From Torpedo marmorata (lineage: Eukaryota), in the NCBI GenBank assembly GCA_977017645.1, contig OZ360236.1:64666001-64730000 (forward strand): a stretch of 64,000 nt of DNA, written 5' to 3'. A program made the position numbers and the translations under genes. Below are positions 1 through 64,000 of the stretch, in pieces. A model generated the notes under the pieces. It saw only the letters and a program-made list of their open reading frames with translations. It was not told where the DNA came from and did not search any database. How positions within the stretch are numbered: the first letter of the stretch is position 1; each line of letters opens with the position of its first letter.

Positions 1-2
1 AT

Positions 3-770
3 ATGCTGGAAAAGATAAAGTTGGAAAATGAGAGGGGACAAGAAGAGCACCAAGATCAAATTCGTCATCCTGCTGAGGGGTTTTTGGCTAGTAGAGAAGT
101 TAGGTCGGTTCCTCCATTTGAGGAGGCAGAAATAGATAAGTACTTCCAACATTTTGAGAAGGTGGCTGTGAAATTAAAATGGCCACAAGACCAATGGTCT
201 CTTATGTTACAAAGTGTAATAAAAGGAAAAGCTCAGCAAGCTTATTCTACTCTTACCACGGAGCAAGCTGCTGATTATGAAACGGTGAAAAAGGCTATAC
301 TCCAGGCTTATGAGTTAGTTCCAGAGGCTTATAGACAGAAGTTTAGAAATTTAAAAAGATCAGCAACCCAATCTTATACAGAGTTTGCCTATGAAAAGGT
401 TGTGTGCTTTGACAGGTGGTGCACATCTAAGGCGGTAAACAAAGATTACAATCAATTGAGAGAATTGATAATAATCGAGGAGATAAAAAGGTGTGTTCCT
501 GAGGATATTAAGGCATACTTAGATGAAAAGGAGGTGAAAACTTGGCAAAATTCAGCTAAGTTAGCAGATGAATATGCTTTAACCCACAAGCCTAAGTGGA
601 CGTCAGGCAGAATTTTCCAAAAGGTCACTGTGGATAATCACAAGCAAGTGGAAAGTAAATTTGGAAGTGGTGTTAAGGAAAGGGATTAAGGAAAGTGGAA
701 AAGGGAAAACCATTCAGGTCCCATTTGCCACTACTGTAGGAAGGCTGGTCATATGATAGCAAGCTGTCCA
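3..770 (+). pseudogene. gag: gag of Gmr1-like element (SCAN-like capsid C-terminal region, CCHC zinc knuckle)
   Basis: PEAYRQKFRNLK...LRELIIIEEIKRCVPEDIKAYL is SCAN-like. A premature TAA at 687-689 precedes the in-frame knuckle CHYCRKAGHMIASC. Confidence 0.85.
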
Positions 771-2996
771 GTGTTGAAAAAGAAGAGAGAAAAGGATGCA
801 AAACCTAATGCTTGTATTCAGAGTGAGAAGAGGCATAACACCCAGGAAGGAGATAAATTTACTGACAAAGTTAAAGATGTATTTAAACCTTTTGTGACTG
901 ATGGTTTTGTTTCAGTTAAGGCAGGATCAAAACAAGTTCCAGTGAAAATCTTGCAAGATACTGGAGCTGCTCAGTCACTTGTGTTAGATAGTGTCTTGGA
1001 ATTTTGTGAAGCTACTGACACTGGTGACATAAATTTAATTAAAGGAATTGGTGGTGATGTTGAGTCCATTCCTTTGCACAAAATAGTATTGGACTCAGAC
1101 TTGGTGGAAGGACCTGTTATAATAGGAGTGAGATCAGAGTTGCCAGTAGAAGGAGTCTCACTGTTGTTAGGCAATGACTTGGCCAAGGGTAAAGTAGTTC
1201 TTGCAGTGCGAATGACCACTAAGCCAGTCATTGATAAGTCAGAGAAAGACTCTGATATTTATCCGGCATGTGCCATAACCAGGGCCATGTCTAAGAAAAA
1301 TGTCACTGTAGACAAGGCAGTGGAAAATAACTTAGTAAAAGAAAAAGACACTGATAATCAAGAAAACCTGGAAAAGGTTGAGCAATCTCCTATGTTACAC
1401 CCATCCACTGATAAGACACCTAAAGGCACAGATTTGTCACTATCCCAACAGGAGCTGATAGCAAGGCAAAAGGACGATCCTGATCTTGCTGAGGTGAGGG
1501 ATAAGGTTCTCTCTGAAGAGGAGATTAACAAGGTGCCAGTGGGTTATTATGAAAAAGATGGGGTATTGATGAGAAAGTGGAGACCATGTGATGTTCCTGC
1601 CAATGAAGAGTGGGCAGTAGTGCAGCAGGTTGTAATCCCTAAAGTATATAGGGATGGAGTAATAACTTTGGCTCATAGCACACCCTTAGGTGGTCACCTT
1701 GGGGTGAAGAAAACTATAAGGAAGATAATGAAGCAATTTTATTGGCCCAGTTTGAGAAGGGAGGTTGTAAGCTTTTGCCGGGCCTGTCACACTTGTCAGG
1801 TGGTGGGTAAACCTAATCAGGGTCCCCCGGTGGCACCCTTGCAACCTATCCCTGCTTTCATTGAGCCTTTCTCGAGAGTAATTGTGGACTGTGTTGGCCA
1901 ATTGCCCAAAACCAAAGCGGGGAATGAGTATTTGTTAACAATTATGTGTGCAGCCACCAGATTTCCAGAGGCCATTCCTCTGAGAAACATTAAAGCAAAG
2001 TCAATTGTGAAGGCTATGGTAAAGTTTTTCACCTTGGTAGGTTTGCCAAGGGAAATTCAATCAGATCAGGGCAGTAATTTCATGTCAGGTATTTACCAAC
2101 AAGTGGTTGATGGTCTGGGAGTTAAACAGATTGTATCCTCTGCGTACCATCCAGAAAGTCAAGGGGCCTTGGAGGGGTTCCATTCGACTTTGAAAAACAT
2201 GATTAGAACTTATTGTTGTGAGAAGGAAAAGGATTGGGAAGAGGGGGTTCATTTGTTGTTATTTGCAGTGAGGGAGTCTGTCCAAGACTCACTTGGTTTT
2301 AGTCCATTCGAGTTAGTTTTCGGACATGAGGTGAGAGGTCCTTTAAGATTATTAAAAGAACAGTGGATTAATAATGATGTGCATTTAAATCTGTTAGATT
2401 ATGTTTCCAAATTTAAGGATCGGTTAAATAGGGCTTGTGAGATGGCAAAGGAGAATTTAAAGGCCACTCAACAGAGAATGAAGGTTTGGTATGATCGAAA
2501 GGCTAAGATGAGAACTTTTAAACCTGGTGAGAACGTATTAGTTCTGTTTCCCATCCATTCAAATCCTCTTAGGGCTAGATTTTCAGGACCCTATAGAGTT
2601 AAGTCAAAAATTAATGATGTCCCCTATGTCATAGAAACACCTAATCGCAGACGAGACACACAGGTCTGTCATGTGAATATGATTAAGCCATATTTTGAAC
2701 AGGTGCCGCAAAAAGGGACTGAACATTTACCAGAGGTGCTGGTTATTGATCAGGGTAAGGAGGAGACAGATAAAACCAGTTTCAGAGAGGGTCATGGGAC
2801 ACAGAAATTGATAAGCCCGAGGTTGGAAAATTCCATGATTTTGAGCAATCTGGAGACAAAGTTGGCTCATCTGAAAACTTCAGAAAAGGAAGAGATGAGT
2901 CAGTTATTTTTAAAATTTATAAATTTATTTCCCGATGTGCCTCAGAAAATTTCTATCGCTTATCATGATGTGGATGGAGGAGATGCAAACCGATAA
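753..2996 (+). CDS. pol: Retrotransposon protease + integrase (pol, N-terminal part)
   Basis: Aspartyl protease DTGA; integrase HHCC (HSTPLGGH...CRACHTC); DDE core (IVDCVG, SDQGSNF, SQGALE); GPY motif. A frameshift near 2990 separates it from RT. Confidence 0.9.
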   Translation: MIASCPVLKKKREKDAKPNACIQSEKRHNTQEGDKFTDKVKDVFKPFVTDGFVSVKAGSKQVPVKILQDTGAAQSLVLDSVLEFCEATDTGDINLIKGIGGDVESIPLHKIVLDSDLVEGPVIIGVRSELPVEGVSLLLGNDLAKGKVVLAVRMTTKPVIDKSEKDSDIYPACAITRAMSKKNVTVDKAVENNLVKEKDTDNQENLEKVEQSPMLHPSTDKTPKGTDLSLSQQELIARQKDDPDLAEVRDKVLSEEEINKVPVGYYEKDGVLMRKWRPCDVPANEEWAVVQQVVIPKVYRDGVITLAHSTPLGGHLGVKKTIRKIMKQFYWPSLRREVVSFCRACHTCQVVGKPNQGPPVAPLQPIPAFIEPFSRVIVDCVGQLPKTKAGNEYLLTIMCAATRFPEAIPLRNIKAKSIVKAMVKFFTLVGLPREIQSDQGSNFMSGIYQQVVDGLGVKQIVSSAYHPESQGALEGFHSTLKNMIRTYCCEKEKDWEEGVHLLLFAVRESVQDSLGFSPFELVFGHEVRGPLRLLKEQWINNDVHLNLLDYVSKFKDRLNRACEMAKENLKATQQRMKVWYDRKAKMRTFKPGENVLVLFPIHSNPLRARFSGPYRVKSKINDVPYVIETPNRRRDTQVCHVNMIKPYFEQVPQKGTEHLPEVLVIDQGKEETDKTSFREGHGTQKLISPRLENSMILSNLETKLAHLKTSEKEEMSQLFLKFINLFPDVPQKISIAYHDVDGGDANR

Positions 2997-3058
2997 AACA
3001 GCATCCCTATCGAATCTATGCGGAAAAGTGTAAACTGGTAGATCAGGAAATTGACTAC

Positions 3059-4018
3059 ATGGTAAAGAACAATATCATTCGAAAGTCTACTTCTAATTGG
3101 AGTTCCCCTTGTGTTTTAGTGCCTAAGCCTGATGGAACAGTTAGGTTTTGCACTGATTATAGGAAAGTAAATGCTGTAACAAAGACAGATGCTTATCCTA
3201 TTCCTAGAATAGACAATTGTATAGACAAGGTGGGGAAGGCCAAATTTCTTACAAAAATTGACTTATTAAAAAGGTACTGGTGTGTTCCTTTGACAAAAAG
3301 GGCTAGGGAGATTTCTGCATTTGTAACACCTTTTGGGCTGTATGAGTATAATGTTATGCCTTTTGGTATGAAGAATGCTCCAGGAACATTTCAGAGAATG
3401 ATTAATTCAGTAATTCAAGGGTTGAAAAACACAGGTGCTTACATTGATGATTTAATTGTAAGTAGTGAGACCTGGGAAGAGCATGTCTTTGAGCTAAAAC
3501 AACTGTTCGAACGACTGTCCAAAGCAAATCTCACAGTTAATTTAAGTAAAAGTGAGTTTGGACATGCTACTGTTATTTATCTGGGTTATGTAGTAGGACA
3601 GGGGCAGTTGGCGCCAGTAGAGGCAAAGGTTGTGACTATTTCCGAGTTCCCTGTTCCAACTGGTAAGCAAACTCTGAGGAGGTTCCTGGGAATGATTGGC
3701 TACTACTGCAAGTTCTGTAAAAACTTTGCTGATTTTGCGCTCCCTCTCACAAATTTGCTTAGAAAGAAAGAAAAATTTGTATGGTCGACAGGTTGTCAGG
3801 AAGCATTTGTCAAATTGAAAGCCATGTTATGCCACAAACCTGTGCTTAAGTCACCTAATTTAGAACAGCCGTTTTCTTTAGCCGTGGATGCCAGTGATGA
3901 AGCTGTGGGTGCGGTGCTGTTACAGAAGAAGAACGAAGAGGACATTGACCATCCGGTATCCTACTTCTCGAAGAAGTTCAATGATCATCAAAGGAATTAT
4001 TCAACCATAGAAAAAGAG
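3059..4018 (+). pseudogene. pol: Gypsy reverse transcriptase and N-terminal RNase H
   Basis: WSSPCVLVPKPDG, MPFGMKNAPGTFQR, YIDD, VDAS, RNYSTIEKE. Cut by the LINE insertion after 4018. Confidence 0.9.
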
Positions 4019-5855
4019 AAAATAATGGCTTTATCCCAAGGTGATTATACTAGGTGTAGAGAAGTTACGGAATTTAAGTGGGCAAAAGAAGGAATTAAAT
4101 ATTTGGGAGTTAAAGTGGATACAAAATTAGAAAATTTATATAAATTAAATTATGTACCTTTATTTACGAAAATAAAGAAAGATTTGGAAAATTGGAAAGA
4201 TTTGCCTATAACTTTAATGGGGAGAGTAAATTGTATTAAGATGAATATTTTTCCAAGAATTCAATATCTTTTTCAATCAATTACTTTTGGAATTCCAAAA
4301 ATTTTTTTTAAAGATTTAAAGTTTATAATTAGGAATTTTTTATGGAAAGAGAAGTTAGCAAGAGTGAGTATGGATAAGTTAACATGGAATTATGAGATGG
4401 GAGGATTGCAACTTCCTAATTTTCAATATTATTATAAAGCATCTCAATTAAAATTTGTTAATGAATTTTTTGATTTAGCTAAACCTTCTGCTTGGGTTAA
4501 TATTGAATTAAATAATATAGGAGAAAATTATAAAGAGGATATTATTTATAAGTGGAATTCTAAATTATTATTAGTAAAAAAGAAAAATTCACCGATTATT
4601 AAACATTTGTTGGAAATATGGACACAGGTAGATAAAGAAATAGGCGGCAGAGGATTAATTTCTTTAAATATGCCATTATATCAAAATCCACTTTTATTAT
4701 TTACTATGAATAATCAGTTATTGAAAGCATGGTTTCAAAAGGAATTAAGAATTTTAAAGATTGTTTTGAGGCTGGAAGATTTGTTACGTTTCAAAGATTG
4801 AAGGAAAAATTTAATGTATTAGATAATACATGGTTAGCTTATTATCAAGTTAAAGCTTTTCTGGTTGAGAAATTAGGAGAAGATTTGATTGCTTCAAGAC
4901 ATAATGAGTTAGAATTATTAATAACTAAAGCAAATGTTAATAAGTTTATTTCTCAAATGTATAAATTATTTCAGAGAAAAATGCCTAAAGTAGGATTACA
5001 TAAATCAAGATTAAAATGGGAATTAGATTTAAATGTTAATATAGCTGAAAATCACTGGAAAGATTTATGTAAATTAAGATTGACTAAAGTTATTAATGTT
5101 AGATATAGATTAGTACAATATTTTTTTTTCATCAACTGTATTTAACACCAAAAAAATTAAAGAAATTTAATCCGACATTGTCGGACTTGTGTTTTAGATG
5201 TAAGAAGGAAGTAGGTTCTTTTGTTCATTTTACATGGTTATGTCCAAAGATTCAAGATTTCTGGTTGAAAGTTAAGAATTTTTTAGATAGAGTTTTTAAA
5301 GTTATGTTTCCATTGGACCCTATGTTATTTTTATTTAGAGATATTAGAAAATTTAGTATTAGGAATAGATTGAATATGTATCAGGTAGAATTTTTGCGAA
5401 TTGCTTTAGCTGTCTCAAAAAAATGTATTGCTATTACTTGGAAATCAGATTTAGATTTAAATTTAGATAGGTGGCATGCAGAACTTCGTTCATGTATTCC
5501 TTTGGAAAAAATTACTTACAATTTACGTAATAAATATCATTCCTTTTTTAAAAATTTGGAGCCCATATATGAGTTATGGGTTTAAGGATTTGAAATCTCT
5601 AGAAATCAGGTCTATTGGCGAGTTTAACCTTCAGGATAAAATAAGTTTTTGGATGGTTCTCTCCTCTCTATTAATTTACTTTTTTCTTTCTTCTTTTTTT
5701 TAAACTATTTTTAGATTAGTGGGGTTGGGGGGGTTAGGGAAGGGTGGGAGGGTTTGGGGGGAGGAAATTTATATCACTTGTATTTTGGAAAGTATATATT
5801 TTGAATTGTGTATTGTGTGATTTAAAAATTTAAATAAAATATTTAAAAAAAAAAC
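4019..5855 (+). mobile_element. 5'-truncated L1/Tx1 LINE (ORF2 C-terminus, 3' UTR, polyA)
   Basis: IKYLGV, GGLQLPNF, CCHC (CFRC...HFTWLC), LEKITY; AATAAA and A-tail; TSD CCATAGAAAAAGAG at 4005-4018 and 5856-5869. Confidence 0.93.
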
Positions 5856-5869
5856 CCATAGAAAAAGAG

Positions 5870-6097
5870 TTGTTGGCTCTTGTGTTGGCTCTACACCATT
5901 TTGATGTGTATATCTGTACAGCTCAAAAACCACTCATAGTGTATACTGACCATAATCCATTGGTTTTTCTTTGTAAAATGAAAAATAAGAATCGACGGTT
6001 GTTGAATTGGAGTCTAATTTTGCAAGAATATGATTTGGTAATAACACATATAAAAGGGAAAGATAATGTAATTGCTGATTGTCTTTCTAGATGTTAA
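5870..6097 (+). pseudogene. pol: C-terminal RNase H of the Gmr1-like element
   Basis: LALVLALHHF...YTDHNPL...GKDNVIADCLSR continues from EKE across the TSD. Confidence 0.92.
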
Positions 6098-6228
6098 ACT
6101 TTATCAATGAAAGTAGTTCATATTTTGTATTTGTGGATGAACATTGTAGATTTTGTTTATATTGTGACACCTCAATTATTTCCAAAATTTTGTTCTTGCA
6201 GACCAAAATTTTCTTTGTGGGTGGGAGG

Positions 6229-6933
6229 TGTTATGGACCATGACTGACCATTTGGACTGCGGACGGTCAGCAGGAAGGATGAAGTCTTTTGGAGTACACA
6301 CTGGCACCAGGTACTGAAAGAGTTAACTTGCCCAGGACTTGGTGTACCCAGAGAGAGAGAGAGAGAGCAGAGAGAGACAGGCTGTGGAAAAGATACTTTG
6401 TTGCACTTTTGCAAAAGCAGGTGCAGACCTCTGCAAAAAGCAGGCAGTTTGGAGTTGCAAAGGCTAGAGAACACAGCCAAATCCAGGCTTGTGCATCCCA
6501 GAGAAAATGCTGGAAGAATAGCACATGGCCTCCTGTCTCAGAGAAATCCTGAGTTAAAAGCAACTTTTGTGGAGAACAGGCGTGAGATCAGTGAGACCAG
6601 CTGTGAGATCCAAGCACACGCCTCAATCAGTGGTATACTGATTTGGAGTCGCAATCCTCGTGAATCTCTACCAAAAATGAAAGTCATCAGAGAAGAAAAA
6701 ACAAGCCAAGTGTTCGTTAGCATAAACAGTTATTGTCTCTCTCCAACGTTCATTGAAAAGTCCTTCTACCAGCACACAGAGCTGAATTTGGAACCTGAAC
6801 TTAGAGAGTGAATTTTTTTGTGGACTGTATTATATTTTTTTGACTGACTTGTTTTTATGACTGACCTGGGGTTTTTGGGGAAAGTTTTTCCATTTTTACA
6901 TGAGGGTTTGGCACAGACTGTAATGGTCTGGGC

Positions 6934-6968
<35 letters not shown>

Positions 6969-7113
6969 TTTAGATAAGAATAGTGTTTATAGACGTTTAT
7001 AGTGGGGTTAATTGTTGTGAAATTATATGTTTAATTGTCTTTAATAAATATAAATTTCAATTTTACCCCTTTTGCATTGCGTCTTCTGTCGTTGCTGGTT
7101 TGATTTTGTAATA
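6229..7113 (+). repeat. 3' LTR of Gmr1-like element
   Basis: Begins TGTTATGGACC after the PPT and ends GTAATA (GTAACA in the solo copy). Colinear with copies at 22677-23538 and 56781-57662. Contains (GA)n and (AC)n tracts. Confidence 0.9.
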
Positions 7114-7114
7114 A

Positions 7115-7218
7115 TGGGGAGAACATACAAACTCCTTAGAGACAGCGCCAGATTTAAACCCGGATTGCTGGCGCTGTAATATCGTTGTGTTAACCGCTAC
7201 ACTACCTGTGCTGCCCTG
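7115..7218 (-). mobile_element. tRNA-derived V-SINE, 5' fragment
   Basis: Reverse complement resembles the head of the SINE at 50948. Confidence 0.7.
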
Positions 7219-8714
7219 TATAGACTTGTATAGATTTATGTTTAAATTCAAGTATTCTCGATGACAGACTGTTGGGATATTATAAGTAAGAAAACGAATT
7301 TGAAGAATATTATCCATGGCCAAGTTGGAAAAAAAAAAGCTTTTAACATTTATGAAAAGATTGCAGAAAATGAATCAAGGTTATTTTTCATAATAATGTA
7401 AAAATACCATTGCTGAAAAGCCACTGACTACCAATGTTAATACAGGTCCCTCAGTACGTGTTAAAAGGCTAGTCAATTAAGTCTCTGTTCATTGCCTGTT
7501 TTGTTATGCATGTGCAAAGGGAAATATTCAAAATGCTGTAAACAGCCAGACAACATTTACCCATGAGGAAGTCATCTCTGAGGAAAGGCAAGCTAGCATA
7601 AACTATATCAGCTTAATGATCATTCTCTAAAGATTACATTTGACGGAGCATAAAATCATTTTAATTTAGGCCCTCCAGGCTTTGTTAGAAAGGATCATAC
7701 AATTTCTATTGCTCATTATGATGATTCACTGTGGTCCCTGATGGTTTTTAAGTCGTGAATATCTAATATAGTAGCTTCTTCTCTGCTCCTGTCTATAAAT
7801 TCTATGGTAGAATAATTGCTTATATTTATGTTATGCGCTGCAGCGTGTATGTACTTCCGAGAATGCTCACTCTGGAGGATTATTTTTGTGCACTTCTGCT
7901 GGAGGGAAGGATAGATTCACTGTTGCAACAGTCTCTAACTGAACAAGGATGTTTCATGGCCGCCAATCAAAATAGTAGGAATAGAGTGAAACAGCAGTGG
8001 TGCAGAGCAACCTCACAGATGAAAATTGAACTTACTTGAAAAATACAGTTTTTTTAAAACAATAAATTGCTTTTTAACATACCATTTTTAGGTTTAGGTT
8101 ATGCATATAAAATCACACATCACAGAATCATTTCAGAATTCTTTGATTATTCCTGTGTCTCGGTGGGTTTCGGAGGCACTGGTGTAACACAAAACCATAT
8201 ACATTAGGAAGTGCCTCAGTATGATTTCCAGCATGTTAGTTGATGATTATTGAGTTAGTTGCTCCTGAGCAAGACAGCTGCTGTAACTGTCATTCTCCAT
8301 TCCCTCAGGATGATGATCTTAGGACAACAGAGATTTACCTTATGGAAAGAAGCCATTTGTCCCATTTATTAAAAATATACAAAGCATAATCCTCTGCCTC
8401 TTTCTCTTTCCCCAGCTTTATAACTCCTTCTGTTTTGTTCCTTAACCAATTTCCTCTTTAAAAACACAATGAAGTGACAACATTTATTTGCAGGTTCAAT
8501 GATAACTTCTGAATGGAAATTGAAAAGAATACTTAAAATGGATCAGTTAGAGAATGGGAAAGAGTAGACGAGTGAAATCAATTGTAAAGTTCTTTCACGC
8601 TGTGCTGAATACTTCTCTACGCCGTGTCATCCTGCAATGTTACAAATAATGCAGAAGCAATTTAGGACAGGGATAAGGAGAAAATCCTTCATTGGGATGG
8701 TGGTGAATCTTTGG

Positions 8715-9310
8715 TATAAATGATCCTAGTAATCATGATCTTACTAATAATCAAAAACATGTGATTGCTTTTTCTTCTCTGGTTGCAAGGTGACAGATCT
8801 TGCTAAAATGGAAGGATGGTAATCCTCCTATCTATGAAGATTGGCTATCAAGTTTAATGTCCTACTTAACATTAGAAAAAATAAGATGTTCAAATATTAA
8901 ATTAAACCTAAAATTTACTAATATTTAGGGTTCCTTTATGGAATATTATCAGAGTTTATGATTCCTCATGCCTTGAAGTTATATTATCTCTACAGGTCAG
9001 TGCAATTCTGGGGTGGGGGTAGGTGGTAGGCTAGTTCAGAGAGCTTTAGCTTTTATAAAAAATGTATTACGATGGAATTACTATGTTATCTTTTTTTTGT
9101 GGCTTGGTTCTTTTTATATCTATTGATATTATAATACTAAATTGTAAAGAAAAAAAAATTGATATATATCTGTAATGTATACTCTGTTATGGATGGATTA
9201 ATGGAACATGTGATAATGCTTTTCTTTGCTTTTTCTTTGTAAACGTTTATAGTGAATGAACTGTTATATCCATGATTTTATAGAATTAATAAAGAGATTT
9301 AAAAAAGAAA
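8715..9310 (+). mobile_element. Old L1/Tx1 3' fragment inside a CR1 3' remnant
   Basis: LLKWKD...LEKIR-like coding remnant, T-rich UTR, AATAAA and A-tail. The flanks rejoin as CR1-like GTGGTGAATCTTTGG|AATTCTCT. Confidence 0.65.
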
Positions 9311-9632
9311 AGGAATTCTCTATTGCAGGGGCTGTGGAGAATCAGCCACTTCATTCATTCAGAACACAGACTGACCTGTTTCTGGATATTAAGGAATCAA
9401 GGAATAGAGCCAGAAAATGGAGCTGAAGAGAAGATAGAACATAATGTTGATGAATTAGGGAACAAGCTCAAAGGACCAGACGATCAGCTCCTACTCCTAA
9501 TTCTTATGTCTTTATATTAGAACTGAAATTCAGGAATAAGTCTCAAACCACAATATCCCCACAGAATGCTGTCAAGTGAGACAAATTAAATATTAATTAA
9601 GAATGATAGAATAGCAGATGTTATTTTTTTAA

Positions 9633-9790
9633 AGTAAATACACAAAAGTGCTGGAGAATCTCAGCCGGTTCCGCAACGTCCCTAGGAAGTAAAGATATAT
9701 AACCAACATTTTGGGCCAGCTCAGGCTGAGCTTCCTCGGGACTTTTGTGTATTTACTACAATCACAGCATCTGCAGACTTTCTTGTTACA
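9633..9790. mobile_element. Miniature fold-back of Penelope-like 3' termini
   Basis: AGTAAATACACAAAAGTGCTGGAGAATCTCAGC is in inverted orientation to GCTGAGCTTCCTCGGGACTTTTGTGTATTTACT. Same terminus family as 39270 and 44027. Confidence 0.7.
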
Positions 9791-9894
9791 ACTTTTTTCT
9801 TCACTTTGTTCAAGTTTTGTGATTAAAAGAATTATTGAAAACTGAAATAGTTAGCCTCAAAAATGGCATTGTAAATCATACATTCTTAAGTAGG

Positions 9895-10085
9895 TCAGCT
9901 ACCAGTAATCAGCTGGAGGAACAGCATCTGTGGGAGAAAAAGAAATGTCAATGTTTTCAGCCTTGATGAAGGGTTCTGGCCTGAAACGTTGACCATTCTT
10001 TTTCTCCCATTGTTGCTGCTCAACCTGCTGAGTTCCTCCATCAGATTGTTTATTGCTCCAGATTCCAGCATCTGCAGTCTCTCAT
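9895..10085 (+). mobile_element. Penelope-terminus-derived short element with degenerate hammerhead motif
   Basis: CCTTGATGAAGGGTTCTGGCCTGAAACGTT (9961-9990) is flanked by inverted GGGAGAAAAAGAA / TTCTTTTTCTCCC and followed by CCTGCTGAGTTCCTCCA. Confidence 0.65.
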
Positions 10086-10139
10086 GTGCCCCCATGGGAT
10101 GCTTGTTCACCTAGAAGGATTGCAGAGTACTTTACTTGT

Positions 10140-10530
10140 CTGAATAGGGGATACAAAATCATTGAGGACCCCTACCACCCCGCACACAGCGTCTTTCAAC
10201 TACTTCTGTCGGGAAAGAGATACAGGAGTATCAGAGCCAGCACCACCTGGCTGAGGAACAGCTTCTTCCCACGGGCAGTGACAATGCTAAACGACCAAAA
10301 GAACTGCTCACACTAAACATCCGAGTCTCTCACATTCATGAACAATATTTGTATATTTATTTAAATATAGGAATACTTGTACTGCATATGTATTGTTTGT
10401 CTGTATGCGTGTTATGTCTGATTGTGTGTCTGCGTGTTTTGCACTGAGGAACGGAGAACGCTGTTTCGTCGGGTTATACTTGTACAATCAGATGACAATA
10501 AACTTGACTTGACTTGATTTGACTTGACTT
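10140..10530 (+). mobile_element. Rex1/Babar LINE 3' fragment
   Basis: IIEDPYHPAHSVFQLLLSGKRYRSI...RNSFFPRAV, then AATAAA and an (ACTTG)n tail. Confidence 0.85.
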
Positions 10531-10924
10531 TAGTTTTCCAAAGGAATATGAATTAGGGCCACTGTCCTCCGTTGTAAACAGACCAGTCAGGTCCCTGCGC
10601 TTGCCATTGTAGAATAGCACTTCTAATCAATGCAGATAAAGATCTATGATATGATCATAGAAATATACAGTACAGAAATGGGGCCTTTGGACTCGCCTCA
10701 TCTATGCTGACTGTGGTGCTAACCCCATTTTTCCTGCATCAGGCTCATATCACTCTCTCTTCTATGTTGCTAAAATATCCAGAGTCACTGCAAAGGCTTC
10801 TGTGCCAGCCTGAGCATGCCTCCAGTATTCCTCGAGAATCTATTCTTGGCCCCCTCCTATTTCTCATCTTCTGGCTGTTCCATGAAACCATTAACTTAAA
10901 TACAGTTTTGATGAAGTGTTTTCA

Positions 10925-11543
10925 ACACAGGACATCACAGGCAAAACCCTCCTCACCATCGAAAACATCTACAGGGAACCCTGCAGTCGGAGAGCAGCAG
11001 CAATCATCAAGGATCCACACCACACAGCACACGGTCTGGTGTGGAGACACCAATACCCCTGAGTGTAAAGCCTTGCAAAATGTAGTGTACAAGCCCAGGA
11101 CATCACAGGCAAAACTCTCCCCACTATCGAGAACATCTACAAGGGAACATAGACGTCGGAAAGCAGCAGCAATCAACAAGGATCCACACCACCCAGCACA
11201 CGCTCTGTTCTCGCTGCTACATTCAGGAAAGAGGTATAGGTGCCACAAGACTCGCACCACCAGGTTCAGGAACAGCTGCTACCCCTCCACCATCAGACTC
11301 CTCAACAACAAACTCAATCAGGGACTCATTTAAGGACTCTGACTTTTGCACTTTATTGATTTTTTTCTCTGTGTATTGCACAATCAGTTTGTTTACATTT
11401 CTTTATTTGTTTACATGTGTACATTGTGTACAGTTTTTTTTTTGCACTACCAGTGAGTAGTAATTCTGCCTCATCCGAAGGAAAAAGCATCTCAGGGTTG
11501 TATGTGATGTCATGTCTGTACTCTGACAATAAATCTGAAATCT
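10925..11543 (+). mobile_element. Rex1/Babar LINE 3' fragment with 5' partial duplication
   Basis: [22 protein letters not shown]. The 3' UTR matches 17270-17520 and ends AATAAATCTGAAATCT. Confidence 0.85.
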
Positions 11544-11719
11544 CATCCTGAGGCCCTTTTTCTCCACAGATGCTGCCTGACCTGCTGGGTGTTTCCAGTG
11601 TTTTCTATGTTGAGTTCAAATTTCCAGCATTTCCAGTTTCTTTCCTCAATATAAAGGTGGTGTCAGTTTCCACATGGACAATGATGATGCCCATGCTTTC
11701 TGCTCTGCCATCTCTCTCA

Positions 11720-12195
11720 GAGAAGGTGCAAAGGAGATTTACCAGGATTTTTCCTGGATTGGAGAATATGTCTTCAATATGAATCAAGGTTGACAGAACT
11801 AGGGCTTTTCTCTTTGGAGTGATGAAGGATGAAAGGTGACTTATCAGAGGTATATGAGGGATTTATATAGGGTGGACAGCCAGCACCTCTTTCTGTGGGT
11901 GACAATAGTAAATACCAGAGGTGAGTGTGTTTCAGGTGAGTGGAGGAAAGTTTAGGGCAGATGTCAGAGGTATGTTTTTTGCACAGAGAGCGGTGGGTGC
12001 GTGGACTGCATTGCCGGGGGTGGTGGTGGAGGCTGCTACAATAGGGACATTAAAAAGATTCTTAGGCACACGGATGTAAAAATAAAAGAGGTTTATGGGT
12101 GTGAGGTAGGGAAAAGTTACATTGCTGTTGTCTAGGTTTCCATAGGTCAGCACAACTTCATGGGCTGAAGGGCCCGTACTGTGCTGATATGTTCT
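11720..12195 (+). mobile_element. Old CR1 LINE 3' fragment
   Basis: EKVQRRFTRIFPGLE and a CR1-type 3' end GGGCTGAAGGGCCCGTACTGTGCTG. Confidence 0.75.
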
Positions 12196-12562
12196 ACGAG
12201 TTAAATTCAAGATGTTACATCTATGCTATGGTTAAGACTGTCAATTGCTATCTATATAACCTTGCCCGTTAGAGCCCTCAACCCATCTGTTCCTGAGATC
12301 TTTGTCCATGCAGTTATTCCCTCCAGCCATGGCCAGACTGCTTTCTCTTCGTCTGAGGTCACTAAAAACTCTTCTATTCATGTCCTGGCATTTACTCGTC
12401 TTCATGACCTGAAATGCTCCCAGTTAAGTAATGTTAATTTTAAAATTCTCAACTTTAGTTTCAAAACCTTCCTGACAGAATGCTATTATCTAATATAAAT
12501 TAAACATAAGATTTATTTCACTTTCTCCAAATTATGTGATTAAAGAATCACATTAAAGAGTC

Positions 12563-15500
12563 AAAATGGCGCCGGTGGAAAACGGCGACTTTCTGCGGGT
12601 TTCAGAAACCACCGGAACAAAAACCCACAAAAACACACACTACAAGATCTATAAATACTTACCCCAGCAGCTGGTCTCACTACAATCGGCTGCAGGTGGT
12701 CTTTTTCTCAATGAACAACTGCTAGACACTATTTAACATCTCCAGATCTCCAGGGAAACAGCTGCTGCAGAAACAGAATGGCTGCAAGGCAGAGGCCTTA
12801 AAGGGACAGGCCACCACCGAGGTCGAGGTCGGAAATGTGGAGTGAGGGCCGGGATTCAAACAAGGCTGAAGTGCAGGGGTCTGAGACCTCCCCTACCGTC
12901 CATATTATTGACAAATGTCCAGTTACTGGAGAATAAAATCGACGACCTGAGGGAAAGGCTACTCAACCAGAAACAAGTAAGACAAATCTCAGTTGTTTGC
13001 TGCACCGAGACCTGGCTAACAGAGAACACACCAGACACCGCTATCCAACCAGACGGTTTCACTATCCATAGACTGGATCGGAACTCGGATTCTGGAAAAG
13101 GGAGAGGAGGCGGTGTGTGCTTTTTCGTTAATACAGGGTGGTGCACGAACATTGGAGTTATGTTGACCTCCTGCTCTACTGCCTTAGAGCAAATCTCGAT
13201 TAAATGCAGACCCTTCTATCTACCCCGTGAGTTCTCATCTGTGATTCTCACTGGAGTTTACATCCCTCCCAATGCCAATTACAAACAGGCACTCGCGGAG
13301 CTGCATGATGTGGTCAGTAAACAAGAGACGGCCCAGCCCGACGCACTACAAATCTTAGTCAGCGACTTTAACCAGGCCTGTGTCAAATTTATATAAATTA
13401 AATTATATACCTTTATTTCAGAAAATAAAGAAAGATTTGGAGAATTGGAAAGATTTACCTATAACTTTAATGGGAAGAGTGAATTGTATTAAAATGAATA
13501 TTTTTCCAAGAGTTCAATACCTTTTTCAATCTATTCCTTTTGAAATTCCTCAAAATTTTTAAAAAGATTTAAAAATTATTATTAGGAAATTTTTATGGAA
13601 GGGAAAATTAGCGAGAGTAAGTATGGATAAATTAACTTGGAATTATGAGATGGGTGGATTACAACTCCCCAATTTTCTATATTATTATAAGGCAGCTCAA
13701 TTAAAGTTTATTAATGAATTTTTTGATTTAACTAAATCTACTGCTTGGATTAATATAGAATTGAATAATATAGGGGAGAGATATAAAGAAGATATTATTT
13801 ATAAATGGAATTCTAAATTATTATTAGTTAAAAAGAAAAATTCACCGATTATTAAACATTTGTTGGAAATTTGGACACAGACAATGAGATAGGACGAAAA
13901 GGGTTATTATCTCCAAATACGCCATTGTATCAGAATTTACTAATACCTTTTTCTATTGATAATCAATTTTTAAAAATATGGTTTCAAAAAGGAATTAAGA
14001 AGATTAAAGATTGTTTTGAGGCTGGAAGATTTGTTACATTTTCCAGACTGAAAGAAAAATTTGGAATATTGGATAATACAATTTTAGCTTATTATCAGGT
14101 TAAAGGATTTTTAGTTGAGAAATTGAGGAATCAATTAATAGCTCCAAGACAGGATGGATTAGAATTATTAATTACTAATGGAAATGTTAATAAATTTATA
14201 ACACAAATGTATAAATTACTTCAGAGAAAAATGCCTAAGGTAGGATTTCATAAATCAAGATTAAGATGGGAATCAGATTTAAATATTAGTATAGATGAAA
14301 AACATTGGAAAGATTTATGTAAATTGAGTATGACTAAAATTATTAATGTTAGGTATCGATTAGTACAATATAATTTTTTCACCAATTATATTTAACACCT
14401 AAAAAATTAAAGAAATTTAATCCGGCATTATCAGATATGTGTTTTAGATGTAAGGATGAAATTGGTTCGTTTGTTCATTCAACATGGTTATGTTCTAAAA
14501 TTAAGGATTTTTGGTCTAAGGTTAAAGATTTTTTGGATAGAATTTTTAATATTACGGTTCCAATGGATCCTATGTTATTTTTATTTGGAGATATTAAAAA
14601 ATTTAGTATTAGAAATAGATTAAATATGTATCAAATAGAATTTTTGCGAATTGTTTTAGCGGTTTCAAAAAAATGTATTGCCATTACTTGGAAATCAGAT
14701 TTAGATTTGAATTTAGATAGATTGTATGCAGAATTACGTTCATGTATACCATTGGAAAAGATTACATATAATTTACGTAATAAATATCATTTCTTTTTAA
14801 AAATTTGGAGCCCATATATGAGAATTATGGGTATGAATTAATTCTCTAGAAGTCGGCTCCGCTGGCGAAATTAACCTCCAATATATAAATAGAATTAGCT
14901 TGTAATTTGTTTTCTCCTCACTTTAATTCTTCAATTCTTTATTATTCAACTTTTTTCTTTTTTTATATAATCTTTTTTTTTTTTTTTTTTAGAGTAGTGG
15001 TGGGGGGGTTGGGGAGGGGAGGGTGGGAGGGGGGGAGGAAATATATCACATGTACTTGGAATGATATATTATTTTTGATCTATGTATTTTGTGATTTTAA
15101 AAATTTAAATAAAATTATAAAAAAATAAATAAAAAAAACCAGGCCTGTGTCAAGAAACCCCTGCCTAACTACCACCAGCATGTTACCTACTGTACCAGAG
15201 GTCCCAGCACACTTGATTACTGCTACACCGAGATAAGGAAGGCCTACCGTGCTTTCCCGAGACCGCACTTTGGCAAATCTGATCACCTGGCTGTGCTCCT
15301 TCTGCCTTCATACAGACAGAGCCTAAAGAGAGAGGCTCCAGAAGTCAGGACAGCTTGGAAGTGGTCGCAGGAGGCTGAAGAATGGTTACAGGACTTCCTC
15401 GTGTCAGCGGATTGGGCGGTGTTCAAGAACTCTGCTGAGAATCTGAACGAGTACACCGAGGCTGTCACACACTTTATCAAAACAGCTGTGGATGAGTGTG

Positions 15501-17520
15501 TCCCCACCAAATCATTCAGGGTGTTCCCCAACCAGAAGCCCTGGATGAACAGTGAAATCCAGAACTTGCTGAGAGCCAGATCGTAGGCATTTAAGTCCGG
15601 AGATCCAGATCAGTACAGCAGGAGCAGGTATGACCTCCAGACGGCTATCTCCCAGGCGAAGTAGAGATTCCGGATGAAAATGGAAACAATAAGGAACACC
15701 CGACAGTTGTGGTAGGGTCTGAATGCCATAACCTGTTACAAAACCAAATCCAGTAAAGTAGCTGACGGCAAAGCTTCTCTTCCAGAGGAGCTCAATGCCT
15801 TCTATGGCCGATTTGACGACAGTAACAGTGAAGAACCACCCCTCCGCACCCCCACGTCCCCTGACAATCCCACCCTGTCCGTATCTGAGGATAAAGTGCG
15901 TGCTGCCTTCAGGAGAGTGAATCCGAGGAAAACATCCAGCCCGGATGGAGTACCTGGTCGAGTATTAAAGATCTGTGCTGATCAACTTACCAAGGTATTC
16001 ATGGATATCTTCAATATCTCACTCCAGCAGGGCATGGTACCCACCTGTTTCAAACAGGCATCAATCATACCAGTGCCCAAGAAGAGTGCAGTAACCTGCC
16101 TTAACGACTATCGGCCAGTAGCACTTACATCAACAGTGATGAAGTGTTTTGAAAGGCTGGTGATAAAGCATATCAGCTCCTGTCTGAGCGGTGACATTCC
16201 AGTTTACCTATCGCGGCAACAGGTCTACGGCGGATGCCATCTCGCTGGCTCTACACAAAGCCCTGGAACACCTGGACTGCAAAGATGCATACATCAGGAT
16301 GCTTTTTATCAACTACAGTTCGGCATTTAACACCATCATCCCCTCAAAACTGATCAGCAAACTCCAAGACCTGAGAGTTAACACCCCACTGCGTAATTGG
16401 ATCATGGATTTCCTCACCTCCAGACCACAATCAGTGAAGATTGGTAAGAACTTCTCCTCCACAATCTCCATCAGTACCGGAGCACCACAGGGTTGTGTTC
16501 TTAACCCCCTGCTCTACTCACTTTACACCTACGACTGTGTAGCTCGGTATGACAATAACACCATCTACAAATTTGCCGACGATACCACTGTAGAAGGTTG
16601 TATAAAGGAACGGGATGAATCAGCATACAGGATGGAGATTGAAAACCTGGCTGAATGGTGCACCAAAAACAACCTTGCACTCAATGTCACCAAAACTAAG
16701 GAGCTGATTGTTGACTTCAGGAAAGGAAAGCCAGAGTTATACAATCCAGTGATCATTGGGGGATCAGAGGTGGAGAGGGTGAGCAAATTTAGGTTCTTGG
16801 GAGTCACTATCTCGGAGGACTTTTCCTGGACCCAACACACCAATGGCATTGTGAAGAAAGCACGTCAGTGCCTCTACTTCCTCAGGAGTTTGCAGAGGTT
16901 TGGTATGACACCAGAAACCCTGACAAATTTCTACAGGTGTGTGGTGGAAAGTGTGCTGACCGGCTGCATCACGGTCTGGTATGGGAACACCAATACCCCT
17001 GAGCGTAAAGCTCTCCAAAAGGTAGTGGACACAGCCCAGGATATTACTGGCAAAACCCTCCCCACTATTGAGTACATCTACAGGGAACGCTGCCGTCGGA
17101 GGGCAGCAGCAATCAACAAAGACCCACACCACCCAGCGCACGCTCTGTTCTCGCTGCTGCCATCAGGAAAGAGGTATAGGTGCCACAAGACTCGCACCAC
17201 CAGGTTTAGGAATAGCTGCTACCCCTCTACCATCAGAATCCTTAACGACAAAATCAAATCAGAGACTCATTTAAGGACTCTTACTCGTGCACTTTATTGA
17301 TTTTTCTTTGCTCTCTCTGTATTGCACAGTCAGTTTCATTTTCATTTTCAGTTTCATTCGTTACCTGTTAGCAGTTCTTTTGATTGTTTACATGCTTAGG
17401 CTGTGTACAGTTTACTTTTTGCACTACCAATTAGTGGTAATTCTGCCACGTCTGCAGGAAAAAAAATCTCAGGGTTGTATGTGATGTCATGTATGTACTC
17501 TGACAATAAATCTGAAATCT
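12563..17520 (+). mobile_element. Near full-length Rex1/Babar LINE (APE endonuclease + RT), defective, split by an L1/Tx1 insertion
   Basis: 5' AAAATGGCG; APE motifs TETWL, GGGVC, VYIPP, SDFN, SDH; RT YRPVALTS, PQGCVL, YKFADD; TCTGAAATCT tail. Stops and frameshifts at about 15580-16200. Confidence 0.92.
13387..15136 (+). mobile_element. 5'-truncated L1/Tx1 LINE, same family as 4019-5855
   Basis: Near-identical ORF2 C-terminal peptides and A-tail. TSD AACCAGGCCTGTGTCAA at 13370-13386 and 15137-15153. Confidence 0.93.
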
Positions 17521-18356
17521 ATTCAAGACCAAAATATGTAACCTCATAAAAAGCACTACAAACCATACATTCTGGAGAGTGTCTTGCATCCCAGTTTATT
17601 TGCCCATGGAAGTGTCCTAAGGTGCACAGGTTTCCCAATAAAATTTGAATCAGTCCTTATTTCATCTCATGCTCTAAATCTCAAGACAGTTCCTCCAAAT
17701 CTGACCTTTTGAATTGTCCCACTGTTTATTGTTTAACCATTATTTGCCTTTATTTGTGTAAATGGAGGTAGCTGAGCTCAGAAATATGTGCACTAAATGC
17801 TGTATTTTGGATATTATCATGGTCAAAGTCAGCTTGAGCTTTGATACAAGCTCATAGGAAATATAAATTGGAGGTCAATTTTATCAAAGGCAGATCTGAT
17901 TGGAATGAAGGGTGTAAGATGGAGAGGATTTTTAATTGCACCAAGAGCCCTGAGGAATTGACATGGCCAGGATTGGGGTTTATTTCCAAATTACCGGTAA
18001 ATTGGGTGTCCTCTTCGCAGACTGTTTTTTGGTCCTGAAGGTAAGAAAGCTGTGCTAACAATTTTCTCCCAGTGGGGAAGTTAAGCCAGTGATGGAAGAA
18101 AGGAAAAGAGAGAACCAGGGTGCAGGGAGACACAGTTGCACTGTTGTGAGCTGAAAAAAGTTGTGTGAGACTGACAGCAGCATTCTCCTCCCTCACTGAA
18201 ATGATTAAAGAAGATAAACCTGCATTTCTGAGAGACCTACAGCTATTTCCGCATGCACTGTGACTTAATGAGTGCGAAAAATACACCAGGAATCTATATA
18301 AGTGACTGGAACTCAATGGACAGGGTTCATCTGAAACAGCTGTGTGCCTGGCATAT

Positions 18357-20415
18357 TCAGAATCAGAATCAGAACTTATTATCATGAACAAGTCATGAAA
18401 TTCGGTGTTTTGTGGCAGCATCATAGTGCAATTAACATTTATATTAACCATCTTACGACATTACTATAAAAAATTATAATTAATAGTGCACGAAAAGTAA
18501 GGCAGTGTCTTTGGTTCATTGATTATTCAGGAATCTGATGGCAGCGGGGAACAAGCTGTCCTTGTGCCATTGAGTGCTCGTCTTTAGGCTCCTGTACCTT
18601 TTTCCCAAAGGAAGCAGAGTGAAGAGGGCATGGCCTGGGTGATGGGGGTCTTTGAGGATGGAGGCTGCTTTTTTAAGACACCGCCTAATGTAGATGTCCT
18701 CGATGGAGTGAAGTCTGGTGCCTGTGATATCACAGGCAGAGTTAACAACCCTCTGGAGTTTACTCTTGTCCTGAGAGTTGGCACCTCCATACCAGGCAGT
18801 GATGCAGCCAGCCAGAATACTCTCCACGGTACACCTGTATAAGTTTACGAGAGTCTTCAGTGACATACCGAATCTCCGCAGACACCTCACAAAGTATAGC
18901 CGCTGACGAGCCTTCTTTGTGATTACATCAACGTGGATGCTCCAGGACAGATCCTCGGAGATGTTGACACCCAGGAATTTGAAGTTCTTGACCCTCTCCA
19001 CTACTGAGCCCTCGATGAGGACTGGGTCATGTTCCCCTGACTTCCTCCTGAAGTCCACAATCATCTCCTTGGTTTTGCTGATGTTGAGCTCAAGGTTATT
19101 GTCATTACACCATTCAACGAGCTGATCTATCTCCCTCCTGTACGCTTCCTCATTGCCGTTTGTGATTCTGCCGACAACTGTGGTGTCATCAGCAAACTTG
19201 TAGATGGCATTGGAATTGTGCCTGGCCACACAGTCATGGGTGTATAACGAGTAGAACAGTGGACTAAGCACACATCCTTGGGGTGCACCTGTGTTGATAA
19301 TCAGTGAGGAGGAGATGTTGTTTCTAATTCGTACTGACTGTGGTCTTCTGATGAAAAAATTCAGGATCCAGTTGCAGAGGGGGGTACAGAGGCCTAGAGT
19401 TTGTAGCTTCTTGACCAGCACTGAGGGAATAATGGTATTGAAGGCCGAGCTGCAGTCAATGAAGAGCAGCCGTATGTATGAATTGCTGTTTTCGAGGTGA
19501 TCCAGAGCTGAGTGGAGAGCCAGCGATATTGCATCTGCTGTGGAGCGATTGCGACGATAGGCGAATTGCAGTGGGACTAGATCTTTGCTTAGGTATGTGT
19601 TAATTCTGGCTATGACCAGCCTCTCAAAGCATTTCATCACAGTAGAAGTTAGTGCTACTGGGCAGTAGTCGTTGAGGCAGCCCACACTACTCTTCTTGGG
19701 TACCGGGATGATTGATGCCCATTTGAAGCAGGTGGGAACCTCTGACTGCCGCAATGAGAGGTTGAAAATGTCCGTGAACACTCCGGCTAGTTGGTTGCCG
19801 CAGATTTTCAGTACCCTGCCAGGTACGCCGTCAGGGCCTGACGCCTTGCGAGGGTTCACCCTCTTGATTGATGTTCTGACGTCGCCCTCAGAGACAGATA
19901 TCACAGGGTCCTCAGCCTTTTCAGGGATTCTAGTAGGCACTGTTTTGTTCTTCTTCTCAAAGCGGGCATAGAAGGTGTTCAGCTCATCGGGTAGTGAAGC
20001 ATCACAGCCGTCTATAGTGTTCGCCCTTGCTTTGTACGCTGTAATGGCCTGCACTCCCTGCCATAGCTGGTGTGTATATGTCTCTGTCGCTAGCTTCCTC
20101 CGGAATTGCCACTTTGCTTCAGAGATGGCCTTCCGCAGGTCGTGCCTGGACTTCTTGTAAAGATCCCGGTCCCCGGCCTTAAGCGCCCTTGTTCTCGTCC
20201 TCAGCAGGTTGCGAATTCTCTGATTCATCCAGGGCTTCTGGTTGGGGAACACCCGGTATTTGCACGTGGGCACACACTCATCCACGCAGGTCTTGATGAA
20301 GTCGGTGACACTGTTGCATATTCATTTAGGTCTATGGCTGAGTGCTTGAATATGTTCCAGTCCACCGATTCAAAGCAGTCCTGCAGACGCTCCTCCGCCC
20401 CCCTCGACCATACTT
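18357..20415 (-). mobile_element. 5'-truncated Rex1/Babar LINE
   Basis: Contains the 589-aa RT ORF and a (TTCTGA)n tail, seen as TCAGAATCAGAATCAGAA at about 18357. Confidence 0.92.
18516..20285 (-). CDS. Rex1-type reverse transcriptase ORF (no endonuclease)
   Basis: Uninterrupted 589 aa with SGPDGVPG, PQGCVLSP, YKFADD, FKFLGV. Confidence 0.8.
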   Translation of the reverse strand: MDECVPTCKYRVFPNQKPWMNQRIRNLLRTRTRALKAGDRDLYKKSRHDLRKAISEAKWQFRRKLATETYTHQLWQGVQAITAYKARANTIDGCDASLPDELNTFYARFEKKNKTVPTRIPEKAEDPVISVSEGDVRTSIKRVNPRKASGPDGVPGRVLKICGNQLAGVFTDIFNLSLRQSEVPTCFKWASIIPVPKKSSVGCLNDYCPVALTSTVMKCFERLVIARINTYLSKDLVPLQFAYRRNRSTADAISLALHSALDHLENSNSYIRLLFIDCSSAFNTIIPSVLVKKLQTLGLCTPLCNWILNFFIRRPQSVRIRNNISSSLIINTGAPQGCVLSPLFYSLYTHDCVARHNSNAIYKFADDTTVVGRITNGNEEAYRREIDQLVEWCNDNNLELNISKTKEMIVDFRRKSGEHDPVLIEGSVVERVKNFKFLGVNISEDLSWSIHVDVITKKARQRLYFVRCLRRFGMSLKTLVNLYRCTVESILAGCITAWYGGANSQDKSKLQRVVNSACDITGTRLHSIEDIYIRRCLKKAASILKDPHHPGHALFTLLPLGKRYRSLKTSTQWHKDSLFPAAIRFLNNQ

Positions 20416-22605
20416 CATCTTGGAGGTTACTAAGAAATGTGGGCCAAAAGGAATGGAACAGAATCTGGGCCAATTAAGAGCAGCATTGCACTTTTTGGCG
20501 CACCCAGAGAAGCAAGCTCATGCTCTTTCGAAGAAGAGTAAGGAGGCTCCCATACTGCTTTGTTTAGATTTTATCCCCCATCTAAATTAAGGAAAGTAGT
20601 TGATCTGGTCTTCTAATCTGGTGTGTGCCAAAATTGACAGTGTGTCAAGAGGTTGCAGCAACAGAACCGTGACTATATTTCAAAAACTAGTTCATTGCTC
20701 ATGATATACTAATAAACATTGTGAATTGTGCTTTATAAACAGATGCAGGTATTCAGGTACAGCAAGTACCTAGGAAAGCTAATAGAATGTTACTGCTTAT
20801 TGTGAGGGGAATTGAATACAAAGGTTGAACGTGGAGAGGCTGTTTCCTCTAGTGAATGAATTTAAGCAGAGGCATTTTTTCTCTCTCAGAAGATGGTGAA
20901 TACCCTGTATATGGAACTCGTAAAAGGGCAGTAAAAGCAGGGTTTCTGAATGTTATTAAGCCAGATGTAAATCATAAATAGCAGGGGAAAGGTGTGGGAT
21001 GAGGCTTCTCCTGATCCTGATTGAAATGTTTGTATGTTCATTTACATTTCTTCTTATTAAGCACTATAAAGAAACTTTCAATAAAACTAGTAAATCTGTA
21101 TTTGGGATAAGGGTGCAGGAGGCCAGTCATTGTGTCTGGAATATTGTTGTGACTGTCACTATTAGTGCACTATTGGCAACAAATCAATTTGATGCGCAAA
21201 GTCCATTGTCCATTATATCAGCTGTTATGGTTCTCTTCCTTTAAAGTTCTCTTCCCTTATAGTTATACGGAGGGTTCAAGGTTTCAGAGTCACTGAGGGG
21301 TTCTTTCACAAGGCTGTTGACTGTGTTGTTGTGAGCTGCAAGGCTACAAATATTTAGTGTTGATTTAGTTCAGCAGTGCTCTTTGTATTAAAGGCAGTGG
21401 GATTCTATTCAGCTTTGATTACGACTGGAAATCCCAAGGTGCACAAAAATACATCTGTGACGATAAAATAAGAAGTGAACCATATCAGATTCATTTCACT
21501 TTAATTTACCTCACATCCAGAAGTGATATTAAAATGCTGGAAGCTTCCATTTCAATGACAATTTCCTCTTTGCTTGTCCGTTTTCTTTTAAAATATTAAT
21601 ATTGCATTTGATCTACTTAAATTAAATGTAAATTATCAGCTCTTTGATGCCTCATAGTGAATTATTTGGAAGCTACTGATCTTTCAATTTTCATTGTGAA
21701 GCCAATCTAGTACGACATTTCCAAGATTGCATGACATTGATTCAGCGTTTTCCTCTAATACACAGCCTGCTTCACATCTTCTCCAGCCTATTGCTCGTTT
21801 GGTTGGTTGGATTTAGCATCACGCTTGTTTTGGAGTTAAGCTGCTCTCTGTTCTACCTCTGGATGGTTCAAGTATTTTCCCCCACCTCAAAATAATAAAC
21901 AGAAAGAATACTCATGCGGACCTTGCAGAGGGAGTGTCTTAACACTGAGAGCCTTAATGAGGCTTTACCCTTAATTGTCAAATATCTGGTGCCACCCTGG
22001 AGAAATCTTACAGGTCAACAAGTGTGAAGGTGGTGCTAGCCATGGCTACCATTATAAATAATTACAAGATGATGCTAACAAAAATAAATGATACTGAAAA
22101 AATTGTTTTTTTTGTTGTTGAATTTCACTTAATGATTTCTCTGTTCTCTTTGCCTAATTCTTCAGCTGGCACAGTTGGCTTTCTCATTTACCATTCATCA
22201 TCTATTTCTCATCATAAGGTGTCCCTTGGTGTCATTATCCAAAAATAAATTTATAACTCCTAACGCAACTCATTGCATTCCAAGTGTGCACTGAAAGTTT
22301 CTTGTGTACCTCACCATTATCTGCATCAAACCATCCACAATCTCTTATCCAAGTTGAATAATATCCCATTCTTCAAAGCTGAGGGGAATGTTACATTACG
22401 TTAACATGTCATGCATTAGCAGAATCTTCCTCACACTAAATATTGGGATGACTATATGTCTGTTCCCTATCCATGGACACCATCTCTCCTCTGGTTATTA
22501 CTGAGGCTGAATCAGACCATTACACACTTAAGCCCCATAGTCCAATTCACATGCTCCTATTCACCCATCATTCTGTCCTTTCTGAGATACAGAAGCAATG
22601 TTTAA

Positions 22606-23686
22606 CCCTTTGGACTCCGTGTCCCTGTTTTCAGGAACTAACAACAAGCGCATATACTCCGTGTCCCGGTTTTCAGTGTTATGGACCATGACTGACCATT
22701 TGGACTGCAGACGGTCAGCAGGAAGGATGAAGTCTTTTGGAGTACACACTGGGACCAGGTAGTGAAAGAGTTAACTTGCCCAGGACTGGGTGTGCTCACA
22801 GAGAGAGAGAGACACAGAGAGAGAGACAGGCTGTGGAAATATACTTTGTTGCATTTTTGCATAAGCAGGTGCAAAACTCTGCAAAAAAGCATTCAGTCTG
22901 GAGTTGCAAAAGGCTGGAGCAACACAGCAAAACCAGAGGCTTGTGCATTTCCAGCTAGAAAGGCTGTGGAGAAGAGCACATGGCCTCCTTTATCAGTAAA
23001 AGACTGAGATAAAGCAACTTTCGTGTAGAACAGGTGTGAGATCAGCGATACAGGCTGTGAGATCCAAGTATATGCCTCAATCAAAACTGATTTGGAATCG
23101 CAATCCTCGTGTACCTACCAAAAGGTAAAGTCATCAGGCAAGAAAAGCAGGCCAAGCATTCGTAAGCTTAAACAGTCATTGTCTCTCTCTCCAATGTTCA
23201 TTAAGAAGTCCTTCGTTCCAGCGCACAGAGCTGAATTTGGACCCTGAACATAGAGAGTGATTTTTGTGGACTGTATTTTTGGGACTGACTTATTTTTATG
23301 ACTGACCTGGGGGTTTTGCGGAAGGTTTTCCATTTTTACATGAGGGTTGGGCACAGACTGTAATGGTCTGGGCTTTATACACACACACACTCGCACTTTT
23401 TAGATAAGAATAGTGTTTATAGACGTTTATAGTGGGGTTAATTGTTGTGAACTTATATGTTTAATTGTCTTTAATAAATATAAATTTCAATTTTACCCCT
23501 TTTGCATTGCATCTTGTGTCATTGCTTGTTTGAGTAAATCGCATATACTCCGTGTCCCGGTTTTCCGGGACTGGTTTTATACACAACCACCAGCTGGTTG
23601 GTACTGGTGTTTGTATTGTAGTTTACCCATGGACTCAGTCCGGAATATATATAATGAAAGGTTAAAAATGGCCGGAGTCCAAAGGG
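22606..23686. mobile_element. piggyBac-like non-autonomous element containing a solo LTR
   Basis: 14-bp TIRs CCCTTTGGACTCCG / CGGAGTCCAAAGGG flanked by TTAA (22602-22605) and TTAT (23687-23690). Three internal ACTCCGTGTCCCNGTTTTC repeats. Confidence 0.8.
22677..23538 (+). repeat. Solo LTR related to the Gmr1-like element
   Basis: Starts TGTTATGGACC and is colinear with 6229-7113. The 3' terminus is degraded and no clean 4-bp TSD is seen. Confidence 0.9.
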
Positions 23687-24629
23687 TTATAATTCACATT
23701 TTTGTTGTCAAATCCACCAGAAATTTACCATCTCTATAAACAAACAATACAACCAATAAAACGAGCAATGTAAATGGATTCAGCCCGACAGCCTTCTGCA
23801 GCCCTGCAGTTCTGGACTCTTGTATATCCCCATTTACAATCATTCCACGGTTTGAAGTGTGTCTACACCTATCTGAGCCCTAAGCTCAGCAACTTCCCCC
23901 TGAAACTCGGTCACTCCAGACTCTATCCTCCATTAAGATGTTGTTTGATAATGCTCCTATGAAGTTCCTTGAAACATATGACTCTGATAAAGATGTGCGA
24001 TAAATGCAAATTGTTAATGCCAAATTATATATTTATAACATTTACAATATGCTCTATGCTTTCCATGACTTCATTTTTGCCCCCAACATAGCTCCTGTTT
24101 TACTTCTGTAATGATCCTTTCATCAATGAGCTGGCAATTATACTGCCTTTTGCTTGAAAAGATATGACCCATAGTTTTATGCACAATTCACATGTAAAAG
24201 GCATTAAATCCAGGATAGATCATACGAGCCATCATTTCCAGATGAAATTGTCTCCATGGAGAAAATAGACCAGGCACTTCTGTATGCAATTCATGTTAGT
24301 GCCTCTAACTTTGTTCTTAAAATTGTGGTGCAACTAATGTCATTCTTAATCATGTCCATTTCCTTCCTTTCCCACATAAACAGCATCTTTGTGTTTAATA
24401 TATTAGAGTGTGTTTTTTTTCCCACATTTATTTACTGAGGTACCCATTCCATGAGTTTGGTGACATGACTGACAGAATTCCACAACTGGAGACGTTGTTA
24501 TGGCAATGGCTGGCTGTGCAAGATGGGTAGGGAAGCTTGAGGCAGGAGACAACGATTGTCCATCTGCATTGCAATGGGTCAACAGAGTCTTCCTGAAACA
24601 TTGATTCTCTTTCTTTCTTGAAAGGTTAG

Positions 24630-25295
24630 TCCCTTCGAGTTACTGGGAGTCCACATATTGGGCCTCTCCTGGAACCAGCACCTTGAGGCAATTCTGAAGA
24701 AGGCACGCCAACACCTCTAATTTTTAAGAAAAATGAGGAGATTTTGTATGTCGTTGAATACTGCCTCAAATTTCCACAGGTGTATAGTACTGTGGAAAGT
24801 ATACTGACTGGTTGCATCATAGCTTGGTTTGGTAATTTGAGGGTTCAGGAATGCAGAAGGCTGCAGAAAGTAGAAAACATAGCCAAGTCTATCACAGACT
24901 CTGACCTCTCATCCATTGAAGACATTTATGTGAGGCACTGCCTCAAGAAGGTCTGGTCATAACCTCTTCTTGCTTCTACCTTCAAGAAGAAGGTACAGTA
25001 GCCTTAAGATCAGCACATCAAGAACGGAGGATTTTGAACCTCGCCATACTTCTCAAACTATAAGATACTCCTAAACCACAAAAATATCTTTTTGGATTAT
25101 TGAAACACCACTTTTTTTCTTGCACTATTGTAATTGTGAAAATTTGTTATCTAAGTCCGATATTTATTATTTCTTTCCATATGGTAATTTAATGTTTACT
25201 ATTTTTGGAGTTTTTTTTTACAAAGTATCTGTTTAGCTGCAGCAAGTAAGAATTTTGGGCACTTGTACATTATGCTTATGTGTATGAGAATGAAC
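24630..25295 (+). mobile_element. Old Rex1-like 3' fragment
   Basis: STVESILTGCIIAWFGN...RLQKV...SIEDIY. Confidence 0.7.
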
Positions 25296-25744
25296 TCATG
25301 AATATTATTATGTGCTGCCTAACCTTTTGTGCATTTCCAGCAGGTCATGTGGCTGGAAATATAATTGATATAAATAATACACCTTTTCTTTTTATCTTAT
25401 TATTGAAGTTACGTGTGTGGCTACAGGAGTCAATGGATTCCAATCACGAACACTTTCGTGAACCAAAGGCATTGTTATCTTAGGAGGCTCATTGGGAATA
25501 ACCTTTCCTTCCCTTCTTTCAGCAACCTGCCCTGCTCTGTATGACCTCTCCTCATTTTCCCACATAGGAAGTCCAGGCATGTATGGAAGCAGCATTCTTC
25601 GGTACAAGCCATGAATTACAAATACTCAGCAACGAGATCATTCATACTTCAATCAAGTCGAAGAACATTGCAAAAACACATGCAATGTGACTGGCAGCCA
25701 AAATAAATAATCCATCAATTAAGGTCTGCAAAAGTATAAGGCAC

Positions 25745-25868
25745 ACTTTTTTATTCAGGTTTCTACCTGTTTCTCCCAATGAAGGGCTCAGGCCCGAAAC
25801 CTTGATTGCCTTTTATTTCCTATGGATACTGTGTAATCTGCTGAGTTTATCCCCCACTTTTGTGTCGT
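25745..25868 (+). mobile_element. Penelope-like 3' terminus remnant with decayed hammerhead motif
   Basis: ATGAAGGGCTCAGGCCCGAAAC followed by CCTATGGATACTGTG...CTGCTGAGTTT. Confidence 0.6.
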
Positions 25869-26757
25869 ACATATGGCACAGCCCACATTCTTCTCCATAA
25901 TGTCTGAAAAATAAGCTTCCCTCTCCACTGGAGGCTATTTTTAAATTTGAAGAAGAAACAAATATTATAATAAATTATGGAAAAAGTTATGTCAGCACAG
26001 GTGCTGAGTGCTGTGATAACAATTAGTGTCATTTAAAAACATAAAATAGGATTAATTATTTACAAGCTTTACGCAGATCAGCGATTGGTCCTCACTAAAC
26101 ATACTGTAAAGCTTGTGCTATTGTGATAAATAGGGTTAGTCTTCAGGGCATTTTGAAATTGTCAGGGAACATTAACAGGAAACACAAACATTGATGTCTA
26201 AAAGAGAGAGGATTGGTATTTGTGCAAAATCACTCAATGCGGTGTACAGGCACGATACTCCTCCGAGACCCAGACAAACAAAGCTTCAAATCCTCCATGC
26301 ACATTAATTTGTGGGCTGTTGTGACTAATTAGTAAAGCTGGGGCATATCCACACAAACTAAACTCGCATTTTCTTTCAGTAAACTTTAAATGGGAATCAA
26401 TTAAGAACACAGCAGAACCTCTTGTGGTGCAATGCAGTAAACATGGAATGGGAATTGTCACCTCTGTGTTTCTCTGTGCTTTGTCATCCATGATCCTAAT
26501 TTTCTCTCAGGATTTCTGTTTCAATTTCATTTTCCTCTATACTTTGGATATCCGTCATGGTCCTTTTATTTCGATTGCTTCTCTATTTGTGTCTCTCTGC
26601 TTCTGTATTTCATCATTTATCTGGTTCTGTTTTTCCCTCCTTTCATCAGATTTTCATGCCTTTTCTCTCGGTATCACTATCTCCGGTTTGTCCATATCAC
26701 TCTGCTCCATTCAGACTTGGGGGCAAAGATGACTGATGTCTGAAGAGATTGGTTTGC

Positions 26758-27150
26758 ACAAGAACATAAGAAAATGGGAGCAGGAGTAAGGAACCAGGGC
26801 CCTCCTGCCTGCTCTGCTAATCAATAGGGTCATGATTTTCCCCAGGTCTCAACACATTTTTTGTGCCAGTTCCCCATTGCTTTCAATTCCCTGAACTTGC
26901 AAAAATGATTCACCTCCTTCTTAAACACTTCTAACCATCTAGCCTCCACAACCCTGTGGGCTAAGAATTAAAGAGATTTGCCACTCTGAGCAAGAAGAAA
27001 TTCCTATGTTCCTCAGTTTCAAATGACTGTCCATTTAACATGCAACTATACCCCCTTGTTTGAGACTCTTCCATTAGTGGAAACTTTTCAACATCTACCT
27101 TGCCATGCCCCCTTAGAATCTTAAATATTTCAATAAGATCATGAAACTCC
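26758..27150 (-). mobile_element. CR1 LINE 3' fragment
   Basis: DLIEIFKILRG...VDVEKFPL...TRGYS and a CR1-type tail (AAGAACATAAGAAA on +). Confidence 0.8.
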
Positions 27151-27435
27151 AAACAATAAAGATAGCTGGGGACAAATGGAAATATTAAGAGACACAAGCT
27201 TATGCAAATTGAGATCATTTTTGCAGGAAAGGGCCAGATAAATTGCAAGATATTTCTTGCTCAGAAATTCAATAAATTTGACTGCGTTGGGTGAAACTGT
27301 GGGTATGTCTCAAAAATCACGTAGGTTGAATAAATGGACTGAATATTTCAGAGACAATTTCTCACACTGCTAATGCATAAAGTCACACTGAGTATCATCA
27401 GGGCTGCAGCAGCAGTAAACAAGCATTGGCTCAAT

Positions 27436-27784
27436 AGCCCCTTTCACACATGTGGGTTGAACCGGGTAATTTAGCAGGTCTGTACCCGGTAATTGTGCGG
27501 TGTGAAACGTCCCAACTGGACAGGGTGAATTAAATTCAACCGGGCTCTGACACTTGGTGGGGGCAAGTGTCAGAGCCCGGCCGAGTTAACTCACTAATCG
27601 CCTTCTGGCGGTGTGAAAGCACAACCTGCTCTCGCATTGTCACCGCTGGAAGCGGGACCCCCCCTTAAAATCCCGGGTTGCCGATTAACCAGGTAAATCA
27701 TGGTGCAGTGGGAAAGGCTCCCGAGTGCAGCATGCCCGGTAAGTTTACCCGCTTCCTAGGAGGGTTGGTAGTGTGAAAGGGGCT
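27436..27784. mobile_element. PIF/Harbinger-like MITE
   Basis: 14-bp TIRs AGCCCCTTTCACAC / GTGTGAAAGGGGCT, 3-bp TSD AAT, internal GTGTGAAA repeats and a 17-bp hairpin. Confidence 0.8.
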
Positions 27785-28004
27785 AATCTTTCCTTCCAAA
27801 CAATTTGCTGCTCTCTCACACAGGACTGTGCTTTCAAAACACTCACTGCCTTGGAACATTGTGACATAGAGCCTTTTGTGGGGTGTTGTAGAACAGTCTG
27901 GAGGCCACACAGAAGCTTGCCACAACTGACTACATTGATTTTTGGTGAGACCTGACCTCTGTATCAGGAGAGGTCCCACTGGCTGTGTTGCACAAGCTGG
28001 AGAG

Positions 28005-29055
28005 GCAGAGAAGAAGTGGCCCAGAAGAAGGGAGGAGGAGAAGAAATGTTTACGTCCACAGAATATATCCACCAAGAATGTTCGGGGACCAATGCTCCTA
28101 GCTGCTCCAAGCAGCACCATGTTTTTCAGAATTTTTCAGACATTGATGCCTGAGCTCTTTGACTTTTGCAGGCACAACCACATCCCTATGCCTGGATGAC
28201 TCTGCCTGTAGTACAGATCATAATCATCTTGAATTTCTCGTCTCTGTTCATGTTGATGAATGTATGTTTCCGTTTACTCTGCATTGCAGCATTAGGGAAG
28301 CCTCTGCTACTCTATACTGAAGGAAAAAAAATACTTCATCTACATTTCCTGAAACAGTTACTGACTCACAGTTCCAGTGACGCACATTCAGTCCTGACCT
28401 CTGATACTGTCTGTGTGGTTTACATGTTCTCTATGTGACCGCATGGATTTCCTCCAGATATTCCAGTTTACTCCCATTTCCTAAAGATGTGTGGGTGTTA
28501 AGTTATATTGATCTTAGTGTGTAAGTAAAAGGTAGAATAAGGAGAAGCTGATGGGTAAGTGGGGAGAATGAAATAATGTAAATTGATCTTCAGTGGTCTG
28601 CACAAACTTGGTGGGTTGAAGGGCCTGTTTTTGTGTTGTATGACTCTGACTCTTGTGACAATCCATCAGGTAGATTTGTGAGGATTGTGGAGTTCCACTG
28701 AAGTGAGTAATATATCTGTGTTACTATAAATAATATACTATATTACTATAGAGTAGCATTACTATATTACTACTATTACTATAGGTGTGTAGGGAACAAG
28801 TCATCAGCATCCTCGAAGGATGGTTTAGAGATTTTACCATTCAGAACATACAGTATTCTGCAGTTTCTTCAGAGAAGTTTTCACACTTCAGATTGTTGAC
28901 TGCTTCTTGTACAACTGGGACAAAAAGTGGGTGGGGGGGGGGAGGGTAACCTTTGCCTGAGCTTCCTGCAAGCGGCAGAGGAGCATGTGGAAGAGGAAGA
29001 GGAATCAGTCTGGATTCATTGCCAGGACCAATCTGGTTGCACATCGTTTGCTGTT
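28005..29055 (+). pseudogene. Fossil PIF/Harbinger (HARBI1-like) transposase with a SINE remnant inside (~28410-28650)
   Basis: Frameshifted peptides YPPRMF, LPVVQIIIILNF, EQVISILEGWFR, SEKFSHF, IVDCFLYNW, an acidic stretch and ARTNLVAHRL follow the Harbinger transposase motif order. Confidence 0.6.
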
Positions 29056-29094
29056 ACTGTGTGACTTTGCACTTCATCTGCAGTAGAATACCAA

Positions 29095-29400
29095 AGGTGA
29101 ATAGTTACAGTCTTTTCCCCAGGGTAGGGGAGTCTAAAAGTAGAGGGTATAGGTTTTGGGTGAAGGGGAGAGACTTCAAGGGACCTGAAGGCAACTTTTC
29201 ACACAGCGGGTGGTGGGTACATGGAATGAGGTTCTAGAGGAAGTAGTAGAGGCAGGTACATTTACAACGTTTAATAGACATTGAAATGGATAGGAGAAGA
29301 TTCGGGTCAAGCACAAGCAAATGGGACCAGCTCATATGGGCAGCTTTGTCGGCATGGATGAGTTGGGCCACAGGGCCAGTTTCCATGTTGTATAGATCTA
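29095..29400 (+). mobile_element. CR1 LINE 3' fragment
   Basis: LFPRVGESKSRGYRFWVKG...NFS and a CR1-type 3' end. Confidence 0.75.
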
Positions 29401-29959
29401 TGCCTCTGGAACATCAAGTGCTTAGAGTCGAGAGGGCCTCACCCTTGCTCACACAGAGCTGATAGGGAGAGCCTGAGCATTACACAGATGCCTGTGCTCT
29501 GATTGAAAAGGGGATGGTATACAACCCTTCTTTGCTCCAAGCACATAGCCAGTGCTGATCACTCAGGGTGAAAAACAGAACCCCGGATACTGTTTCTCAA
29601 AGTCAGGACATCAAGCGGATTCATTTGTTCCAATCATATGGAATCATTAACAATCTTTACCTACAATTGCTGTAATTGTGGTGTAAACGCTAGAGCGATC
29701 AATTTCGGCAATGTAATTGACCATCATCCTGCTCAAGAAGACTGGAATCTGCAATTACTATCTTATAGTTACATAATGATGCAGTTGGGTAACTCTGTCG
29801 TTTCACCTGCGCTCAGGGTACAGATTTGAACATAAGAAATAGAAGCAGAAGTAAGCAGTTTTCCCCCTTATTATTGCTGCGTCATTCAAAAAAATCATTG
29901 GCTGTCCAATGCAACTTACTTCACTGACCCATTCTCCTTGATGGCCTTAATATCTAAAG

Positions 29960-31370
29960 ACCATAAGACATAGGAGCAGAAATAGGCTATTCAGCCGATC
30001 GAGTCTGCCCCACCATTTAATCATGAGCTGATCCATTTTCCCACAGCCCCACTGCCTGGCCTTCTCCCCATAACCTTTGATGCCCTGGCTAATCAAGAAC
30101 CCATCAATCTCTGCCTTAAATACACCCACTGACCTGACCTCCACAACTGCCTGTGGCAACAAATTCCATAGATTTACTACACTGTGGCTGAAGAAATTCC
30201 TCTGCATCTCTGTTCTAAATGGACGCCCATTAATCCTGAAGTTGTGCCCTCTTGTCCTGGACTCTCCCACGATGGGAAAGAATGCTTCTACATCTACTCT
30301 GTCTATGCCTTTCAACATTCGAAATGTTTCAATGAGATCCCCCTCATTCTCCAAAGTTTCAATGAGTACAGGCCAAGAGCTGTCAAACGCTCTTCATGTG
30401 ATAACCCTTTTAGTCCCAGTACCATCCTTGTGAACCTCCTCTGTACCCTCTTCAACGTCAGCACATCCTTTCTTAAATGAGGAGCCCAAAACTGCTCACA
30501 ATACTCCGTGAAGTCTCACCAGCGCCTTATAAAGCCTCAACATCACATCCCTGCTCTTATGTTCTATTCCTCTTGAAATGAATGCCATCATTGCATTTAC
30601 CTTCTTCACCACCGACTCAACGTGCAAGTTTACCTTCGGGCTATCCTGCACAAGGACTCCCAGGACCCTTTGCATCTGGGTATTTTCAATTTTCTCCCCA
30701 TTTAAAAAAATAGTCTGCCCGTTTATTTTTTCTACCAAAGTGCATGACCATACACTTTCCAACATTGTATTTCATTTGCCACTTCTCTGCCCATTCTCCT
30801 TATCTATCTCAGTCCTTCTGCAGCCTCTGTGTTTCCTCTACATTACCTGCTCCTCCACCTACCTTTGTATCGTCTGCAAAATTGGCCACAAAGCCATTCA
30901 TTCCATCATTCAAATCATTAATATACAACATAAAAAGAACCGGCCCCAATATTGACCCCTGTGGAACACCACTTTCAACTGGCAGCCAGCCAGAATATGA
31001 TCCCTGTATTCAGACTCTCTGCTTCCTGCCAATCAGCCAATGCTTAACCAATGCTAGTATGTTTCCTGGGCTCTTAACTGGTTAAGTAGCCTTATATGCG
31101 GCACCTTGTCAAAGGCCTTCTGAAAATCCAAGCACGCAACATCCACTGCATCTCCTTTATCTGGTCTGCTTGTCACTTCTACAAAGAATTGCAATAGGTT
31201 TGTCAAGCAAGATTTTCCCTCAAGGAAACCATGCTGGCTTTGGCCTATTTTGTCATGTGCCTCCAAGTACTCTGTAAATTCATCCTTGACAATCAACATC
31301 TTCCCAACCCCTGACGTCAGGCTAACCGGCCTATAATTTTCTTTCTGCTGCCTCCCTTCCTTCTTGAATA
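29960..31370 (-). mobile_element. CR1 LINE RT/3' fragment
   Basis: QSQHGFLEGKSCLTNLLQFF, LDFQKAFDKVPH, GVPQGS, KFADD, DLIETFRMLKG. Confidence 0.9.
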
Positions 31371-31794
31371 GATCAATCTCTGTTTGGTGTATACTCTATG
31401 ACTGAGTTGTCACTGCCTTTGAACGTGAAAAAAAATCAAAGATTCATGCACTCTTGGTGTAGAAATTACTTTTCATCTCTGTCCTGGATGGCCAACTCCT
31501 CATTTTGAGATGGTAACCCATGGCTCTATACATCCACACACAAAAGACTGCAGATGCTGGAATCCTGATTTAAAAAATGAACAGCAGGACCCAGTTGCAG
31601 GGTCTGAATCAGAAACGTTGACTATCCATTTCCCACCATCAATGATGCCTGATCCACAGAGTTCCTCCAGCAGCTCATGTTTTGTTCAATGTACCCAGAC
31701 AGGGATAATGACGTTTTTATGTCCAATCTATCAGGTTCCAAAAAAACTTTAGGCGCTTCAGTGAGTCACCTCATCTTTCTAATTCAAGATTAAA

Positions 31795-32765
31795 AATCAG
31801 GGGAGGCAGCATTTGTTCCATCATCAATTCATCGTGGTACACAGACGTGACGGTCATGTCCCAGTCCTGCTCCCCCGACCTGGAACATCTGGCGATCAAT
31901 TGTCGCCCATTCTACATTCTGAGGGAGTTCACCACCATCATCCTGGTCGCAGTGTACATTCCGCCCCAGGCTAACATCAGTCTGGCACTGGAGGGACTGA
32001 GCAATGTGATAAACAGCCATGAGACAGCACATCCTGATGCCTTCCCAATCATTGTGGGAGACTTCAATCAGGCCAATCTGAAGAAGTCACTGACAAACTA
32101 CCACCAACACGTCACATGCGAGACCAGGGGAACCACCACACTAGACCACTGCTACACCACTGTGAAGAACGCATACCGAGCCATACCACGACCGCACTTC
32201 GGCAAGTCTGACCACCTGGCTGTACTTCTACTCCCGACGTACAAGCAGAGACTGAAGACCACAGCACCAGTGGTGAGGACGGCGAAAGTATGGTCAAGGG
32301 AGGCGGAGGAGCGTCTGCAGGACTGCTTTGAATTGGTGGACTGGAACATATTCAAGAACTCATCCATAAACCTGAATGAATATGCAACAGGTGTCACCGA
32401 CTTCATCAAGACCTGCGTGGATGAGTGTGTGCCCATGCGCAATTACCGGGTGTTCCCCAACCAGAAGCCCTGGATGAATCAGAGAATTTGCAACCTGCTG
32501 AGGGCGAGAACAAGGGCCTTTAAGGCCGGGGACCGGGATCTTTACAAGAAGTCCAGGAACGATCTGCGGAAGGCCATCTCTGAAGCTGCTGCTTCTTCCG
32601 ATTCCAAGGTCTGCCAGCGATCTTTGTATATCCATGTTGTCGGGTAAGTTTGATTTTATGTTTCTTATTTTTTGTTTGATTTTTAGAAGTTCTGAACGGG
32701 AATATTTGATTATTTCCTTCAGAGCTGCACGCAAAGAGTCGCCGCTGTAAGGCGCCATCTTGGTC
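31795..32765. mobile_element. Rex1 5' piece with internal inversion: endonuclease on + (31795-32585), element 5' end on - (32586-32765)
   Basis: The + strand encodes VYIPP, GDFN, LDHCY, SDH. The - strand begins CAAGATGGCG and encodes MAPYSGDSLR...IKYSRSELLKI. Confidence 0.75.
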
Positions 32766-33291
32766 CTGATACAGTATATCTGGAGAGCAAGGTTTTCCTA
32801 ACACAAGGCACTCCTTCAAATTAAATCCTCGCAATCTGATCAATCTTGAATACAAAACATAACCAACAATTCAAACTTTAATCCAGTAAGTACTGGGTTG
32901 TATTAGTGGATTTGAAACAGACGTAATATGGCAGGCAACAGGAAGTTTAGTGTCTTCCCGGCAGACTGAATAGAGGGGCGAAAATGGTCATCCAATCTAC
33001 ATTTGTTTTCTCCATTGAAGACTATATTCCAGATACGAGATCTGAAAAAATGCAAATGAATTATTGCTTCACTTGAAAGGACTCATTGCGCTCTGAATGG
33101 GGGAAATGGAAAGAGGTGAAAGGACAAGTGTTGCATCTCCTGTAGTTGCAGGAGAGAGTGCTGTAAGAATAGAAGTGTTCTCAATAATCTAATCGCATCA
33201 TACTATTAGCCTGTTCTTAGACCGAAAACTGAAAATCTTTTGAGCTGTGCTTTAATGGCAGAAGTTCTGTTAGAGATCTCCACAGCAACGT

Positions 33292-33363
33292 AATATATGA
33301 TCTGAGAGCTCACCCAAAATGAACTGTAAAATTTAGTTTGGGTGAGCTCTCAGATCATATATT
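33292..33363. repeat. Perfect 27-bp inverted repeat with 18-nt loop
   Basis: AATATATGATCTGAGAGCTCACCCAAA (33292-33318) pairs with TTTGGGTGAGCTCTCAGATCATATATT (33337-33363). Confidence 0.95.
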
Positions 33364-33555
33364 TTACATGGAAAGGAAACAAAACCTAATTTCTTCACAA
33401 AGCACGCAGACCAGCTGACATATGCAGCTTGAAGTTTACGTTTGAGCCTTTTGGTCATTTGAATAACAAGTAGCCTTTCAAATCAACTATTTTGACAATA
33501 TTTACCTCCTCATGGCTTTTAAGAAAATATAGTCTTATCACATAGTTTTAAACAA

Positions 33556-34268
33556 GCAAGTCTGCAGATGCTGGGATTGAGCGCAATACACAATGTGCTG
33601 GAGAAACTCAGCCGGTCACGCAGCATCCATAGGAAGTAAAGGGTAACCAACATTTCAGGCCTGCATCAGGAATAAGAAAAAGCAGGCAGGCACCTGAATA
33701 AAAAGGTGGGGGGAGGGGGAGGAGAAAATAGGAGGGAGGAAGGGGAAGGGGGAGAAGCACAGGTTAACCAATAGAAGGTAAAAGGTGGCTACAGGTGGGA
33801 AGATAGAAGAGAAATAAAAGCTGAGCTGAGAGTGGGAGATGGCCAAGAGTAGTTCTCTGATAGGAGAAGCAAGGGAAATGGGTGGGGAGCTGGAGGGAAG
33901 GAGAGAGGAGGAAAGGGAAAGAGAGAGAGAGAGAGATATGGGAGGGAGTTCATGGAAATTGAAGGTTGATGTTAATGCCGTCTGGTTGGAGAGTGCCTAG
34001 ATGGAATACATGGTGTTGTGGGTGGCATTGGTTTGGTAGTGCATGAGGGCCACTATATCCACCTATTACCTCCTACCTGTTAACCTGTGCTCCTCCCCCT
34101 TCACTTTCCTCACTCCTCTCCTCCTCGCTCCTCCCGCTACCTTTTTATTCAGGTGTCTTCCTGCTTTTTTCTTATTACTGACAAAATGCCCAGGCCCAAA
34201 ACGTCGGTTACCCTTTACTTCCTATGGATACTGCGTGACCTGATGAGTTTCTCCAGCACACTTGTGTC
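33556..34268. mobile_element. Fold-back pair of Penelope-like 3' ends
   Basis: The left arm (-) has a PLE C-terminal remnant (QPDGINI) plus terminus. The right arm (+, from ~34053) is its inverted terminus. Both carry decayed hammerhead motifs. Confidence 0.75.
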
Positions 34269-34639
34269 ATCACATTGTTTGATACCATTACGATTGGAGA
34301 ATCAGAGGATCCCATCCCATCCTAACCCATCTCATCAGCTTCCAAATATTTCAAACTAAAAGCATTCATACATTCTTCAATCACACAGTGGACTGAAATG
34401 CTGCAAAGTTCTATAAATGATAAACAAAGCACCCATTTTTACGATGCCTTTCTACAAATCTATATTTCATTTGCTTACAATAAATGAAAGAAAATGCTAT
34501 GCTCGGCTTAATGAGGTTGGGAAATGGAAGTAACCAGGACTGCCATAGAAATACACAGGAAACTCAGTATTTATTGCCCAACCCATGAATGAATAAACAT
34601 CTGGCGTAGATCTACCTTCTTGAACCACCACATTTCAAG

Positions 34640-36310
34640 TGGGTAAGATAATCTTATGGCAGGGTTAGGGAGGGAACTCCAGAGTTCGTGTCAGTGATCA
34701 CAAAGGATTTCCAAGTCAGAGTAATGTGTTGCCTGTTCGAAAACCTGTACCTAAGTCCTTATTGTGTTGTCCTTCGAAGTGGTCAAAATCAAAAGATTGG
34801 GAAAGAAGTCTTGCTGAGTTGCTCCAAAGCAGATGCTGCACATTGCAATAATGGGAAAGGGACTGAATGCTCAGGGCAAAGTATTGGGTAACAATCAAGA
34901 GGGCAGCTTTGTGCTGGATGACATCAACATTCTTCAGCGGTGCTATTGGTGGATACACTCCAGGGAATCATTGGTGAGTCACCCACCACAGGATACCAAG
35001 CCTCTGACCTGCTCCTGCAGAAGTGTGGCTGACCCAGTGACATTTCTGGGCAATGTATGTTGATGATGTGAACTCTGCGATGGTACAGCGGGTGGTTTTA
35101 TGCTGTCTTGTGGAAGGTGATCATTAGATGGCATTTGTGTTGTGCTGATATTACTTGGTATTTTTTTGCCCAAATCTTTAAATTGCCTAGGTTTTGTTGC
35201 ATCCATGCATGGACTACATCATAATCTGTGTAGCTGCAAATGAAATTGAACAATATGCAATCAGCTGAAATTGTCCTGACCTTGGGCTTTATGATAGAGG
35301 AAAAGTAATTGAAGATGTTAAAGATGATTGAATCTAGGACACTGCCCTGAGTTCCTGCAATGCTGTCTTGAATATGAAACAATAAGCCTCCACTAAACAC
35401 GACTCTTTCTTTGTGTTATATATGACTCAAGCCAGTGGAATATTACTTCCTTGATGTGCATCAAATTCAATTTTACCATGGTTCCTTGATGCCATGGAAT
35501 TCAATTATTTTGTCTATGTTTCAAACAAAGCTGTAATGGGGTCAGGATCTGAATGGAGTTGGCGAAACCCAAACTAATGTGCAGGTGAATATGTCAATGA
35601 ATATGGTGGTATGGTAGTTACAATACTGGAATAATAATCCAGAGGCTAATCGATCCGGAGATATGTACTGATACTGATTTGGCAGATGGGGAATTTTTAA
35701 TGGCTGAAGACTAGTTTTAGAAGGGACTTCAGGAGGAAACTAAGGTGTAACAACCTCTTCGCACATCTGGTTGAAGATTATTTCAAAGGCTTCAGCCATA
35801 TTTTGGTAGCATTTTGTTCTCTGTCTTTGTTGGAGATGGGGGAAGTTCTTGGAGACTCCTTCTCTGGGTAGTTGTTTAATTGTTCACCACTATTCATGAC
35901 TGGATGTGGTAGAACTGCAGAGCCTTGACCCAATCCTTTGATTCTTTGATTCAATGACTATTACCAATGTTTAGCACACATGTATTTTTCTGATAAAGCT
36001 TTATAATGGTGGCTCCTCATTTTAAGGTGTGCTCTTGATCTGCTTTTCTGTACTCCTTGATAGTAATGGGAGAGTGAGCAAACCATGAGTTTACTGATTG
36101 AGGCAGTGCACCTGTCTGATGGTCCACAGCACATCATTCCCACATGGCACCATGGTCATTCCACATAAAGTGACCAATGGGGTCTTCACTGTGCAGATAG
36201 ATTTTTTCTCTCCTCAACGACTGCGTTGTGGTCAATCTGACCAATCTGAAGTGCACCATCATGAAGTAGATTGGTGAGGAGAAGATCAAGTCAATTTACC
36301 CCTCACCCTA
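34640..36310 (-). mobile_element. Ancient CR1-group LINE remnant
   Basis: QGSVLDSIIFNIF...ISADC...MQQNLGNLKIWAKKYQV...HKC resembles CR1-type RT. Confidence 0.6.
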
Positions 36311-36761
36311 AAGAAGAATATTGCATTTGGTGGAAATCAGGAAGATCAGAAAATGCTGGAAATGCACACCATTCAGCATGGCTAACACTTCACTGTTATT
36401 ATTACTTTTCAGATTTAAGTGAAACAGTGACAGAAATCTTTGGTTACTTACTTCTGAAGGACACAATTGAGCAGGGTAGAGAGTTGTTAAACTATAATCT
36501 ATATGACAAGCTCCAGCAATTTTATTAAAAGCAATTATATTTGTGTGTTTACTCCCTGCCTCATTAAAATGAAATCTACAGTTGCATTTCAAAATATTGC
36601 ATGATTTTAGAGATGACTAAATATTTTGCAGACATGTGTTAATGTGATTTTCATTTTGTTGATCTAATGAGGTGACAATATTGAATGAATGATTAGGCTT
36701 TGGTCTGCATCAGACAAGAGTAAAGTAAATTTCTGGTCCGCACCTTATGAGCTTCCGAAGC

Positions 36762-38540
36762 AGATTCAAGATTCAAGATTCCTTTATTTTCATGTAATAG
36801 TACAGAACATGTAAGGCAGACAAAGAGTCTCCATTAGTGTCGCCCAGTGCCCCTTACAGTAAGAGAGAAAGAGGAGCAAAAGAGAGTCCCTTCAGAGTCA
36901 CTGAGTTCCGTGGATTCGCCTCCAGCACTCCCGCAGCCTCTACTGCCCCACAGACTCCTGTTCGATTCATTGGCAACCTGAGCTCCAAATCCAAACCTCT
37001 GACACAATCAGGAAGCCTTTAGGAGCCCTGAGTACCCTCTCGAATCCTGGCTCCAGTACCTGGTTCCCAGTAGCCAGTCTCCAGCAGCTCGCAGCCCACG
37101 TGGGTTCCCCGACCGCAAGTCGCCCGCAGCCTGTGTGGCTCCCTCAGCCGCTGAGCCCCTCACTGGTTCTCTGCTATGGTCATCGTCCTATAGGGGTGTC
37201 TTCTCTGCTTCTCCTTCTCCTTCCTTTCTAAATATTTTTATTAAATTTTGCATAAGTAAACAGATATATATAGAAAATTTGTAAAGTACACAACAGAGAT
37301 GTCAAATATAAAGAAATCAACAGAGTTGTCTAATTTATAGAGTACATCTATAAAGTAACAAAGCATCTTACAATTTTATCCTGAATATTATATTTTTCAT
37401 TTTCTCCCCCATCTCTTGACCCATTACCAAGTCGAAGTTCTTTAATTAAAGTATGCCTTTATACCTGGAGTAATATAATAAAGTGTTGGAAGACAGGTTT
37501 TATAATAAAACTATAGGTTCTGAAAGTAGCTCAGGAAAGGTCCCCATAGGTTTTGAAACTTTATGTCTAAGTTACTAACAGAATTACGAATATTTTCTAG
37601 ATTTAAACAGGACATAATATCCCTCAACCACTGAGCATGAGTGGGCGGGGCAGCATCCCTCCATCTTAGTAATATCGCATGTCTGGCCAAAAGAGAGGCA
37701 AAAGACAGAACCTGAGATTTAATTGGGGTTAAATGGACGTCACCCTCTCCAGTGATACCAAAGAGGGCGACCAGAAGGTTAGGTTCGAGGTTTAAATTAA
37801 GGATTAAGGATAGGGTTTGGAAAACATCTCTCCAGTATTTTTCAAGGCTAGGGCACGTCCAAAACATATGAATAAGAGAGGCCTCATCTCTCTTACATTT
37901 ATCGCAACAAGAATTTACATCTGGATAAATACGAGATAGTTTAGTTTTGGACATATGAGCCCTATATACAACTTTAAATTGCAACAAACAATGACGGGCA
38001 CAAAGGGATGTGGAGTTAACCAATTTAAGGATTAAATCTCAAACCTCATCCGACAATGAAAGGCTTAAATCCTGTTCCCATGCAGATTTAATTTTATCAA
38101 GAGGGGCAGATCTTTAACCTGCCATCTTATCATAAATAACGGATATTAAACCTTGAAGAGTGGGTTGTAAATTAAAAAAACACATCAACAATGTTCATAT
38201 CAGGTACACCAGGAAAGTTAAGTATCTGAGAGTGGAGAAAAAGTCTGATTTGCAAGTATCTAAAAAAATGGGTATTAGGTAGATTGAATGCTTCTCCTTC
38301 TCAACGGGTTGTTCTTCCTGTTTCTGGTGCCCTGCACTTGTCTGCTGCTCCCCAGAGTCTGCACTCCCTTGTGGCTGCTGCCTAGCATAGGTGCCGCCAT
38401 CTTTGGCACAGACCTCTACGATTGCAGGATTTTACTTACAAACACCGTCACCTCCTTTAACAGGCTGTTTAAAGCCAGTACGGAGCTGCTGGCATTAGGA
38501 CCAGGTGGTTAAACCCTTTGGAGCAGCGCTGTGTGTCTGC
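36762..38540 (-). mobile_element. Non-coding GC-rich retroposon with Rex1-type tail, interrupted by L1/Tx1
   Basis: AATAAA plus a (GAATCTT)n tail on the - strand, an AAGATGGCG motif near 38400, and no RT-like peptide. The halves rejoin across the L1 TSD. Confidence 0.5.
37220..38288 (-). mobile_element. L1/Tx1 3' fragment
   Basis: CDKC...HMFWTC, LENIR...WGPF. TSD TGCTTCTCCTTCTC at 37206-37219 and 38289-38302. Confidence 0.9.
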
Positions 38541-39366
38541 TCACTGGGGTCTGCAGTGCCACCATTCCAAGAACAGATCCAATTTTCTCCTTGATCTGAG
38601 GAAACCATTTTTTCTTGGTTCTGTTTATTTTAAATACATTTATTCACAACACAATTTATTTTATTTTATTTAAATATCTGTGCTCTAGAATTGCACTGCA
38701 GACTTTGCTGGTAGACACAGCTAATGGAATAATAATCTTTTGCTGATCACCATGTAATTGATGGGATTTATAGTATCTAAACCGATTACTGAAGGAGCAT
38801 TAGAACCAAACTACTAGTGAAGCCATTGTCAGATCATGTGTTAGAGAGGACAGAAAATCAAACTATATCATTAACATAAAAGATTCAAAATGGAAAGAGA
38901 AGGTGATGTGATTTATTAGTCAGTGCCACTATTCCCATTTTTGCAGGAATCTGTCATTTGACCTTTGAGAGCAAAATAAGCATAGAAAATGGTTTTAAAA
39001 ATTAGATATAAAATGGGCTTTAAATTGATTAGATGCCTTATGTTGCATGCATTAAGAACAATGCCTCATACATTACTGCAGGCCAAACTGAACTGGGTTT
39101 TAAGTGGAAATCATTCAATAATGACACAGAAAGCATATTTTAGAAAATATTTTGGAACAAAAATAAATCACGAATTTCAGCACCAATTACAATGAGATAA
39201 TGAAAGCAATCACAACATTTAAAGAAGCCCTGAGATTTGATTGCTCACAAACAGGAACATTACACCAGAAGTAAATCACGAAAATCTGTGGTTGAAGTAA
39301 AAAACACAAATGCTGGAGAAACTCAGCAGGTCAAACAGTGTCTTTTATGTAGCACAGCTAGAACTA

Positions 39367-39407
39367 CATAACCGACATTTCGGGCTTGAGCCCTTCATCA
39401 AAGTATG
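39367..39407 (-). ncRNA. Minimal type I hammerhead ribozyme-like motif (PLE terminus)
   Basis: Reverse complement reads CATACT-TTGATGA-A-GGGC(TCAA)GCCC-GAAATGTC-GGTTATG. Confidence 0.6.
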
Positions 39408-40939
39408 AGAAAATGCCGGCAGGCGTCCGATCAAAAGAGTGAGGGGGGAAGTGGGGGTGGCAAAGGCAGGAGATGATAGGTGGAGAAAGGAGGGAGGGGA
39501 CAGCAGCAAAGAGGGGGAGGAGGGATGGCTGGGTGGGTGGAAAAAAAACTGGAAGGATAGGTGAGGGGGGAGGGGAAGGAAAAGGCAAGCAGGTTTAGTG
39601 GAAAGCAGAAAAGTCAATGTTAATGCCATCTGGCTGGAGAGTGACCAGACGGAAAATGAGATGTTGTTCCTCCAATTTGCAGGTAGTCTGGGTAGGATAG
39701 TACATAAGGCCATGGACAGACATGGGATTGTGGGAGAGTGACTCGGAATTAAAATGGCTGGCTACTGGGAGGTCGCTGTTGTTGCGGACGGAGGGGAGGT
39801 GCTCAGCAAAGCGATCTCCCAATCTACGACTGGTCTCTCCGATGTAGAGAAAGCCACAAAGGGATCACTGGATGCAGTAAATAAGTTCTCTGGATGTACA
39901 AGTGAAGTGTAGTTTCACTTGGAAGGCCTGTTTGGGGCCCCGGACCGTGGTGAGGGGGGAGGTGTGGGTGCAGGTGTTGCACCCCCTGCGGGCACAGAGG
40001 AAGGTGCGGGGGTACGATGGATGGGGAGGGATGAGTGCACGAGTGAATCACGGAGGGAGCGGTCCCTGCGGAAGGCCGAGAGGGGAGGAGAAGGAAAAAT
40101 GTGTCTGGTGGTGGGAACCTGTAGTAAGTGCCAGAAATTCCGGCTGATAATGTGTTGGTTGCGGAGCCTGGTGGGGTGGTAGGTGAGGATGAGGGGGATT
40201 CTATGTTTGTTGCGTCTGGGGGCAGAGGGGGCCAGGGCAGATGAGCGGGAAATGGAGGAGATGCGGGTGAGGGCTGAGTTGATGGTGGTGGAGGGGAAGC
40301 CAAGTTTGTGGCAGACATTTCAGAAGATCTGGACTTGATAGACCTCATCTTGAGAACAGATGCAGCGGAGACGGAGAAATTGAGATAAGGGGATGGAATC
40401 CTTGCAGGGGACAGGGTGTGAGGAAGTGTAGTCCAGATAGTTGTGGGAGTTGGAGAGATTGTAGTAAATGTCGATGGAAAGCATGTCTCCTGAGATGTAG
40501 ACAGAGAGATCCAGGAAGGGGAGAGTGTTATCGGAGATGGACCAGGTGAGTTTGAGATCGGGGTAGAAGTTGGATGTGAAGTGGATGAAGTTGACAAGCT
40601 CATCGCGGGTGCATGAGGCAGCCCCGATGTAGTCGTCGATATAACGGAGGAAGAGATGAGGGGTCTTGCCTGTGTAGGCTTGCAGCATTGATTGCTCCAC
40701 AAAGCCCACAAACAGGCAGGCGTAGCTGGGACCCATGCGGGTACCCATGGCTACTCCTTTGATTTAGAGGAAGTGGGATGAGTTGAAGGAGAAGTTATTG
40801 AGTGCGAGGACAAGTTCTGCCAGGCGGAGGAGGGTGGTGGTAGATGGTGACTGGTCGGGTCTTTGGTCCAGGAAGAAGCGAATTGCTTTCCGGAGCTACC
40901 AACTCCGCATCCGCCGACCCGATCCCTGGCCCCGGCCAC

Positions 40940-41540
40940 CCACCGGATGGAGCTCCCAATGCCACGGCAGCTGACCCAACCCTGGACCCCGGCCGCTGAC
41001 TCACCGGAGCTCCCAACGCCAAGGCCGCTGACCTGAGCCCAGACCCCGGCCGCCGACTCACCTGAGCTCCCAACGCCACGGCCGCCGACCTGAGCCCAGA
41101 CCCCGGCCGCCGACTCACCTGAGCTCCCAACGCCACGGCCGCCGACTCGAGCCTGGACCCCAGCCGCCAACTCACCAGAGCTCCCAACACCACGGCCGTC
41201 GACTTGAACCTGGACCCTGGCCGCTGACTCACCGGAGCTCCCAACGCCACGGCCGCCGACCTGAGCCCGGGCCTCGGCCGCCGACTCAGCTGAGCTCCCA
41301 ACGCCACGGCCGCCGACCTGAGCCTGGACCGCGGCCGCCGACTCACCGGAGCTCCCAACGCCACGGCCACCGACTTGACCATGGACCCCGGCCGCCGACT
41401 CACCGGAGCTCACAACGCCACGGCCGCCGACCCAGGCCCTGGCCGCTGGCTCACCGGAGCTCCCAACGCCACGGCCGCCGACCCGGGCCTGGACCCCGGC
41501 CGCCGACTCACCGGAGCTCCCAACGCTACGGCCGCCCACC
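40940..41540 (+). repeat. GC-rich 57-bp minisatellite, about 11 units, in the PLE 5' region
   Basis: AGCTCCCAA recurs at 40951, 41008, 41065, 41122 and onward with 57-bp period. One unit is 51 bp. Confidence 0.92.
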
Positions 41541-42075
41541 CCTACCCGCGCCCGGGGCTCCGATACGACGGTACTCCCGACGCCATGGCCTCCCACTCCA
41601 GCCCGGGCCCCGAGCTCCTACTCACCAGAGCTCCTGATGCCTCCACTGCCGACTCCCTAAACAGACTGCTACCTGCTGGAGCCTCCCACGCTGACTGCCA
41701 CTGGAGTCCTCATCTGGCTACTGAAACCCACTTACTTATCCCCCTTACTACTCCTTCCCTATCCTCCTTCACCTCTCCCTACTCCACCCCCATCTCCCCC
41801 TCTCTGCCCCCCTCTCCTCCCGAACCCTCAGACCTCACTCCCCCCCCCTCTCAGGCTACCCCCCCTACCACCCTCTCCTACCCTCCTACATCCCCCTCCC
41901 CCCTCCGACCTCTCCCACCGACCCCCTCCGACACCCCTCTTCCCCCGCCAACAACCCCAACCCCCCTCCTCCTCTCTCCAAACTCCCCCACCCTCCATCT
42001 CCACCCTCTGACTTCCCCAACCCTCCCGCTCCCCCCAACACCCTCCACAACACCGATCCCCACTCTAACCCCTGC

Positions 42076-43732
42076 TTGGTTTTTACTATCCCCTCTGACC
42101 TTCCCCTCTCTGAGACGGAGCGCCCGGTCCTCAGTAGAGGCCTCACCTTCATCCCCCTCCACCAACACCTCAATGAGTTCCGCGCACGCCACGATGCCGA
42201 ACTCTTCTTCCGTCGCCACCGCCTCCGGGCTCACTTCCATGACCGTGACCCTCCACCCCGCACCCAAGACCCTTTCTCCCGCTTCAGGCCTTCTTCCTCT
42301 TCCTGGACACCTCATCCTGGCCAGCTGCCCGCTCTGGACCTTTTTATTTCCAACTGCCGCCGAGACATCAACCTTCTCAACTTCACCATCCCCCTCTCGT
42401 ATTCCAACCTCACCTCCTCAGAACGCTCTTCCCTCCACTCTCTCCACAACAATCCCAACCTCACCATCAAACCCGCAGACAAGGGCGGTGCGGTTGTGGT
42501 CTGGCGCACTGACCTCTACCTTGCTGAGGCCAGTCGACAGTTCTCAGACACCTCCTCCTACCGACCCCTCCCACAGGACTCCACCACTGCACATCAAGCC
42601 ACTGTCTCCAACACCATCTCTGACCTCATCACCTCCGGTCACCTTCCCTCCACGGCCACCAACCTCATTCTCTCCCACCCCCGCACTGCCCGTTTCTACC
42701 TTCTACCCAAGATACACAAACCCAACCATCCAGGCAGACCCATTGTCCAACTTCCACTCCGATCTCAAACTCACCTGGTCCATCTCCGACAACACTCTCC
42801 CCTTCCTGGATCTCTCTGTCTCCAGCTCGGGAGACAAGCTTTCCACCGACATTTACTACAAATCCTCCAACTCCCACAACTATCTGGACTACACTTCCTC
42901 ACACCCTGTCCCCTGCAAGGATTCCATCCCCTTCTCTCAATTTCTCTGTCTCTGCCGCATCTGTTCCCAAGATGAGGTCTTCCAGTCCAGATCCTCTGAA
43001 ATGTCTGCCTTCTTCCACAAACGTGGCTTCCCCTCCACCACCATCAACTCAGCCCTCACCCACATCTCCTCCATTTCCCGCTCATCTGTCCTGGCCCCTT
43101 CTGCCCCCAGACGCAACAAACATAGAATCCCCCTCATCCTCACCTACCACCCCACCAGCCTCCGCATCCAACAAATTATCCGCCGGAATTTCCGGCACTT
43201 ACTACAGGATCCCACCACCAGACACATTTTTCCTTCTCCTCCCCTCTCGGCCTTCCGCAGGGACTGCTCCCTCCACGATTCCCTCGTGCACTCATCCCTC
43301 CCCACCCATCGCACCCCCGGCACCTTCCCCTGTGCCCGCAGGAGGTGCAATACCTGCGCCCACACCTCCCACCTCACCACGGTCCGGGACCCCAAACAGG
43401 CCTTTCAAGTGAAGCTACACTTCACTTGTACATCCAGAGAACTTATTTACTGCATCCTGTGTTCCCTTTGTGGCTTTCTCTACATCGGAGAGACCGGTTG
43501 TAGATTGGGAGATTGCTTTGCTGAGCACCTCCTCTCCATCCGCAACAACAGCGACCTCCCAGTAGCCAGCCTTTTCAATTCCGGGTCACACTCCCACACT
43601 CACATGTCTGTCCATGGCCTTATGTACTATCCGACCCAGATTACCCGCAAATTGGAGGAACATCATCTTATTTTCTGTCTGGGCATTCTCCAGCCAGATG
43701 GAATTAACATTGACTTTTCTGCTTTCCACTAA
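42076..43732 (+). pseudogene. PLE RT-GIY-YIG ORF with internal deletion of the RT catalytic core
   Basis: GRPIV is joined directly to SNFHSDLKLT at ~42746 with a frame change. The YIDD region is absent and the GIY-YIG region is retained. Confidence 0.85.
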
Positions 43733-43918
43733 ACCTGCTTGCCTTTTCCTTCCCCTCTCCCCTTACCTGTCCTTCCAGTTTTTTTCCACCCACCCAGCCA
43801 TCCCTCCTCCCCCTCTTTGCTGCGGTCCCCTCCTTCCTTTCTCCACCTATCATCTCCTGCCTTTGCCACCCCCCCTTGCCCCCTCACTCTTTTGTTCGGA
43901 TGCCTGCCGGTATTTTCT

Positions 43919-43959
43919 CATACTTTGATGAAGGGCTCAAGCCCGAAACGTCGGTTATG
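43919..43959 (+). ncRNA. Minimal type I hammerhead ribozyme-like motif (PLE terminus)
   Basis: TTGATGA core, stem II GGGC/GCCC, GAAAC-GTC with palindromic ACGT stem III, stem I CATACT/GGTTATG. Confidence 0.65.
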
Positions 43960-45380
43960 TATTTCTACCTTTGATACATAAAATACACTGTTTGACCTGC
44001 TGAGTTTGTCCAGCATTTGTGTTTTTTACATTACACCAGAGTTGTGTGGTTTACCCACATTTATTCGTGATAATGGCATTCCTAATGTAAAATTCAGTTG
44101 CAGTCCTCAGTGCAAATGTCTGTTTGTTTGGAGTGCCTCACGTTGCTTTAAATGCTTCACTGCACAGATTCTGAAAGTAGCAACTACAATTCAGTACCAA
44201 GTAACATTGATGCTCCAGCCCTTAAATAAATTGTATTTGTGCCTTACTACATTGCATCAGATAGCTGAAGGCGACACACTGCAAAGTAGGGGTCATGCCT
44301 CCCTTCCTTCAGCTCAGAATTGAAGAGTAGATGATACCAAGCCTTCCTGTGAAGGTCATTCACCCCATATCTTGGAGCTGCACCTGAACAAATTTCATAA
44401 CCTTGCAAGACCTAATGGCCCTGTATATCCAGACATGATTCCGCTTTGCTGCAATCTGCAAAAAAACAGAATATTTGCACCTACGAATTAGGAACAAAGT
44501 AGACAACTCAGTCTCTGTAAGATTATAGTTGATAAAATGATCTATCTGCTTCAAAAAAATCCACCTCTCCCAGAGAGGGAGTGTACGTAGCACTAAGTAT
44601 GAAAAAATGCCCTTTAAACAATGCAGGAAGATTTCCAGGTACTGAATCCCTTAGAGGGCAGTCTATCCTGTACAAACTTTGGAAAGCTTAGATTGTTCGA
44701 ACCTGTTCAGCCTGAGGGTTTCTGCTCAAGGAAAGGCAGAGAAAGGCATTCTTCCTGAAGCAAACTTTTCGTGGCATCCGGTGCAGATCAGCTGCTATTG
44801 TCTTCTGCAATGAACGAGCGATTGAAAAGTGTGGGGTGACATTGACCTTGACATCTATGGGTGGAGAGTTGAAGTAGTTCCATCTGAAGAAAGTCACATA
44901 CACAGTGGTTACACAATGTAATTTCCTATTTAAGCTTAGAGAAAATTAGATACAATATTAAAGACAGTAAGTTTTAATTTGATAAGATCTGGGGCCCATT
45001 CATGGAATATTATCACGATTGGAAGATTTAATAAGTTTGGATGCTCCGAGGATTCTCTGTCTAGTGTCTGAAGGCCGTTATTTGATCAATATTTTTACAT
45101 TTTTTTAAATGGTAACCTTGATTAGAGGAAGGGGTTAGAATAGAATTAGGTTAGTTTTTTTTTGTTTTGTTGTTTTATTTTCCTTTCTTTTTTTTTCTTT
45201 TTATCTTTTTTTTTTATTAATTGGACAAATGGGTTTAACTATGACCGTTGTTGTTTATTTTAAATCACACAGAATTTACCCTCTGTTTATATGGAATATA
45301 ATTTAATGTAGTTACAATATTTTATATTTACATGTATATGATATGACTTGTTATCTGTTTATTACAGATTATGTATGTAT

Positions 45381-45736
45381 TATAGCGGCCCGCGACCTAC
45401 TCCGCAGGCTGACACAGCGAGCCGTGGTCGAACACGGCGATTGCGCAGGCGGCACATGATTTGGATGACCTATTTCCATAGGCCACAATGGCAAGGAGGG
45501 AACAGGCTAATCCCTAAGGATGGATCATGGCCCGACCAATCCTGGGCGTCGCGCCTTAGGCCACGCCCCATCAGTGACGCAGCAGTCAGGCTCGGCCCGC
45601 CTATAAAAGGCAAAGCCAACGGCAGAATAGGCAGTTATGTCTTGATGCTCAGAGGGTGTGCATCTCCTCTTGAGCTCCAGAACTAGAGCGACGACCGACT
45701 CGATGCGCAGAGCTATAACCGTAGCGACGCGCTACA
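45381..45736 (+). repeat. 5' LTR
   Basis: T(A)TAGC...GCTACA; CCAAT, TGACG and TATAAAA motifs; direct repeat of 49515-49870. Confidence 0.93.
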
Positions 45737-45778
45737 GTGGTGACCCTGACTGGTCCAAATGGCGATTTGGACCCGAAG

Positions 45779-46450
45779 ATGGAACAGCCTTCAATCAACA
45801 TGGTTTCATTTAAGCTGCCAAGCTTCTGGACATCGCAGCCGCTGGTATGGTTCGAGCAAGCCGAAGCACAGTTCGCCCTTCGAAGGATCTCCGATGACAC
45901 CGCCCGCTATTACTACGTGGTAAGCGCCCTCGAGCAGGAGACGGCGGCTAGAATTATTGACTTCCTGCTGCGTCCTCCAGAGCAGGGGAGGTATGTGGCC
46001 ATCAAGGAGCTGTTGTCCTGCACTTTCGGGCTCTCGAGGCGAGAGCGGGCGGCCCGATTGCTGCATATGGACGGCTTGGGGGACAGGGCCCCTTCCGCCC
46101 TCATGAGCGACATGTTCGCCTTAACGGATGGCCACAGACCTTGCCTGCTGTTCGAGCAGGTCTTCCTGGAGCAATTGCCAGAGGACATTTGGCTGTTTCT
46201 CGCGGAGGAGGACTTCAGCAACCCCAGGAGGGTAGCTGTCCGAGCGGACGAGCTCTGGGCGGCGAAAAAAGACGACTGTGCAACAATGGAGCAAGTGATC
46301 ACGTCTCGTCCACGGTGAACAACTAGGCGGCTCCCCGAACAGTCGACCCGCCAACCGATGGAGCCCACCGGTGAGGAGTACTGCTTCTACCACCAGCGGT
46401 GGGGTTCCGAGGCCCGTCGATGCCGCTCCCCCTGTGCGTTTCAGGGGAAT
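45779..46450 (+). pseudogene. gag: gag of CsRn1-like element
   Basis: KLPSFWTSQPLVWFEQAEAQF. A premature TGA at 46316-46318 precedes in-frame CFYHQRWGSEARRCRSPC (C-x2-H-x9-C-x3-C). Confidence 0.88.
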
Positions 46451-49400
46451 GCCAGGGCCGGCCGCCGTTGATGGTTGCGGTGGTCGGCCTGCATCACAAC
46501 CTCCTCCATGTACAGGACGCCCTGTCGGGCTGCCAGTTCCTGGTCGATACTGGGGCCGAAATCAGTGTTTTTCCCCCTTCCAGCTCCGACATCCGCAGCA
46601 GCAGGGTTGGACAGGGCCTGAGAGCGGCCAATAATTCAAATATTCACACTTTCGGCACCCGCACCATCCCCCTCCGTTTTGGGGACAATCATTTTACCTG
46701 GAAGTTCACGCTGGCGGCTGTGCGGCAACCGCACCTGGACACGGAATTCCTTAGGGCCAATTCCCTACTAGTGGACATTAAGGGGCGAAGATTGGTGCAT
46801 GCCACAACTTTTCAGACTCTTTCCTTGAGTGGGACTGAGCTCACTGCCCTCTGCCTACACTCGGTAGCAGCCGTCGACAGTGAGATGGCATGGATTATGG
46901 CCGAATTTCCTGCTATCACAACACCACATTTCTTCTCGGCGGAACCGAGGCACGGGGTTAGGCATCATATCATGACGACGGGACCTCCCCTTCACGCCAG
47001 GGCGCGCCGCCTTCCTCCCAAGAAACTCAACCTCGCCAAAGAAGAGTTCCGGAAAATGGAAGAGGTGGGTATCGTGCGGCGTTCTGACAGCCCCTGGGCC
47101 TCCCCACTCCACATGGTGCCCAAGGCAGCAGGGGGCTGGAGACCATGCGGGGATTACCGCTGTCTCAACGAGGCCACCACACCGGACAGATATCCAGTAC
47201 CCTACATCCAGGACTTCACTGCTAACCTACAGGGGGCACGGATATTCTCAAAGTGGACCTCGCTAAGGGCTATCACCAGATCCCGGTCCAGCCGGAAGAC
47301 ATCGCCAAGACTGCCATTATCACCCCCTTTGGTCTGTTTGAGTTTCTTTGAATGCCGTTCGGCCTGAAGAACGCAGCTCAAACCTTCCAGAGGTTGATGG
47401 ACACTGTGGGCAGCGATCTCAAGTTCACCTTCATTTATTTGGATGACATACTGATAGCCAGCCGCAATCGTGCTGAACATGCCATCCATATAAGACAAGT
47501 GTGCACCCGCCTGAAGGAGTTCTGGCTGATAATCAACCCTGCCAAGTGCCAGTTCGGGCGGGAGTTCATCGATTTCCTGGGGCACCATATTAACAGGGAT
47601 GGGGCCAGGCCACTGCCTGAAAAGGTGGAGGCCATCCGATCATTTGCAAAGCCCGCAACGATAAAGAGCCTGCAGGAGTTTGTCGGTATGATTAACTTTT
47701 ATCATCGTTTCATACCGGCAGCAGCTGGCATCATGCGGCCCTTATTCTCCCTCATGGCAGGCCCAAAGAAGGAGATCGAATGGACGCAGGAAGCATCAGA
47801 GGTTTTCCAAACCGCAAAAGACGCCCTGGCAAACGCCAAATTCTGGTGCATCCTAGGACAGACGCCCCGACAGCCCTCACTGTGGACGCCTCCAACACAG
47901 CGGTCGGGGGAGTACTTGAGCAGCTGGTCGCTGGACAATGGCAGTCGCTAGCCTTTTCCAGCGAGTACCTCCGCCCACCGGAGCTCAAGTACAGTGCTTT
48001 TGATCGGGAGCTCTTAGCTCTATACCTGGTGGTTCGACATTTCCGATACTTCCTGGAGGGCACGAGGTTCACGGACCACAAGCCACTCTCCTTTGCTTTT
48101 AGCAAGGTGTCGGCCCCATGGTCAGCCAGGCAGCAAAGGCACCTGTCCTACGTGTCTGAGTTCTCCACGGACATCGCACACATTGCCGGGAAGTCGAATG
48201 TGGTGGCCGACGCGCTATCACGGCCAGCCATACTGGAAATACACGCCCTCGCCCCAGGCATCGACTACGCAGCCCTGGCTGAGGCACAACAAGCAGACCT
48301 CGGCATGCCTGCGTACCGGATGGCGGTAACCGGTCTCCTTCTGGAGGACGTTCGCATTGGCCCAGGAAAGCATACGCTTTTGTGCGACACCTTGACTGGT
48401 ACGCCTAGACCCATCATACCTGCAGCATGGAGAAAACGGGTTTTCGACACGATCCACAACCTGGCGCACCCAGCCATCAGTACCACGGTTAAGATGGTGG
48501 CCAGCCGGTTCGTATGGCATGATCTCCGTAAAGAGGTCAGTCAGTGGGCCAAGATCTGCATGCATTGCCAGGCGTCAAAGGTGCAGACGCACATTAAAGC
48601 CTCTCTCCAGTCATTCGAGCCGGCACAACGGAGGTTCAGCCATGTGCATGTGGACATTGTAGGCCCACTGCCAGTGTCAAGAGGTGCTCGATACCTCTTG
48701 ACGGTGATGGATCGTCTGACTAGGTGGCTGGAAGCAGTCCTGCTTGTGGAAACATCCGCAGAGTCGTGTGTCAGGGCCTTGCTAAACACCTGGGTGGCGC
48801 GGTTTGGAGTCCCTGAGCACCTTACGTCGGACAGAGGTGCCCAGTTCACCTCCAGCCTTTGGGCGGCCTTGGCCAACTACCTGGGAACACAACTCCATCA
48901 TACTACCGCATACCATCCTCAGTCTAACGGGTTGGTGGAGAGGTTCCACAGGCACCTCAAAGCGGTCCTCATGGCTCGGCTCACAAGACCGCACTGGGCT
49001 GATGAACTTCCTTGGGTCCTCCTGGGCATCCGCACCGCGCCCAAAGACGATTTTGACATATCTGCGGCGGAGATGGTCTATGGCGCACCCCTTGTCATCC
49101 CGGGTGAATTCCTGGCCGACGCCGGGAACACGGAAGAGACTCCAGCGGTAGCCCTGACTCGTCTACGGCAATGACTGGGTACGCTGGCCCCGGCACAGCC
49201 CAGGGCGCATGGCCAGCCTAAAACTTACGTTCCAAGGAACTTGAAGGACTGCAAGCATGTATTTGTAAGGCGAGGGGCACATCGGCCACCACTCCAACAA
49301 CCATACGAAGGGCCGTACCGGGTTCTCAAACACAACGACTCCACTTGTGTCATAGATGTTGGCGGCAGGGAGGAAACGGTTGTGGTTGACCGACTCAAGC

Positions 49401-49514
49401 CAGCACACCTGGACCCTGGCCAACCGGTCACTCACCCTATACCACGCCGCAGGGGTCAGTCTCCCAAGGACAAGGCCACCGCACAGATCGCCGGTTCTGG
49501 GGGGGGGGGTGTCG
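46440..49514 (+). pseudogene. pol: pol (protease, RT, RNase H, integrase), frameshifted
   Basis: LVDTGA, SPWASPLHMV, YLDD, VDAS, DRELLA, integrase HHCC, DIVGP, SDRG, NGLVERF, YEGPY. Confidence 0.92.
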
Positions 49515-49870
49515 TGTAGCGGCCCGCGACCTACTCCGCAGGCCGACACAGGGAGCCGTGGTCGAACACGGCGATCGTGCAGGCGGCAAGTGATTCGGAC
49601 GACCTGTTCCCATAGGCCACGACGGCAAGGAGGGAACAGGCCAATCCCTAAGGATGGATCGTGGCCCGACCAATCCTGGGAATCGTGCCTTAGGCCACAC
49701 CCCATCAGTGACGCAGCAGTCAGGCTCGGCCCGCCTATAAAAGGCAGAGCCGACGGCAGAATAGGCAGTTCTGTCTTGACGCTCAGAGGGTGTGCATCTC
49801 CTCTTGAGCTCCAGAACTAGAGCGACGACCGACTCGATGTGCAGAGCTATAACTGTAGCAACGAGCTACA
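49515..49870 (+). repeat. 3' LTR
   Basis: TGTAGC...GCTACA after the G-tract, followed by TSD GTAT. Confidence 0.93.
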
Positions 49871-50947
49871 GTATGATATATGTTAAACTCAATAAAAATA
49901 TTTTAAAAAGAAAGAAAGTCACAGATCTGTCACCACTTTCTTAAAACGTCTCAACATTATACACTTGCTCTTCAGCAAACTGGAGACAATTGCATGATCC
50001 CTGGGTATTTCTGGGCAGTGGTCCTCAAATTGTAGCCCAAGCGATGTACAGCTGCAGTCCACATGAAGCCTTGTTAATGTAACTTCTAAGTGATGCATGT
50101 GTAGTTGTTTGGACAAGGTTGCAAATGTGGCTCCCAAGGGCAACCTGGCTGAGAAGTCCTGCCTCAATAAGTGCTGCAAACATGAGCCCTTTAATACCTC
50201 CCCATCTTGTGCAGCACACTGCAAACCATGGTAGAGAGGCAGCAGGTGGTGCAGTGGCAGTGCACCTCATCCAAAGCTACCATGGTAAATGGTGATCTAC
50301 TCCTGAATCAGCAGGCAGCAGCCCCCAAGATGAATGTGGATCGAATGGGCCTTTAAGCTGCTGACAGAATCTTAATAATATGCTTCCAAGTTCATTATCA
50401 TCTGATTGTACATATATAACCCGACAAAACAGTGTCTCTCCAGATCAAGATGCACACATAAAAACACACAATACACAGTACACCATGATCATATAAATAA
50501 TCAAAATAAATATATCTAAATATTTGGGATGATTTACACAGTTACAAGATACTGTTCATCTATCTCACAGCCTGCGGGAAGAAGCTTGTGAGCGAGCCGA
50601 AATGAGCTCTGCACCGGGAGCAACGTGACTCCATTCATGGTCCATACATCCAACATCCATTTTGCTGCTCCAATGCAATGACTATTCAAGGGATGTCTCC
50701 TACCTTTGAAGGGAGTTCTGTGAGAGCCTCTCTCACTGCTCTTCCTCTGTTATCCCTGCTGTTGTATTGCACCTGGCCTGAACTGACCCTCATCATGACC
50801 AGAATCACAGCCTCAGCTTAAAATATTGTGATTCTAAAGAGTAAATAGGTTTTCATGATTTTCTCAGAAAAAAAATTCAATTTCAGCACATATTATTTAA
50901 ACACACAGCACTGTGCACTCTGGTTTTGCTGAGTGAGTCCTTGCTTA

Positions 50948-51207
50948 GGGGCGGCACGGTTGGCGTAGCGGTTAGCGCAACGCTGTTACAGCGCCAGCGA
51001 TTGGGACTGGGGTTCAAACCCCGCGCTGTCTGTAAGGAGTTTGTACATTCTCTCCGTGTCTGCGTGGGTTTCTTCCAAGTGCTCCGGTTTCCTCCCACCA
51101 TTTGAAACGTACCGGGGGTGTAGGTTAATTGGGTGTAATTGGGCGGCACGGGCTCGTGGGCCGAAATGGCCTGTTACCGTGCTGTATGTCTAAATTTTTT
51201 TTTAAAT
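50948..51207 (+). mobile_element. tRNA-derived V-SINE (HE1-like), full length
   Basis: A box TGGCGTAGCGG, B box GGTTCAAACCC, V-domain GGAGTTTGTACATTCTCTCCGTGTCTGCGTGGGTTT, LINE-like 3' tail. Confidence 0.85.
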
Positions 51208-51744
51208 TAATACGTTTGATTAGGTATCATTTGCATCCCTTTAGTTTTCTGGTTAAATTAACCCCAGTCGTGTTCCTACAGTCCTCTCAATCCTATTGGG
51301 AAAAGCATGATCTGGATCTCACTCATGGATGACCTGCAGATGTGTGATCAAAAGCTTTAGAGTTCAATGAAATGTTGCCTCGTTCCTCACCTTTAAATCT
51401 TCTTTGTGCATTGAGTATGCTCAAGGGTCACTGAGATGTAAATTTTAAAAGCAGTACAACGTGTCTTCAGTATACTGGGAGGCATTTGTCTGCTGATTTG
51501 TACCAAACCCAGCTAGCTCTAAGCAATATTTTAATTTTCATTTTTAATATAATTTCAAAAGTTTATATTTCATTTTCCAGAAAATAATTTCTCCTCATCC
51601 CCTGGGCTTTTCCAATGATACTCTTCAAAAAGTGTTGACTGAGACTATTTTTTTTCAGTTTCCCTCTTCCTTTCATTTGAATAAGTGCCTTTGTAATGTA
51701 AGTTTGTTTAAAAGCCCCACCTCTGTTGAGTCACTGATGAGATG

Positions 51745-52426
51745 TAAGTACCCCTACTTATGATGGGGTACGGTTCCGCGACTCACATCGTAAGGTGAAA
51801 TTATTGTAAGTCGGGTTCTACCTGTACAGGTAGTTATCTGAGCTGCTCCTGCTGGGAGGCCGACCCGACATCCCCACTCCTGCCGTGAGCCACCCGGCAG
51901 GAGCGGGGACGTCAGCCTCCCGGCGGAGTAGGGACATCGGCCTCCCGGCGGGAGCGGGGACGTCGGCCTCCCGGCGGCAGTGGGGACGTCCCCGCTCCTG
52001 CTGGGAGCCTGAGATGGCATCTGGTAACTAGGGGCAGCAGCGTCACTTCGCAACCTACGTTGTGATTTGGAACGCATGCGCAGATTGCCATTGCTCTCTC
52101 TCTCCCTCTTCAATCTCTCTCTCCCTCCCCAGCGACGGCAATCTGTGCACGCGATCCAAATCACCTTTTTTTTAAAAACGGCGTTGGGTCCGACAAAGCA
52201 CGTTACCTTGACATCACTACAAGAGGAGCACTGAAATGATGATGTTTAGTGGGGGTGGTGACGGTGGGAAGCGATCTGCGTACGCTGATTGGACGGAAGC
52301 ATTTCCTTCAGAGAAGGAAAAGCAACCACGTTTATACAGGTAGACTTACCTTTATTCAAAACGGATTCTGATCATCGTAACTTCGAAATATCATAAGTCG
52401 GAACATCGTAAGTCGGGGTCTATCTG
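51745..52426. mobile_element. Tc1/mariner Tigger-like non-autonomous element(s)
   Basis: Right end CATCGTAAGTCGGGGTCTATCTG followed by TA. A degenerate inverted left end CCCCTACTTATGATG and extra internal termini are present. Confidence 0.6.
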
Positions 52427-52512
52427 TAATTCCCTATCTCTTCAATACACAGGGAGATCAGAACTAATCAACATGAGGTTCAAGCCTGTGTGAAAATGGA
52501 TTGTATCAATTT

Positions 52513-53632
52513 ACTTACCAAATACTAATTTTGTTATATATTTACATATTAGAAATTTCATATTATGGGATTTTCCATTTATATATCCACCAGATTTAGT
52601 TGATAATATTTTTCAATTGAATCCTTCTCAGAAAGGATTAATTGGAATTATATATTATAGATTATTAAAATTATGTCCAGTACTTCATGATAAGATTAAA
52701 AAGGCTTGGGAACTGGAACTTGCAAGATCCTTATCTGAGGATCTATGGGACAAGATTTTAAAATTGGTAAATACATCTTCTATATGTGCACGACATTTAT
52801 TAATCCAATTCAAAGTGGTGCATTGTGTTGACATGTTCAAAGATAAATTGGCTAGTATTTTTTCTAATATTAACCCTATTTGTGACAGATGCAAATCTGA
52901 AATTGCTACATTGACACATATGTTTTGTTCTTGTTCACTAAGGATGAAAACTATTGGAAAGAAATTTTTAATATCTTTTCAACTATACTCCAGGTGGAGT
53001 TATGACCCAATCCAATAACTGCTCTTTTCGGGGTTATTGACCCAGATATAGGGAGTTTTTCTGTACCTGTTCAAAGGGGGTTGTGGCCTTCTCTACATTG
53101 TTGGCTAGAAGAGCCATCCTATTCAAATGGAAAGACTCTAGACCTCCAACAGTGTTTCAATGGTTTTCTCATATTATGTCTTCTTTAAGCTTAGAAAAAA
53201 ATAGATATCATGTATTTGATTCTTCGGTGAAATTTGAAGATACATGGCGACCTTTTATGTCTTATTTTCATATGATGTAAGTGTTTCTAATGTATTTTAG
53301 ATGTATTTACTCTTCCTTTGTTTTTTGATTTACAGTAGGAAACAAAAATTACAAAATATATATAACCTTCAGGATCAGCTGCTCAGCTGTTTTTTGTTAG
53401 TTGTTTTTTTTTAATGTAGGTTAGGTGGGTTTTTTCAATATATATATAATAATTTTGATGGTTTTTTTTCATTGTCACCTATTGCAGTGGAGGGGGGATC
53501 GAATTTATACTGTTTGAAGTTTTATTTTAATATATATACTTATGTGATATTGTATTTTCAATTTTGTTCCCTTTTCTTCATTGTATTGCATTTCTTATAA
53601 AAATCAATAAAAAAGATTGAAAAAGAAAGAAA
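52513..53632 (+). mobile_element. L1/Tx1 3' fragment
   Basis: CDRC...HMFCSC, LEKNRY...WRPF, AATAAA and A-tail. TSD GGATTGTATCAATTT at 52498-52512 and 53633-53647. Confidence 0.9.
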
Positions 53633-54934
53633 GGATTGTATCAATTTGCTTCAATTTATAAAAGAGAACATAAAAAAGTATGAATGAGGAAACATAAACC
53701 ATGCCCTTATGTAGTGGTATGTTGGTTTATGATTGCTTCATCACTAATGGGAATTAATAGCTTCCTGAAATTAGCAGTGAGAGGAACTTCAGATGAAGAA
53801 TTAATTATTTATCAACTGGTATGGGATGGCTATGAATCTCAAGGTAACACATTTCCTTTGGATTAAAATTAGAAAAATCCTATGCTTTGTGTCACCAAGT
53901 TAAGAACATAACTGAATGGTCAGCAAATGAAGCCTGTAGAACCAGTACATAGCAGGGAATTACAGATTAGACACCCTCACAAATTGCGTCGTGTGGTGTG
54001 TTTTGCCATCAGGAATGAGAAACTCCCCCATGTGATAAATAAATGTCTCATGACATTCTGGCTGATTCTAGCGTAAAGCCAACATGCACAGATTGCACAC
54101 TGAAAGCTATAGATGAAGCCAAGAATGACATTCTCAGGCCTGGCCTATGTCCCAAAGGGAGACATATTGATCATCCAGGGCAACTTCAATACCAGGTTCA
54201 GAAAGAAGGGAGCAGGGAAAGCTAATTCTGATGGAATTAGAATTAGTTTCCTCTTAATAACATCTCTGTAACTTGACCTTGTCATAACTAACAACATGTT
54301 TTTCAGAGAGACACGAACAAAATGTTTGGCAATGCCCTGATTCCAGCAGGTCACCTGTTTTGCCTTGAAATTCATGTCCTTATCTGAACGAAAGACCACA
54401 AGGATGTCTGCATCATTTGTGCAGTGACAGATACCAAAGACTTTTGGATGGATAATTCCTGCTTTGTTGTGTTTTCTCCCTCAGCTTGATCTCAACTCAA
54501 CAGTGGCAATAGAAATACTGCCAGATGAAAATCAATAATGAAGGTCTCATGGAGCCAGCAATGAAGGCTCTATTCAGATAGCACCTCATGAGAACCTGAT
54601 CACTCCTAACCAAAAGGAGATGCAGTCTCAACAGGAATGGATCACTGTGAGATCGACTGTAAGTATCTCCTGTGAAGATGCTCTTGACTTCTCTACCAGA
54701 GAATAGTAAGACTGATTGGATAAGAATGACCAGAAAAAAAAAATTAAGGCATTTGCAGATTGGAGACTTCACTGGTGTCATGAAGGCCATGGTCCAATAA
54801 AACAGAAATGCCCTTAACAACAAATGTTGGTTGTAAGCATGTAGGAGAATGGTAACCATTAAATCATGGAATCATGCCATCAATATTCTGAACCTTCAAG
54901 GAGTCATCTTGCTACGAGTCAACAAGCAGGTGAG

Positions 54935-56184
54935 AGCTTATCAAGGGGTGAGAAGCTGCCAGCACCCCCAGGAAAGAGAACATGTGGGATCAATGGGCAA
55001 AATGGCCATCTTCCTTACCCATAATCCCCCACACAGCTGGAACTGTTCTGCCAGTGCCAGGGAAACGCAGAGCGGTTCCAGCTGCGTGGGGGATTATGGG
55101 TAAGGAAAATGGCCATTTTGCCCATTGATCTCACATTGAGCGAGGTGCCAGAGCAGCCCCGAAGCGGCCCGATGAGATGCCGGCCCGGAGCAGCCCGGTG
55201 AGGTGACGGAGTGGCACTCTGGTGAGCTCCGGCAGCTCTGCACCCAGGGCTGGCACTACCATTAGGCGAACCAGACCTCAGAGGGCGTGCTGGCGACCCT
55301 CTGAACAATCGCAGGTAAGACTTTATTTCGCCCTGAAGTGGCAGCAACATTTATGTTTGAATCCCGCAAAGTGCAAGGGGAGAAATTATGTGCGTAGAAT
55401 GGGAAAAAAAAACCTGCGCCTGGCTTGCCCAATGTTTATCTTCACCGGGAGACCCCTTGTGTTATCCATGGCCTGCAGCGGACTCTTGCACAACAAAGGG
55501 AGAGTCGGAGTTTTCATTGAAGTAAGCGGGGAATTGCAGCAGTGAGAATTCAAGAGTTCACCCCAATCCCCCATGTACATGTTCTGTTACCCACTGAAAC
55601 CGGGCAGAGTTATTCCAGAATGAGAAATGAAGTTCAGGTACAGGCTGCCCTTCTTGGCTCCACAGTCAGGCCGGTTCACCCCGGCCTTGGGTGCGGGACG
55701 GGCGGCATTCAGTCACCGCCGGTGCGACGGCAGTTAATAGCAATGCGTTTGCAGTTCTCCGGACAGTGCGCTCCTGTGCCTGGCTCTGGAGTAGCTGCAC
55801 ATCAATATACTGTATATTCAACACGCTGGTTTCTCGAATAAAGCAAACGAGTCTAATCGCATGGCAGGTGAAGAGGTTTTAAACAGAGGAGGGGGGAGGG
55901 AGGGAGAGAGCGAGAGAGACTGCTTCTCCCCATTAAAAACCTTTTGCCCGTCCCACTTCTAACCCTATTACAATGAACCTGGCTGTGAGGAACGGTGCTG
56001 ATTTAGGGAACAGGAATTCATGACCTCTGAGAAATTGCCCAACACACACGTGGCCGATCTTCAAACCTAGCCCAATTGTGCGTGAAAACCGCCCAACTGT
56101 CAACTTTATGTGTGATTTTTTAACGAGGGGGGGGCAAAATTTCAGTGCTTGCCATAGGCACTATTTTACCTAGATACGCCACTG
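54935..56184. mobile_element. GC/CpG-rich putative hAT-like DNA element remnant
   Basis: The right end CCTAGATACGCCACTG resembles a hAT TIR. No matching left TIR was found. Confidence 0.4.
54982..55136. repeat. ~70-bp-arm inverted repeat, 15-nt loop
   Basis: 54982-55051 pairs with 55067-55136 with about 5 mismatches. Confidence 0.92.
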
Positions 56185-56780
56185 ATTGAACCCATGCCTT
56201 GCGAATAAGATTTAAAGAAGAAATCCACCAACTGATGTTTTGATTGGTGTGCGTTAAAATATTGGATGAATTGTATTCTTGATAAAGAAAAACTTAAGGT
56301 CTTAGACAGTGAACAAAGAAGTAGAAATACATGGAACAAGAAAATTAATGAGAACTTACTGAAGACATTAAGTAGGTCAAAGTAGGTCACAGGTGATGTT
56401 TAGGCACATTTAGATAATGTATGTTTGAGTGTATGTTGTGGTTACTATTTTCAATGGGAGCAGTCTTGGACTTTGATGGAGTACTTATACTGTGCATCTA
56501 ACCATTATTACCTCACCTTGGATAATGCTGGTCTCCCACCATTAATCTAGCCTAGAAAATACTTAGCTGGTCGATGCAACATTTAGTAATGTTAGATGCA
56601 GCAATGCCTGAGCTGTTTTACTGCTTGCCTTGGAGGTGAATGTCTTTCTGAAACTGTGGATACAGTTCTGCAGAGGATGAGGAAGTTGCCGTTATACAAA
56701 TATTATTGTAAGTTCATTTTTATTAAAGAAGACAAGAGCCATAAAAGAAGTAAATTACTGGAAATTCATGGAGATCATAT

Positions 56781-57662
56781 TGTTACAAATTCAAACCAGC
56801 AACGACAGAAGACGCAATGCAAAAGGGGTAAAATTGAAATTTATATTTATTAAAGACAATTAAACATATAATTTCACAACAATTAACCCCACTATAAACA
56901 TCCAAAAACACTATTCTTATCTAAAAGGTGTGTGTGTGTGTGTGTGTGTAAAGCCCAGACCATTACAGTCTGTGCCCAATCCTCATGTAAAAATGGAAAA
57001 ACTTTCCCCAAAAACCCCAGGTCAGTCATAAAAACAAGTCAGTGAGAAAAAAATAATACAGTCCACAAAAATTCACTCTCTATGTTCAGGATCCAAATTC
57101 AGCTCTGTGTGCTGGCAAGAAGGATTTCTTAATGAACGTTGGAGAGAGACAATGACTGTTTATGCTTACGAATACTTGGCTTGCTTTTCTTCTCTGATGA
57201 CTTCCCTTTTTGGTAGAGATTCACGAGGATTGCGACTCCAAATCAGTATACCACTGATTGAGGCGTGTACTTGGATCTCACAGCTGGTCTCGCTGATCTC
57301 ACGCCTGTTCTCCACAAAAGTTGCTTTAATTCAGGATTTTGCTGAGACAGGAGGCCATGTGCTATTCTCCCAGCCTTTTTCCCTGGGATGCACAAGCCTG
57401 GATTTTGCTTTGTTCTCTAGCCTTTGCAACTCCAAAACTGAATGCTTTTTGCAGAGGTTTGCACCTGCTTTTGCAAAAGTGCAACAAAGTATCTTTTCCA
57501 CAGCCTGTCTCTCTCTCTCTTTGGTGTCTCTCTCTCTGTGTGAGTACAAGAAGTCCTGGGCAAGTTAACTCTTTCAGTACCAGGTCCCAGTATGTACTCC
57601 AAAAGACTTCATCCTTCCTGCTGACTGTCCGCAGTCCAACTGGTCAGTCATGGTCCATAACA
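56781..57662 (-). repeat. Solo LTR of the Gmr1-like family
   Basis: TG...CA ends, 4-bp TSD ATAT (56777-56780, 57663-57666), reverse complement of 6229-7113. Confidence 0.95.
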
Positions 57663-57761
57663 ATATAACTGAGGTATTTGTGAAAAGGCATAGAGAAATT
57701 AGGGTAGTCAAGAAGTGGCCAATGAGTCTGGTGAGACTGTAGAGGTCCTGTCATAATTAAT

Positions 57762-58556
57762 GAATCAGAATCAGAATTTATTGTCATAAACATGTCATGA
57801 AATTCGTTGTTTTGCAGCAGCATCGCAGTGAAAACATTTATATAAATCACATTTCAAAATAAATAAAAATAGTGCAAGAAAAATAAAAAAGACAAAGTGA
57901 GGCAGTGTCTGTGGTTCATTGTTCATTCAGGAATCTGATGGCAGCGGGGAAGAAGCTGTCCTTGTGCCGCTGAGTACTTGTCTTCAGGCTCCTGTACTTT
58001 TTTCCCGATGGTAGCAGAGTGAAGAAGGCATGGCCTGGGTGGTGGGCGTCCTTGAGGATAGAGGCTGCTTTCTTAAGACACTGCCTCTTGTAGATGTCCT
58101 CGATGGAGTGAAGTCTGGTGCCCATGATGTCACAGGCCGAGTGAACAACCCTCTGGAGTTTTTCTTGTCCTGAGTGTTGGCACCTCCGTACCAGACAGTG
58201 ATGCAACAAGCCAGAATGCTCTCCACATACACCTGTAGAAGTTTTTGAGAGTTTTTGGTGACATACCGAATCTGCTCAAACTTCTCACAAAGTATAGCCG
58301 CTTGCGAGCCTTCTTCATGATTGCATCGGCATGGAGGCTCCAGGACAGATCCTCAGAGATGCTGACACCAGGAATTTGAAGTTCTTGACCCTCTCCACTG
58401 CTGGCCCCTCGATGAGGACTGGTTCGTGTTCTCCTGATTTCCTCCTGAAGTCCACAATCATCTGCTTGGTTTTGCTAACATTGAGTGCAAGGTTGTTGTT
58501 GTGACACCACTCAACTAGCTGATCTATCTCCCTCCTGTATGCTTCCTCATTGCCAT
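57762..58556 (-). mobile_element. Rex1/Babar 3' fragment
   Basis: Near-identical to the 3' part of 18357-20415, with a (TTCTGA)n tail. Confidence 0.88.
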
Positions 58557-60354
58557 AATGCAGAACCTTTTTCTGTTTTCCACCCACTGCTGGTCAGGAT
58601 CAAAGAGTGGCTAGTTGCTGAGCAATTAACCAGCAACGCGGGGTTACAGTTGGGATAGCATGCTGTAACACTGGGCTTTTGGGAGCAGGGAGAGTGGTAG
58701 TCCAGTAGGCCACAGATTCAGGTCATCGGCCAAGGTAAGGTGCAGAAAAAGGCTTGTGCTCAGCAAAAGAAATGTTGAAGGCTTCCTAATGAGGCTGCTG
58801 AATTCTCGAGCTCACTCTGACTACACGGATTAAGCTGCAAAAGGCACTCATCCAACTTGACATGCTGAGTTTCCTCTATTCTGGAAGATCCGTAAGTACA
58901 TAAAAATAAAGCTCCCTGTCCTACCATGGGATCTGCATTTAAAAATTGATGCACTGCTCCCCATGCCTGTTCAAACTTGGACATTATGCTTCCCATCACT
59001 GGAAGCGTGGTGGCAAGTATGTCGCTGTGGGGCTGACATTTCGCATAGTTCGCTATTGTGCACCACCTCTCTTCCCCAACAAATCCACCCCCAACAATAA
59101 TATGGAGGTGAGGTTGGAGGGGGGGGGGGGGGTTGGATGTAGTGAGTGTGAGGGATAAAATTGGAGTCTACATAGGAAACAAATATGTGTCCCCACTGTT
59201 CATCATGACCCGTGTCTGTGTGCAAGTTGAAACACACACAACAATCACTTGTGATCAATGTGTTCTCCACATGGAAATATTTACACATATATATGAAATA
59301 GAAATGTTATTAATTTACATTTCCAAAATATATTCAGATTACACATTGTAGTTAAATAAATTAAACCTAATTAAACCATCACATCTTTTCTATGAACTGT
59401 AAGGAATATCAGCACTTGTTCATGTAGAGGAGTTACTGATAAGCCACAGGGCAAAGGTGGATAAACAGATTGGAAGGACATCTTTGCAGTCAGCACAAGA
59501 CTAATGTCTCGGTGTTTCGCTCACGGGAAATAAGCCATCAATCAACTTCTGCACTTGTTCTTGCGCTAGCTCCAGTTTTATTGATTTCATCCCCTCCCTG
59601 GCCCCTGTCTTATTTCAACCAGACAGTTTACAACATCAGAATTCAATTCTGTTGAGCTGAGAAGCTAGCACCACCCACAAAGACCACCCACATTTCATAT
59701 AATATGCTTTATAACTGCTTGTCCCTTTCCTGTCTTCTGCTGCGCTATCACCCCTGTTTTTATTTCTTCCAGACAATAACTATGCTATTGTTCTCCTGTG
59801 GTTTTCTGTTCTAAGTAATTCAACTTTTCTGAAACAGTGATGCCCACAAGTATTCCTTCAAAGTCCCAAACTCCTGCCTCTCCATGTATTTGTTACTCCC
59901 ATTCGATAGTAACATTTTGAATAAAGTCACAAACTCTTGTTAAAATCACTTCATGACTTTCTCTTTGGCTGTGTGAAGTTTTCCAACCTGACTTGCAGCC
60001 ACCACTACTCAAGGGCCACTCAGCAGAAATCCTTATTCCTCCAACCCTGGCTTCCAATGACTCCACCATTAGGTACCAGAAACTGAATTTATTTTCCTAA
60101 ACTATCAGAACCTTCATTTCTCTTGCTTTACCAATGGAAGGACATACATCTTAGAGAAACTACATGCATTCATGAAGTGAATAGAATGTCCCAAGAAGAG
60201 AGTTTGAGTAGGATGGACCTAACCTTACTGGTGCTCAAAACAATGCTCTGTGATTTCATTGAAAGGTATAAGATTCTCAGAGGGCTTGTTCGAGTAGATG
60301 CTATGGGGCATTTTCTTTGCCTTTGAGTCCAGAATTGGGTTCATAGTCTATATC

Positions 60355-60527
60355 GGGGTGGCAAACCTTTTAATTTTTAATTTAGACATACAGCACGGTA
60401 ACAGGCCATTTCGGCCCACGAGCACATACCGGGGATGTAGGTTAATTGGGCGGCACGGACTCGTGGGCCGAAATGGCCTGTTACCGTGCTGTATGTCTAA
60501 ATTAAAAATTAAAAGGTTGGCCACCCC
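60355..60527. repeat. 68-bp-arm palindrome made of SINE 3' tails capped by hAT-TIR-like ends
   Basis: 60355-60422 versus 60460-60527, one mismatch. The arms match the tail of SINE 50948-51207. Outer ends are GGGGTGGC(A/C)AACCTTTT. Confidence 0.9.
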
Positions 60528-60554
60528 TATGATCAGACCTAGGTTCAGAGGCAC

Positions 60555-61225
60555 CCCCCCCCCCCACAACTTAATCATTGACTTCCTGGTTAACTGACTG
60601 CAATCAGTGAAAATGGATAACAACATCTCCTCCACAATCACATTTAACACTGGTGCTCCTCAAGGACTTGTAATCAGTCCCCTACTTACCTCCCTCTACA
60701 CCCAAGACTGAACAGGTAAGTACCATTCCAACTCCACCTATAAATTTGGCAACAACACCACAGTATTGGGACGCGAATCAAATAACGACGAGACAGAATA
60801 CAGGAAAGAGATTGAAAGTCCAGTGGCATGGTGCCAAGATAACAGCCTCTCTCTCTCTCAACATCAATAAGATGAAAGAAATGATCATTGACCAGGAGAG
60901 GGGCAGAGTCCACACCCCCATCCACATGAATGGTGCTTAAAGTCAAAAGCGTAGATAGCTTTAAGTTCTTAGGAATAAATATCTCCAATGACCTGACCTA
61001 GGAGAAGAACGTTGACGCAACAGTCAAGAAAGCGCATCACTGCATCTACTTCTTTGTTCCTCAAAAACGTCTACAGGTGCAACATCGAAAGCACAATTGC
61101 TGGAGTCATCACAGTGTGGTGCAGGAGCTGCTCTGATCAAATGAAGCTGCTGAAGATGGTGAATGCAACTCTGAACATAAAACAAACTTCCTTCCCCTCC
61201 TTGGACTCCATCTACATCTTCTAAG
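60555..61225 (+). mobile_element. Old Rex1-like RT remnant
   Basis: NTGAPQG, LNINKMKEMIID, FKFLGINI, YRCNIES. Confidence 0.7.
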
Positions 61226-62275
61226 TGGTAAGTTATATCTCTCCAACTAGATGATGCAACCTCCTTTGATGATGGTAACGATTAGTAGCCTGGCATGGTG
61301 GTAAGAAGTAGGGGGTGGATGGCAACAACAAGCCAGTCTACAAGGTGACACTTACACCATTGTGGCGTGAGAAAATGTAACACCACTATTCAAGAAAGGA
61401 CGGAGAGGGAAAATAGGCACTATAGGGTTGTTCGCCTAACATTTGACGTTGGGAAATGCTGGAATCCATTATGAAGAGACTAATAACAGGAAATTTAGAA
61501 AATCATAAGAAAATCAGTCAACATGGTTTTATGAATAGGAGATTGACAAATCTGCTAGAATTTTTTGAGTATATAACGAAAAACACGGATTAAGGGGAAC
61601 TGGTTGATTAGTTTAGACGAAATTGCAGAAGATATTCAATAAATTCAAATTGTACAGTGAGAAAGTTTGTTATTTGTGCAATCCAGCTTGTCAAAGAGCA
61701 GAAAAATGCAGTACAGAGTGCAGCATTACAGAGAGAAATCAGTTGTAAAAGAGCAAAGGCAACATTACTGGACTTCTGTGTAATTCTTTCAGTAGCCTGA
61801 TAGTAACTGGAAAGAGACGTGAACCTTATCTCCTGCTCATGAATTTTTTTCGTGATGGCAGGAGTCTTTTATTATGTTGGCTGTGTTTCCAAGACAGTGG
61901 GGAACGAAGATAGAGTCACTGGAGGAGGGGTTGAGGGGGGGGGAGGCTTGTGTGACGATCTGACCCTCATCCACAAGTTCAAAGTTCAAATTTATTGTTA
62001 GAGTACATATACTGTATGACATCGCATGCAACCCTGAGATTCTTTTTCCTGTGGGCCAGGCAAAATTTCTACTTATCGGTAACTGGAACCATCTTGTAAC
62101 TGGTCAGGTGCTAACTTAATAATACCCACAATCAGGTGATATCTAAAATAGATTACTGCACAAGATAAAACACATGTTTAGGGATAATATATCAGCACGG
62201 ATGAAAGATTGGCTAACCAACAGAAGGAAAAAAGAGTCGCAATTCGAGTCACCTTTGGACACATATACAGTATAT

Positions 62276-63520
62276 GGGAGACAAGCTTTCCACCGACATA
62301 TATTACAAACCCATTAACTCCCACAACTACCTTGACTACACTTCCTCACACCCTGCCCCCTGCAAGGATTCTATCCCCTTCTCTCAATTTCTCCGTCTTC
62401 GCCGCATCTGTTCCCAAGATGAGGTCTTCCAGTCCAGATCTTCCGAAATGTCTGCCTTCTTCCACAAACGTGGCTTCCCCTCCACTACCATCAACTCAGC
62501 CCTCACCCGCATCTCCTCCATTTCCCGCTCATCTGCCCTGGCTCCCTCTGCCCCAGACGCAACAAACATAGAATCCCCCTTATCCTTAACTACCACCCCA
62601 CCAGCCTCTGCATCCAACACATTATCGTCCGGAATTTCCGGCACTTACAACAGGATCCCACTACCAGACACATCTACCCCTCTCCTCCCCTCTCTGCCTT
62701 CCATAGGGACCGCTCCCTCCATGACTCCCTCGTGCACTCATCTCTCCCCACCAATCGCCCCCTTCCCCTGTGGCCGCAGGAGGTGCCACACTTGTGCCCA
62801 CACCTCCTCCCTCACCACAGTCCGGGGCCTCAAACAGGCCTTTCAAGTGAAGCAACACTTCACTTGTATATCCGCAGGACTGATTTACTGCATCCGCTGC
62901 TCCCTTTGTGGCCTTCGCTACATCGGAGAGACTGGGCGCAGATTGGGAGATCACTTCGCTGAGCACCTTCGCTCTATCCGCACCAGTTACAGAGACCTCA
63001 CAGTAGCCAATCACTTCAGTTCTGTGTCACACTCCCATACTCTCATTGCTGTCCATGGCCTTATGTACTATCCCACCAAGACCACCCGCAAATTGGAGGA
63101 ACAAGACCTGATTTTCATTCTGGGCACTCGCCAGTCAGATGGCATTAACATCGACTTTTCCGGTTTCTGCTAACCTGCTCTCCTCTTCCTCCTTCCCCCT
63201 TCCCATCCCCTTTCCACTTCTCCTCCCCCCTTCCCTCTCTATTCACCTAGTCTTCCCTCCTCCCCTTGATCGCTGCTGTCCCCTCCCTCCCTTCTCCACC
63301 TATTACCTCCTGCCTTTGTGACCACACCTCCCCCTCCCCCCTTACTCTTTTGTTCATATGCCTGCCGATATTTTTCCATACCTTGATGAAGGGCTCAACC
63401 CCGAAATGTCGGTTATGTAGTTTTACCTTTGCTAAAGAACACTGTTTGACCTGATGAGTTTCTCCAGCATTGTGTTTTTACTTCAATCACGGTGTCTACA
63501 GATTTTCGGGTTTTACTTTT
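62276..63520 (+). mobile_element. 5'-truncated Penelope-like element inserted in a CR1 remnant
   Basis: TDIYYKP...LIYCIRCSLCGLRYIGETGRRLG; terminus as at 44027. The flanks rejoin as CR1 WLTNR...TSGVPQG. Confidence 0.9.
63377..63417 (+). ncRNA. Minimal hammerhead ribozyme-like motif (PLE terminus)
   Basis: CATACC-TTGATGA-A-GGGCTCAACCCC-GAAATGTC-GGTTATG. Confidence 0.55.
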
Positions 63521-64000
63521 TTAAACTAGTGGGGTACCACAAGGATAATTGAGAGGGTCAACTACTATTTCTGTTTCATATGTTCTCAAGTCTTGCATGT
63601 TCTCATTCCATTGCACTGATCTCAGCATTAATCTCAGAGTTGAATTAGAAAGGAATAATTGATGTGGTCTTTCCTTGCAAAAGGAACAAGCCAGGTAATG
63701 TTGTTGGATCGTTCTATTAATTAGCTACAGGTCATTAAATTGAAGATTGGCACAGAAAGGAAATTTGATTATCTCATGCCAATACTTCTCTATTTCTCCA
63801 GCATTGTGTTTTTACTTCAATTGCGGTGTCTGCAGACTTTCGTGTTTTACTTCATAATCCCTGTCCAGCAAAAAGTAGCCATGGGAGACCAACTCTCCTG
63901 CTCCCCCTCCCCCCCACCCTTCCCCCCACACAGTCCATCCCTACTGTTCTTCACCATGTGTTGTGACAGAAATGAAGTACCTTTGCATCATCTTGGTTGC

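What the first reader, a model, noticed from the sequence alone, without database searches (positions are those of the whole stretch)
43919..43959. Variant minimal hammerhead ribozyme (UUGAUGA core) conserved at PLE termini
Seen: TTGATGA-A-GGGC-TCAA-GCCC-GAAAC-GTC with stem I CATACY/GGTTATG occurs here, at 39367-39407 (-) and at 63377-63417. Decayed versions lie at ~9961, ~25776, ~31600, ~33650 (-) and ~34180. Known: PLEs carry minimal type I hammerheads with a palindromic stem III that act as dimers. Unusual: U replaces C3 (U3-G8 instead of C3-G8) and an extra A follows A9. The variant is shared by at least four copies, so it looks like a family trait rather than decay. Predicted cleavage is after GUC at 43952 (inference).
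Basis: partly seen in the sequence, partly recalled or inferred. Interest (0 to 1): 0.7.

Follow-up and report, generated by a model that had tools for sequence, protein, structure and literature searches.

The report
Wobble-core hammerhead in Penelope retrotransposon
The end of a very abundant Penelope-type jumping gene carries a small hammerhead-shaped RNA motif with a U·G wobble in place of the usual C-G core pair, a swap already listed in print for another animal; it likely cuts only weakly, and most genomic copies run unbroken across the predicted cut, so they were likely copied from uncut RNA.

Summary
The motif is real. It is a minimal type I hammerhead in the 3' pseudo-LTR of a Neptune-type Penelope-like element. 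U3 is a lineage trait: 82,812 exact U3 matches against 619 C3 in the 6.2-Gb genome, and 88 of 95 sampled copies of four subfamilies carry U3 and none C3. Across those subfamilies the other core positions stay fixed, the flanks change and stem I covaries, so the fold was likely under selection. Neither 'unusual' feature is new. The extra base after A9 is the published consensus, and a U3·G8 PLE hammerhead is listed for an acorn worm in Cervera & de la Peña 2014, Fig. S3. Cleavage is untested. Mutagenesis of another hammerhead and folding predictions point to weak activity. Added here: copy 5' ends pile up at the start of stem I (952 matches) and seldom at the cut (134; controls 53 and 81), so templates were likely uncut and the RNA may begin at the hammerhead. 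Corrections: two of the 'four copies' are one insertion, and the 'decayed' sites are older subfamilies, two with C3. The scan noted variant PLE hammerheads before in other genomes.

The parts
43919..43959 (+). Minimal type I hammerhead motif with U3·G8 core; predicted cut between 43952 and 43953
40889..44027 (+). 5'-truncated Neptune-type PLE copy (youngest subfamily, A1): N-terminal repeats, RT with an internal deletion of about 520 nt at 42745/42746, CX4CX2C linker, GIY-YIG endonuclease (stop near 43732), 3' pseudo-LTR; cannot encode an intact RT
   Evidence: intact-frame relatives
40890..41540 (+). 57-bp tandem repeat (11.5 copies), part of the element's 5' coding region, variable in number between copies
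39270..40890 (-). Inverted 5'-truncated copy of the same insertion, ending in the PLE tail
39367..39407 (-). Second hammerhead of the same insertion (U at 15.2)
39257..39269 (+). Left copy of the 13-bp target-site duplication
44028..44040 (+). Right copy of the 13-bp target-site duplication
62276..63518 (+). Older 5'-truncated copy (84% to locus L091) with hammerhead at 63377-63417 (U3·G8, stem II mismatch, U at 15.2)
9957..9997 (+). Hammerhead remnant of an older related subfamily, U3·G8, different stem I
25770..25810 (+). Remnant of an older subfamily (B2-like), core decayed
34172..34212 (+). Remnant of an older subfamily (B1) with canonical C3
33610..33690 (-). Remnant of subfamily B1 with canonical C3 and an internal deletion (approximate limits)

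Best explanation
The motif is the minimal hammerhead in the end repeat of a roughly 100,000-copy Penelope-like element whose lineage carries a U3·G8 wobble, and it likely still works as a slow, dimer-dependent self-cleaving RNA that would need the element's own protein. Shown: its place in the pseudo-LTR, about 150 nt before the likely ORF start in tandem copies; U3 in four subfamilies; the rest of the core fixed while flanks change; compensatory changes in stem I. Predicted: alone it folds into an inactive rod in which the core pairs with the cleavage strand; two copies (the two ends of a 4-kb tandem unit, or two RNAs) could pair through the 4-nt palindrome and swap stem I strands to build two active sites. 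Inferred: cutting is slow or late, because reverse transcription starts about 75-115 nt downstream of the cut and reads through it. Many short copies stop at the first bases of stem I, which likely marks the 5' end of the RNA.
For: Location in PLE pseudo-LTRs; direct pLTR-tail-ORF tandems in 4 of 20 long copies. Exact-core counts: U3·G8 82,812, C3-G8 619, U3-A8 1,189, U3 with C or U at 8: 268; minor forms are at mutation-noise level. Relaxed stem II: U3 99,276, C3 2,643. Copies not selected on the core: U3 in 88 of 95 for A1-A4 (no C), C3 in 11 of 16 for older B1/B2. Among A1-A4 majority sequences 0 of 12 core positions change, 10 of 18 downstream flank columns do, and the free positions 7, 17 and loop II vary. 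Two stem I pairs change on both sides and 2.1 goes C to U keeping its G partner (12 hand-picked rows). In older lineages with another stem I the 3-8 pair is C-G 20, U·G 36, U-A 43, C·A 1 among the first 100 of 908 matches (counted by eye). A PLE min-HHR of the green anole cleaves only with PLE protein and depends on the 3-8 pair (PMC11167929).
Against: No cleavage data. In a type III hammerhead all single and double mutants of this region except the G-C swap had low activity (PMC9901934 section 7; heatmap values not seen). ViennaRNA favours the rod (-11.8) over the hammerhead fold (-7.7 kcal/mol), the double hammerhead (-13.7) is far above the best dimer (-31.0), and in 151-330 nt of context stem I has near-zero probability. 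The most abundant subfamily has the largest rod-versus-hammerhead gap (4.1 kcal/mol; 0-0.8 in A2-A4; one copy each). 56 of 68 unselected copies span the cut and 1 starts at it; genome-wide the cut boundary (134, 21 of 30 checked are true ends) is only about twice the controls (53, 81). Subfamily samples are small, were sorted with by-eye signatures and share ancestry, so the covariation is few events.
Confidence: 0.62

Rival explanations
1. The motif no longer cuts in vivo. The hammerhead-like sequence and stems are kept for another job at the RNA's 5' end (internal promoter or start site, binding site for the PLE protein, or dimerisation through the palindrome), and U3 was tolerated because catalysis stopped mattering.
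For: C3U-type single mutants are low-activity in a lab scan. Templates were mostly uncut. Anole HHR mutants do not affect insertion in vitro and no RNA-seq ends were found at its cut. Naiads proliferate without canonical HHRs (PMC8557442). 5' ends pile up at stem I: 952 matches, 30 of 30 checked are true ends; 9 of 78 consecutive copies start at -30 to -34.
Against: The positions that stay fixed are the catalytic ones (G5, A6, G8, A9, G12-A15.1, U16.1) and those that vary are the ones hammerheads leave free (7; 17 within C/U). The 3-8 positions avoid C·A in older lineages. A promoter or binding role would not obviously give this pattern.
Confidence: 0.27
2. A dead relic: one master copy lost its ribozyme through C3U and amplified by chance, with nothing in the motif under selection.
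For: Most copies come from one young burst (A1, 2.9% mean divergence), so copy number by itself says nothing about selection.
Against: U3 is shared by four subfamilies that differ in 10 of 18 flank columns but 0 of 12 core columns, with stem I compensations.
Confidence: 0.07
3. Different register: a canonical C3 followed by an inserted U in the U-turn, not a U3·G8 pair.
For: Subfamilies A2-A4 have C just before the two U's, and the A lineage looks like B1 plus one base at this place, so U3 may have arisen by insertion.
Against: That C pairs with G1.1 in stem I, and in A1, the dominant subfamily and the one in this window, it is U (52 of 60), leaving no adjacent C.
Confidence: 0.04

Closest known systems
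Minimal hammerheads (min-HHR) of metazoan PLE pseudo-LTRs (Cervera & de la Peña 2014, PMC4209133)
   Same: Type I, no loop III, palindromic 15.2-16.2, extra base after 9, G10.1-C11.1, short stem I, pLTR location, mostly single dispersed copies
   Different: U3·G8 instead of the C3-G8 consensus; copy number about 100,000 against up to about 9,000 reported per genome there (different search methods)
Saccoglossus kowalevskii (1) PLE min-HHR in Fig. S3 of PMC4209133
   Same: U at 3 with G at 8, extra A, same palindrome, PLE-associated
   Different: Listed in the alignment without comment or assay in the text I read; different stems; hemichordate
U3-A8 min-HHRs of Schistosoma mansoni Cercyon PLEs (PMC4209133) and natural U3-A8 hammerheads (Perreault 2011, PMC3088659)
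   Same: U at position 3
   Different: Those restore a Watson-Crick pair; here the main lineage keeps G8. A separate old lineage in this genome does have U3-A8
Hammerhead of Poseidon element PAc, green anole (Frangieh 2024, PMC11167929)
   Same: Vertebrate PLE, HHR at the pLTR-ORF junction, RT starts downstream of the HHR giving clustered 3' ends and tail, uncut RNA serves as template
   Different: Canonical C3-G8; Poseidon clade; ORF starts inside the HHR there but about 150 nt after the cut here
Neptune/Nematis-type EN+ PLEs (Craig 2021, PMC8557442)
   Same: C-terminal GIY-YIG with CCHH, CX2-5CxxC linker, DKG motif, partial tandems, inverted 5'-truncated copy, tail
   Different: Clade not placed on a tree here; 57-bp repeat array in the 5' coding region

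Membership tests
PLE minimal type I hammerhead | U4 G5 A6 N7 G8 A9 and G12 A13 A14 A15.1, U16.1, H17 | tested here: met
PLE minimal type I hammerhead | Watson-Crick 3-8 pair (C3-G8, or U3-A8 variant) | tested here: not met
   U3·G8 wobble in 82,812 exact copies. A U3·G8 motif is nonetheless included in the family's founding alignment, so this does not exclude membership as the family was published
PLE minimal type I hammerhead | Extra nucleotide between 9 and 10.1, and G10.1-C11.1 pair | tested here: met
PLE minimal type I hammerhead | No loop III; palindromic 15.2-16.2 allowing a dimer | tested here: met
   C at 15.2 in 53 of 60 A1 copies
PLE minimal type I hammerhead | Stems I and II with compensatory variation between families | tested here: met
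   Stem I: 2 pairs change on both sides; stem II: no such change, nearly invariant (12 hand-picked rows)
PLE minimal type I hammerhead | Located in both pseudo-LTRs flanking an RT-EN ORF | tested here: met
   Both ends carry it in loci L073 and L091; upstream pLTR-tail-ORF also in L087 and L088
PLE minimal type I hammerhead | Self-cleavage after H17 as dimer or with protein | not testable with these tools
   No assay possible; no raw RNA reads available
Rfam hammerhead families | Match to a curated covariance model | tested here: not met
   No hammerhead hit at E up to 10; the motif lacks stem-loop III
EN+ Penelope-like element | RT followed by C-terminal GIY-YIG in one ORF | tested here: met
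   RVT_1 at cut-off (E 5e-7) and weak GIY-YIG (E 0.02-0.05, below cut-off) in related copies; DKG and GIY-YIG motifs read; the window's own frames give no Pfam hit at 1e-3
Neptune/Nematis clade | CX2-5CxxC linker plus CCHH in the endonuclease | tested here: met
   CX4CX2C and the C/H residues read by eye; criteria from PMC8557442
Neptune/Nematis clade | RT phylogeny with named references | not tested
   No reference PLE sequences were fetched

The most novel reading that the evidence does not exclude
In this lineage the RNA starts at the first bases of the hammerhead, and the U3·G8 wobble is a selected brake: it keeps a cleavable fold but slows cutting enough for the RNA to be translated and reverse-transcribed uncut. 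The genome would then preserve a natural path C-G to U·G to U-A at the catalytic 3-8 pair, with the wobble stage as the most successful form.
Probability: 0.18. Interest if true: 0.65.

Novelty: new member of a known kind. Interest (0 to 1): 0.36.

Why it matters
What PLE hammerheads do is still open: they are conserved, yet cut poorly and were dispensable for insertion in vitro. This family gives natural C-G, U·G and U-A versions of one core pair in one genome, and a genome-wide record of where copies begin relative to the cut. One small panel of assays could show whether selection here favours cutting, slow cutting or only the fold. Practically, descriptors that require C3 would miss about 97% of these motifs in this genome (2,643 C3 against 99,276 U3).

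Tried and rejected
Rfam scan: no hammerhead hit. Sequencing runs: no RNA holder listed; only contigs could be laid, which show the family in runs of five coded organisms but cannot show RNA ends or expression. One search lists C/U variation at 2.1 and no row for position 3 among the 40 rows shown, but 63 rows were hidden and one search gave no letter table, so U3 in other species is not established. Idea that U3 was selected to weaken the inactive rod: a natural C3 copy folds the rod 2.4 kcal/mol more strongly, but B1 has C3 with the same stem I strand, and the older U3 lineages have A at 1.2 where U3 would strengthen the rod, so I do not rely on it. CpG decay as the source of U3: position 3 is not in a CpG in A1-A4; it may contribute to some A8 or U4 states in old families. 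Target microhomology as the sole cause of the stem I pile-up: another boundary starting with the same three bases gives 81 against 952 matches (the 81 were not classified). RT stalling at the 3' edge of stem I: that boundary is the lowest (53). The subfamily tree separates A from B groups but has few columns, weak support and a midpoint root, so the order of events rests on divergence levels only. A shuffle-based chance count inside the window was not obtained; chance is judged from the reversed-pattern controls. Earlier-findings search by sequence returned nothing. Not held, so not read: Lünse 2017, Przybilski & Hammann 2007, Nelson & Uhlenbeck 2008; they may contain U3·G8 examples or rates.

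Full report
Observation. The 41-nt motif lies at 43919-43959 (+) as described. In hammerhead numbering U3 is 43925, G8 43930, the extra A 43932, stem II 43933-43944, the palindrome 43948-43951 and C17 43952. Stem I has six pairs and one bulged U. Copies at 39367-39407 (-) and 63377-63417 match 40 and 38 of 41 bases; both have U at 15.2 and the second has a stem II mismatch. Rfam has no hammerhead match.

Host element. The window comes from a 6.22-Gb animal genome; the repeats resemble those of cartilaginous fishes (recalled, not tested). The motif sits about 185 nt after the stop of an RT plus GIY-YIG frame and 75 nt before the element's end. Comparison with 20 long genomic copies shows the window copy is 5'-truncated at 40889, lacks about 520 nt of RT at 42745/42746, and is joined head to head to an inverted truncated copy (39270-40890). 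A 13-bp direct repeat at 39257 and 44028 bounds both, so these two hammerheads are one insertion. Four of the 20 long copies show pLTR with hammerhead, tail, then ORF; the first ATG that opens a long frame lies about 150 nt after the cut in L073 and L088, and the unit is 3,975 nt in L091. Related frames give RVT_1 at cut-off and a weak GIY-YIG hit and show DKG, a CX4CX2C linker and CCHH, the Neptune/Nematis signature in PMC8557442 (passages). No RT tree was built.

Is U3 a family trait? Yes. Exact 24-nt core counts are U3·G8 82,812 (reversed control 0), C3-G8 619, U3-A8 1,189 and U3 with C or U at 8 268. The minor forms (0.3-1.4%) fit mutation after insertion. With stem II left free the counts are U3 99,276 and C3 2,643. 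I then took 80 evenly spaced 10-kb stretches and found copies through the tail only (65 of 101 kept an alignable stem II region). Pooling with flanks of other loci gave 213 distinct rows that passed an anchor score, sorted into subfamilies by tail signature. Leaving out rows selected on the core, U3 is in 58 of 60 A1, 13 of 13 A2, 11 of 15 A3 and 6 of 7 A4 copies, with no C; B1 and B2 have C3 in 5 of 7 and 6 of 9. Mean divergence from the subfamily majority is 2.9% (A1), 6.4% (A2), 14% (A3), 5% (A4), 15% (B1), 13% (B2).

Was the fold under selection? Among A1-A4 majorities 0 of 12 core positions change, 10 of 18 flank columns downstream of stem I do, and positions 7, 17, loop II and 2.1 vary in ways a hammerhead tolerates. 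On 12 hand-picked copies 95.5% of cells pair, two stem I pairs change on both sides and 2.1 changes C to U against G1.1; stem II shows no double change. These are few independent events among relatives. In still older lineages with another stem I, the first 100 of 908 matches have C-G 20, U·G 36, U-A 43 and C·A 1 at 3-8 (counted by eye; Fisher p 3e-5, overstated because copies share ancestry). So the pair is kept, with the wobble accepted.

Can it cut? Untested. For: the pattern above, and the anole PLE hammerhead, which cleaves only with PLE protein and needs the 3-8 pair (PMC11167929, parts 1-2 of 4). Against: in a type III hammerhead every mutant of this region except the G-C swap had low activity (PMC9901934, passages and section 7); PLE min-HHRs are weak even as dimers (PMC4209133); ViennaRNA puts the monomer in a rod with the core paired to the cleavage strand (-11.8 against -7.7 kcal/mol), the double hammerhead at -13.7 against -31.0 for the best dimer, and loses stem I in longer context. 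Tertiary contacts and protein are not modelled.

What the copy ends say. 3' ends cluster 74-79, 102 and 113 nt after the cut, like the internal RT starts and tail of PAc. Of 68 copies not selected on the core, 56 start upstream of the cut, 1 at it, and 8 at -35 to -28, one of which is subfamily divergence. Patterns asking for 22 element bases followed by four non-element bases gave 134 at the cut (21 of 30 checked are true ends, 4 of them one tandem array), 53 at +7 (25 of 30), 81 at +22 (unclassified) and 952 at -32 (30 of 30; 14 of 30 abut an inverted copy, and palindromes count twice). About 10 of those 30 show short target duplications by eye. In 78 consecutive exact-core copies at the start of contig C1, 9 start at -30 to -34 (two share a flank; one internal deletion and one subfamily divergence dropped). 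So templates were mostly uncut, and there is a preferred end at the start of stem I. A transcription start there is my preferred reading: the bases resemble an initiator (consensus recalled), and Drosophila Penelope has an internal promoter with its start shortly before the intron that ends at helix I (PMC2377424 passages). cDNA fold-back after copying the hairpin is a real alternative. An earlier AI note on another genome (e1-8073188) mentioned uncut templates; I saw it before running this test.

Comparison with print. PMC4209133 (main text parts 1-3 of 4, supplement parts 1-2 of 3 as text) names the extra base after 9 as a conserved trait, describes U3-A8 in S. mansoni, and lists in Fig. S3 a PLE-associated Saccoglossus motif with U3 and G8. 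PMC7151607 (passages) writes out a saltern variant with U3 and G8. PMC3088659 (passages, sections 8-9) reports natural U3-A8; its figures and supplements were not seen. I also saw passages of PMC6765202, PMC3884650, PMC6155905, PMC2837043 and two bioRxiv preprints. My searches found no paper that assays or discusses a U3·G8 PLE hammerhead or this lineage, but the three most relevant papers were not held.

Verdict. A real, well-supported new member of a known kind. The U3·G8 core is rare but in print; what is added is its persistence across a whole successful lineage, three states of the 3-8 pair in one genome, and the map of copy ends. Interest 0.36.

Noticed in passing
loci L203-L232 (one search matches, locus positions about 1500-1530): Older related PLE lineages with a different stem I carry C3-G8, U3·G8 and U3-A8 cores; U3-A8 is the commonest among the first 100 matches and C3·A8 almost absent.
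   Followed up: partly
window 43919-43924 and loci L293-L322: Strong pile-up of copy 5' ends at the first bases of stem I, often as short (110-145 nt) inserts with target duplications or perfect head-to-head palindromes; possible transcription start or cDNA fold-back.
   Followed up: partly
window 40890-41540: 57-bp GC-rich tandem repeat inside the PLE's 5' coding region, variable in copy number between elements; this insertion's inversion point lies at its edge.
   Followed up: partly
window 25770-25810; L141:7740, L149:540 (-), L197:2978: Several old copies have C, or the CpG-decay pattern expected from C, at position 4, hinting at a former U4C subfamily.
   Followed up: no
L257-L260 (one place on contig C11): A tandem array of a 30-nt unit that begins exactly at the predicted cut site.
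   Followed up: no
window 690-4801 and 45725-49174: Two Ty3/gypsy-like pol regions with frameshifts (protease, RT, RNase H, integrase motifs read by eye).
   Followed up: no
window 12737-20321 and 31712-32647: Fragments of non-LTR (LINE) endonuclease and RT frames of at least two families.
   Followed up: no
window 60393-60489 and 33297-33358: Near-perfect hairpins that give sub-threshold miRNA hits in Rfam; probably inverted repeat fragments.
   Followed up: no
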